From Macrostomum lignano (Eukaryota), in NCBI GenBank assembly GCA_002269645.1, contig NIVC01003883.1, forward strand, positions 7,961-71,960: 64,000 bases of DNA, given 5' to 3'. Shown here one piece after another: positions 1-64,000 of this stretch (positions within the stretch are counted from its first letter, which is position 1; each line of letters begins with the position of its first letter). The position numbers and the translations under genes are program-made. The notes beneath the pieces are model-generated. The model had not been told where the DNA came from. It made no database searches and saw only the letters and a list, made by a program, of their open reading frames with translations.

Positions 1-1525
1 CTGGAAATGTGCTCAGCTTCTTATCGCTACTCTGTCTACAATTTGATCATTATGAGTCTTCAAACACAGCTCGATTGCAGATTTTACTGAATTATCGGTA
101 TTGCATACAAACAATATAAGCTATTTAGTAGTAGCGGAGGCCGCCGAAATTATGCCCAGAACCGTCACAGCGCATTTGCACTGCCACAATGTGCTGTACT
201 CAAAAGGAATGAATTTATACAAGGTACATCCGTCAATTTCAGGTCGTTTCCATGCTTGCATATCTATATTAGCTAAATTTTCCTTAACTTTTCCAGAACC
301 TTCTCTACTGCTTTCGGTGAGTCTTTGCTGGTGTAAAAACAATTAAATCTTCGAGTCAAACGGCTCGCCAGCATCCGAGTTGCATCGGGCCCTCACAGCT
401 CTGCTCAGCTCGAGAGCAATGAGCATCTGTAGCGCTCATCCCTCTGTCTATGCCGTTCTCAACAGTTGCATCTGCATCGCGGTTTTCTTTCATTTCGATT
501 TGCAACCCAGCAGTCTGAAGTGCCTCATTGTTTCAGCTGGTAGCCCTGCTGCAGTCAACTGAAAACTGTAGCCACTGCCAGCGCCAACCCTCCGCTGCTC
601 TTTCCTCTGCACCGCTCATTCTCTCCCGCGCGTACGCAGCAAGAAAGTGCGAGAGCAGCGAGGCAGAGCGCAGAGAGGAGGGCAGGCAGGCAGACAGGCA
701 GGGAGTCCACCCTGTCTCTGGGTGGCGGGGGGGCAAAGTACAAGCAAGCGCGCGGCCACCCCATGGATGGCGGCGCATAAGAGCCACCATGCGCTCCCGC
801 TAACGCTCGTAAGCTCAGCGCAGGTATTCAGCTCCACTGGCACAAGGATATCGCAAAAAAATTAATTATGTAAGTTTTCACGCTCTCTAAAATTCCAAGA
901 TAACGCCCGAATCGGTCATTTTAAGCCTTGCAGTAGCGCGCCATTCAGAAATCGGCAACTTTAATCAGCATTGACGCGCTTGTTAATTGTTAATTCAGTA
1001 AATCCTATGGATAGAAATATGCAATTTTTTTTGCTTTTCTACCTATATGAGAACTCAGATGGCAGAGCTGTCGGGCCTTTTGTAGTGAAGACAATTTTAC
1101 CAACTACATTACTGAATGGTTAATTACTGTACATAAGTTACATTTAGCTCATGATTAGTAAAACCCATGAATTACAGGGTTAATTAAGCACATTCAGTAG
1201 ATAATCATTTTATCTATTTTTAAATGCCAATTTCTCAAGAATTAAATCTTTTCTATAATTTTCAACAGATAGATAGTAAAGAACGAGTCACAAAACTTCT
1301 ACAAGGCACCAAAATATTTCAAACATTCTACTGACAGTAGCAAACCTGGGCAGCAAGCGCTAAACATATCTAAATTATGCAAATTGCACACAAAGTGAGA
1401 TACATGTAGCAGCAGCGAGCCTTGTTGATTTTACTTAGCCCTACTAAAAGATATCCCTGTCGAAACATTTGGAACTCTACATCGAAACTAGCAAACCTGG
1501 TTCATTCAGATCCAACCCTGCAGCC

Positions 1526-3306
1526 ATGGACTCTGGCCAGCGACAGCAAGTTCAGGAGCTGCAGCAGGCCCTGATGCAGCTGGCCGCACTATTCGGCGTG
1601 TCTGCTGACGATCTCCAGAGCGTCACAAGCATGTCGTCGAGCGTGAAGGGCTTAATGGAGGCGGCGGCCGTAGGGAACAGGCAGCAGTGCCGCTCCCTGG
1701 TGAGCAAGGCCGGCGGCCCCAACGCTCGCGGCAACAAGGGCATCGTGGCGCTGCACGTGGCGGCGCACGAAGGCCAGTTGGAGGTGATGAAGGAGCTACT
1801 GGAGCTTGGAGCGGACATCGAGGCGGTGGACGAGGACGGCGACACGCCGCTCATCATGGCCGCCATGAACCGCCAGGACGATGCGGCCGACCTGCTCATT
1901 GAGAAGGGCGCCAACGTGCGCCATCTCAACAACAAGGGCCTCTCCGCTGCCGACGTGGCCCTCGCAAAGCGCAACTTAAACATGGTTTACTCGCTGGAAG
2001 GCGTCTCGCACTGCCTGCAATACGACTCGGACATTCACGAGAAGACTCTCACGAGCGCCGCTCAGGAGGGCAACACCCGCGTGATCGAGTTCTGGCTGGA
2101 GCACAGCCCCGAGCGCCGGGCCTACAACAGGCAGCTGGGGCAGAAGAGGACCATTGCATTCATTGCAGCCCTCAATGGCCACCTGGACATCATCGAGCTG
2201 CTGGAGTCCAAGAGAGCCGATTTCGAGCTGACCGACGATCGTGGCAACACCCCGCTATTCTGCGCCGCACAGAACGACCATTTCGAAGTGGTCCAGTTCC
2301 TTCTGGACAAGCGCTGCAACGTGAACCACGAGAACTGCAACCGGAGGACACCGATTTTCTCGGCTGTGAACAATGGACACGAGGATATTGTGAGCCTCTT
2401 GATTCGCCATGGTGCCCGAGTTGACCACGAGGACGAAGACGGCAGGACGCCGCTGGAGTGCGCAGTAAAGCAGGGCTCCCTGCCGGTGTTTCAAATGCTG
2501 GTGGAAGCTGGCGCGGACCCGAAGCACGTGAACTCTCGGGGCTACGATCTCGCCATGGGCGCCGCGGACTCCTCCAATCTTGAAATTCTCAAGGAGCTTA
2601 GGAAGCTGGGCGTGTCCTTGACTCGCGTCAACACCAGGAATGGTGAGACGGCCCTTCTCGGCGCCTGCCAGGTGGGTCCGGATGAAGTCGTCAAGTACCT
2701 GCTGAAAGAGGGAAGTGAAAAAAATCACAAGAACAGGCGCGGAATCAGTCCTGCCCTGCGAGCGGCGTACAATGGACTGACGGATGTTGTGTCTGTACTG
2801 GCCAATGCTGGAGCCAATATGGACATTGCGGACAACGATGGGGACACGCCGATTCTCTGCGCTGCCCAGCAAGGCAACCAGGAGATGGTGGAGCTCTTGC
2901 ACGGCCTGGGCTGCAAGGTGTCGGCCAAGAACAACCGGGGCCGAACGCTCGTCTGGTTTGCGGCGAAGAGCGGCAACCTGGAGCTGGTGGAGTTTCTGAA
3001 GGACATTGGCGCTCCCATGGACGCTCCAGACGCCAACGGCAACACTCCGCTGATGATAGCGGTGATGGACGGCTCCAACCCCGATTTGGTCAGCTACCTG
3101 GTGCGCTGCGGCTGCAGCGTGAGGAAGCAAAACCAGAAGGGAGAAAACGCAGAGGCTCTCGCTAAAAAGGCGAACCAGCGGGCCATCCTGACAGTGCTGA
3201 CGGAGACCAAACGGGAGCCTGGAGCCAGAGAGAAGATGACTGAAAGCGGGTTCCTGCGTAGGAGCCGGCCGCAGCCGCCAAAGCCGGAGATTGATCAGGA
3301 GCCAAT
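1526..3306 (+). CDS. Ankyrin-repeat / protein kinase gene, exon 1 (about 15 ankyrin repeats)
   Basis: First ATG (GCCATGG) of ORF 1469..3310. Repeated G-x-T-P-L-x-x-A-A...G-x-x-x-V-V-x-L-L motifs. Donor CCAAT|GTAAGT at 3306/3307 (phase 2) removes the apparent TAA stop at 3308. The true start could lie in an upstream exon. Confidence 0.9.
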
Positions 3307-3757
3307 GTAAGTGCAAGCTGGAGTTCAGTTCCAATACCCAATGTAAGTGCAAGCTGGAATTTAGTTCCAATACCCAATGCAATTGCAAGCTGGAATTTAG
3401 CTCCAATACCCTATGTAAGTGCAAGCTGGAATTTAGTTCCAATACCCAATGTAAGTGCAAGCTGGAATTTAGTTCCAATACCCAATGCAATTGCAAGCTG
3501 GAATTTAGCTCCAATACCCTATGTAAGTGCAAGCTGGAATTTAGTTCCAATACCCAATGTAAGTGCAAGCTGGAATTCAGTTCCAATACCCAATGTAAGT
3601 GCAAGCTGGAATTTAGTTCCAATACCCAATGCAATTGCAAGCTGGAATTTAGCTCCAATACCCTATGTAAGTGCAAGCTGGAATTTAGTTCCAATACCCA
3701 ATGCAAGTGCAAGCTGGAGTTCAGTTCCAATACCCAATGTAAGTGCAAGCTGGAAAT
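3302..3757 (+). repeat. 36-bp intronic minisatellite, about 12.7 copies, unit CCAATGTAAGTGCAAGCTGGAATTTAGTTCCAATAC
   Basis: Direct reading. The first copy straddles the exon 1/intron 1 junction. Confidence 0.97.
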
Positions 3758-3801
3758 TCAGCTCCAGTGAACTTGTGATCATCTTCTGTCTTATGTCGCA
3801 G

Positions 3802-4192
3802 ATATCCTGGTGCGGGCCTCGATGCGAGCTTCAAGAGATGGAACATCATGTGCGAGGATGACGGATCCAAGAAGCCGATTGGCGAGGGTGGCTTCGGCAA
3901 GGTGTACAAGGCCATCACGGACAAGCACCAGTTCGTGGCCGTTAAGGTTGTGCAGCTGCGGGGCCTGATGAGCGAGCAGACGACTCGCATCGTGTCCCAA
4001 GAGAAGAAGGGCATCGAGATCCTCAGCGGCCTCAAGCATCCCAATATCTTGGTGTTCCTCAAGTGCGAACAGGCTCCGAACGGCGACTTCTGCATCTTCA
4101 CGGAGCTCATCTCCGGTGTCAGTCTGTGCGACTTGATGAGGCGCCAGAAGCAGCCATTCGAGGAGGCTGGAATCTGCAAATTTTCACGCCAG
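3802..4192 (+). CDS. Ankyrin-kinase gene, exon 2 (kinase N-lobe)
   Basis: Acceptor TTATGTCGCAG|A at 3801/3802. AT+A gives Ile and continues YPGAGLDASFKRWNIMCEDDGSKKPIGEGGFGKVYKA...VAVK...HPNIL in frame with exon 1. Donor CAG|GTAACT at 4192/4193 (phase 0). Confidence 0.88.
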
Positions 4193-4299
4193 GTAACTAA
4201 AACGTTTTTTGTGAGATTTTATGCTCAGTCAAAGTTAATCTTCGCTGAGAACTGTGAAAGGGATTTGATTATACGCGTTCATACCTGTCACTTGTCTAG

Positions 4300-4770
4300 A
4301 TTTGCGATGCCTTGAACTTCCTGCACAGCCGGAAGGTGCTGCACCGAGATATCAAGTGCTCCAACATTATGCTTTCCAACGAGGGCATCATCAAGCTGAT
4401 CGACTTCGGCCTGGCTAAGGAGATTTTCACCACCACGGTGGCCTACTCGAGCTCCAGCCAGTGCGGCACGCTGTGCTTCATGGCGCCCGAGCTGCTGGAC
4501 TGCAGCGCCGACCGCGTGATTTACTCCACCAAGTCTGATGTGTGGGCCTTCGGCTGCACAGTGTACGAGATGGCGTGCATCCTCCCGCCCAACTGCCGGC
4601 TGCCGCAGGGCCTGATGATCAACGCCATCGTCTCCAAGCCCATGCCGGATCTGCCGTCCAAAGCCTCCAGGAACCTGCGAGACTTCTACGCCAAGTGCGT
4701 CATCAAGGACCCGAGCACGCGGCCCAGCATGGAAGGCCTCCTGCGGCACCCTTTCCTGGCGGGCCGCTGA
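4300..4770 (+). CDS. Ankyrin-kinase gene, exon 3 (kinase C-lobe, STE/MAP3K-like)
   Basis: Acceptor TTGTCTAG|ATT at 4299/4300 gives RQ|ICDALNFLHSRKVLHRDIKCSN, DFG, GTLCFMAPE, SDVWAFGC. TGA at 4768-4770. Exons sum to 2643 nt (880 aa + stop). Confidence 0.92.
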   Translation: MCDALNFLHSRKVLHRDIKCSNIMLSNEGIIKLIDFGLAKEIFTTTVAYSSSSQCGTLCFMAPELLDCSADRVIYSTKSDVWAFGCTVYEMACILPPNCRLPQGLMINAIVSKPMPDLPSKASRNLRDFYAKCVIKDPSTRPSMEGLLRHPFLAGR

Positions 4771-5419
4771 GGCCAAACATTGTGGGCTGCCATCGTCTTA
4801 AACTGCTCCCGTATCAGCCTTAACTCTTCATTAACTATTTCAAAACGGACATGGCTGTGCTTTCACAGTTAAATTCCCCTTCCATCGGAAGCTTTTTCAT
4901 TTGCCAGAAGTATGTAAGTGTTCAGACTATTCAGAGAGTAGGGGTGGGGACTCGCTCCGTTGCCGTAGCTTACGATTTCCTTTTGAGAGACTCGGATCGA
5001 TTACTCAATACTAATTTCTACCCGCAAGTGAGCTATGGAAGCCGAGACGACGAAAGTTGTCGAAGCTCAAGTCTTAGATACCGTTTCCGTGCCATAAAAA
5101 TGTCAGAATTTTTATTTTTAACACATAACTCATCCTAACTGCTAATCCTGACTTCCTGGAGACACTGAGCCAATTCAAAACCCGATTAATTATTTAGATC
5201 GGCTCGATTCTCTCTGTAAAAAAGATGTTCCACTACGAGCGTACTGTCATTGCACCCATTTTTATTGATGATATCTAGCAACAGCCCGTCAGTGTTTTCT
5301 GTGCCGTAAAAAGCTTTTGCACATCGCTAAGGTACGGGCGACTCAATTACCCAAAATTATTCGCCGTCCACCTTGTTTAAATTTTTTTGGACTTCCACGG
5401 TTGAGTATTATGTACCGGA

Positions 5420-8400
5420 ATGACTCAGACAGATGCTTCATGACTGAAACTGATGCCTCATGACTGAAACTGATGCCTCATGACTGAAACTGATGCCTCA
5501 TGACTGAAACTGATGCCTCATGGCTCAGACAGATGCTTCATGACTGAAACTGATGTCTCATGACTCAGACAGATGCTTCATGACTGAAACTGATGCCTCA
5601 TGACTCAGACAGATGCTTCATGACTGAAACTGATGCATCATGACTCAGACAGATGCTTCATGACTGAAACTGATGCCTCATGACTGAAACTGATGCCTCA
5701 TGACTGAAACTGATGCCTCATGACTGAAACTGATGCTTCATGACTGAAACTGATGCCTCATGACTGAAACTGATGCCTCATGACTGAAACTGATGCCTCA
5801 TGACTGAAACTGATGCCTCATGGCTCAGACAGATGCTTCATGACTGAAACTGATGCCTCATGACTCAGAAAGATGCTTTCATGACTAAAACTGATGCCTC
5901 ATGACTGAAACTGATGCCTCATGACTGAAACTGATGCCTCATGACTCAGACAGATGCTTCATGACTGAAACTGATGTCTCATGACTCAGACAGATGCTTT
6001 CATGACTAAAACTGATGCCTCATGACTGAAACTGATGTTTAATGACTGAAACTGATACCTCATGACTCAGACAGATGCTTTCATGACTGAAACTGATGTC
6101 TCATGACTCAGACAGATGCTTTCATGACTAAAACTGATGCCTCATGACTGAAACTGATGCCTCATGACTGAAACTGATGCCTCATGGCTCAGACAGATGC
6201 TTCATGACTGAAACTGATGCCTCATGACTCAGACAGATGCTTCATGACTGAAACTGATGCCTCATGACTGAAACTGATGCTTCATGACTGAAACTGATGC
6301 CTCATGACTGAAACTGATGCCTCATGACTGAAACTGATGCCTCATGACTGAAACTGATGCCTCATGACTCAGACAGATGCTTCATGACTGAAACTGATGC
6401 CTCATGACTCAGACAGATGCTTTCATGACTAAAACTGATGCCTCATGACTGAAACTGATGCCTCATGACTGAAACTGATGCCTCATGGCTCAGACAGATG
6501 CTTCATGACTGAAACTGATGTCTCATGACTCAGACAGATGCTTCATGACTGAAACTGATGCCTCATGACTCAGACAGATGCCTCATGACTTAAACTGATG
6601 TTTCATGACTGAAACTGATGTTTCATGGCTGAAACTGATGCCTCATGACTCAGACAGATGCTTCATGACTGAAACTGATGCCTCATGACTCAGACAGATG
6701 CTTCATGACTGAAACTGATGCCTCATGACTGAAACTGATGCCTCATGACTGAAACTGATGCCTCATGACTCAGACAGATGCTTCATGACTGAAACTGATG
6801 CCTCATGACTCAGACAGATGCTTTCATGACTAAAACTGATGCCTCATGACTGAAACTGATGCCTCATGACTGAAACTGATGCCTCATGGCTCAGACAGAT
6901 GCTTCATGACTGAAACTGATGTCTCATGACTCAGACAGATGCTTCATGACTGAAACTGATGCCTCATGACTCAGACAGATGCCTCATGACTTAAACTGAT
7001 GTTTCATGACTGAAACTGATGTTTCATGGCTGAAACTGATGCCTCATGACTCAGACAGATGCTTCATGACTGAAACTGATGCCTCATGACTCAGACAGAT
7101 GCTTTCATGACTAAAACTGATGCCTCATGACTGAAACTGATGCCTCATGACTGAAACTGATGCCTCATGGCTCAGACAGATGCTTCATGACTGAAACTGA
7201 TGTCTCATGACTCAGACAGATGCTTCATGACTGAAACTGATGCCTCATGACTCAGACAGATGCCTCATGACTTAAACTGATGTTTCATGACTGAAACTGA
7301 TGTTTCATGGCTGAAACTGATGCCTCATGACTCAGACAGATGCTTCATGACTGAAACTGATGCCTCATGACTCAGACAGATGCTTCATGACTGAAACTGA
7401 TGCCTCATGACTGAAACTGATGCCTCATGACTGAAACTGATGCCTCATGACTCAGACAGATGCTTTCATGACTGAAACTGATGCCTCATGACTCAGACAG
7501 ATGCTTCATGACTAAAAATGATGCCTCATGACTGAAACTGATGTTTCATGACTGAAACTGATGCCTCATGACTCAGACAGATGCTTGATGACTGAAACTG
7601 ATGCCTCATGACTCAGACAGATGCTTTCATGACTAAAACTGATGCCTCATGACTGAAACTGATGTTTAATGACTGAAACTGATACCTCATGACTCAGACA
7701 GATGCTTTCATGACTGAAACTGATGTCTCATGACTCAGACAGATGCTTTCATGACTAAAACTGATGCCTCATGACTGAAACTGATGCCTCATGACTGAAA
7801 CTGATGCCTCATGGCTCAGACAGATGCTTCATGACTGAAACTGATGCCTCATGACTCAGACAGATGCTTCATGACTGAAACTGATGCCTCATGACTGAAA
7901 CTGATGCTTCATGACTGAAACTGATGCCTCATGACTGAAACTGATGCCTCATGACTGAAACTGATGCCTCATGACTGAAACTGATGCCTCATGACTCAGA
8001 CAGATGCTTCATGACTGAAACTGATGCCTCATGACTCAGACAGATGCTTTCATGACTAAAACTGATGCCTCATGACTGAAACTGATGCCTCATGACTGAA
8101 ACTGATGCCTCATGGCTCAGACAGATGCTTCATGACTGAAACTGATGTCTCATGACTCAGACAGATGCTTCATGACTGAAACTGATGCCTCATGACTCAG
8201 ACAGATGCCTCATGACTTAAACTGATGTTTCATGACTGAAACTGATGCCTCATGACTGAAACTGATGCCTCATGGCTCAGACAGATGCTTCATGACTGAA
8301 ACTGATGTCTCATGACTCAGACAGATGCTTCATGACTGAAACTGATGCCTCATGACTCAGACAGATGCCTCATGACTAAACTGATGTCATGACTGAAACT

Positions 8401-11400
8401 GATGTTTCATGGCTGAAACTGATGCCTCATGACTCAGACAGATGCTTCATGACTGAAACTGATGCCTCATGACTCAGACAGATGCTTCATGACTGAAACT
8501 GATGCCTCATGACTCAGACAGATGCTTTCATGACTAAACTGATGCCTCATGACTGAAACTGATGCTCATGACTGAAACTGATGCCTCATGACTCAGACAG
8601 ATGCTTCATGACTGAAACTGATGCCTCATGACTCAGACAGATGCTTTCATGACTAAAACTGATGCCTCATGACTGAAACTGATGCCTCATGACTGAAACT
8701 GATGCCTCATGACTCAGACAGATGCTTCATGACTGAAACTGATGCCTCATGACTCAGACAGATGCTTCATGACTGAAACTGATGCCTCATGACTCAGACA
8801 GATGCCTCATGACTGAAACTGATGTTTCATGGCTGAAACTGATGCCTCATGACTCAGACAGATGCTTTCATGACTAAAACTGATGCCTCATGACTGAAAC
8901 TGATGTTTCATGACTGAAACTGATGCCTCATGACTCAGACAGATGCTTTCATGACTGAAACTGATGTCTCATGACTCAGACAGATGCTTTCATGACTAAA
9001 ACTGATGCCTCATGACTGAAACTGATGCCTCATGACTCAGACAGATGCTTCATGACTGAAACTGATGCCTCATGACTCAGACAGATGCTTCATGACTGAA
9101 ACTGATGCCTCATGACTCAGACAGATGCTTCATGACTGAAACTGATGCCTCATGACTCAGACAGATGCTTCATGACTGAAACTGATGCCTCATGACTGAA
9201 ACTGATGCTCATGACTGAAACTGATGCCTCATGACTCAGACAGATGCTTCATGACTGAAACTGATGCCTCATGACTCAGACAGATGCTTCATGACTAAAC
9301 TGATGCCTCATGACTGAAACTGATGTTCATGACTGAAACTGATGCCTCATGACTCAGACAGATGCTTCATGACTGAAACTGATGCCTCATGACTCAGACA
9401 GATGCTTCATGACTGAAACTGATGCCTCATGACTGAAACTGATGCCTCATGACTGAAACTGATGCCTCATGACTCAGACAGATGCTTCATGACTGAAACT
9501 GATGCCTCATGACTCAGACAGATGCTTTCATGACTAAAACTGATGCCTCATGACTGAAACTGATGCCTCATGACTGAAACTGATGCCTCATGCTCAGACA
9601 GATGCTTCATGACTGAAACTGATGCTCATGACTCAGACAGATGCTTCATGACTGAAACTGATGCCTCATGACTCAGACAGATGCCTCATGACTTAAACTG
9701 ATGTCATGACTGAAACTGATGTTTCATGACTGAAACTGATGCCTCATGACTCAGACAGATGCTTCATGACTGAAACTGATGCCTCATGACTCAGACAGAT
9801 GCTTTCATGACTAAAACTGATGCCTCATGACTGAAACTGATGCCTCATGACTGAAACTGATGCCTCATGACTCAGACAGATGCTTCATGACTGAAACTGA
9901 TGCTCATGACTCAGACAGATGCTTCATGACTGAAACTGATGCCTCATGACTCAGACAGATGCCTCATGACTTAAACTGATGTCATGACTGAAACTGATGT
10001 TTCATGGCTGAAACTGATGCCTCATGACTCAGACAGATGCTTCATGACTGAAACTGATGCCTCATGACTCAGACAGATGCTTCATGACTGAAACTGATGC
10101 CTCATGACTGAAACTGATGCCTCATGACTGAAACTGATGCCTCATGACTCAGACAGATGCTTCATGACTGAAACTGATGCCTCATGACTCAGACAGATGC
10201 TTCATGACTAAAACTGATGCCTCATGACTGAAACTGATGTTTCATGACTGAAACTGATGCCTCATGACTCAGACAGATGCTTCATGACTGAAACTGATGC
10301 CTCATGACTCAGACAGATGCTTCATGACTAAAACTGATGCCTCATGACTGAAACTGATGTTTATGACTGAAACTGATGCCTCATGACTCAGACAGATGCT
10401 TCATGACTGAAACTGATGCTCATGACTCAGACAGATGCTTTCATGACTAAAACTGATGCCTCATGACTGAAACTGATGCCTCATGACTGAAACTGATGCC
10501 TCATGACTCAGACAGATGCTTCATGACTGAAACTGATGCCTCATGACTCAGACAGATGCTTCATGACTGAAACTGATGCCTCATGACTGAAACTGATGCT
10601 TCATGACTGAAACTGATGCCTCATGACTGAAACTGATGCCTCATGACTGAAACTGATGCCTCATGACTGAAACTGATGCCTCATGACTCAGACAGATGCT
10701 TCATGACTGAAACTGATGCCTCATGACTCAGACAGATGCTTTCATGACTAAAACTGATGCCTCATGACTGAAACTGATGCCTCATGACTGAAACTGATGC
10801 CTCATGACTCAGACAGATGCTTCATGACTGAAACTGATGCTCATGACTCAGACAGATGCTTCATGACTGAAACTGATGCCTCATGACTCAGACAGATGCC
10901 TCATGACTGAAACTGATGTCATGACTGAAACTGATGTTTCATGACTGAAACTGATGCCTCATGACTCAGACAGATGCTTCATGACTGAAACTGATGCCTC
11001 ATGACTCAGACAGATGCTTCATGACTAAACTGATGCCTCATGACTGAAACTGATGCCTCATGACTGAAACTGATGCCTCATGACTCAGACAGATGCTTCA
11101 TGACTGAAACTGATGCTCATGACTCAGACAGATGCTTCATGACTGAAACTGATGCCTCATGACTCAGACAGATGCCTCATGACTAAACTGATGTCATGAC
11201 TGAAACTGATGTTCATGACTGAAACTGATGCCTCATGACTCAGACAGATGCTTCATGACTGAAACTGATGCCTCATGACTCAGACAGATGCTTCATGACT
11301 GAAACTGATGCCTCATGACTGAAACTGATGCCTCATGACTGAAACTGATGCCTCATGACTCAGACAGATGCTTCATGACTGAAACTGATGCCTCATGACT

Positions 11401-14400
11401 CAGACAGATGCTTCATGACTGAAACTGATGCCTCATGACTCAGACAGATGCTTCATGACTGAAACTGATGCCTCATGACTGAAACTGATGCCTCATGACT
11501 GAAACTGATGCCTCATGACTCAGACAGATGCTTCATGACTGAAACTGATGCCTCATGACTCAGACAGATGCTTCATGACTAAACTGATGCCTCATGACTG
11601 AAACTGATGTTTCATGACTGAAACTGATGCCTCATGACTCAGACAGATGCTTGATGACTGAAACTGATGCCTCATGACTCAGACAGATGCTTCATGACTG
11701 AAACTGATGCCTCATGACTGAAACTGATGCCTCATGACTGAAACTGATGCCTCATGACTCAGACAGATGCTTCATGACTGAAACTGATGCCTCATGACTC
11801 AGACAGATGCTTCATGACTAAAACTGATGCCTCATGACTGAAACTGATGTTCATGACTGAAACTGATGCCTCATGACTCAGACAGATGCTTCATGACTGA
11901 AACTGATGCCTCATGACTCAGACAGATGCTTCATGACTGAAACTGATGCATCATGACTCAGACAGATGCTTAAAACTGATAACTGATGCCTCATGACTGA
12001 AACTGATGCCTCATGACTGAAACTGATGCCTCATGACTCAGACAGATGCTTCATGACTGAAACTGATGCCTCATGACTCAGACAGATGCTTTCATGACTA
12101 AAACTGATGCCTCATGACTGAAACTGATGCCTCATGACTGAAACTGATGCCTCATGACTCAGACAGATGCTTCATGACTGAAACTGATGCTCATGACTCA
12201 GACAGATGCTTCATGACTGAAACTGATGCCTCATGACTCAGACAGATGCCTCATGACTGAAACTGATGTTTCATGGCTGAAACTGATGCCTCATGACTCA
12301 GACAGATGCTTCATGACTAAACTGATGCCTCATGACTGAAACTGATGTTCATGACTGAAACTGATGCCTCATGACTCAGACAGATGCTTCATGACTGAAA
12401 CTGATGCTCATGACTCAGACAGATGCTTTCATGACTAAAACTGATGCCTCATGACTGAAACTGATGCCTCATGGCTCAGACAGATGCTTCATGACTGAAA
12501 CTGATGTCTCATGACTCAGACAGATGCTTCATGACTGAAACTGATGCCTCATGACTCAGACAGATGCTCATGACTAAACTGATGTCATGACTGAAACTGA
12601 TGTTTCATGACTGAAACTGATGCCTCATGACTCAGACAGATGCTTCATGACTGAAACTGATGCCTCATGACTCAGACAGATGCTTTCATGACTAAAACTG
12701 ATGCCTCATGACTGAAACTGATGCCTCATGACTGAAACTGATGCCTCATGGCTCAGACAGATGCTTCATGACTGAAACTGATGTCTCATGACTCAGACAG
12801 ATGCTTCATGACTGAAACTGATGCCTCATGACTCAGACAGATGCCTCATGACTAAACTGATGTCATGACTGAAACTGATGTTTCATGCTGAAACTGATGC
12901 CTCATGACTCAGACAGATGCTTCATGACTGAAACTGATGCCTCATGACTCAGACAGATGCTTCATGACTGAAACTGATGCCTCATGACTGAAACTGATGC
13001 TCATGACTGAAACTGATGCCTCATGACTCAGACAGATGCTTCATGACTGAAACTGATGCCTCATGACTCAGACAGATGCTTTCATGACTAAAACTGATGC
13101 CTCATGACTGAAACTGATGTTTCATGACTGAAACTGATGCCTCATGACTCAGACAGATGCTTCATGACTGAAACTGATGCCTCATGACTCAGACAGATGC
13201 TTCATGACTAAAACTGATGCCTCATGACTGAAACTGATGTTTATGACTGAAACTGATGCCTCATGACTCAGACAGATGCTTCATGACTGAAACTGATGCC
13301 TCATGACTCAGACAGATGCTTTCATGACTAAAACTGATGCCTCATGACTGAAACTGATGCCTCATGACTGAAACTGATGCCTCATGACTCAGACAGATGC
13401 TTCATGACTGAAACTGATGCCTCATGACTCAGACAGATGCTTCATGACTGAAACTGATGCCTCATGACTGAAACTGATGCTTCATGACTGAAACTGATGC
13501 CTCATGACTGAAACTGATGCCTCATGACTGAAACTGATGCCTCATGACTGAAACTGATGCCTCATGACTCAGACAGATGCTTCATGACTGAAACTGATGC
13601 CTCATGACTCAGACAGATGCTTCATGACTGAAACTGATGCCTCATGACTCAGACAGATGCTTCATGACTGAAACTGATGCCTCATGACTCAGACAGATGC
13701 TTCATGACTGAAACTGATGCCTCATGACTGAAACTGATGCTCATGACTGAAACTGATGCCTCATGACTGAAACTGATGCTTCATGACTGAAACTGATGCC
13801 TCATGACTGAAACTGATGCCTCATGACTGAAACTGATGCCTCATGACTGAAACTGATGCCTCATGACTCAGACAGATGCTTCATGACTGAAACTGATGCC
13901 TCATGACTCAGACAGATGCTTCATGACTAAACTGATGCCTCATGACTGAAACTGATGCCTCATGACTGAAACTGATGCCTCATGACTCAGACAGATGCTT
14001 CATGACTGAAACTGATGCCTCATGACTCAGACAGATGCTTCATGACTGAAACTGATGCCTCATGACTCAGACAGATGCTCATGACTGAAACTGATGTCAT
14101 GACTGAAACTGATGTTCATGACTGAAACTGATGCCTCATGACTCAGACAGATGCTTCATGACTGAAACTGATGCCTCATGACTCAGACAGATGCTTCATG
14201 ACTGAAACTGATGCCTCATGACTCAGACAGATGCTTCATGACTGAAACTGATGCCTCATGACTCAGACAGATGCTTCATGACTAAAACTGATGCCTCATG
14301 ACTGAAACTGATGCTTCATGACTGAAACTGATGCCTCATGACTCAGACAGATGCTTCATGACTGAAACTGATGCCTCATGACTCAGACAGATGCTTCATG

Positions 14401-17400
14401 ACTGAAACTGATGCCTCATGACTCAGACAGATGCTGACTGAAACTGATGCCTCATGACTGAAACTGATGCTCATGACTGAAACTGATGCCTCATGACTCA
14501 GACAGATGCTTCATGACTGAAACTGATGCCTCATGACTCAGACAGATGCTTTCATGACTAAAACTGATGCCTCATGACTGAAACTGATGCCTCATGACTG
14601 AAACTGATGCCTCATGACTCAGACAGATGCTTCATGACTGAAACTGATGCTCATGACTCAGACAGATGCTTCATGACTGAAACTGATGCCTCATGACTCA
14701 GACAGATGCCTCATGACTGAAACTGATGTTTCATGGCTGAAACTGATGCCTCATGACTCAGACAGATGCTTCATGACTGAAACTGATGCCTCATGACTGA
14801 AACTGATGCTTCATGACTGAAACTGATGCCTCATGACTCAGACAGATGCTTTCATGACTGAAACTGATGCCTCATGACTCAGACAGATGCTTCATGACTA
14901 AAACTGATGCCTCATGACTGAAACTGATGCCTCATGACTCAGACAGATGCTTCATGACTGAAACTGATGCCTCATGACTCAGACAGATGCTTCATGACTG
15001 AAACTGATGCCTCATGACTCAGACAGATGCTTCATGACTGAAACTGATGCCTCATGACTCAGACAGATGCTTCATGACTGAAACTGATGCCTCATGACTC
15101 AGACAGATGCTTCATGACTGAAACTGATGCCTCATGACTGAAACTGATGCTCATGACTGAAACTGATGCCTCATGACTCAGACAGATGCTTCATGACTGA
15201 AACTGATGCCTCATGACTCAGACAGATGCTTCATGACTAAACTGATGCCTCATGACTGAAACTGATGTTCATGACTGAAACTGATGCCTCATGACTCAGA
15301 CAGATGCTTCATGACTGAAACTGATGCCTCATGACTCAGACAGATGCTTCATGACTGAAACTGATGCCTCATGACTGAAACTGATGCCTCATGACTGAAA
15401 CTGATGCCTCATGACTCAGACAGATGCTTCATGACTGAAACTGATGCCTCATGACTCAGACAGATGCTTCATGACTAAAACTGATGCCTCATGACTGAAA
15501 CTGATGCCTCATGACTGAAACTGATGCCTCATGACTCAGACAGATGCTTCATGACTGAAACTGATGTCTCATGACTCAGACAGATGCTTCATGACTGAAA
15601 CTGATGCCTCATGACTCAGACAGATGCCTCATGACTAAACTGATGTCATGACTGAAACTGATGTTTCATGACTGAAACTGATGCCTCATGACTCAGACAG
15701 ATGCTTCATGACTGAAACTGATGCCTCATGACTCAGACAGATGCTTCATGACTAAACTGATGCCTCATGACTGAAACTGATGCCTCATGACTGAAACTGA
15801 TGCCTCATGACTCAGACAGATGCTTCATGACTGAAACTGATGTCTCATGACTCAGACAGATGCTTCATGACTGAAACTGATGCCTCATGACTCAGACAGA
15901 TGCCTCATGACTGAAACTGATGTCATGACTGAAACTGATGTTTCATGACTGAAACTGATGCCTCATGACTCAGACAGATGCTTCATGACTGAAACTGATG
16001 CCTCATGACTCAGACAGATGCTTCATGACTGAAACTGATGCCTCATGACTGAAACTGATGCCTCATGACTGAAACTGATGCCTCATGACTCAGACAGATG
16101 CTTCATGACTGAAACTGATGCCTCATGACTCAGACAGATGCTTCATGACTAAACTGATGCCTCATGACTGAAACTGATGTTCATGACTGAAACTGATGCC
16201 TCATGACTCAGACAGATGCTTCATGACTGAAACTGATGCCTCATGACTCAGACAGATGCTTCATGACTAAAACTGATGCCTCATGACTGAAACTGATGTT
16301 TCATGACTGAAACTGATGCCTCATGACTCAGACAGATGCTTCATGACTGAAACTGATGCTCATGACTCAGACAGATGCTTTCATGACTAAAACTGATGCC
16401 TCATGACTGAAACTGATGCCTCATGACTGAAACTGATGCCTCATGACTCAGACAGATGCTTCATGACTGAAACTGATGCCTCATGACTCAGACAGATGCT
16501 TCATGACTGAAACTGATGCCTCATGACTGAAACTGATGCTTCATGACTGAAACTGATGCCTCATGACTGAAACTGATGCCTCATGACTGAAACTGATGCC
16601 TCATGACTGAAACTGATGCCTCATGACTCAGACAGATGCTTCATGACTGAAACTGATGCCTCATGACTCAGACAGATGCTTTCATGACTAAAACTGATGC
16701 CTCATGACTGAAACTGATGCCTCATGACTGAAACTGATGCCTCATGACTCAGACAGATGCTTCATGACTGAAACTGATGCTCATGACTCAGACAGATGCT
16801 TCATGACTGAAACTGATGCCTCATGACTCAGACAGATGCCTCATGACTGAAACTGATGTCATGACTGAAACTGATGTTCATGACTGAAACTGATGCCTCA
16901 TGACTCAGACAGATGCTTCATGACTGAAACTGATGCCTCATGACTCAGACAGATGCTTCATGACTGAAACTGATGCCTCATGACTGAAACTGATGCCTCA
17001 TGACTGAAACTGATGCCTCATGACTCAGACAGATGCTTCATGACTGAAACTGATGCCTCATGACTCAGACAGATGCTTCATGACTAAAACTGATGCCTCA
17101 TGACTGAAACTGATGCCTCATGACTGAAACTGATGCCTCATGACTCAGACAGATGCTTCATGACTGAAACTGATGCTCATGACTCAGACAGATGCTTCAT
17201 GACTGAAACTGATGCCTCATGACTCAGACAGATGCTCATGACTAAACTGATGTCATGACTGAAACTGATGTTTCATGACTGAAACTGATGCCTCATGACT
17301 CAGACAGATGCTTCATGACTGAAACTGATGCCTCATGACTCAGACAGATGCTTCATGACTAAAACTGATGCCTCATGACTGAAACTGATGCCTCATGACT

Positions 17401-20400
17401 GAAACTGATGCCTCATGACTCAGACAGATGCTTCATGACTGAAACTGATGCTCATGACTCAGACAGATGCTTCATGACTGAAACTGATGCCTCATGACTC
17501 AGACAGATGCCTCATGACTAAACTGATGTCATGACTGAAACTGATGTTTCATGACTGAAACTGATGCCTCATGACTCAGACAGATGCTTCATGACTGAAA
17601 CTGATGCCTCATGACTCAGACAGATGCTTCATGACTGAAACTGATGCCTCATGACTGAAACTGATGCCTCATGACTGAAACTGATGCCTCATGACTCAGA
17701 CAGATGCTTCATGACTGAAACTGATGCCTCATGACTCAGACAGATGCTTCATGACTAAACTGATGCCTCATGACTGAAACTGATGTTTCATGACTGAAAC
17801 TGATGCCTCATGACTCAGACAGATGCTTCATGACTGAAACTGATGCCTCATGACTCAGACAGATGCTTCATGACTAAAAATGATGCCTCATGACTGAAAC
17901 TGATGTTTCATGACTGAAACTGATGCCTCATGACTCAGACAGATGCTTCATGACTGAAACTGATGCCTCATGACTCAGACAGATGCTTTCATGACTAAAA
18001 CTGATGCCTCATGACTGAAACTGATGCCTCATGACTGAAACTGATGCCTCATGACTCAGACAGATGCTTCATGACTGAAACTGATGCCTCATGACTCAGA
18101 CAGATGCTTCATGACTGAAACTGATGCCTCATGACTGAAACTGATGCTTCATGACTGAAACTGATGCCTCATGACTGAAACTGATGCCTCATGACTGAAA
18201 CTGATGCCTCATGACTGAAACTGATGCCTCATGACTCAGACAGATGCTTCATGACTGAAACTGATGCCTCATGACTCAGACAGATGCTTTCATGACTAAA
18301 ACTGATGCCTCATGACTGAAACTGATGCCTCATGACTGAAACTGATGCCTCATGGCTCAGACAGATGCTTCATGACTGAAACTGATGCTCATGACTCAGA
18401 CAGATGCTTCATGACTGAAACTGATGCCTCATGACTCAGACAGATGCCTCATGACTAAACTGATGTCATGACTGAAACTGATGTTTCATGACTGAAACTG
18501 ATGCCTCATGACTCAGACAGATGCTTCATGACTGAAACTGATGCCTCATGACTCAGACAGATGCTTTCATGACTAAAACTGATGCCTCATGACTGAAACT
18601 GATGCCTCATGACTGAAACTGATGCCTCATGACTCAGACAGATGCTTCATGACTGAAACTGATGTCTCATGACTCAGACAGATGCTTCATGACTGAAACT
18701 GATGCCTCATGACTCAGACAGATGCCTCATGACTGAAACTGATGTTTCATGACTGAAACTGATGTTTCATGGCTGAAACTGATGCCTCATGACTCAGACA
18801 GATGCTTCATGACTGAAACTGATGCCTCATGACTCAGACAGATGCTTCATGACTGAAACTGATGCCTCATGACTGAAACTGATGCCTCATGACTGAAACT
18901 GATGCCTCATGACTCAGACAGATGCTTCATGACTGAAACTGATGCCTCATGACTCAGACAGATGCTTCATGACTAAAACTGATGCCTCATGACTGAAACT
19001 GATGTTCATGACTGAAACTGATGCCTCATGACTCAGACAGATGCTTCATGACTGAAACTGATGCCTCATGACTCAGACAGATGCTTCATGACTAAAACTG
19101 ATGCCTCATGACTGAAACTGATGTTATGACTGAAACTGATGCCTCATGACTCAGACAGATGCTTCATGACTGAAACTGATGCCTCATGACTCAGACAGAT
19201 GCTTTCATGACTAAAACTGATGCCTCATGACTGAAACTGATGCCATGACTGAAACTGATGCCTCATGACTCAGACAGATGCTTCATGACTGAAACTGATG
19301 CCTCATGACTCAGACAGATGCTTCATGACTGAAACTGATGCCTCATGACTGAAACTGATGCTTCATGACTGAAACTGATGCCTCATGACTGAAACTGATG
19401 CCTCATGACTGAAACTGATGCTCATGACTGAAACTGATGCCTCATGACTCAGACAGATGCTTCATGACTGAAACTGATGCCTCATGACTCAGACAGATGC
19501 TTTCATGACTAAAACTGATGCCTCATGACTGAAACTGATGCCTCATGACTGAAACTGATGCCTCATGCTCAGACAGATGCTTCATGACTGAAACTGATGC
19601 TCATGACTCAGACAGATGCTTCATGACTGAAACTGATGCCTCATGACTCAGACAGATGCCTCATGACTAAACTGATGTCATGACTGAAACTGATGTTCAT
19701 GACTGAAACTGATGCCTCATGACTCAGACAGATGCTTCATGACTGAAACTGATGCCTCATGACTCAGACAGATGCTTCATGACTGAAACTGATGCCTCAT
19801 GACTCAGACAGATGCTTTCATGACTAAAACTGATGCCTCATGACTGAAACTGATGCCTCATGACTGAAACTGATGCCTCATGACTCAGACAGATGCTTCA
19901 TGACTGAAACTGATGCTCATGACTCAGACAGATGCTTCATGACTGAAACTGATGCCTCATGACTCAGACAGATGCCTCATGACTGAAACTGATGTCATGA
20001 CTGAAACTGATGTTTCATGACTGAAACTGATGCCTCATGACTCAGACAGATGCTTCATGACTGAAACTGATGCCTCATGACTCAGACAGATGCTTCATGA
20101 CTGAAACTGATGCCTCATGACTGAAACTGATGCTCATGACTGAAACTGATGCCTCATGACTCAGACAGATGCTTCATGACTGAAACTGATGCCTCATGAC
20201 TGAAACTGATGCTCATGACTGAAACTGATGCCTCATGACTCAGACAGATGCTTCATGACTGAAACTGATGCTCATGACTCAGACAGATGCTTCATGACTA
20301 AAACTGATGCCTCATGACTGAAACTGATGCCTCATGACTGAAACTGATGTTTAATGACTGAAACTGATACCTCATGACTCAGACAGATGCTTCATGACTG

Positions 20401-23400
20401 AAACTGATGCCTCATGACTCAGACAGATGCTTTCATGACTAAAACTGATGCCTCATGACTGAAACTGATGCCTCATGACTGAAACTGATGCCTCATGACT
20501 CAGACAGATGCTTCATGACTGAAACTGATGCCTCATGACTCAGACAGATGCTTCATGACTGAAACTGATGCCTCATGACTGAAACTGATGCTTCATGACT
20601 GAAACTGATGCCTCATGACTGAAACTGATGCCTCATGACTGAAACTGATGCCTCATGACTGAAACTGATGCCTCATGACTCAGACAGATGCTTCATGACT
20701 GAAACTGATGCCTCATGACTCAGACAGATGCTTTCATGACTAAAACTGATGCCTCATGACTGAAACTGATGCCTCATGACTGAAACTGATGCCTCATGAC
20801 TCAGACAGATGCTTCATGACTGAAACTGATGCTCATGACTCAGACAGATGCTTCATGACTGAAACTGATGCCTCATGACTCAGACAGATGCCTCATGACT
20901 GAAACTGATGTCATGACTGAAACTGATGTTCATGACTGAAACTGATGCCTCATGACTCAGACAGATGCTTCATGACTGAAACTGATGCCTCATGACTCAG
21001 ACAGATGCTTCATGACTGAAACTGATGCCTCATGACTGAAACTGATGCCTCATGACTGAAACTGATGCCTCATGACTCAGACAGATGCTTCATGACTGAA
21101 ACTGATGCCTCATGACTCAGACAGATGCTTCATGACTAAAACTGATGCCTCATGACTGAAACTGATGCCTCATGACTGAAACTGATGCCTCATGACTCAG
21201 ACAGATGCTTCATGACTGAAACTGATGCTCATGACTCAGACAGATGCTTCATGACTGAAACTGATGCCTCATGACTCAGACAGATGCCTCATGACTAAAC
21301 TGATGTCATGACTGAAACTGATGTTTCATGACTGAAACTGATGCCTCATGACTCAGACAGATGCTTCATGACTGAAACTGATGCCTCATGACTCAGACAG
21401 ATGCTTCATGACTAAAACTGATGCCTCATGACTGAAACTGATGCCTCATGACTGAAACTGATGCCTCATGACTCAGACAGATGCTTCATGACTGAAACTG
21501 ATGCTCATGACTCAGACAGATGCTTCATGACTGAAACTGATGCCTCATGACTCAGACAGATGCCTCATGACTGAAACTGATGTCATGACTGAAACTGATG
21601 TTTCATGACTGAAACTGATGCCTCATGACTCAGACAGATGCTTCATGACTGAAACTGATGCCTCATGACTCAGACAGATGCTTCATGACTGAAACTGATG
21701 CCTCATGACTGAAACTGATGCCTCATGACTGAAACTGATGCCTCATGACTCAGACAGATGCTTCATGACTGAAACTGATGCCTCATGACTCAGACAGATG
21801 CTTCATGACTAAACTGATGCCTCATGACTGAAACTGATGTTTCATGACTGAAACTGATGCCTCATGACTCAGACAGATGCTTCATGACTGAAACTGATGC
21901 CTCATGACTCAGACAGATGCTTCATGACTAAAACTGATGCCTCATGACTGAAACTGATGTCATGACTGAAACTGATGCCTCATGACTCAGACAGATGCTT
22001 CATGACTGAAACTGATGCTCATGACTCAGACAGATGCTTTCATGACTAAAACTGATGCCTCATGACTGAAACTGATGCCTCATGACTGAAACTGATGCCT
22101 CATGACTCAGACAGATGCTTCATGACTGAAACTGATGCCTCATGACTCAGACAGATGCTTCATGACTGAAACTGATGCCTCATGACTGAAACTGATGCTT
22201 CATGACTGAAACTGATGCCTCATGACTGAAACTGATGCCTCATGACTGAAACTGATGCTCATGACTGAAACTGATGCCTCATGACTCAGACAGATGCTTC
22301 ATGACTGAAACTGATGCCTCATGACTCAGACAGATGCTTCATGACTAAAACTGATGCCTCATGACTGAAACTGATGCCTCATGACTGAAACTGATGCCTC
22401 ATGACTCAGACAGATGCTTCATGACTGAAACTGATGCCTCATGACTCAGACAGATGCTTCATGACTAAACTGATGCCTCATGACTGAAACTGATGTTCAT
22501 GACTGAAACTGATGCCTCATGACTCAGACAGATGCTTCATGACTGAAACTGATGCCTCATGACTCAGACAGATGCTTTCATGACTAAAACTGATGCCTCA
22601 TGACTGAAACTGATGCCTCATGACTGAAACTGATGCCTCATGACTCAGACAGATGCTTCATGACTGAAACTGATGCCTCATGACTCAGACAGATGCTTCA
22701 TGACTGAAACTGATGCCTCATGACTGAAACTGATGCTTCATGACTGAAACTGATGCCTCATGACTGAAACTGATGCCTCATGACTGAAACTGATGCCTCA
22801 TGACTGAAACTGATGCCTCATGACTCAGACAGATGCTTCATGACTGAAACTGATGCCTCATGACTCAGACAGATGCTTTCATGACTAAAACTGATGCCTC
22901 ATGACTGAAACTGATGCCTCATGACTGAAACTGATGCCTCATGACTCAGACAGATGCTTCATGACTGAAACTGATGTCTCATGACTCAGACAGATGCTTC
23001 ATGACTGAAACTGATGCCTCATGACTCAGACAGATGCCTCATGACTAAACTGATGTCATGACTGAAACTGATGTTTCATGGCTGAAACTGATGCCTCATG
23101 ACTCAGACAGATGCTTCATGACTGAAACTGATGCCTCATGACTCAGACAGATGCTTCATGACTGAAACTGATGCCTCATGACTCAGACAGATGCTTTCAT
23201 GACTAAAACTGATGCCTCATGACTGAAACTGATGCTCATGACTGAAACTGATGCCTCATGACTCAGACAGATGCTTCATGACTGAAACTGATGCTCATGA
23301 CTCAGACAGATGCTTCATGACTGAAACTGATGCCTCATGACTCAGACAGATGCCTCATGACTAAACTGATGTCATGACTGAAACTGATGTTTCATGACTG

Positions 23401-26400
23401 AAACTGATGCCTCATGACTCAGACAGATGCTTCATGACTGAAACTGATGCCTCATGACTCAGACAGATGCTTCATGACTGAAACTGATGCCTCATGACTG
23501 AAACTGATGCTCATGACTGAAACTGATGCCTCATGACTCAGACAGATGCTTCATGACTGAAACTGATGCCTCATGACTGAAACTGATGCTCATGACTGAA
23601 ACTGATGCCTCATGACTCAGACAGATGCTTCATGACTGAAACTGATGCTCATGACTCAGACAGATGCTTCATGACTAAACTGATGCCTCATGACTGAAAC
23701 TGATGCCTCATGACTGAAACTGATGTTTATGACTGAAACTGATGCCTCATGACTCAGACAGATGCTTCATGACTGAAACTGATGCCTCATGACTCAGACA
23801 GATGCTTTCATGACTAAAACTGATGCCTCATGACTGAAACTGATGCCTCATGACTGAAACTGATGCCTCATGACTCAGACAGATGCTTCATGACTGAAAC
23901 TGATGCCTCATGACTCAGACAGATGCTTCATGACTGAAACTGATGCCTCATGACTGAAACTGATGCTTCATGACTGAAACTGATGCCTCATGACTGAAAC
24001 TGATGCCTCATGACTGAAACTGATGCCTCATGACTGAAACTGATGCCTCATGACTCAGACAGATGCTTCATGACTGAAACTGATGCCTCATGACTCAGAC
24101 AGATGCTTTCATGACTAAAACTGATGCCTCATGACTGAAACTGATGCCTCATGACTGAAACTGATGCCTCATGACTCAGACAGATGCTTCATGACTGAAA
24201 CTGATGTCTCATGACTCAGACAGATGCTTCATGACTGAAACTGATGCCTCATGACTCAGACAGATGCCTCATGACTAAACTGATGTCATGACTGAAACTG
24301 ATGTTTCATGACTGAAACTGATGCCTCATGACTCAGACAGATGCTTCATGACTGAAACTGATGCCTCATGACTCAGACAGATGCTTCATGACTGAAACTG
24401 ATGCCTCATGACTGAAACTGATGCCTCATGACTGAAACTGATGCCTCATGACTCAGACAGATGCTTCATGACTGAAACTGATGCCTCATGACTCAGACAG
24501 ATGCTTTCATGACTAAAACTGATGCCTCATGACTGAAACTGATGCCTCATGACTGAAACTGATGCCTCATGGCTCAGACAGATGCTTCATGACTGAAACT
24601 GATGCTCATGACTCAGACAGATGCTTCATGACTGAAACTGATGCCTCATGACTCAGACAGATGCTCATGACTAAACTGATGTCATGACTGAAACTGATGT
24701 TTCATGACTGAAACTGATGCCTCATGACTCAGACAGATGCTTCATGACTGAAACTGATGCCTCATGACTCAGACAGATGCTTCATGACTAAAACTGATGC
24801 CTCATGACTGAAACTGATGCCTCATGACTGAAACTGATGCCTCATGGCTCAGACAGATGCTTCATGACTGAAACTGATGTCTCATGACTCAGACAGATGC
24901 TTCATGACTGAAACTGATGCCTCATGACTCAGACAGATGCCTCATGACTAAACTGATGTCATGACTGAAACTGATGTTTCATGGCTGAAACTGATGCCTC
25001 ATGACTCAGACAGATGCTTCATGACTGAAACTGATGCCTCATGACTCAGACAGATGCTTCATGACTGAAACTGATGCCTCATGACTGAAACTGATGCCTC
25101 ATGACTGAAACTGATGCCTCATGACTCAGACAGATGCTTCATGACTGAAACTGATGCCTCATGACTCAGACAGATGCTTCATGACTAAAACTGATGCCTC
25201 ATGACTGAAACTGATGTTTCATGACTGAAACTGATGCCTCATGACTCAGACAGATGCTTCATGACTGAAACTGATGCCTCATGACTCAGACAGATGCTTT
25301 CATGACTAAAACTGATGCCTCATGACTGAAACTGATGTTTCATGACTGAAACTGATACCTCATGACTCAGACAGATGCTTCATGACTGAAACTGATGCTC
25401 ATGACTCAGACAGATGCTTTCATGACTAAAACTGATGCCTCATGACTGAAACTGATGCCTCATGACTGAAACTGATGCCTCATGACTCAGACAGATGCTT
25501 CATGACTGAAACTGATGCCTCATGACTCAGACAGATGCTTCATGACTGAAACTGATGCCTCATGACTGAAACTGATGCTTCATGACTGAAACTGATGCCT
25601 CATGACTGAAACTGATGCCTCATGACTGAAACTGATGCCTCATGACTGAAACTGATGCCTCATGACTCAGACAGATGCTTCATGACTGAAACTGATGCCT
25701 CATGACTCAGACAGATGCTTTCATGACTAAAACTGATGCCTCATGACTGAAACTGATGCCTCATGACTGAAACTGATGCCTCATGGCTCAGACAGATGCT
25801 TCATGACTGAAACTGATGCTCATGACTCAGACAGATGCTTCATGACTGAAACTGATGCCTCATGACTCAGACAGATGCCTCATGACTAAACTGATGTCAT
25901 GACTGAAACTGATGTTTCATGACTGAAACTGATGCCTCATGACTCAGACAGATGCTTCATGACTGAAACTGATGCCTCATGACTCAGACAGATGCTTCAT
26001 GACTGAAACTGATGCCTCATGACTCAGACAGATGCTTTCATGACTAAACTGATGCCTCATGACTGAAACTGATGCCTCATGACTGAAACTGATGCCTCAT
26101 GGCTCAGACAGATGCTTCATGACTGAAACTGATGCTCATGACTCAGACAGATGCTTCATGACTGAAACTGATGCCTCATGACTCAGACAGATGCCTCATG
26201 ACTAAACTGATGTCATGACTGAAACTGATGTTTCATGACTGAAACTGATGCCTCATGACTCAGACAGATGCTTCATGACTGAAACTGATGCCTCATGACT
26301 CAGACAGATGCTTCATGACTGAAACTGATGCCTCATGACTGAAACTGATGCCTCATGACTGAAACTGATGCCTCATGACTCAGACAGATGCTTCATGACT

Positions 26401-29400
26401 GAAACTGATGCCTCATGACTCAGACAGATGCTTCATGACTAAAACTGATGCCTCATGACTGAAACTGATGCCTCATGACTGAAACTGATGCCTCATGACT
26501 CAGACAGATGCTTCATGACTGAAACTGATGCTCATGACTCAGACAGATGCTTCATGACTGAAACTGATGCCTCATGACTCAGACAGATGCTCATGACTAA
26601 ACTGATGTCATGACTGAAACTGATGTCATGACTGAAACTGATGCCTCATGACTCAGACAGATGCTTCATGACTGAAACTGATGCCTCATGACTCAGACAG
26701 ATGCTTTCATGACTAAAACTGATGCCTCATGACTGAAACTGATGCCTCATGACTGAAACTGATGCCTCATGACTCAGACAGATGCTTCATGACTGAAACT
26801 GATGCTCATGACTCAGACAGATGCTTCATGACTGAAACTGATGCCTCATGACTCAGACAGATGCTCATGACTGAAACTGATGTCATGACTGAAACTGATG
26901 TTTCATGACTGAAACTGATGCCTCATGACTCAGACAGATGCTTCATGACTGAAACTGATGCCTCATGACTCAGACAGATGCTTCATGACTGAAACTGATG
27001 CCTCATGACTGAAACTGATGCCTCATGACTGAAACTGATGCCTCATGACTCAGACAGATGCTTCATGACTGAAACTGATGCCTCATGACTCAGACAGATG
27101 CTTCATGACTAAACTGATGCCTCATGACTGAAACTGATGTTTCATGACTGAAACTGATGCCTCATGACTCAGACAGATGCTTCATGACTGAAACTGATGC
27201 CTCATGACTCAGACAGATGCTTCATGACTAAAACTGATGCCTCATGACTGAAACTGATGTCATGACTGAAACTGATGCCTCATGACTCAGACAGATGCTT
27301 CATGACTGAAACTGATGCCTCATGACTCAGACAGATGCTTTCATGACTAAAACTGATGCCTCATGACTGAAACTGATGCTCATGACTGAAACTGATGCCT
27401 CATGACTCAGACAGATGCTTCATGACTGAAACTGATGCCTCATGACTCAGACAGATGCTTCATGACTGAAACTGATGCCTCATGACTGAAACTGATGCTT
27501 CATGACTGAAACTGATGCCTCATGACTGAAACTGATGCCTCATGACTGAAACTGATGCCTCATGACTGAAACTGATGCCTCATGACTCAGACAGATGCTT
27601 CATGACTGAAACTGATGCCTCATGACTCAGACAGATGCTTTCATGACTAAAACTGATGCCTCATGACTGAAACTGATGCCTCATGACTGAAACTGATGCC
27701 TCATGGCTCAGACAGATGCTTCATGACTGAAACTGATGTCTCATGACTCAGACAGATGCTTCATGACTGAAACTGATGCCTCATGACTCAGACAGATGCC
27801 TCATGACTAAACTGATGTCATGACTGAAACTGATGTTTCATGACTGAAACTGATGCCTCATGACTCAGACAGATGCTTCATGACTGAAACTGATGCCTCA
27901 TGACTCAGACAGATGCTTTCATGACTAAAACTGATGCCTCATGACTGAAACTGATGCCTCATGACTGAAACTGATGCCTCATGACTCAGACAGATGCTTC
28001 ATGACTGAAACTGATGCTCATGACTCAGACAGATGCTTCATGACTGAAACTGATGCCTCATGACTCAGACAGATGCCTCATGACTGAAACTGATGTCATG
28101 ACTGAAACTGATGTTTCATGGCTGAAACTGATGCCTCATGACTCAGACAGATGCTTCATGACTGAAACTGATGCCTCATGACTCAGACAGATGCTTCATG
28201 ACTGAAACTGATGCCTCATGACTGAAACTGATGCCTCATGACTGAAACTGATGCCTCATGACTCAGACAGATGCTTCATGACTGAAACTGATGCCTCATG
28301 ACTCAGACAGATGCTTCATGACTAAAATGATGCCTCATGACTGAAACTGATGTTCATGACTGAAACTGATGCCTCATGACTCAGACAGATGCTTCATGAC
28401 TGAAACTGATGCCTCATGACTCAGACAGATGCTTTCATGACTAAAACTGATGCCTCATGACTGAAACTGATGTTATGACTGAAACTGATGCCTCATGACT
28501 CAGACAGATGCTTCATGACTGAAACTGATGCTCATGACTCAGACAGATGCTTTCATGACTAAAACTGATGCCTCATGACTGAAACTGATGCCTCATGACT
28601 GAAACTGATGCCTCATGACTCAGACAGATGCTTCATGACTGAAACTGATGCCTCATGACTCAGACAGATGCTTCATGACTGAAACTGATGCCTCATGACT
28701 GAAACTGATGCTCATGACTGAAACTGATGCCTCATGACTGAAACTGATGCCTCATGACTGAAACTGATGCCTCATGACTGAAACTGATGCCTCATGACTC
28801 AGACAGATGCTTCATGACTGAAACTGATGCCTCATGACTCAGACAGATGCTTTCATGACTAAAACTGATGCCTCATGACTGAAACTGATGCCTCATGACT
28901 GAAACTGATGCCTCATGACTCAGACAGATGCTTCATGACTGAAACTGATGCTCATGACTCAGACAGATGCTTCATGACTGAAACTGATGCCTCATGACTC
29001 AGACAGATGCTCATGACTGAAACTGATGTCATGACTGAAACTGATGTTTCATGGCTGAAACTGATGCCTCATGACTCAGACAGATGCTTCATGACTGAAA
29101 CTGATGCCTCATGACTCAGACAGATGCTTCATGACTGAAACTGATGCCTCATGACTGAAACTGATGCTCATGACTGAAACTGATGCCTCATGACTCAGAC
29201 AGATGCTTCATGACTGAAACTGATGCCTCATGACTGAAGATGATTCATGACTGAAACTGATGCCTCATGACTCAGACAGATGCTTCATGACTGAAACTGA
29301 TGCCTCATGACTCAGACAGATGCTTCATGACTGAAACTGATGCCTCATGACTCAGACAGATGCTTCATGACTGAAACTGATGCCTCATGACTGAAACTGA

Positions 29401-31652
29401 TGCTCATGACTGAAACTGATGCCTCATGACTCAGACAGATGCTTCATGACTGAAACTGATGCCTCATGACTCAGACAGATGCTTTCATGACTAAAACTGA
29501 TGCCTCATGACTGAAACTGATGCCTCATGACTGAAACTGATGCCTCATGGCTCAGACAGATGCTTCATGACTGAAACTGATGTCTCATGACTCAGACAGA
29601 TGCTTCATGACTGAAACTGATGCCTCATGACTCAGACAGATGCCTCATGACTGAAACTGATGTTTCATGGCTGAAACTGATGCCTCATGACTCAGACAGA
29701 TGCTTTCATGACTAAAACTGATGCCTCATGACTGAAACTGATGTTTCATGACTGAAACTGATACCTCATGACTCAGACAGATGCTTTCATGACTGAAACT
29801 GATGTCTCATGACTCAGACAGATGCTTTCATGACTAAAACTGATGCCTCATGACTGAAACTGATGCCTCATGGCTCAGACAGATGCTTCATGACTGAAAC
29901 TGATGTCTCATGACTCAGACAGATGCTTCATGACTGAAACTGATGCCTCATGACTCAGACAGATGCTCATGACTGAAACTGATGTCATGACTGAAACTGA
30001 TGTTTCATGGCTGAAACTGATGCCTCATGACTCAGACAGATGCTTCATGACTGAAACTGATGCCTCATGACTGAAACTGATGCCTCATGACTGAAACTGA
30101 TGCCTCATGACTCAGACAGATGCTTTCATGACTGAAACTGATGCCTCATGACTGAAACTGATGCCTCATGACTGAAACTGATGCCTCATGGCTCAGACAG
30201 ATGCTTCATGACTGAAACTGATGCCTCATGACTCAGACAGATGCTTCATGACTGAAACTGATGCCTCATGACTCAGACAGATGCTTCATGACTGAAACTG
30301 ATGCCTCATGACTGAAACTGATGCCTCATGACTGAAACTGATGCCTCATGACTCAGACAGATGCTTCATGACTGAAACTGATGCCTCATGACTCAGACAG
30401 ATGCTCATGACTGAAACTGATGTCATGACTGAAACTGATGTTTCATGACTGAAACTGATGCCTCATGACTCAGACAGATGCTTCATGACTGAAACTGATG
30501 CCTCATGACTCAGACAGATGCTTCATGACTGAAACTGATGCCTCATGACTGAAACTGATGCCTCATGACTGAAACTGATGCCTCATGACTCAGACAGATG
30601 CTTCATGACTGAAACTGATGCCTCATGACTCAGACAGATGCTTCATGACTAAAAATGATGCCTCATGACTGAAACTGATGTTTCATGACTGAAACTGATG
30701 CCTCATGACTCAGACAGATGCTTCATGACTGAAACTGATGCCTCATGACTCAGACAGATGCTTTCATGACTAAAACTGATGCCTCATGACTGAAACTGAT
30801 GTTTCATGACTGAAACTGATACCTCATGACTCAGACAGATGCTTTCATGACTGAAACTGATGTCTCATGACTCAGACAGATGCTTTCATGACTAAAACTG
30901 ATGCCTCATGACTGAAACTGATGCCTCATGGCTCAGACAGATGCTTCATGACTGAAACTGATGTCTCATGACTCAGACAGATGCTTCATGACTGAAACTG
31001 ATGCCTCATGACTCAGACAGATGCCTCATGACTGAAACTGATGTTTCATGACTGAAACTGATGTTTCATGACTGAAACTGATGTTTCATGACTGAAACTG
31101 ATGTTTCATGGCTGAAACTGATGCCTCATGACTCAGACAGATGCTTCATGACTGAAACTGATGCCTCATGACTCAGACAGATGCTTCATGACTGAAACCG
31201 ATGCCTCATGACTGAAACTGATGCCTCATGACTGAAACTGATGCCTCATGACTCAGACAGATGCTTTCATGACTGAAACTGATGCCTCATGACTCAGACA
31301 GATGCTTCATGACTAAAAATGATGCCCATGACTGAAACTGATGTTTCATGACTGAAACTGATGCCTCATGACTCAGACAGATGCTTGATGACTGAAACTG
31401 ATGCCTCATGACTCAGACAGATGCTTTCATGACTAAAACTGATGCCTCATGACTCAGACAGATGCTTCATGACTGAAACTGATGTTTTATGACTGAAACT
31501 GATGTTTCATGACTGAAACTGATGTTTCATGACTGAAACTGATGTTTCATGACTGAAACTGATGTTTCATGACTGAAACTGATGCCTCATGACTCAGACA
31601 GATGCTTTCATGACTAAAACTGATGCCTCATGACTCAGACTGATGCCTCATG
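5420..31652. repeat. 26-kb satellite of about 1300 20-bp monomers: A=CATGACTGAAACTGATGCCT, B=CATGACTCAGACAGATGCTT, plus minor variants
   Basis: Continuous tandem array with sharp boundaries. No ORF of 60 aa or more in any frame. No unique spacers. Confidence 0.99.
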
Positions 31653-32476
31653 CAACACTACTAAAAAAAATTTGACTCGGTCATCTTGGAAAGCCAAACA
31701 TTCCACCTGGCTTGTGAAAGTGCTTCGATAAAACCCTAGTCGACACTTAGGAAAGTCTACACATGGTCAAACAGCTGCATGAGTCATGCCATGCACTGCA
31801 TGCTACTTGGTAATTATAGGATGTTAAAAACTAATTTAATGCATTTACGAGTGTAGAGCATAAAATACCGTGATCGAAGAAATTCTGAAAACTTATCAAA
31901 AAGGCATTGGTCAATTGCGTTCAATTTATTGAATTTTGAGAACTTTGACTGCTTTACCGCTTGAACTTCGCTCGCACTTCGGCTTACAAAGCACTGCCAG
32001 TGCGTGAGAATCCTGCGAGTCAGTGAATCCAAATGGAACTGAAAATGAAACTCCGTTGGTTATCTCACACATTACGCATTTGTATTCGCAGTTACTTTTT
32101 TGCTGAGTAAGTTCGCGGTCTTCAGTCCAACGGTGAATAGCAGCCTAGCCTAAGATAGCATCCAGTTTGGCGCTCTGCAATTGGCGTGATCGGCAAACAG
32201 CGACAAAGATAGGGATTTTTTATTTAAGTATTTGCTAACCGGCCGCGCTGGGGAATAGGAAACAGACAACAGGGAACATAGAACAGGGACATGGAACATC
32301 TAAAGTAAATTATCATAAAGATTATGCTCAGTTTACGGCGGGCGGTGGTACCCACAGTGTGGAAAGTTATTCTATGACGTGAAGTCAAAGATAGACTGAT
32401 TTACATGCATTCGTGCTCTAAATTATTCGATAGCATTCACATCGCGAAAAATCTTTTCCATTGCCATGTGAATGCA

Positions 32477-34649
32477 CGTGGCCATAGACACAAGCGGTGC
32501 AGGTCAGTAAAGAGAGAGGTGAGTCACGGTAAGCGTGGCCATAGACACAAGCGGTGCAGGTCAGTAAAGAGAGAGGTGAGTTACGGTAAGCGTCGCCATA
32601 GACACAAGTGGTGCAGGTCAGTAAAGAGAGAGGTGAGTTACGGTAAGCTTGGCCATAGACACAAGCGGTGCAGGTCAGTAAAGAGAGAGGTGAGTCACGG
32701 TAAGCGTGGCCATAGACACAAGCGGTGCAGGTCAGTAAAGAGAGAGGTGAGTTACGGTAAGCGTCGCCATAGACACAAGTGGTGCAGGTCAGTAAAGAGA
32801 GAGGTGAGTTACGGTAAGCTTGGCCATAGACACAAGCGGTGCAGGTCAGTAAAGAGAGAGGTGAGTCACGGTAAGCGTGGCTATAGACACAAGTGGTGCA
32901 GGTCAGTAAAGAGAGAGGTGAGTCACGGTAAGCTTGGCCATAGACACAAGCGGTGCAGGTCAGTAAAGAGAGAGGTGAGTCACGGTAAGCGTGGCCATAG
33001 ACACAAGCGGTGCAGGTCAGTAAAGAGAGATGAGTCACGGTAAGCGTGGCCATAGACACAAGCGGTGCAGGTCAGTAAAGAGAGATGAGTCACGGTAAGC
33101 GTGGCCATAGACACAAGAGGTGCAGGTCGGTAAAGAGAGAGGTGAGTCACGGTAAGCGTGGCCATAGACACAAGAGGTGCAGGTCGGTAAAGAGAGAGGT
33201 GAGTCACGGTAAGCGTGGCCATAGACACAAGCGGTGCAGGTCGGTAAAGAGAGAGGTGAGTCACGGTAAGCGTGGCCATAGACACAAGAGGTGCAGGTCG
33301 GTAAAGAGAGAGGTGAGTCACGGTAAGCGTGGCCATAGACACAATCGGTGCAGGTCGGTAAAGAGAGAGGTGAGTCACGGTAAGCGTGGCCATAGACACA
33401 AGAGGTGCAGGTCGGTAAAGAGAGAGGTGAGTCACGGTAAGCGTGGCTATAGACACAAGTGGTGCAGGTGAGTAAAGAGAGAGGTGAGTCACGGTAAGCG
33501 TGGCCATAGACACAAGCGGTGCAGGTCAGTAAAGAGAGAGGTGAGTCACTGTAAGCGTGGCCATAGACACAAGAGGTGCAGGTCGGTAAAGAGAGAGGTG
33601 AGTCACGGTAAGCGTGGCCATAGACACAAGAGGTGCAGGTCGGTAAAGAGAGAGGTGAGTTACGGTAAGCTTGGCCATAGACACAAGCGGTGCAGGTCAG
33701 TAAAGAGAGAGGTGAGTCACGGTAAGCGTGGCTATAGACACAAGTGGTGCAGGTCAGTAAAGAGAGAGGTGAGTTACGGTAAGCTTGGCCATAGACACAA
33801 GCGGTGCAGGTCAGTAAAGAGAGAGGTGAGTCACGGTAAGCGTGGCCATAGACACAAGCGGTGCAGGTCAGTAAAGAGAGATGAGTCACGGTAAGCGTGG
33901 CCATAGACACAAGCGGTGCAGGTCAGTAAAGAGAGATGAGTCACGGTAAGCGTGGCCATAGACACAAGAGGTGCAGGTCGGTAAAGAGAGAGGTGAGTCA
34001 CGGTAAGCGTGGCCATAGACACAAGCGGTGCAGGTCAGTAAAGAGAGAGGTGAGTCACTGTAAGCGTGGCCATAGACACAAGAGGTGCAGGTCGGTAAAG
34101 AGAGAGGTGAGTCACGGTAAGCGTGGCCATAGACACAAGAGGTGCAGGTCGGTAAAGAGAGAGGTGAGTCACGGTAAGCGTGGCCATAGACACAAGAGGT
34201 GCAGGTCGGTAAAGAGAGAGGTGAGTAACGGTAAGCGTGGCCATAGACACAAGAGGTGCAGGTCGGTAAAGAGAGAGGTGAGTCACGGTAAGCGTGGCCA
34301 TAGACACAAGAGGTGCAGGTCGGTAAAGAGAGAGGTGAGTCACGGTAAGCGTGGCTATAGACACAAGTGGTGCATGTGAGTAAAGAGAGAGGTGAGTCAC
34401 GGTAAGCGTGGCCATAGACACAAGAGGTGCAGGTGAGTAAAGAGAGAGGTGAGTCACGGTAAGCGTGGCTATAGACACAAGTGGTGCAGGTGAGTAAAGA
34501 GAGAGGTGAGTCACGGTAAGCGTGGCCATAGACACAAGCGGTGCAGGTCAGTAAAGAGAGAGGTGAGTCACTGTAAGCGTGGCCATAGACACAAGAGGTG
34601 AAGGTCGGTAAAGAGAGAGGTGAGTCACGGTAAGCGTGGCCATAGACAC
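32477..34649. repeat. 57-bp minisatellite, about 38 copies, unit GTGGCCATAGACACAAGCGGTGCAGGTCAGTAAAGAGAGAGGTGAGTCACGGTAAGC
   Basis: Direct reading. The 19-aa periodic ORFs on both strands come from the 57-nt period. A few 55-nt units shift the frame. Confidence 0.98.
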
Positions 34650-35098
34650 TGAATGGAAAACTACTTACCTTAACTGCTTAGCTATTAGAAATCGATGATG
34701 AGAGGCAGTGCAGAGCAGTGATTAAACACTGATTCCGGAAATGCTGTTAGCAATGTGGACACGGCAAACCCCAGACGTCAATGTTATAGCAAAGCTTATT
34801 TATGCCTGAGCTAAGTTGTGGAAAGTACAGAAACATCAAGACAAAATCTAATTATTGCACACGTTTGTATGCGATGCAACTGGAAACAGTTTATATTCGG
34901 AATAATTTACCAAAGATTCGCCCCGCAGTGACCAAATTTTAATTCCAATAGTTAAAAAACTCATACGACTTCCAAAATCGAAGAAAAGCATACATGGTCC
35001 AACACAGCAGCTCTGAATTATCGCGATCTCACAAATCTCTGGAATCTCTGGCGGCTCATAAAGGGGGAGGCAAACGTTCAGTTTCTATGAAATCATTA

Positions 35099-35580
35099 TT
35101 AACAAGAGTCGCCCAGCGGCTCGACCAGCCGGATGACCACCAGGCCGTGCTGGCCGGCGTTGCCGCCAGTGGTGCCGCTGCAGCCGCTGCCAGAGCAGAA
35201 GGAGCCGCCGCCACCTCCTGGAGGGCTCCCCGAGAAGCTGGTGGCGCCTCCGCTGAAGCCGCCGCCGGCCCCGGCAGCGCCCCAGTTGGGGATCGAAGTG
35301 CCGCCTCCTCCGCCGCCGCCGAACCCGCCGTCGCCGGTGTTGGAGCTGCCGGCGTCGCCGCCCAGCCAGCCTTCGGCCCGACTGCCGCCTCCGTCACCGT
35401 CGTCCGGTCCCCGCCTGGTGCACACCGGCTTCCCCAGCCAGCCGGCGCCGCAGCCAGCGAGGTTCTGGTTGCCGGTCATGGCGCTGGAGTTGTGGAAGCC
35501 CGGCTGTCCGTTGCTGCCGCCGTGGCTGTTTCCGCTCTGATTCGCGACGGAGCCGTTGACGCCGGCCTCTCCGGGCAGGC
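35099..35580 (-). CDS. Exon 5: second half of ALK/LTK-type glycine-rich domain and stop
   Basis: Acceptor ATTTCAACAG|GC (phase 1). Reads GGFGGGGGGG...GAGGGFSGG...GGGGGSFC...GNAGQHGLVVIRL, then stop. No transmembrane segment. Confidence 0.85.
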
Positions 35581-35747
35581 CTGTTGAAATTTTGGATTCG
35601 GCTTTTACCAGCTGCGTAGCAGTCAATTCTGAGATAAGCTCAAGCTGAGTGTACTCAAAGTGGAGTCCGTTTGAAGTTGGTGTGTTGTCAGAAATCTGAA
35701 GCTGGTGCTGTGTTCCCTATAGACCTATGTAATTTTACTGCACTCAC

Positions 35748-36068
35748 CGTCCCTATGGTAGGTCCCGGCACCTCCACCTCCGGCTGCAGCCAGCAGCAGC
35801 TCGTCTGCCGTCCGGTACACGAAGCTGCCGCCGCCTCCGCCGCCACCTGCGTACAAGCTGCTGGGCGGACCGCCGGCCTGTCCGACCACGACACTCAGCT
35901 GGGTGCCGGCCGTCAGGTTGAAGGCGCCGGACACGAAGGCGCCGCTGCCGCCAGCCTTGCCTGAAAAGGAGTTGGTGCCGCCTCTGGCACCCGACACTTC
36001 GATCCGGTAGCAGCCGGTCGAGGGGATCGTCACGGACTGGATGGAGCCGGCTGTGCCCGTGCCGCTGT
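35748..36068 (-). CDS. Exon 4: first half of ALK/LTK-type glycine-rich domain
   Basis: Acceptor CTCTCTCACTGCAG|AC. IQSVTIPSTGCYRIEVSGARGG...GGSGAFVSGAFNLTAGTQLSVVVGQAG...GGGGGSFVY...LLAAAGGGGAG matches the ALK/LTK Gly-rich signature. Donor GACG|GTGAGT. Confidence 0.85.
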
Positions 36069-36125
36069 CTGCAGTGAGAGAGGACTCTATTCGCACTCAA
36101 GGTACGACACAGAATGGAAATACAC

Positions 36126-36198
36126 CTGACCCACAGCAAGACACACCAATCCAACTGCCGGTGGGCAGCCAACAGAACAGCCGCTGCAATTTCGATCT
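36126..36198 (-). CDS. Putative small linker exon 3 (RSKLQRLFCWLPTGSWIGVSCCGS)
   Basis: Needed to convert phase 0 to phase 1. Acceptor CACACAG| at 36198 or TTGCAG| at 36183, donor TCAG|GTGTAT. Boundaries uncertain. Confidence 0.4.
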
Positions 36199-36353
36199 CT
36201 GTGTGCAGTTTGTTCTGTGAAGGCACTCTGGGGATCGGAACCCTGCATTTCCTTCCTACCCATTCAGCTGCGTAGTAACTACGGCCAACTCAGCTTAACT
36301 TGCAGCTCTGGCAGTAAATGTGCTGACCCACTAGGCCAGCGAACTACAGTTAC

Positions 36354-36718
36354 CTTAGCAAACATGGGCTTCTCCTCACTTCTCAGCTCAATGGTGACAT
36401 TCAGCATCCTCTTCCTCATCAGCTCCGTGAAGTTCTCGGCCGTCCACAGCCTGGCGCCGGGCTCGGAGCCCACGAGTCTCTGCACGTGAGTCCCGTCCGG
36501 TCCCGGCGCCTGAGACGCGTCGTTCAGCAGCAGCAGCTGGCAGGCGCGCGAGCTGGGGATGAGCGAAGCCAGCAGGCAGCCCTTCCGCTGGCATGCTGCC
36601 AGACACTCCAGCCGGGTCTGGACGCCGGTCAGGTTGACGAGTTCGCTGCTGGAGGCGTTGCCGATCAGGACGGATCCCTTTGCTTTAATGAAGCGGCCGT
36701 TTTGGTGGAGCTGGGCGC
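36354..36718 (-). CDS. Secreted PAN + glycine-rich protein, exon 2 (PAN/apple-like domain)
   Basis: Acceptor TTCAACCAACAG|GC (phase 1, matches exon 1). Open frame GAQLHQNGRFIKAKGSVL...TRLECLAACQRKGCLLASLIPSSRACQLL...EEKPMFAK with four PAN-like Cys. Donor AAG|GTAACT (phase 0). Confidence 0.75.
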
Positions 36719-36896
36719 CTGTTGGTTGAAGGAGATTCGGCTTTTTGCAACCTGTGGCTCCTCCACCACAGCGCGGTTTTTACGAGCTAACGGTGGTCTA
36801 CCTCGAAAATGTTCAATTCTTAAAGTTTTACGGGTTTGGAAATCGACTTGACGCATTCACAGGGACTGCTTGTGCTTTGTGCAAGAGAAGTCTCAC

Positions 36897-36948
36897 CTAT
36901 CACAGTAGCCGTGCAGCCGAAGAGCAGCGCTAGGAAGGCAGATCGCAT
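36897..36948 (-). CDS. Secreted PAN + glycine-rich protein, exon 1 (signal peptide MRSAFLALLFGCTATVI)
   Basis: ATG at 36948, hydrophobic N-terminus, donor ATAG|GTGAGA (phase 1). Not in the ORF track. Confidence 0.75.
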
Positions 36949-38352
36949 TTCAAAATGCCTAGAATTTCTACTTTACAGTTCTTTTTTGTTTTAGACTTAA
37001 GCTCCTTTGTAAGTTTTCTTGAACTCAGCCTGCTCAGAGATTTAAGCTTTCAGGCTGTGAGAAGGTGCTTGGATTGATGGTGTTTTGTTGCCCTGAAGAC
37101 CGATGAATGGCTGAGGATGGCTGGGCCATTTTCATTGGCTAAGTTGGGGCCAATTCTTTTGATCAGGTAGCAGCGATGCGCAAATTTGCTTCTGTGTGTT
37201 GATTTTTCCGCAGCTCCGCAATGCCTCCGCTTGAGTGGCACAAAAAGCGTTCTGCAACCTAAGCTGAGTTGTCAATCTCTGAGAAGCAGAATCTCTATCT
37301 TCTAATTTGGGGTCGATCCTGAATAGTGACCTGGCCTTTATCATTCACAGGTGTTTACCGCACCCCTTTTAAACCAAGCAAGTTCGAGCTTAAGTTAGGA
37401 ATCTCTGCCGCAAATCAAGGCGACAGTTGACGGCCCCATCAGCGAGGAAGCCGATTCCGCTGAGCCCTGAGCACCACACGCGCACATTCCCATGAAGGTT
37501 GGCCCTCGTGCGGGAGAATCGCACAAGCCTGAAGGCAAACTTCTGTGCTATGAAAGCTATACTTCAGTAGCCTATGAGACTTCGGGTCTTGAAGTGGATT
37601 CTGCTGTCTTCCACGATTCTGAAACAAACATTGATTTGGCATCATCTTGCACACCTATCGTAAGGTTCTGGGAAGCGATTTTGCAACACATTAGTCCTCA
37701 AGTTGGCACGAGTGTAAGACTGAATTTTTTCTCTTTCCGTAAATTCAGTCTGCACAAAGGATTACTGATGGACGAGGATTTATCAGCGCCATTACCATGG
37801 AGACTGCTCTAAGCACTCTGATAAGTTGACTTTATTCTGGACTTGAGAGTCACCCTCGGTCGGTTAGAGATTCGACATGCAGTTGGAGAGGCATCTTGCA
37901 GACGCCTAAACCTCCTTGCTTGACGAGAAGACGGGCGCCTACAAGAGTAGCTTCAGAGCTTTTCCTGGTCAGCATCCAGACACGTGTGCTGAAACAGCTT
38001 CTGTCCAGTTGGCTTCTCCTGAGTTTTGGTTAAAAGCTTCCCTGGATTCATTTTGCCCACTTCAGACTTGCCTAATGGAAGCACTGAGCTTTTAAATGCG
38101 CTGAGCAAGCCGCTGGGCCTTACTAAGTTCCTAGAAAAAAAATAATTGTAATATCTTGCTTTCTGGACTTCTAATGTACATGTATGTTTACATTAGGCTT
38201 TTTTATGTTGATTCGAAGGCTGCCTACTAGTTAATTTTTTTAAATGTAAGAGGCGAGACATAAGCAATTTTTTTTAATCTGACTTCTGGGAAACTGCTAG
38301 AATTAGGGACAGTGGGTGTTAAACTTAATAATTGTTGTTAAAGGGGCGCCAA

Positions 38353-38556
38353 GGGGGCCGTAGCCCAGCGGTAGCGCAGCTGCTCTGGTGTGCCAGCGAC
38401 CCAGGCTCGATTCCAAGTGCAGTCATTAATTTGGGGCTGAATTAGAATTTCGGCTTGGCTCTGCTCGTGCAATTAACGGCCTTGAGAGCCAACCCCCCAA
38501 GGCGCAGTGAAGTGTACATGCCTAACGATAAAATAAAGTTAGGGCCGCTGTACACT

Positions 38557-38607
<51 letters not shown>

Positions 38608-38700
38608 CTGCGTACGTATCCGCGCGCTTGTATGCCTGCTCAGGGGAGTCGGCGGAATGGGCAGTAATGCCTCTCGCTGGTTGTGTGCCATGTCGCTTAA
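38353..38700 (+). mobile_element. tRNA-derived SINE-like insertion with internal (TG)n
   Basis: 5' head with A-box-like TAGCCCAGCGG and B-box-like GGCTCGATTCC. Flanked by direct repeat AAAGGGGCGCCAA at 38340-38352 and 38701-38713 (candidate 13-bp target-site duplication, TSD). Confidence 0.6.
38559..38606. repeat. (TG)24 microsatellite
   Basis: Direct reading. Confidence 0.99.
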
Positions 38701-40185
38701 AAAGGGGCGCCAAATCAGTGGGCAGTAAAGTTTTGAGAGCCTATGTAGAACAATACATAACCCTTAAATTGCATCCGATGAGCTTATATGACGTAAAAAT
38801 TCGCCTCCGAAGAGCTTTCATTTGAAAGTTATGTCTTCCTTTCGCATACTAGCTGCATGGTGTCAAGAAATTCTGGCCTTAGTATAGGCCATAGTGCTCA
38901 ATGTTGACGCACTCTTAGGACCACTCAGAATACTCGTATTTTACTATAAGATGCAATAATAGTCGAAGTCGAAGACGATAGTTAATAGACAACGATTTTA
39001 TGTTATATTTGCAGATATTTTCTGAACTTCTGAACTAAATTCAAACAAAACGCAGCCAAACTTTATGGATTCAAAAGTTTAAGAGTTTGTTACGGAATTT
39101 TCACTTTGGGGCTTTTCATACGAGCGTATTACCAATTCCAGAATCAGAATCGGTTCGGATCTTCCAAGAAAAACAGCAGTATAACTATTTAATTCTGTTG
39201 AATGTTTGACTGCCTTAACAACCTCACTTTGCACAATTTTTCACTTTCTTCTTGGCGATTGTCATTCAATAATAAAAACTTTATAGCACGTATCTCCCTC
39301 TAGTTATGGAGACAAAAAGTTATACTTTACAAATTGGTTCTGGTTCTGGAACCAGAACAAGCAATATGAAAAGGCCCTTTCTAAAAACTTAATAAACATA
39401 TTAATTTCCTATAAAAATGTTCTATTGTGGTAGGCAAAGCCTCCCACTTGGCGTAAACTTACCCCCCCCCACTGTGTGTAATCTTTTCCACTTTGCGTAC
39501 ATGTAAATACTGTACGTCATGTTTTCCCTGCTTGAAAATCACTTTTACTACCCAATGTAACCATGGGCACCACCTTCATATTATTTTCGTTTTAACTTAA
39601 TTCAGTAGGGTACACCCGTTGTTTAATCGTCACCACCCGGCCGGGTGCAACCCCTCGATCTTTCCACTGCATGCGTGTGTAACCCTCTCCTCACCCGGGG
39701 GTAACTCCTTTCCCACCCGGTGGACTTTGCGCTCGCCCCGTCCTGGGCCAAGACTTGTGTTGAATTCAGCCGGCCTCCTCTTGGTTACTCGTGTTGAATT
39801 TATACCCTATTCGGGTTTCTGGAATAATACAACAGCTCAGAAATAAAAATACACAATACCAACAACTCAGCTAGCCCTTTTCTTTAAATTTCAATACCTC
39901 AGGCCCCTAATTGTAAGCCCGACTAACCCGAACCCGACCAGCTCCCTTCCCGACTACAAGCAATCATTTATTTTTGTTTGAATTAATTCTGTTTTTTAAT
40001 TAAACCTCATCCGTTCAACACCTTCAGACGCGCAAACCTCGCAAGCGCGCTGCTGGTAAGCTGGATTCCTTAAGGCTCCGCGACCTCGGGATTGCATATT
40101 CTGATCCTTAGCGATCTGAACCAAGAAGAGTTCTCAGGCTAATTCTAGCTATTTTTTAAGTCTCCGGCAGCGATCTGCTAAAAGT

Positions 40186-40360
40186 TATGGGTATTTTGTT
40201 GTACTTTTTATTTGCAACTCAGTTTGTCATAAATTACCATAGACTAATTTCCTTTTACAGTTCTTTCTCGCAGTTTAGTTTCTCGCCCCAAGCCCTCTCG
40301 TCTTTAACTCATAAAATATATATGCAATTCAAATCTAAGTTAAGTTGTAGTTTCACTACA
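40186..40360 (+). repeat. 5' LTR (175 bp)
   Basis: Matches 44742..44916 with no difference seen by eye. Ends ACTACA. Confidence 0.95.
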
Positions 40361-40363
40361 AAT

Positions 40364-40379
40364 TGGTCCGGTGAGGCGG
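40364..40379 (+). promoter_or_regulatory. Primer-binding site TGGTCCGGTGAGGCGG
   Basis: Starts with TGG 3 nt after the 5' LTR. Resembles the complement of a tRNA-Tyr 3' end (tRNA identity is inference). Confidence 0.6.
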
Positions 40380-40438
40380 CGAAAGATATTACTCTTTACT
40401 CACATAACTCATACTCAATACTCACGAAGACAAATCCA

Positions 40439-41344
40439 ATGACGGACAGTGCAAGCAACAATTCCGCTCCTACACCGCCTACAACCACGCAAGCCGCACC
40501 AAGTTCGGCCGCACCAGTGGTTACACATGCAGTAGGAAACGCCGCCGACACCGCTTCAGTCTCCCTGGCCCACCTGAAGCTGCCAATCTTCTATCGCAAC
40601 AACCCGGAAGCATGGTTTCTCACGCTGGAGGCCCAGTTTATGCTCAACAGGGTGACCAACGAGACCGCCAAATTTTACCACCTAGTCTCTCATCTACCGG
40701 AGGATATCGCGGCTCTGCACTTGTCCGCTCAGACTCCAAAACAGTATGAACAACTGAAAACAGCGATTACATCGACTCTGCAAAAGTCCAAGCAGGAGAA
40801 GGTTTCGGAAGTATTGCAAGTCTCGGACCTCGGAGGAGACAAGCCATCAATCTTCATGCGCAAACTCCGGAGCAAGATGGAGCAGTGCCAGATACAGCCC
40901 GACGAGGAACTCCTCAAGGCCACTCTGATGCGCTGTCTTCCACAGGACCTTCGTATCGCACTGTCGGGATTTCAACAGCAGTCATCCCAGCAAATTTCCG
41001 AGATTGCTGACTCGATGTTGGTCGTCAGAGGCCTTAGCTCTCCATCGCCAGCGACAGTTTGTCCAATTCAGCAGGCCGGTGCAGATAGGACACCCCAACA
41101 GCGCTTTGAGCAAGCTCCACACCGACAAGCACCTGGTAAGCCCACTGGAACAGACCCATTTAAGCCTGGCCAACGCCCCGTCGTTTGCCGCTCACACCTC
41201 TACTATGGCCGCCGTGCTCGGTCGTGTCGCCCGTGGTGCCAGTTTCCCAAGGACAGCTCGCGTCCGATCCGAGTGCTGCATCCCAATGAAAAAACGCCAT
41301 CTCAGTCGCGTTCATCATCACCTTCTCGACAGCCGGAAAACTAA
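40439..41344 (+). CDS. gag: Gag (CHCC type)
   Basis: First ATG downstream of the LTR and primer-binding site within ORF 40187..41344. [15 protein letters not shown]...AQF, LGGDKPS and [18 protein letters not shown] motifs. Confidence 0.9.
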
Positions 41345-41378
41345 GTCGCACTGCGACCGAGGTCGCGGTGCGCAGTGC
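41335..41378 (+). promoter_or_regulatory. -1 ribosomal frameshift signal (slippery GGAAAAC + stem-loop)
   Basis: G GAA AAC directly before the gag TAA. 6-nt spacer, then hairpin GCACTGCG-ACCG-AGGTCG-CGGT-G-CGCAGTGC. pol is in the -1 frame and open through the site. Confidence 0.8.
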
Positions 41379-44300
41379 CGAGATACCATCGACCACCTGT
41401 TTGGAGTTAGATGTTAAAATCAACAATACCTACAGCAAGTTTCTTGTGGATACCGGAGCCTCGGTTTCCATTGTTCCACCTCACCTCGTTAATGCACTCG
41501 TTCAAGATACAAACGTTCGTTTAATTACTGCTACCGGAGCCGCCATACCAGTTCGCGGGTCGGTCCTACTGGATGTCTCAATCCGCGGTTTGCGTCGCGC
41601 CTTCCAATGGACCTTCCTCGTGGCGTCAGTGGTGAAACCCATCATTGGTTACGATTTCTTGGCTCACCATGGGTTAGTTGTCGATTGTCAGCGCAAACAC
41701 GTTCGAGACTCAGAAACAGGACTGTCTACTGTTACCTTGTCAATTTCAAATGTTCATTGTGGCCCATTCACTGTGTCGGTAGAACTGCCACCCAACCTGG
41801 ATTCTCGGACGAGTACGCTGTTGACAAAGTTTGCAGATTGTTTTTCTTTCGTTGAAGGCGGAGCCCTTCCGCCAGCTTCAGAGGTCAAGCATGACACTGT
41901 TCACCGGCTAGACACTGGCAGTGGACAACCAATTCACTTGCGACCCCGGCAACTGCACCCTGCAAAACTACAGGCTGCAAAGCAGGAGTTTCAGCAGCTA
42001 ATCGATGCTGGCTACCTCAGACCTTCCTCAAGCGCTTGGGCGTCACCCCTCCACATGGCACCCAAGGGAGCTGGCTGGCGTCCGTGCGGTGACTATCGCG
42101 AATTGAACAAACGAACAAAGCCGGACAACTATCCGGTTCCACACATTCAAACCTTCACTCGGTACCTACACGGAAGCACTGTGTTTTCAAAGTTAGACCT
42201 TGTTCGCGCCTTTCATCAAATTCCAGTTGCCGAAGAGGATATTTGCAAAACCGCTATCACCACACCGTTTGGATTGTTCGAGTACACACGCATGCCCTTC
42301 GGCCTGAGGAATGCAGCACAAACATTTCAACGCTTCATTGACTCTGTTTTTCACGGACTGTCATTCGTCATCTCTTACATCGATGATGTCCTGATATTCT
42401 CAAAGACTCGTGAGGACCACTACTCACATTTGGAACAAGTTTTGGACCGCCTAAGAACACACGGCCTACAGGTTCATTTGAAGAAGTGCGAATTCTTTCA
42501 GTCCGAGGTAGATTTCCTTGGCCATCGCGTGACTCCTGAAGGAATAAAACCTCTCCAGAAGAAGATCCAAATAATCACTGACTGGCCGACACCCACGGAT
42601 TCGAACGCACTTCGGCGCTTCCTCGGTGTCGTCGGTTTCTACCGTCGATTCGTTCCCAACTTTGCCGACTGCATCTGTCCGCTGCAAGACCTACTCACTG
42701 CATCACTACAGTCAGCAGGAAACTTCCAATGGACAGAGCAGCATCAGAAATCTTTCGAAAACATCAAACTAGCTCTCTCAGAGAGACTACTGCTGCATCA
42801 TCCGGACCCCAACTGTACTGCGTACCACCTGTACACTGATGCATCAGCCGACTGTGTTGGTGCCGTTCTGCATCAAACCTCTTCAACCGGAACGTCACCT
42901 CTTGGCATGTTCAGCAAGAAGTTGTAGTCATCTCAAAGGATGTACAGCACGTTCGACCGAGAACTACTCGCGGCGTACCTGGCAGTGTTGCACTTCCGCA
43001 GCCTCATTGAAGGACTGAGCGTGACCTTGTTCACCGATCATAAACCACTAGCTCAGGCCTTCCACGCCAATCGCACCACTACGTCAGATCGCAATCAGCG
43101 CTACTTGACCGTCTTGTCCGAGTACGTGGCAGATGTCCAGTACATTCGCGGTGCAGACAACGTAATAGCTGATGCCCTTTCTCGACTGCCTGACTTCCCA
43201 GTGAATGATCACGTGTCCAACATCGCAACAGTCGCTGTAGTCGCTGCCCCATCAAGCCAATTCCCTGTTGATCTGCCTAGTATCGCTGAAGCACAACGAC
43301 CGGAGTCGTTCTCAGCTGCACCAAATATTCGATCGTATTCTCTGGACAAAGACGTCGTCGTTTGGTGTGAGACGTCAACGCCGTATCCTCGCCCGATCAT
43401 TCCGCCGTCCCTCCGTGACGCCGTGATTGCCTCCTTCCATCGACTTGGTCATTTCGGCTACCGTAAAACAGCAAAACTCATCACAGAACGTTACTTTTGG
43501 CCCGGAATGCGCAAGTCCATCAAGACCTACTGCTGGAACTGCCAGGACTGCCAACAGAGTAAAGTCACTCGCCACACTGTCTCCCCGCAACAGGCCTTCG
43601 CATTACCATCAAATCGCTTTGAGGCGGTACACATCGATATTGTGGGACCACTTCCACCAGCTAATGCTACCACCTTTGGCCACCAGTCTGCCCGCTACCT
43701 TCTCACGATGGTCGACCGCTCGACTGGCTGGCTAGAAGCTACACCACTGGAATCAATAACCGCGGAAGTAGTCGCCCATGCATTCGTCTCGTCTTGGGTC
43801 TCGCGCTACGGAGTGCCACTGTATGTAATCACTGATCGGGGGCGCCAGTTCGAATCAGAATTCTTTCACTCGGTCTCGTCATCAATTGGTTTTCATCGAT
43901 TGCGCACAACGGCCTACCACCCTCAAACCAATGGCAAGGTCGAGCGAGCTCATCGCACCCTGAAGACGATGCTACGTGCTCGAGGCAATGACTGGCTGAC
44001 AGACCTACCTGTGGCTCTCCTCGCGATGCACGTCGCACCTGACGACCAAGGAATATCACCGTTCACCAGGGTTACTGGCGAGCTTCCGATGGTTCCGCGC
44101 ATCCTAACTTCTGAACCACTCGCCCCAACGGACATTCGGACACGGCTGCAGGAACTGCTGACAGAGTTACCGAGTCCACACGCGAAGACGCACGAACCAC
44201 GGAGCTACGTACCCAAGGACCTGGAAATGGCTGAATTCGTCTGGGTTCGGGTCGATCGCGTGCGGTCGCCGCTCGAGACGCCGTACTCAGGGCCGTATCG

Positions 44301-44547
44301 CGTGAAACAGCGAACTGACAAATTCTTCGTTATTTTCCTACCGTCAGGCAACACCGAATCTGTCTCTATCGATCGCCTCAAGCCGGCGCGACTTTCGCTT
44401 CCGAAGTCGGCTGTTCAGCCGGCCGCGAACTCGCTGCCGGAAAAAGCCGCCAAACCAGAGGAACCGATGGACTCATCACCTCCTAGAGCGACCTCTAGCG
44501 GCCGCCGAGTCCAATTCCGACGCCATAATGATTACATTTATTATTAA
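41341..44547 (+). pseudogene. pol: Pol (protease, RT, RNase H, integrase) with one in-frame TAG at 42925-42927
   Basis: FLVDTGAS protease; YIDD RT; TDAS...FSKKL*SSQRMYSTFDRELLA RNase H; HHCC zinc finger, D-D-E and GPY motifs of integrase. ORFs 41368..42927 and 42940..44547 share a frame. Confidence 0.93.
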
Positions 44548-44727
44548 CCTTGTAATGTATAACGTCTACTGACTGCTGTTCCAATGTTCTCAATATTTCT
44601 CAATGTTCAACCCCTCATATATAATTTAGCTCGTATTTCAACTGTATAACCGCTTCGTTTCAATAATTTAAGCCATGCCACCATTTTATAATTCAGTTAC
44701 AGTCTCTTTTCCCCGTGCTCCGCAATT

Positions 44728-44738
44728 GGAGGGGGGAG
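44728..44738 (+). promoter_or_regulatory. Polypurine tract GGAGGGGGGAG
   Basis: Lies 3 nt upstream of the 3' LTR. Confidence 0.85.
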
Positions 44739-44741
44739 TCG

Positions 44742-44916
44742 TATGGGTATTTTGTTGTACTTTTTATTTGCAACTCAGTTTGTCATAAATTACCATAGAC
44801 TAATTTCCTTTTACAGTTCTTTCTCGCAGTTTAGTTTCTCGCCCCAAGCCCTCTCGTCTTTAACTCATAAAATATATATGCAATTCAAATCTAAGTTAAG
44901 TTGTAGTTTCACTACA
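44742..44916 (+). repeat. 3' LTR (175 bp)
   Basis: Matches the 5' LTR and is followed by AAGT. Confidence 0.95.
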
Positions 44917-45754
44917 AAGTAATATATTCGACAAATCTACTTACATTCTACTAAATTCTCCGTAACGGCTATCCTGTCTTCTAGGCATTCTATAGGATGG
45001 AATCATCTTTGAATGCTTAACCACAACCACAGCTAACCCCCCCCCCCTGAGCCTAAGCCGGAGCTTCCTAAGCCTGAGCCGGAGCTCCCTTCGGCTAATC
45101 GTTTGTTTGCATTGAGTTGGACTGCCGGAAATTAAGCACCGATTTAAACGCTGAAAGAACCCTGGCACATTATCTGACGGTCGATCTAACGCGGCGCGGC
45201 AGCTCAGCTCGCCGTGCTCCCGTCTAAACGCCATAATTTTAGTTGCTGTATTACCGACTAGACGGTCGTCAATAGGCTGAGCTAGGGCCTGCGCAAGTAG
45301 AAGAATTGGAAACTATGTTTCTTGGAAAATTTTGAATTTAGGAGGCCAGGTTTTTTTCAAAAAAATACATTACAGAAACAGGTTTTCATTTTTATAGGGC
45401 CTAGCTCTATTGATATTTTCTATACTATGCCTAAAAAAATAAAATGCATGGCATAGCTTTACTCATCATTTTTATAAATCTATTTATCTTTTCTATCTGT
45501 TATATAATATTGTTATAGTCAACTAGAGCCTCAGGCTAAGAATTATAAAATTGATTCATGAGATGAAACCAATGAGCCAAGCTTTTTTATTTTTTTGGTT
45601 TCAAGGCTATCAAGACTATAATACTATAGGCCTATAAATTATAAGTGCAATATATATTTAATAAAAAATAATTTTTTAAACAAAAAGCTTTTTAGAAAGT
45701 AATAGAACTAGAACTATAAAAAGGCAAATTATCTCAAATGATAGGCCTAGTTAG

Positions 45755-46798
45755 GGCAAGCCCCTTGGCCCCCACTCTGGCAAATGTCTGCTTGGCCCAC
45801 TGGGAAACCAAAAATTGGATGTCTCTTAACTATGCCCCCAAATTCTACAGGCACTACATCGATGATACGTTTGCTATCTTAAATTTGATCAGGAGCAAAA
45901 AATTGATCAGTTCCTCCACGGCCCACGCTCTCAACTCCACTCATAAGAACATCAAATTCACGGTTGAACATGCTGTTGACCAGACTCCTATTCCTGGACA
46001 TTGGCATTGACTACAGACAGTAAGGAAACCCTCTCCACAAAAGTCTTCCATAAGAAAAGCTTTACCAATCTCATTCTCAATTTCCAAGCCACTTGCCCCA
46101 GACAATGGAAAACTGGGCTTGTGAGGTGTTTGCTCCATAGGCATAGAGCTTTCACTACCTATAACACCTGGATCAACTTTGACTGGGAGGTGCAGTTCCT
46201 TACCAGACTGTTCTATCAAAATGACTACCCCGTTTGTCTGGTTCAAAAAATCATCAACAAGTTCATCTCGGACAAAATCACCAAACAAAAACCTAAGCAA
46301 TCTGTTACCACTGAAGAATTTGAACCCATTCTGCGTCTCCCCTTCCTCGGACCTCCATCTCTAGCCTTGAAAAACAGAATGCATAGGTTATTCTTTGCCT
46401 CTTTCAATAGTAATATCTAGGTTGTCTTCTACATAAACAAGATTGGAAACTTTGTTAGCAGATTAAAGTTGCGTGTTCCTCGTACTCTGTGTGCAGGTGT
46501 TGTTTACCAATTTAACTGCTCTGTGGACCAGAGCGTCTCCTACGTGGGGAAAACCAAAAGACACCTACACACGAGGATCAGGGAACACTGGCTCAAACCA
46601 CCTGCTATACAAACTCACCTCTTTGAATGCACTAACTGCAATGACTGCAAACCAGAAGAACACTTTAAAATCATTGACCAAAGCCATACTGATGCCAAAC
46701 TTAGAATTCTCGAGGCCCTACACATAAAAGCTCAGTCCCCTAATCTCAACACCCAATTACAACATAATGGTGCAGGTCACGTTCTCTGCGTTTTCTGA
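45755..46798 (+). mobile_element. 5'-truncated, degenerate Penelope-like retroelement (RT C-half, thumb, GIY-YIG endonuclease)
   Basis: SPLAPTLAN, YIDDTF, NIKFTVEH, LFLD, KKSFTN, GVVYQFNC...YVGKTKRHLHTRIREH, LEALHIK...PNLNTQ. Frameshifts near 45985-46020 and an in-frame TAG at 46418-46420. Confidence 0.92.
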
Positions 46799-47817
46799 AC
46801 AGTGAGTGACACAAACGTGTATGCTGTGTACACTTAACTTGACGTTCATTTACTTAAGCTACCACCCCTGATTCTGCCTTTTGACCACTGAACAAGAATT
46901 GTGTACTTTTGGTTTATTTTCAATCTTAATCTATAATTTTCTCTCCTACCTACCTATGTATGTTGTTAAAGCCAAGTTGTAATCAATTGTTTTCAATCTT
47001 ACCCTCCTTATCTATGTACGTTGCAAAAACCAATATTTAATCAATTGTTTTCAATCTCACTTTCTCAAATTGTTCTAATAAAATCCTAACGATGCACAAT
47101 GGTGTGCAAAGTTGTTAGAAATTGCAATCATATTCAAATGTTGATATTAAGCTTTCTAAAATGCTAATAGGTTTTGTTCATCTTTTGTCATGTTTAATTG
47201 CTGATTTAGTGGCAGTTTCGGTTGTCAACTCAGATTCAGTTCTAAATCAGTAGGATTTGGAGCTCCTTGTAGATGACTGGTCTTGGGATATGATCAGCTA
47301 AGTTTAATGTTTGGCATCTGTTAGTAGGATTTGTTGGTGCAGCTTCGGCTGTGGTGGCATGGTTTGGGGTCTGGAGCTCCTTCTATATGATCGCTACTTA
47401 GACCAGTTGCCAGGTTGTTGAGGTGCCTAAAGGTCAATCTTTGTCAATGGCTTTGGCGTCATTGTTGTTGGATTTAGATACGTTAGCAGATGATAAGGTG
47501 TAGCAGCTGTCAGCGTTGCTGCTGAACCTCACTCTCTTAAACACCAGATAGCAAGCGGGTTGGCAGTGGTTGTCACTGGCTATGCTATGGTCCCAGTCCT
47601 TGTCACCTTCAGCTAGTAGATGGCGGCTCCTAGTAAGGCAACATGTTGTGCTGCTAAAGCTAGTAAATAACCTCTGCATGTCTCGATAATGGCTGGCAGA
47701 TGGCCTTGGCTTTGTTGCCGGCAGGTGCAGCACTGTCAGTGGTTTGCTGTCAGCTGTTGATGATGTTGGCAACATAGCCTTGCCATTGGACTCCTTCAAT
47801 GTTGCCTCAGTAGTAGA

Positions 47818-47842
47818 CTAGGGTTAGGGTTAGGGTTAGGGT
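47818..47842 (+). repeat. Short interstitial telomere-type tract CTAGGG(TTAGGG)3T
   Basis: Direct reading. Confidence 0.8.
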
Positions 47843-48506
47843 ATTATAATATTATAAATATTATGTTTCTATAAGGTAGGCCTACAGTTTAAAGTTATTG
47901 TTATTGCTTTTATAAAATCTTCATTTTTTAATGAGTAAGTCCCTCTATTATAATAAATAGTAAATATTTCTTAATATCTATTTAAAATATTTTGAGTTTT
48001 TTGTTAGTTCTAGGCTAGAAATACTGATATCATATATGCAATTTCTAAAATTATATTATACTTGTCATGTGGATTAGTTTTGACTAAAAATATGGTAAGA
48101 GTTTTTATTAAACATTATTTGCAAAGTTTTTTATCATAATAGTCCCTAGTAGTACTTTCTTAGCCCTAATTTAGAGATTTAAACAGTATTATTCCTTTGT
48201 ATTATCATTTGTTAAGCTTTGGATTTTATAATTAATATAAAGTCTATAATTATATTTTATATTCATTGAGCTAATAGCTTAGACCTGAGATTTTTTTAAA
48301 AAATTAAAAAATAATATAAATTTATATTGATACACTGTTTGATTGAAACAAATGCAATCATTGAGAAATTTTTTTAGCCTGCTTAATCTATTTTAATAGA
48401 CAAATTAACTGAATATAAGCATTTGTTTAAATGTTAACTAGAGCAATGAGAGAACAAATGGGGTTGCAGGCCCAGGACTAAAAAATTCTATGAAGGCAAG
48501 GTGCAT

Positions 48507-48833
48507 GAGTATTAGTGTAAGAGTATTGGTACAAGAGTATTGGTACAAGAGTATTGGTACAAGAGTATTGGTACAAGAGTATTGGTACAAGAGTATTGGT
48601 ACAAGAGTATTAGTGTAAGAGTATTGGTACAAGAGTATTGGTACAAGAGTATTGGTACAAGAGTATTGGTACAAGAGTATTAGTGTAAGAGTATTGGTAC
48701 AAGAGTATTGGTACAAGAGTATTGGTACAAGAGTATTAGTGTAAGAGTATTGGTACAAGAGTATTGGTACAAGAGTATTAGTGTAAGAGTATTGGTACAA
48801 GAGTATTGGTACAAGAGTATTGGTACAAGAGTA
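48507..48833. repeat. 15-bp minisatellite GAGTATTGGTACAA(GA)/GAGTATTAGTGTAA, about 22 copies
   Basis: Direct reading. Confidence 0.97.
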
Positions 48834-49053
48834 AAGCTAATAAGTCATAACAAGCATACAGTCATTCTCAGTTTAGTCAATTAAGGTGCAAGCAAGCTCA
48901 GTGTTGCCTCAATATTTTTTAATCAATTGCCCTTTGTAAATTCACAGTTAAAAAATAGAAAACGTAAATGTCTGATTTTATACACATTCTGACAGCTTGA
49001 TTGAGAGCCAACCTGGAAACTGAGATGTCAATCACCTTCTGCAGCTCCAGGCA

Positions 49054-49598
49054 ATGCCAGCAACTGGCCAGAAGCAGCAGTTTGCCAACCTCTTGTGCGA
49101 GTACTGCGGCGATGAGCCCGCTGCAGTGGCCTGCTCTGCGCCCCGCTGCAAGCGCCTCTGCTGCGCCTGCGACGCTGTCTGGCATGGCCACCCGAGCGCC
49201 GCAGCCACCGCGCCACCCGCAAGGAGATCCCCCAGGCTGCCTCGAGCTCTACGCGCCATCAGTCGGCTCGGCTCAAGGCTGAGGACGCCCCGTGTCCAGC
49301 GTGCACTCTGCTGAACCCGCCCGATGCCCACAGTTGCCGCTTGTGCAACACTCCGCTGCCACCGCGAGCGGCTGGTGCCGATGTTGCCCACCTGGAAGGT
49401 GTCGACCTGCGCGCCAGCATGATGGCGCAGGAGCGGCGCCAGCTGGCGCTGGTCAACCGGCTGCACCAAGAGTACCGAAGCCTGGCTTCTGGCAAGCACC
49501 TGGAGTGCCGGGGTTCGGCCTCTGATAAGCACCTGGAGTACCGGGGCTTGGCCTCCGACAAGCACCTGGAATACCGGGGCCTGACCTTCCAAAAATAA
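49054..49598 (+). CDS. B-box + RanBP2/NZF zinc-finger protein (resembles the HOIP/RNF31 N-terminal region); 1-nt frameshift at about 49194-49196
   Basis: CEYCGDEPAAVACSAPRCKRLCCACDAVWHGHP then, after restoring one base, ERRSHR...APCPACTLLNPPDAHSCRLCNTP. C-terminal 33-bp repeats encode KHLEYRGLASD. An acceptor-like TTCTGCAG precedes the ATG. Confidence 0.65.
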
Positions 49599-50235
49599 AT
49601 TTTAATGCGTTTATCGAATCGTGTTTTCGTAGCCAACAGATCGTTTTGGTTTGTTTGCCGATCTGCTCTGGTGACTTGCAGTTGTGCAATAATGAAATCC
49701 AACCGTTTCTGTTTCAATGACATTGTTCTGCTTTCATTCAGTACCTTTGACCCGGTGTCGCATTTTATGCTCACAAAGCAGATTTTTCTATATTTATTAG
49801 GGAGTGCTTAAAAGTATCCCTTTATTGCTCCAGTTTACCTTAGCGTTACCGTTGCCTCACTGGTTGCATTATATTCTATCCGGCTTGATGTCAGTCTGTT
49901 TTTGGTTATTTTCTCAGTTTTATAATACAAGCATTTGCTACCAATTGAACCGAATTGAAGTTTGTTACTTTATCAACTTTTTGACTGCTTATTAGCCTAA
50001 ATTTTACCTGTCAACGAATGAGACTACTTCTAATTTAGTTTGTAAGTAGTAGCTTAGCAAATTATGCTAGGGGACAGGGTAGCTCAGCGGTAAATTTCGC
50101 TAACTTTCTCACGCTACGAACCCTGGTTGTTTGACCGCCCCCTGATAATAATAATATTATTTGTACTCGTAGTAGTAGTAACTTATGTTGAAAATATAAC
50201 AAAATTTCTGTCTGGCAACTGCTGCTGATTGCCCA

Positions 50236-50442
50236 ATGACTAGCAGCGCTAGAGTGGTGCTGGCCACCTCGGCCGAGACCTTCGAGTCCGCCCTGGCCTC
50301 CGCCAAGCCGGGCGGCCTCTGCCTGCTGCACTTCAGAGCTGACTGGGCGGCCCAGTGCGTCCAGATGTCGCTGGTGATGGACGAGCTGGCCAAGGAGCCG
50401 GCCTACTCAGCTGTCACTTTTGTCAATGTGGAGGCTGAACAG
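50236..50442 (+). CDS. GLRX3: Glutaredoxin-3 (PICOT) exon 1, thioredoxin-like domain
   Basis: HFRADWAAQC (single-Cys Trx-like motif). Donor CAG|GTGAGC at 50442/50443. Confidence 0.92.
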
Positions 50443-50515
50443 GTGAGCTGTGCGGAGCTGCTTGCTGGTCAAAGTGAGTCGCAAAATCCATTTGATTCAA
50501 TCAAACCGCATGCAG

Positions 50516-51346
50516 GTGCCGCAGGTAACCAGCAGGTTTGGCGTCCTGGCGGTGCCCACCTTTCTGCTTGTGCGCAGGGCGGCTGAGAGCCAGCAGCCGC
50601 AAGTTGTGGACCGCCTGAACGGTGCTGACCCCGCGGCCCTGGCCGCCAAGCTCTCGGCCGCTGTGTCCGCCACCGCCCCGGCTACCGGCGGGGACGTCGC
50701 CGCGGCGCCAAAAGAGACGCAGGCGCAGCTGGAGGCCCGCCTGAAGTCGCTGCTGACCCGCTCGCCAGTCTTGCTGTTCATGAAAGGCTCGCCAGACGCG
50801 CCTCGCTGCGGCTTCAGCCGGCAGATCGTGGAGCTGCTGCGGAAGCACGCCGAGGTGGCGCCTTTCGACCACTTCGACATCCTCACCGACCAAGCCGTGC
50901 GAGAGGGCTTGAAGAAGCTGAGCAACTGGCCAACCTACCCGCAGCTGTACGCAGCCGGCGAGTTGCTGGGCGGTCTCGACGTTGTTCGCGAGATGGACGA
51001 GGCCGGCGAGCTGGGCCCCGCGCTGAAAGCCGCCGTGACGGCCCGCCTGGAGAAGCTGGTCAAGGCCGCGCCAGTCATGCTGTTCATGAAAGGCTCGCCA
51101 GACGCGCCCCGCTGCGGCTTCAGCCGGCAGATCGTGGAGCTGCTGCGCTCCGAGGGCGTCCAGTTCGGCCACTTCGACATCCTGCAGGACAATTCCGTGC
51201 GAGAGGGCCTGAAGAAGTTCAGCAACTGGCCGACCTTCCCGCAGCTGTACGCTGATGGGCAGCTGTTGGGCGGCCTGGATATTGTGCGGGAGATGCAGCA
51301 GGCCGGTGAACTCAAGGAGGCACTGCCGGCCAGTTGCCGAGCTTAG
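50516..51346 (+). CDS. GLRX3: Glutaredoxin-3 exon 2, two monothiol Grx domains
   Basis: Acceptor CATGCAG|GTG at 50515/50516 gives EAEQ|VPQV...AVPTF. Two LFMKG..P.CGFS...NWPT(Y/F)PQLY..G.LLGGLD domains. 73-bp intron. Confidence 0.95.
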
Positions 51347-52293
51347 GGGAGGCCATGAGTTGCCAGCGACTTCAGACTTGGCTGAACTGGGCTTAGACTG
51401 GGTTTTCATACAGTCCGTCATGGCAGCACTTTGATGCGTAGATCATTTCTGTAAACTTCGAATATCCCGGTTGCCATGGCGAACTTCAGCTAACTAGCAA
51501 GATGGATTGATTTCCAACAATAGACTCTGCTTTGACCACCTGGTTTGCGCCTTGGTTTGCATGGCAATATCAGCAATATTGTGACCGTAGTGTTCTGGAC
51601 TAGCAGGACCATCTGTGAGCGGTTCAGCACTCTCTTACCGTGTTAATTTGCTTCAGTGTTCGATGCTTTTACTAAAGCAACTCGGGGTTCAGAATGGAAC
51701 TCTGTGTGTTTGCTAGTTACCAGCCTCATTCTTTAAACCTTCCGTGACTTTTATTTGCTTCATTCTTTGCCCGTTACATTGAGTTCTAATTAATACTCTG
51801 GCCGCAGTCTGGCAGCCTTAGGGCACCTCGGCTGGCGCGGGTCGATGCCTCCCCCGGCCCAGCAAGTCTCAGCTCCCGCCCGCTGGTCGGACAAAATCGA
51901 TTTCTGGGCCTCATGGAAACGGGCAGAAAACTTCATCAGCTGCCACTAAAAATTGATCGCGGCCCTTCGATCGATTCTTCAGAAAGGCCAGCGTTTTTAG
52001 ATAGCGGATACAGACGTGTGGCTCCATTTGGCCTGTTTCAAAAACATTTTCAGCAACATAGGAACATTTAGATGGCTACAATAGATTGGTATCGTCAGCT
52101 GCAATGAGCTTGAGTGTAAGGAAAGTCTTCATGAGTCTCTTGGCGAAATTCAATGCAGTCATTTTATCATCATCCAGCACTGGCAAGCACATTATTCATA
52201 TTTTGCAAGCACATTATCACTTAGCCGAATGACATTTATTATACGAGTAACGGAAATAACAAATTTCAATTTGTCATCGTGACGAGTTCGCCG

Positions 52294-53145
52294 TTACTTT
52301 TCAAAGTCAGAGCCCTCGTCACGCAGCTTTTGCTGCACAGCCCGGAAGAATTGATCTCCGTCGCGCTCGGCAAACTTAAGCATGTCCTGCTGCGCCGCCT
52401 TGGCGAAGGCCGGATCCAGCTCCTTAAGCTCGCGGCCCGTCTGCATGGCCAGCAACTGGTACATGGCACAGCGCTCCAAGTAGTAGGAGTAGTGGAAGGC
52501 CATGGCCGCGGTTTCCGCTAGCACCAGGTAGCCGTGGTTGGCCATCATCAGGCAGGTCTTGTCAGGTGCCAGGCAGGAAGCCAGCCGAGCGCCCTCTGAG
52601 TCCTGGACGGAGACGCCGCTGTAGTCCAGATCGTAGGCAATGCTGTTGAGAAAGTACAGGCAGTTCTGGTGCACCATGCGCAGTCGGGAGTCCTGCAGGC
52701 AGCTGAGGGCGGTGGCGTACGGACTGTGCAGGTGGAAGACCGCCTTGGCCTCGGGCCGGGCCTCGTGCAGCGGTCGGTGGATTGTGGCCGCGGACGTCTC
52801 GGCGCGACCGTTGCCCTCCACTACCCGACCTGCAGCGTCGAGGCCGACCAGGTCGGAGGCACGCACGCGGGACCAGTGCAGGCCGTAGGGCACCAGCAGC
52901 ATCAGCTCGGCTCCGGAGCCGTCAGCCGATGGCGTCATCAGGCTGAGATGGTTGCAGATGCCCTCGTTGTAGCCCAGCTGGTCCAGGGCCCTGTAGGCTG
53001 CCGCCAGGTCCACCCGGGCCTGCCAGTTCTGCTGAGCCGCTGTTGTGGCACCCCGGTTCCCGCTGAGCTGGCGGATGCCGAAGGCCACCGGCTGCAGCAG
53101 CAGGCGGCACCGCGTCCAGCCATTGCGTACTGCTACAGTCAACAT
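52294..53145 (-). CDS. Class II aldolase / adducin head-domain protein with likely mitochondrial presequence, intronless CDS
   Basis: DLAAAYR...EGICNHLS, IHRPLHEARPEAKAVFHLHSPYATALS and MANHG metal-binding His motifs. Arg/Leu-rich N-terminus lacking acidic residues. Confidence 0.9.
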   Translation of the reverse strand: MLTVAVRNGWTRCRLLLQPVAFGIRQLSGNRGATTAAQQNWQARVDLAAAYRALDQLGYNEGICNHLSLMTPSADGSGAELMLLVPYGLHWSRVRASDLVGLDAAGRVVEGNGRAETSAATIHRPLHEARPEAKAVFHLHSPYATALSCLQDSRLRMVHQNCLYFLNSIAYDLDYSGVSVQDSEGARLASCLAPDKTCLMMANHGYLVLAETAAMAFHYSYYLERCAMYQLLAMQTGRELKELDPAFAKAAQQDMLKFAERDGDQFFRAVQQKLRDEGSDFEK

Positions 53146-56100
53146 TTTTCACTCGGCTTAGTATTTAACAGTCTGTCTCACCTCGGCCTAGAAAAGCTTT
53201 AATGGCATTTGTTCTTCTCTTTATCTGGGTAGCAAGATAAGTGTACACTGCTTTGTACACCCTCCGTGCAGAGATATGACACTCTACGCTCGTACACTGT
53301 TGCGAGAATATGAAAATTAGCTAATAATCTTCAAGTATGTCTGTTTATGCACCTGGCTGAGCCTATATTGTGCCCTGCTGCAGCTACAACTCTTGCACCC
53401 CCATTAGCTGACCTGCCCTTCGCCACCACGATTCTGCTATTCCAAGACAGTTATTTGTGCAAAGTACTTTAAAGAAAAATGATGCCTCGGGCTTAGCCAA
53501 TGCTACACTGTCTGCAGTCAGCCACTGTGCAGGATGCAGGACTACCCTTTCAAGTAAAAGCCGTTTTGGAGTCTTTATTGTAGTTTAAAGAAGCCAGAGA
53601 GCCAAAGGGCTTGAGATCCACTTATGAATTGCGCTGAAAATTAAAGAGGACAGAAAGCAGCCGGTCGTGCTGGGCAGGAAGCTCTCAGTCCAAAGGCGAT
53701 CCTTTTTAGAAAGTTCGGCACAAAGGGAGATCGGGATAGGGAAGGGGGCAGCGCGGGCGCCCTGCTGCAGCTCACTCGACCAGATCTATCGCTACGAGAC
53801 AGCCGGTTGCTGTCTTATAAAAAATCTGGCAAGCAATTATAGAGCGGCCATTCCGATGGAAGACACTGCAGTGAACCTGGTAGGCATGTTTGAGGCCATA
53901 AAGCTGGATGTGGGTGGCTATTATCTTTTTATTCCCATTTTCATTGATGGGAGAATATTGAATTCTGCATTCTCTAGGTGTTTTATTGATGCAGCATCCC
54001 AAAATAAACTCTGCCAAGCTTTGGTAGTGAAAAGTACAAACAAGATCTTCTCAATGGAGAGAGGAGGCACGGGCAGAGCACAAGCAAATTTATGCTCTGC
54101 ATGCCCTAGCACTCAGCCTAGCGGAGATTCGCTTACCTGAACTATTATAATATCCGCTGCTGCAATACCTCCGCATGCCAAAGCTAGCATGCAGTGCTCA
54201 ACAGCCCCGCTGCCGCTCATTAAGACAGAGTAGAAGCTGCTCTACTGAGCAACTGCAGGTCAGACGAACTCTGCCCAGCCGAGTCCCCGTGCCCCCCCCG
54301 CCCTGGCCCGAGCGGCCCAGCCAGCGGAGGAAAAGGCAGCGTCTTCCGTTTCGCGAGGCAATTTCCCGTTTTCACGCGTAATGCGAAGTGACACGCCTTC
54401 CCTCCTCTGTCGCGGGTGCGAGAGAGGGGCAGCTGAGACAGGCAGAGAAATAGGCCTCCACAGCGGCTGCAGCTGAGGGGTAGATGATGCTTGGATTCCA
54501 GAGCCTCTAGTCCGATGCAGCGAGTTAATCCGATTGTGTGTCATAAGTTGAGAGCAGGCATCACGGGATCTTGCTGAGCTCCCTCTCGAGTTGCAGCGCC
54601 TTCAAGTCGTGCAGAATTCTTATTAGTAGATTTCTTTTGAATTCACAGTCAGTTATTTCGGCAAAAATACAAATTATAGCGCATGTCCCTCTTGAGCGAA
54701 GCCGTTGCCTTGTTTGAGTCCGAGGCTATGAGCAGGGGGTGTCGGGTTGCTCTCGTGTTGAAGTGGCTCGCAGCTCCAGCCGGAATTCACGCCGGGAGAA
54801 AATTTTGAAGCCGCTGTGCTGCACTTTCTCTCAACCAACGAGTCCAGAGACTCGTGAGGGGCTCAGAAATTCTCATCAGCTTTTCTGTCCCCTGAAGTTC
54901 CGCCCCATCCCCTGTGTCCCTGGGGTGAGGCCGCCGGATTAAGCTGAAATCGGGAGCAGATTAGTGACAACTTCGCCCGGGGCGGGCCGCCAGCCTCAAA
55001 GCAAATTGGGATTAACTTCATCGCGAACGCCGCTCAGGACTGCGTGATGAAGATGCAAACTTTTATAACTCGCAGGGCTGGCTAAGCATGCGGCTGACTC
55101 CATCTCGGAGCAAATTACGCCCACATCGACTCAAGGATTTTTTTAGTGTAGGAGAGGTGAGAGACGGAGGAGCTCTCTGAAGGCTCTCAGCTTTGAAATG
55201 AGTTCTCATGTTCAAAAACGCTTTCTCAATGCATGGGCGGGCAGAGCAATTTTTCGTTCCTAGAGTAGCTGCTGGGATCGGAATCTCTGGAGAATCTCCC
55301 GCCTAAGACTGATGGGACTTTTAAAGCTGCCCCAACGTGATGGCCGAGCGCGGGCTAATTTACCGATCTCTGCTCTTGCATGATCTGCGGCTCCCGCGCA
55401 GCTCGAGAGTTTGAGAAGACAGACAGACAGAAACTAGGAGAAAGTGGAAGAGGCACAGGCAGCTTCTTGGGGAGGGCAAGCGACCTATTACTAGAGACCG
55501 TCACTCCAGCGCGCTGCCGGTGTTCCCGCAGTGGTCCGCTAGTCTGGGACTTCGGAGGGGGGAGGCAGCTCGCGTGTCGCCTTGAGGCAGGCTGGGATAG
55601 ATGAACAGGGAGTGGGCTGCATGCTGCCACTCCCACTTGCCTCTGAGTCTCCCGGCAGGCCTCAAATTCAAAGTTGGGTGCGCTGGCCCGGGAGAGGGCT
55701 GAGGTTTCTCCGGAGCAGCAGGGCAGGCGGCCAAAGAGATTCCTGAGGGAGGGGGGAATCGCAGCAGCCTTCGCGACTCTTCCGCCGCCCCACCCGGGCT
55801 GGCAAACAGAGTGAAAGTACGAGCAGCGCTAGGCCCCCTTCGCTGCCATTCGACTCCGTATGGCACGGCGGGCTTCAATATTAATTTCATGCCACGGGTC
55901 ATGCAGCTCTCCTTATGACTGTCGGTGCTTCATTTTCTTCTGCTCGGTGCTCGGTCCGCATGAGCCTGGCTCTGCTGAAAGTCATCGGTCTCGATTAATC
56001 CTTGATGTAGAAGCGCGCTATGAGCTTGTGGCCAAAGCCTGTGTAAAAGCCGAGACCAACAATGGAGACAAAAGTGCAAGTCTGGGGTTCCGGAGGAACT

Positions 56101-57312
56101 AATGAAATCAGTGCGATAAAGCTCAGCTGCTCAAACTAGCTCGAGGTGATCAGCCTAAGCGGCAATAATTATTCAATTATTTCGGCTTTACCGCTCGCTG
56201 GAGCCACCCAGCCCGTGGACTAAATGCATTAGTAAAAGTGCACCGAAGGGTGACCGCTACTGAAAGCGCACCGCGTCGGCTGGGAGAAACTGCGGATCGT
56301 GTCTGACTCTGCGCTAACATGCCAAGGGCTCCAGCGAAAAGTGCCAGACCTGCCTGTTGCCGACTTCGCTGTGCTGGTTCCCAGTCCGCGAGAATCTGTC
56401 GTCAGGGCTTTGCTAATTGGCTTCGCCCGCCTTATGCGGACGACTTCCTGCCGGCTGCATTCCTCTTGCGGGAGGGGATTGTCGCTTGAATAATCTCTCT
56501 CTTGTTTACCTGTCAGGCTGCGAATCTTTTAGGGGTGTTAGGAGAGGCTGGGGCTGAGGTGCCGGCCAGGCAGAACACAGAACCATTAGGGAGTACTCTG
56601 CAGATAAGCAAGAATTTCCCAGCTGCCTTGTTCCAGGAATTCAGCTGCGCCATCTGTATTTAACTGTCTTCCTGCGTCGAAACTGAATACAAGGCACCTT
56701 GCTGGCTTTCTGCTGAGCAAAAAATTTTCAGCATAGCATGAACAGCTCCCTCAGGCTTTGCACTAACACTGAGTTCTCAAATTCTGCTGCGAGTTTCCCA
56801 CTGAGCCATCGATCACGGCAACAACAATGGGAAGGCGGGTTGTGGCGACCGCTCGCTGGGGGGACAGAGGGCAAGGGGAGACCCTGCCCGTCCGCTCCGG
56901 ATCGCACCGGTTTCCCTGCGTGAGCGCCACCTCACCTCCGACCGTTCATCCCTAAACAGTCTGGCGGGCCAATGGGAGCCGAGCAGGCCCGCGCTGCTCT
57001 GCAGCCCCTCCCAGAGGGGATTCTCCCGCGGCCTTCTGCAGCAACTCAGCCCGTGACCTGTCCATAGCAGCCTCGCCAAGCCTTTGCGCACAAGCGAGCT
57101 GAGCGGCTGTACGCCAGTCCCCGCGGGCTGATACTTCAGAGAGTTGGAATTCGGCCCACCCGAGCGCCGCCGAATTAGCACGGCCATCCAAAGTTTCAGC
57201 GGGAATTCAGACACCGACAGCTCGGATCACCGGCCTGGTCCCAGGGTTTTCCGTCCTCTGTGCGGCAGTTGCAGCGAGGCCTCCAGCCGACCAAAGCCGC
57301 ATGGGCGTCGGG

Positions 57313-57506
57313 GCCCGCGATCGCGCCAGCAGAAGCCGCTAGCCTCCGTCTGAGGCGCCCGCGATCGCGCCAGCAGAAGCCGCTAGTCTCCATCTGAGGC
57401 GCCCGCGATCGCGCCAGCAGAAGCCGCTAGCCTCCGTCTGAGGCGCCCGCGATCGCGCCAGCAGAAGCCGCTAGTCTCCGTCTAAGGCGCCCGAGATGGC
57501 GCCAGC
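57313..57506 (+). repeat. 44-bp tandem repeat (4 copies plus a diverged fifth overlapping the channel start codon)
   Basis: CCCGCGATCGCGCCAGCAGAAGCCGCTAG(C/T)CTCCGTCTGAGGCG with period 44 (CCC at 57314, 57358, 57402, 57446, 57490). Confidence 0.95.
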
Positions 57507-58438
57507 GCGGCTGCTCCTGGTTCTGTTGGCCGTTCTGCTGGCCTGGGTGCAGGTTGCGGACTGCGGCGCCGCACCCAACTACACGAACATCGTGGACCGC
57601 ATCGTGTTCCACATCTTCCGCGGCTACAACAAACACCAGCGGCCCGTGCCCGCTAGCCGGCAGAAGCCAGACGGCACCATAGAAGAGGATTCGACCGACG
57701 TGGACGTCAACATGAAGATTCTCAGCATCAACAAGGTGGACGTCATCAACATGGAGTTTACGCTGGACATGTACCTGCGTCAGTTCTGGAAGGACACGCG
57801 GCTGCGCTGGGATCATTACAAAGACTTCAGTTTCTACAACGAGTCCATCGCCATCCCCGCCAAGAAGGAGCACCTGTGGCTTCCAGACCTGTTCTTCCGT
57901 AATGGAAAGGAGGGTTACCTGCACAAAATGACTCAGCCTAACTATCTGATCAGAGTTGAGCCCGACGGGCAGATCCTGTATTCGCAGAAGGTTACCATGA
58001 AGTTCTCGTGCCAGATGCAGTTGCAGACATTTCCCATGGACACGCAGACGTGCTTCGTGAACATCGGCAGCTACGGATACACCACGAGGAACCTGCTGTT
58101 CAAGTGGAAGCGGGACGGGCTGAAAGACCCGGTGGAGCTGGACGGCTCCATGCAGATTTCCGAGTTCAACGCGCCGACTTTGCTGAGAGCCACGACTGCA
58201 CGCAGGGCAGCGCGACCAGCACAGGGAGCTACGCGTGCCTGAAGGCGATCTTCAAGCTGGAGCGGCAGCTGGGCAGCTACCTGTCCGGTACCTACATCCC
58301 TGCCATCCTCATCGTGGCGGTCTCTTGGCTCAACTTCTGGATCAGTATTGAAGCCGTGCCAGCCAGGGTCTCCCTGGGCCTGCTCACCCTGCTGGGCATC
58401 CTCACCCAGGGCATGTCAGTCATCAACAACCTGCCCAG
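57496..58438 (+). CDS. Anion-selective Cys-loop channel (lophotrochozoan GluCl-like), cassette 1: signal peptide, extracellular domain, M1-M2; 1-nt deletion at about 58174
   Basis: Signal peptide, YLRQFW loop D, WLPDLFFRN loop A, Cys-loop CQMQLQTFPMDTQTC, loop C Cys pair, PAR motif before M2, NLPR|GTAGGC phase-2 donor. The loop-A Arg with no loop-G Arg matches the glutamate-binding arrangement known for lophotrochozoan GluCls. Confidence 0.88.
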
Positions 58439-59396
58439 GTAGGCCATTCTTAGTCAGCTGTTTTCAAGAAAATTGAGGTTACTTTTCTTTCTTAATTGGT
58501 GCCCTTTTTGAGCATTTGACGGCTCACTGAAAGTGCCCATCCAGTCTGCTCACTGCGGTCTCTCATGCCAGTTTTCAGTCTTGCCCTGTCAGCAAGTCAT
58601 GCGCCCGTTTCGCGGGCTCAGGCCCAGAGCTTGTGGTGCTCAGCTCACCCGATATCTAGAAATCCAGCTCCTCTCCGCTTACTCACCCAGCCTCTCTCGG
58701 CATCTTCATTCCCTCCTCAATCCGCGGCTGCATAAGTTCAGAAGCGACCCTAATCCTCAGGCTGAGCCTTCTTTCTCACGGGGACAGGTGAAGAGAGCCC
58801 ACCAGTGCGATCTCAAATCATTATTTATGCAAGCCAGGTGGGCCGCCCGAATCCCAGCTGTAGGCGGTCAGAAAGCCGCGCCCTGCGCCGGACTGTCGCC
58901 GGAAACGGCCCAGTTTCTCCATAAATGCATCAAAACAGCCAAGCTCAGTTTTTTCATCTGGCCTCTGCAAGCCTTTGAGGAGCTTTTCCTCTACAAAGAC
59001 ACAAGCTTCAAGACGCATTCGCTTCTTGAGTGCCTTCTGAACATGCAGGCTGACGGCTGTTGCGATTGCCTATTAATTTCAGCTCCGATGAGAACTGTGC
59101 TCAAAGCCCCGCTTTTCATCTTTTAATATCCGAATCCCCTTTGAGGGCCTCTTTTTCGAGAAGAGGCAGGGAAAGCTCAGGCCAGATTATCCCCTTGGCT
59201 CCGTCATGGCGCTCTCCTAATCCGTCTTGTGCGGGATCAGAGCGGTGGGATCTGAAACTCCTTGCCGATTTCTCTGCGCCGTTAAAATCCAGACGCCAAT
59301 TATGTTCACTTTTCATCCCACATCATCTCTCACGCACCATCCTATGTTTGCATCCCCTTCTCCCGTCTCCTGCATCTCCTCTCCCTGCCTCTCCCG

Positions 59397-59619
59397 CATC
59401 TCATCACACTCTCCTCACTCCACCATCTCATCACACTCTGCTCACTCCACCATCTCATCACACTCTGCTCACCCCACCATCTCATCACACTGCTCACTGC
59501 TCCATCTCATCACACTCTGCTCATTCCACCATCTCATCACACTCTGCTCATTCCACCATCTCATCACACTGCTCACTGCTCCATCTCATCACACTCTGCT
59601 CACTGCTCCATCTCATCAC
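59397..59619. repeat. Pyrimidine-rich minisatellite, about 27-bp unit CACCATCTCATCACACTCTGCTCACTC
   Basis: Direct reading. Unit length varies. Confidence 0.9.
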
Positions 59620-60617
59620 TTCTTCCGTCTCACTATAGCTTCCCACCACCTTGCAAAGTCTAAGCAGCTGCAAGCTCACACAACAGGAGTGGCGCACAGG
59701 GCAGAGTGTACTTTGTGGTGGCGTTGGTTTCGGTAACTGCGGGCTTTGACTTGCGCAGCCTCCAAAATCAGTGGCGATGCACTCTAAATCATTTAGAATT
59801 TGAAAAGCTGTCTCTGTTACTCTGTTGCCATTTATTCCTACCTGTTCTCGTGACAGGGTCGCATGAACTGCAAATATTCCAAAAGCAACTTCACACCTCT
59901 TCAAAGCTATGGGACTCGTTGCTCTGGATTAAAATAGACGAGAACCACTAGCAAAACGTTTCCCCAAAAATCCTTGAAGAAAGTGCTCACTATGTAGGAG
60001 CTGTTTCGCTTTTGAGCTTAAAATGAGAATGACAACATCCATTGGTTCAGTCCCTGTCCCAATGGATTCAACTCTCCTTTCACCCTGATTTTTAATCCCC
60101 GGGCACTCAATAAGCGACGAGATTCGACATGGAATTCAAGACCCGGGCCAGTTTTGCACCGACTACGGTACAGCAGCTGCAAACTGCTGTTTCATGCATC
60201 AGTTCGACCACAGGTCAATAATCATGAATTTATGAAATGCTCAATCAGCCCGTGCGCAAAATGAAGTACATTGGAATAAGCTCAACTGTACCGCTCTAGC
60301 CAAAGCCTAGCCAATTATCGAAATTAAACAGCAAGTAGTTCGTTGAAGAAAGCAAAGTCCTACTCATGCACTCTGCCTGTGTGAGCTGGACTGCTCAGAA
60401 TGAAGCATTTCAATGCTTCCTACTGAAGTCCCCTGAGCCACCGGCTTTGCTACTCATTCTACTGTAAGTAGTCTGCTTGGTTGAAAATTCACTGGATTTT
60501 TAAATGCACCAGCGTGTAAGAAGCTCAATTTTTAGTTAAAGGCTTGCGCGGACCATTCAGATATGGAATTTTTTTTTATTTTTCAAAGAGGGAAGGTTTG
60601 ACTCTCCGACGATTCTT

Positions 60618-61828
60618 ACAGTGTTCAGGTCTATGATTGTGTGCTGTGCACAGTGTTCCATGTCTATGGTTTTGTGCTGTACACAGTGTTCCATATCTAT
60701 GATTGTGTGCTGTACACAGTGTTCCATGTCTATGGTTGCGTGCTGTACACAGTGTTCCATGTCTATGGTTGCGTGCTGTACACAGTGTTCCATGTCTATG
60801 GTTGCGTGCTGTACACAGTGTTCCATGTCTATGGTTGTGTGCTGTGCACAGTGTTCCATGTCTATGGTTGTGTGCTGTGCACAGTGTTCGATGTCTATGG
60901 TCGGTTGTGTGCTGTACGAGTACACAGTGTTCCATGTATATGATTGCGTGCTGTACACAGTGTTCCATGTCTATGGTTGTGTGCTGTACACAGTGTTCCA
61001 TGTCTATGGTTGTGTGCTGTGCACAGTGTTCTATGTCTATGGTTGTGTGCTGTGCACAGTGTTCCATGTCTATGGTCGGTTGTGTGCTGTACGAGTACAC
61101 AGTGTTCCATGTATATGGTTGCGTGCTGTACACAGTGTTCCATGTCTATGGTTGTGTGCTGTACACAGTGTTCCATGTCTATGGTTGTGTGCTGTGCACA
61201 GTGTTCTATGTCTATGGTCGGTTGTGTGCTGTTCGAGTACACAGTGTTCCATGTCTATGGTTGTGTGCTGTACACTGTTCCAGGTCTATGATTGTGTGCT
61301 GTACACAGTGTTCCATGTCTATGTTTGCGTGCTGTACACAGTGTTCCATGTCTATGGTTGTGTGCTGTACACAGTGTTCCATGTCTATGGTTGTGTGCTG
61401 TACACTGTTCCAGGTCTATGGTTTTGTGCTGTACACAGTGTTCCATGTCTATGGTTGTGTGCTGTACACAGTGTTCCATGTTTATGATTGTGTGCTGTAC
61501 ACTGTTCCATGTCTATGGTTGTGTGCTGTGCACAGTGTTCCATGTCTATGATTGTGTGCTGTACACTGTTCCAGGTCTATGATTGTGTGCGGTGCACAGT
61601 GTTCCATGTCTATGGTTGTGTGCTGTACACAGTGTTCCATGTCTATGATTGTGTGCTGTACACAGTGTTCCATGTCTATGATTGTGTGCTGTACACAGTG
61701 TTCCATGTCTATGGTTGCGTGCTGTACACAGTGTTCCATGTCTATGGTTGCGTGCTGTACACAGTGTTCCATGTCTATGGTTGCGTGCTGTACACAGTGT
61801 TCCAGGTCTATGGTTATGTTCTGTACTC
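60618..61828. repeat. 33-bp minisatellite ACAGTGTTCCATGTCTATGGTTGTGTGCTGTAC, about 36 copies
   Basis: Direct reading. Explains the 11-aa periodic ORFs. Confidence 0.97.
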
Positions 61829-62648
61829 AGCTCTTCGGTTGAGCTGCAGATCATTTAGAAAATTAAATTCAATTAAGTAATTTGCTTAGCAGAAGCTCCT
61901 CAAAACCCGGTCCCAGGAACCCAGGTGTGGAACAGGCTGATGAGCTGCAGGTCCAACACCGGCAAAAGTCGGTTCAGTCTCTCTCGCATCGACAGTCGCC
62001 CAGCCCTGAATTGGTGCCAAATTGCTCGACAATTTGCTCCAGCGGGGATCGCATGCGCCAAATTGATTAAAGTAATATGGGAGCTTTTGGCCGAATCCAG
62101 TCAGACCCGGAGTTGCTGAGCGCAGATAAGAGAGGCTGGGCTGAGCTGCAGCTCACCACTCAGAGTGAGGAAGTGGCAGTGCGGACTCACTCTGCTGCTG
62201 TTGTCTGCCTGGCAGCGGTGGGGCTCTAATGGCCGGCCGGTGTGGCTGCTGACAATGCGGGGCAGAGGCCAGGGATAATGAAACCGGGTCGGGGCAGGCC
62301 GGATTAAAGCCGGCTCGCCGAGCCGCTGCGGTCATTGGCTACCAAAGGCCAGGGAAGAGAATGAGCGGAGAGGAAAATGGGAAGCGGATAAGAGTGTTGT
62401 TTGCGCGAGACTGATCCCCAGAACAGATATAGGAAATACTCAAATAGCGACTGCAGCCCGCATGTCCTCCTGGCTCACCGCTACCGGCATTTGAGCTGGG
62501 AGCTAAGCTGCTCTGCTCCCATTAGCCCGGGCTGGCAGGTGCTGACAATTCCTGCTCCCAGCCTCGCACTTGCTGGATAGCCGCTCCCAGGAGAGCGCAG
62601 AGACAGCCGGAGAGAAGAGCATCGAGAGCCAGCCATAGGCCGATCGCG

Positions 62649-63642
62649 ATGCACTTTTGGTGCCGCCTGCTGCCCGCCCTGCTGGCGGTCGCTGCTGTGT
62701 TCGCCACCGAGGAGATTCAGCCGACCAGCGGGTCGGTTCGGCCGAACTACACCAACATCGTGGACCGCATCGTGGAGGCGATCTTCCGCGGCTACAATAA
62801 GCACCAGCGGCCGGTGGAGATGCCGCCGAAGCCGGACGGCCAGCCGGCTGAGCCCGCCCAGACGTGTCCGGCTCCAGCAAGCCGGTGCAGCCATCCACGG
62901 CCGTGGACGTCAACATGAAGATTCTCAGCATCAACAAGGTGGACGTCATCAACATGGAGTTTACGCTGGACATGTACCTGCGTCAGTTCTGGAAGGACAC
63001 GCGGCTGCGCTGGGATCATCGCAAAGACTTCAGTTTCTACAACGAGTCCATCGCCATCCCCGCCAAGAAGGAGCACCTGTGGCTTCCAGACCTGTTCTTC
63101 CGTAATGGAAAGGAGGGTTACCTGCACAAAATGACTCAGCCTAACTATCTGATCAGAGTTGAGCCCGACGGGCAGATTCTGTATTCGCAGAAGGTGACCA
63201 TGAAGTTCTCGTGCCAGATGCAGTTGCAGACGTTTCCCATGGACACGCAGACGTGCTTCGTGAACATCGGCAGCTACGGATACACCACGAGGAACCTGCT
63301 GTTCAAGTGGAAGCGGGACGGGCTGAAAGACCCGGTGGAGCTGGACGGCTCCATGCAGATTTCCGAGTTCAACACACCCGACTTCGCCATTGTGGAGGAC
63401 TGCACGCAGGGCAGCGCGACCAGCACAGGGAGCTACGCGTGCCTGAAGGCGATCTTCAAGCTGGAGCGGCAGCTGAGCAGCTACCTGGCTGGCACCTACA
63501 TCCCCGCCATCCTCATCATTGCCGTCAGCTGGCTCAGCTTCTGGGTCAATATAGAAGCCGTGCCCGCTCGAGTTACGCTGGGCCTGCTCACCCTGTTGGG
63601 TATCCTCACCCAGGCATCCACCGTGATGGCCAACCTGCCCAG
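62649..63642 (+). CDS. Anion-selective Cys-loop channel (GluCl-like), cassette 2: signal peptide, extracellular domain, M1-M2; 1-nt deletion at 62857-62859
   Basis: MHFWCRLLPALLAVAAVFA signal peptide. Adding one C to GCCCAGAC gives EPAPDVSGSSKP and joins ORFs 62649 and 62864. Same motifs as cassette 1. NLPR|GTAGGG phase-2 donor. Confidence 0.9.
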
Positions 63643-63726
63643 GTAGGGACTGCAGACTCTCCTAGGCATCTACCTTGATGGCCAATCTGCCCAAGTAGCA
63701 GGTGCTGATACAACAGGAGGAGGGGG

Positions 63727-64000
63727 CTGCAGGTCTCACACAGGTCTGCAGCTCTCACACAGGTAGGAGGGACTGCAGGTCTCACACAGTTCTGCAGGTC
63801 TCACACAGTTCTGCAGGTCTCACACAGTTCTGCAGGTCTCACACAGTTGTGCAGGTCTCACTCAGGTCTGCAGGTCTCACACAGGTCTGCAGGTCTCACT
63901 CAGGTCTGCAGGTCTCACACAGGTCTGCAGGTCTCACACAGGTCTGCAGGTCTCACTCAGGTCTGCAGGTCTCACACAGTTCTGCAGGTCTCACACAGTT
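63727..64000. repeat. 19-bp minisatellite CTGCAGGTCTCACACAG(G/T)T running off the window end
   Basis: Direct reading. Intronic to cassette 2. Confidence 0.95.

What the first reader, a model, noticed from the sequence alone, without database searches (positions are those of the whole stretch)
57496..63642. Candidate variable-first-exon GluCl locus (protocadherin/UGT1-like architecture for a Cys-loop channel)
Seen: two tandem, same-strand exons of about 950-1000 nt, each encoding its own signal peptide, the entire ligand-binding domain, M1 and M2. Both stop at the identical phase-2 donor (NLPR|GT). In the 4.2 kb between them I find only minisatellites and non-coding DNA, and no exon encoding the expected VSYxKAxDxW-M3-loop-M4 portion. 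Known: Cys-loop subunits need M3-M4, and clustered protocadherin and UGT1A loci splice alternative promoter-driven variable exons onto shared constant exons. Inference: each cassette may have its own promoter and splice to one shared M3-M4 exon set downstream of the window, giving subunit isoforms with different ligand-binding and pore segments. I am not aware of this arrangement for Cys-loop receptors.
Basis: partly seen in the sequence, partly recalled or inferred. Interest (0 to 1): 0.85.

Follow-up and report, generated by a model that had tools for sequence, protein, structure and literature searches.

The report
Two alternative first exons, one channel gene
A flatworm (Macrostomum lignano) chloride-channel receptor gene carries two tandem copies of its large first exon, and both fit one shared last exon lying just past the window, so one locus can probably make two receptor subunits with nearly the same ligand-binding core but different pore linings.

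Summary
The two cassettes are real, at the stated coordinates. Both end at AG|GTAGG after the second base of a codon, and the window holds no M3-M4 exon.

The window matches GenBank contig NIVC01001142.1 (Macrostomum lignano, Mlig_3_7) with 3 mismatches and 60 mostly homopolymer indels. Both cassettes are open in every Mlig_3_7 copy, so the frameshifts are most likely assembly errors.

In Mlig_3_7 a single 481-nt terminal exon (M3, loop, M4, stop) lies 1.5-1.8 kb downstream of cassette 2. It is in frame with both donors. No M3-M4 exon lies between the cassettes in any copy.

GenBank models of this assembly come from RNA evidence. One (PAA70662.1/PAA71747.1, 474 aa) is exactly cassette 1 plus the M3-M4 exon, skipping cassette 2. 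So cassette 1 is not a dead duplicate.

Differences between locus copies are almost all synonymous in all three exons.

No cassette 2 + M3-M4 transcript, and no evidence of separate promoters, was available.

Gene conversion keeps the binding core about 98% identical. The isoforms differ in the N-terminus, strand β9, M1 and M2.

Verdict: a two-member variable-first-exon gene, the mirror image of C. elegans unc-49. New variant of a known kind; moderately interesting.

The parts
57313..57506 (+). 44-bp minisatellite (4.4 copies) immediately upstream of cassette 1. Its last, partial unit contains the cassette 1 ATG (57496-57498). Another locus copy (L004) has 8.4 copies.
   Evidence: TRF; sequence read.
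57496..58438 (+). Cassette 1 (c1): alternative first coding exon. It encodes ATG, signal-like peptide, LBD, Cys-loop, loop C disulfide, M1 and M2 up to 24' (NLPR). It is 943 nt here and 944 nt in Mlig_3_7; one C is missing at 58174, which is most likely an assembly error.
   Evidence: The protein is 100% identical to P0001/P0040 residues 1-315 apart from the frameshift.
58439..58444 (+). 5' splice donor of cassette 1 (AG|GTAGGC), splitting the codon after its second base.
   Evidence: The donor is used in transcript-derived models P0040 (to M3-M4) and P0001 (to a cryptic acceptor in a retroelement).
58439..62648 (+). Inter-cassette DNA, which forms part of the intron of the cassette 1 isoform. 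It holds a 27-bp minisatellite (59397-59619), a 33-bp minisatellite (60618-61830) and an 814-bp unique stretch upstream of cassette 2 (61835-62648), the candidate cassette 2 promoter/5'UTR. There is no M3-M4 exon or relic of one.
62649..63642 (+). Cassette 2 (c2): second alternative first coding exon, with its own ATG and signal-like peptide, a 17-residue longer N-terminus, the same LBD core, M1 and M2. It is 994 nt here and 995 nt in Mlig_3_7; one C is missing in the run at 62857-62859, which is most likely an assembly error.
63643..63648 (+). 5' splice donor of cassette 2 (AG|GTAGGG), splitting the codon at the same point as the cassette 1 donor.
63727..64000 (+). 19-bp minisatellite at the start of the cassette 2 to M3-M4 intron; it runs off the window end. 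The shared M3-loop-M4 terminal exon (481 nt, acceptor ...ccttcacag|GGTTGCCTAC, stop TAG) lies outside the window, about 1.65 kb downstream of 63642 in the matching contig: L003:12850-13330, L004:18157-18637, L001:24824-25304 (L002:12819-13299).
57699..58170 (+). Gene-conversion tract 1. It is about 99% identical to 62902-63373 in cassette 2, and it is flanked by sequence at 55-79% identity. It covers β1 to β8, that is binding loops D, A, E, B and F.
58197..58271 (+). Gene-conversion tract 2, 100% identical to about 63401-63475 in cassette 2 (loop C and pre-M1). It is separated from tract 1 by the diverged β9 patch (58171-58196; APDFAESHD versus TPDFAIVED).

Best explanation
The locus is one Macrostomum lignano gene for an anion-selective Cys-loop receptor of the flatworm ('S-like') glutamate-gated chloride channel clade. 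It has two coding exons. Exon 1 encodes the signal peptide, extracellular domain, M1 and M2. Exon 2 encodes the rest of the M2-M3 linker, M3, the intracellular loop, M4 and the stop.

Exon 1 exists as two old tandem copies, c1 and c2. Each starts with its own ATG and ends at a donor that splits the same codon (M2 24', AG|G). Transcription that starts upstream of c1 gives a pre-mRNA in which the c1 donor splices to the only downstream acceptor, that of the M3-M4 exon. On this model c2, being a first exon with no strong acceptor of its own, is removed with the intron. This step is shown by transcript-derived GenBank models. Transcripts that begin at c2 are inferred to splice c2 to the same exon. 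They could arise from a separate promoter in the 814-bp unique stretch, or by spliced-leader trans-splicing, which is common in this species.

The predicted products are two subunits of 474 and 491 aa with identical M3, loop and M4 and an almost identical binding pocket. They differ in the N-terminus, strand β9, M1 and M2 (2' S/T, 15' G/A, 16' M/S, 17' S/T, 19' I/M, 20' N/A). So they probably differ in assembly, gating, conductance or pharmacology rather than in agonist recognition. Gene conversion between the cassettes keeps the binding core uniform.
For: Shown:
- Both cassettes are Neur_chan_LBD plus the first half of Neur_chan_memb. Joined to the downstream exon they give complete four-TM subunits.
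- c1 is 944 nt and c2 995 nt (both leave 2 spare bases); the shared exon is 481 nt (1 spare base), with the canonical acceptor cacag|G. The sums give 474-aa and 491-aa ORFs.
- The order c1, c2, M3-M4, with no M3-M4 between the cassettes, is seen in the window and in three Mlig_3_7 locus copies.
- GenBank annotation of Mlig_3_7 derives only from RNA-seq and de novo transcripts, using StringTie/TACO, BLAT and TransDecoder (PMC5730564).
- P0040 (PAA70662.1/PAA71747.1), annotated at two locus copies, is exactly c1 + M3-M4.
- P0001 shows the c1 donor spliced to a canonical cryptic acceptor (ttgcag|) inside a retroelement inserted in a third copy.
- Between locus copies, c1 has 6 synonymous and 0 non-synonymous differences, c2 has 12 and 2, and M3-M4 has 4 and 0. 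The chance of 6/6 under neutrality is about 1e-4 to 3e-3.
- c1 versus c2 outside the conversion tracts: dS 0.58 and dN/dS 0.27 in M1-M2; dS 0.75-1.2 and dN/dS about 0.4 in the N-terminus.
- The c1-type M1-M2 is 93% identical to that of a second M. lignano paralogue (P0002), whose LBD is only 83% identical to c1.
- A crude scan found no strong pyrimidine-tract AG acceptor within 500 nt upstream of either ATG, whereas the real M3-M4 acceptor passes the same test.

Inferred: c2 to M3-M4 splicing, how c2 transcripts start, and the functional difference between isoforms.
Against: - I saw no RNA reads myself; the c1 to M3-M4 junction rests on deposited transcript-derived models.
- No c2 + M3-M4 model exists. 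The one c2 model (P0003) has a 13-nt non-canonical gap at the β9 patch and a truncated ORF, which looks like a cross-mapping artefact. The annotation pipeline kept only isoforms at >=0.75 of the major one, so absence is weak evidence, but c2 usage is still unproven.
- The three Mlig_3_7 copies differ by only about 1%, so the selection signal between copies rests on few substitutions. Some of those lie in conversion tracts.
- In the window's own haplotype (L003) the c2 + M3-M4 unit is tandemly duplicated, so that copy has 3 cassettes and 2 M3-M4 exons. Whether this is real or an assembly artefact is unknown.
- The arrangement has been seen in one species only.
Confidence: 0.7

Rival explanations
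1. Only cassette 1 is productive. The gene is c1 + M3-M4, and cassette 2 is an intronic leftover of an old exon duplication that is transcribed only as part of the intron.
For: The only full-length transcript-derived models are c1 + M3-M4. No c2 + M3-M4 product exists in the collection. The c2 model P0003 is defective.
Against: c2 is an open 995-nt frame in all four Mlig_3_7 copies. It has 12 synonymous against 2 non-synonymous codon changes between copies (P about 1e-6 under neutrality). Its M1-M2 is the type closest to orthologues in other flatworms. It lies only 1.5-1.8 kb from the acceptor with a matching frame. The annotation's 0.75 isoform-fraction filter would remove a minor isoform.
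Confidence: 0.12
2. Only cassette 2 is productive. Cassette 1 is a dead or decaying partial 5' duplicate, or makes only truncated two-TM products, and the c1 + M3-M4 models are annotation artefacts.
For: c2 is adjacent to the M3-M4 exon and looks most like orthologues. In one locus copy the c1 donor is spliced into a retroelement and gives a truncated product (P0001). The c1 start codon sits in a minisatellite unit.
Against: P0040 requires an exact in-frame join of c1-specific M2 sequence to the acceptor. The cassettes share only about 12 nt before the donor, which is too short for a chimeric assembly. c1 is open in all copies, with 6 of 6 differences synonymous. M1-M2 dN/dS is 0.27, and the c1-type M1-M2 is conserved in paralogue P0002.
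Confidence: 0.07
3. The tandem arrangement is an assembly or haplotype artefact: the two cassettes are alleles or homeologues wrongly placed side by side.
For: The M. lignano assemblies are highly redundant, with 180-312 Mb duplicated (PMC5730564). The window itself has homopolymer errors. L003 carries a suspicious 5.9-kb tandem duplicate of c2 + M3-M4.
Against: The same c1 then c2 order and flanks occur in four assembled copies from two assemblies. These include a copy with a retroelement insertion and an inverted copy on the same contig. The cassette ends are saturated at synonymous sites and their flanks share no similarity, so they are not alleles.
Confidence: 0.02

Closest known systems
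C. elegans unc-49 GABA-receptor locus (Bamber et al. 1999, as summarised in PMC8841521)
   Same: One Cys-loop receptor locus makes distinct subunits by splicing a shared part of the protein to one of several tandemly duplicated large cassettes. The alternative cassettes include pore-lining segments.
   Different: The polarity is reversed. unc-49 has a common N-terminus spliced to one of three tandem C-terminal copies. Here two alternative N-terminal cassettes (signal peptide to M2) meet one common M3-M4 exon. So the choice must be made at transcript initiation or 5'-end formation rather than by 3' cassette selection.
Nematode avr-14 (GluClα3A/3B)
   Same: A glutamate-gated chloride channel gene that gives two subunits by alternative use of large coding blocks.
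   Different: The avr-14 isoforms share the N-terminal ligand-binding part and differ in the C-terminal channel and intracellular region. The nematode proteins belong to the ecdysozoan GluCl clade, which uses a different arginine.
Variable-first-exon clusters (UGT1A, clustered protocadherins, GCNT2; PMC3325998, PMC1885805)
   Same: Tandem same-strand first exons, each with its own start codon and a 5' donor, are spliced to common downstream exon(s), and intervening variable exons are skipped. The c1 to M3-M4 model that skips c2 follows this logic.
   Different: There are only two variable exons and one constant exon. A promoter for each exon is not demonstrated, and no data exist on the choice mechanism. 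M. lignano also has spliced-leader trans-splicing, which offers an alternative way to start the c2 mRNA.
Mutually exclusive internal exons of insect RDL, GluCl and nAChR genes (PMC2064938)
   Same: Tandem exon duplication diversifies a Cys-loop subunit within one gene.
   Different: Those are short internal exons with both an acceptor and a donor, and they change one loop or one helix. Here about two-thirds of the protein, including the signal peptide, is exchanged and the exons are first exons.
Flatworm 'S-like' GluCls (SmGluCl-1 to -3; PMC3757052, PMC4338433)
   Same: Closest protein family. The loop A arginine (FFRNGK), loop D arginine, loop E serine, loop B and C aromatics, loop C threonine and the PAR anion motif are all present.
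   Different: SmGluCl-2 and -3 are single-exon genes. The Calicophoron orthologue is also a single exon. Hymenolepis has two complete tandem genes, each with its own M3-M4. The split gene with a duplicated first exon has so far been seen only in M. lignano.

Membership tests
Cys-loop (pentameric) ligand-gated ion channel subunit | Neur_chan_LBD domain with a C-x13-C Cys-loop | tested here: met
   Pfam PF02931 scores E=2e-45 (c1) and 5e-44 (c2). CQMQLQTFPMDTQTC is present in both cassettes.
Cys-loop (pentameric) ligand-gated ion channel subunit | Four transmembrane helices M1-M4 in one polypeptide | tested here: met
   This is met only after splicing. M1-M2 lie in each cassette; M3-M4 lie in the shared exon outside the window (L002:12819-13299). 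PF02932 matches, and the protein aligns to GlyR α1 through M3 and M4.
Anion-selective branch (GlyR/GABA-A/GluCl) | P-A-R motif at M2 -2' to 0', and a second disulfide in loop C | tested here: met
   AVPARV(S/T)LG and CTQGSATSTGSYAC are in both cassettes. The best PDB matches are GlyR α1 (E=3e-73) and GluClα 3RHW (E=3e-68).
Flatworm S-like glutamate-gated chloride channels | Loop A arginine plus the loop D Arg, loop E Ser, loop B/C aromatic and loop C Thr motif (PMC4338433) | tested here: met
   PDLFFRNGK (Arg where GlyR has Ala), YLRQFW, ILYSQK, GSYGYT and TSTGSY are all present. The same motifs occur in all flatworm homologues aligned.
Flatworm S-like glutamate-gated chloride channels | Gating by L-glutamate | not testable with these tools
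   This needs electrophysiology of the expressed subunits.
Variable-first-exon gene (UGT1A/protocadherin type) | Two or more tandem same-strand first exons, each with its own ATG and a donor in the same frame | tested here: met
Variable-first-exon gene (UGT1A/protocadherin type) | A single shared set of constant exon(s) downstream, with none between the variable exons | tested here: met
   There is one M3-M4 exon after c2 in L004 and L001/L002, and none between the cassettes in any copy or in the window. Caveat: L003 carries a tandem duplicate of c2 + M3-M4.
Variable-first-exon gene (UGT1A/protocadherin type) | mRNAs joining each variable exon to the constant exon | tested here: inconclusive
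   c1 + M3-M4 is present as transcript-derived models (P0040). No c2 + M3-M4 model or protein was found, and I had no raw reads to examine.
Variable-first-exon gene (UGT1A/protocadherin type) | Each variable exon preceded by its own promoter | not testable with these tools
   No 5'-end or CAGE/RAMPAGE data were accessible. The flanks upstream of c1 and c2 share no similarity.
unc-49-type multi-subunit locus | A common N-terminal exon set spliced to alternative C-terminal cassettes | tested here: not met
   The polarity here is the opposite: alternative N-terminal cassettes with a common C-terminal exon. It works like unc-49 in outcome but is not built the same way.

The most novel reading that the evidence does not exclude
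One Cys-loop receptor locus makes two genuine subunits from alternative first exons. Each has a private signal peptide, N-terminus, M1 and pore-lining M2, and both share M3, the intracellular loop and M4. Gene conversion actively keeps the agonist-binding core identical while the pore and N-terminal segments stay distinct. This would be a natural 'same pocket, different pore' pair, possibly expressed in different cells or co-assembled, and possibly chosen by competition between cis-splicing from c1 and a separate start or spliced-leader trans-splicing at c2.
Probability: 0.55. Interest if true: 0.65.

Novelty: new variant of a known kind. Interest (0 to 1): 0.55.

Why it matters
Cys-loop receptor diversity normally comes from separate genes, from small mutually exclusive internal exons, or, in nematode unc-49 and avr-14, from alternative C-terminal cassettes. 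A locus that swaps the whole N-terminal two-thirds of the subunit (signal peptide to M2) onto a common M3-M4 would be the mirror image of unc-49.

It would show that the break in the M2-M3 linker is a workable module boundary for this protein family. It would also give a natural pair of subunits with the same binding pocket and the same intracellular loop but different M1 and M2. Such a pair is useful for separating pore and gating effects from trafficking effects.

Flatworm GluCls are also candidate anthelmintic targets. M2 15' and 2' are positions that in other receptors affect picrotoxin, alcohol and ivermectin sensitivity (from my own background knowledge, not tested here).

For annotation practice, GenBank currently lists the two cassettes as unrelated 'hypothetical proteins', one of them truncated.

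Tried and rejected
- **Homologue search with the M3-M4 peptide.** It returned only four distant parasite fragments. It gave no M. lignano representative, because the c1 + M3-M4 protein is hidden inside the P0001 cluster. So it could not show which cassettes are joined.
- **Exact look-up of the three predicted c2 + M3-M4 proteins.** None is in the collection.
- **Contig look-up of paralogue P0002.** It is not on record, so I could not see whether that c1-like cassette also sits in a multi-cassette locus.
- **Relic of a private M3-M4 for c1.** tblastn at E<=100 and blastn with word size 7 over the window, plus a comparison of the c1-c2 interval with the region downstream of c2, found nothing.
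- **Flank similarity.** There is none upstream or downstream of the cassettes. So the original duplication unit, and whether a promoter was copied, cannot be reconstructed.
- **A 14-nt 'intron' (GTGTCCGGCTCCAG) that would restore the cassette 2 frame.** I rejected it in favour of a missing C, because Mlig_3_7 has one extra C in that run and reads through it.
- **Gene identifiers Mlig000841 and Mlig026840.** They are not found in any paper text or in the supplements of two M. lignano papers, so no expression data were obtained.
- **Literature search for 'Cys-loop' with 'alternative first exon'.** No papers.
- **Not run.** I did not run structure prediction or the bacterial promoter/terminator scan; I judged them uninformative for this question.

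Full report
**What is in the window**

Reading 57300-64000 and the ORF list shows two same-strand cassettes, at 57496-58438 (c1) and 62649-63642 (c2). Each begins with an ATG and a hydrophobic signal-like peptide: MAPARLLLVLLAVLLAWVQVADC... in c1 and MHFWCRLLPALLAVAAVFATEE... in c2. Each contains a Cys-loop receptor ligand-binding domain (LBD), a loop C disulfide, M1 and M2, and each ends ...AAC CTG CCC AG|GTAGG.

Pfam confirms Neur_chan_LBD and the first half of Neur_chan_memb. The nearest solved structures are glycine receptor α1 (E=3e-73) and C. elegans GluClα.

The 4.2 kb between the cassettes holds a 27-bp and a 33-bp minisatellite and otherwise non-coding DNA. tblastn with three full-length flatworm homologues (E<=10) and with the true M3-M4 peptide (E<=100) finds no M3-M4 coding sequence anywhere in the 64 kb.

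Neither cassette is an uninterrupted frame in the window. The ORF from the c1 ATG stops at 58242, and M1-M2 are in another frame. c2 changes frame near 62858.

The homologue search identified the organism as the free-living flatworm Macrostomum lignano. It returned GenBank proteins from assembly Mlig_3_7 (GCA_002269645.1).

Window 52423-64000 is collinear with contig NIVC01001142.1 (L003, positions 1-11553). There are 3 mismatches and 60 indels, 56 of them single bases and 51 in homopolymer runs. The two indels inside the cassettes are each a missing C, at 58174 and 62857.

In Mlig_3_7, c1 is 944 nt and c2 is 995 nt, and both are open in every copy. The frameshifts are therefore most likely homopolymer errors in the assembly from which the window was taken. 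They are not pseudogene lesions.

**The missing half of the gene**

In the Mlig_3_7 loci fetched through proteins P0001, P0003 and P0040, a single exon encodes the rest of the subunit: VAYIKAIDIW...(M3)...loop...DIDAYSRFLFPACFLLYNCFYWLYYLVLV (M4)...KAEAK-stop. It lies 1.5-1.8 kb downstream of c2.

Its acceptor is canonical (ccgccttcacag|G). It is 481 nt long, so its first base completes the AG| codon left by either donor. The joined products are:
- c1 + exon: 474 aa.
- c2 + exon: 491 aa.

The junction falls in the M2-M3 linker, at M2 position 24' by alignment to GlyR α1.

Mlig_3_7 holds three copies of the locus:
- **L004** (NIVC01001215.1, minus strand): c1, c2, M3-M4.
- **L001/L002** (same contig, plus strand): c1, then a 4.2-kb DIRS-like retroelement plus a duplicated upstream segment, then c2, M3-M4.
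- **L003** (the window's own haplotype): c1, c2, M3-M4, c2, M3-M4. The c2 + M3-M4 unit is repeated with a 5.9-kb period at 98.5% identity.

In no copy is there an M3-M4 exon, or a relic of one, between c1 and c2.

**Is cassette 1 used?**

The GenBank annotation of Mlig_3_7 contains no ab initio models. It was built from RNA-seq (STAR, StringTie, TACO), BLAT-mapped de novo transcripts and TransDecoder (PMC5730564).

The cluster look-up revealed P0040 (PAA70662.1 and PAA71747.1; Mlig000841.g2 and .g5; 474 aa). It is exactly c1 followed by the M3-M4 exon. It is annotated at L004 (span 8,637 nt) and at L003, and in both places it skips c2.

The two cassettes share only about 12 nt before the donor. 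A chimeric assembly across this junction is therefore unlikely.

In the copy with the retroelement, P0001 shows the c1 donor spliced to a canonical cryptic acceptor (ttgcag|) inside the element's gag region. This is independent evidence that the c1 donor is active.

If anything, c1 + M3-M4 is the form that survived the annotation's filter, which kept only isoforms at >=0.75 of the major one.

**Is cassette 2 used?**

This is the weaker link. The only c2 model (P0003, Mlig000841.g6) starts at the c2 ATG. It carries a 13-nt non-canonical gap exactly at the β9 patch where c1 and c2 differ, and this truncates its ORF. I read that as a cross-mapping artefact.

No c2 + M3-M4 protein exists in the collection.

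The case for c2 is indirect:
- It is adjacent to the acceptor and its frame matches.
- It is open in all four copies.
- It has 12 synonymous against 2 non-synonymous codon changes between copies.
- Its M1-M2 is the type closest to orthologues in other flatworms.

**Selection and history**

Differences between locus copies:

| Exon | Synonymous | Non-synonymous |
|---|---|---|
| c1 | 6 | 0 |
| c2 | 12 | 2 |
| M3-M4 | 4 | 0 |

About 23% of sites are synonymous. The neutral chance of 6/6 is about 1e-4, or about 3e-3 allowing for a strong synonymous bias.

c1 versus c2 is a mosaic:

| Region (alignment codons) | DNA identity | dS | dN/dS |
|---|---|---|---|
| Signal peptide and N-terminus (1-84) | 58.5% | about 1.2 | 0.38 |
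| Central LBD (85-243) | 98.5% | 0.04 | 0.19 |
| β9 patch (244-252) | 55.6% | about 1.6 | 0.33 |
| Loop C to pre-M1 (253-277) | 100% | 0 | n/a |
| M1-M2 (278-332) | 78.8% | 0.58 | 0.27 |

This pattern points to an old duplication with two gene-conversion tracts. Two observations between copies support conversion. One c2 copy carries c1's TAC (Tyr) where the other c2 copies have CGC (Arg). An ACG/ACA polymorphism is shared between the cassettes at the same site.

The flanks of the two cassettes share no similarity.

The c1-type M1-M2 (SWLNFWIS..., RVSLG, QGMSVINNLPR) is 93% identical to that of another M. lignano paralogue (P0002). The LBD of P0002 is only 83% identical to c1. So the c1 type is a conserved class, not decay.

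Orthologues in parasitic flatworms are built differently:
- Calicophoron has a single-exon gene.
- Hymenolepis has two complete tandem genes.
- SmGluCl-2 and -3 are single-exon genes (PMC3757052).

Among the genomes examined, the split gene with a duplicated first exon was seen only in M. lignano.

**What the isoforms would differ in**

All residues of the flatworm 'S-like' GluCl glutamate motif are identical in both cassettes: loop A Arg in FFRNGK, loop D Arg, loop E Ser, loop B and C aromatics and loop C Thr (PMC4338433).

The differences are:
- The signal peptide, and a 17-residue longer N-terminus in c2.
- The β9 patch: APDFAESHD in c1, TPDFAIVED in c2.
- Five M1 and pre-M1 residues.
- M2 positions 2' (S/T), 15' (G/A), 16' (M/S), 17' (S/T), 19' (I/M) and 20' (N/A).

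I infer that the isoforms differ in assembly, gating, conductance or pharmacology, not in agonist recognition. Ligand identity itself is untested.

**Comparison with known systems**

- **unc-49 and avr-14.** The closest functional parallel is C. elegans unc-49, where a common N-terminus is spliced to one of three tandem C-terminal copies. Nematode avr-14 isoforms likewise differ in the C-terminal channel part (PMC8841521). The present locus has the opposite polarity.
- **Variable-first-exon genes.** Structurally it is a minimal variable-first-exon gene in the sense of UGT1A and the clustered protocadherins (PMC3325998, PMC1885805). It has only two variable exons, and a promoter for each is unproven. 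M. lignano trans-splices 39% of its genes, so c2 mRNAs might instead start by spliced-leader addition.
- **Insect receptors.** RDL, GluCl and nAChR genes diversify by short internal mutually exclusive exons (PMC2064938), which is a different mechanism.
- **Literature.** A search for Cys-loop with 'alternative first exon' found nothing. The gene identifiers appear in no searchable paper.

**Verdict**

It is unproven for c2 usage and for promoters, and it overstates the difference in the binding domain.

This is a new variant of a known kind, the mirror image of unc-49. It is moderately interesting and can be tested directly with existing RNA-seq.

Noticed in passing
window 5420-31652: A 26-kb satellite array of a 20-bp unit (ATGACTGAAACTGATGCCTC, about 1,318 copies, 83% matches) fills 40% of the window. 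A 57-bp minisatellite (38 copies) follows at 32477-34649.
   Followed up: no
window 40187-44547 (+): Three consecutive long ORFs (385, 519 and 535 aa) look like the gag, protease/reverse-transcriptase and RNase H/integrase genes of an apparently intact LTR-type retrotransposon. This is judged from sequence motifs only.
   Followed up: no
window 50450-51346 (+) and 52294-53145 (-): The neighbouring genes are a protein with two monothiol glutaredoxin repeats (CGFS) and a class II aldolase/adducin-domain protein. The same two neighbours flank the locus copies on NIVC01001215.1 (Pfam hits).
   Followed up: partly
window 57313-57506; L004:9642-10011: The cassette 1 start codon lies in the last partial unit of a 44-bp minisatellite (unit ...GCGATCGCGCCAGC...; start ...GAGATGGCGCCAGC...). 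Copy number differs between locus copies (4.4 versus 8.4), so the 5' end of this exon borders hypervariable DNA.
   Followed up: partly
L001:16061-19961 (NIVC01001215.1): A DIRS-like retroelement (gag-like 405 aa, RT 603 aa, tyrosine-recombinase-like 280 aa) is inserted between the cassettes in one locus copy, together with a duplicated 33-bp minisatellite and pre-c2 segment. The c1 donor is spliced to a cryptic acceptor inside it, giving the 381-aa GenBank protein PAA70668.1.
   Followed up: partly
L003:8467-14367 versus 14424-20345 (NIVC01001142.1): A tandem 5.9-kb duplication (98.5% identity) of the unit [33-bp minisatellite, c2, 19-bp minisatellite, M3-M4 exon, 3' flank] occurs in the contig that matches the window. 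Whether it is real or an assembly artefact is undecided.
   Followed up: partly
NIVC01001215.1:51026-79662 (reverse) and 89717-122520 (forward): The whole locus, with its glutaredoxin and aldolase neighbours, occurs twice in inverted orientation on one 335-kb contig. The two c1 and M3-M4 exons are identical; the c2 copies differ at a few sites. This may be a recent inverted segmental duplication or a mis-join of redundant haplotypes.
   Followed up: no
window 52423-64000 versus L003: The window differs from the GenBank contig almost only by single-base homopolymer indels (60 indels, 3 mismatches). Any ORF-based reading of this window should expect roughly one spurious frameshift per 200 bp overall.
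   Followed up: yes
P0002/P0041/P0042 (UniProt A0A1I8J7E9 and relatives, older ML2 assembly): There is a third, c1-like cassette in M. lignano (82% identical to c1; M1-M2 93%). Its predicted proteins also end right after NLP(R/S) without M3-M4. This hints that another locus may have the same split, or multi-cassette, structure. Its genomic position could not be retrieved.
   Followed up: partly
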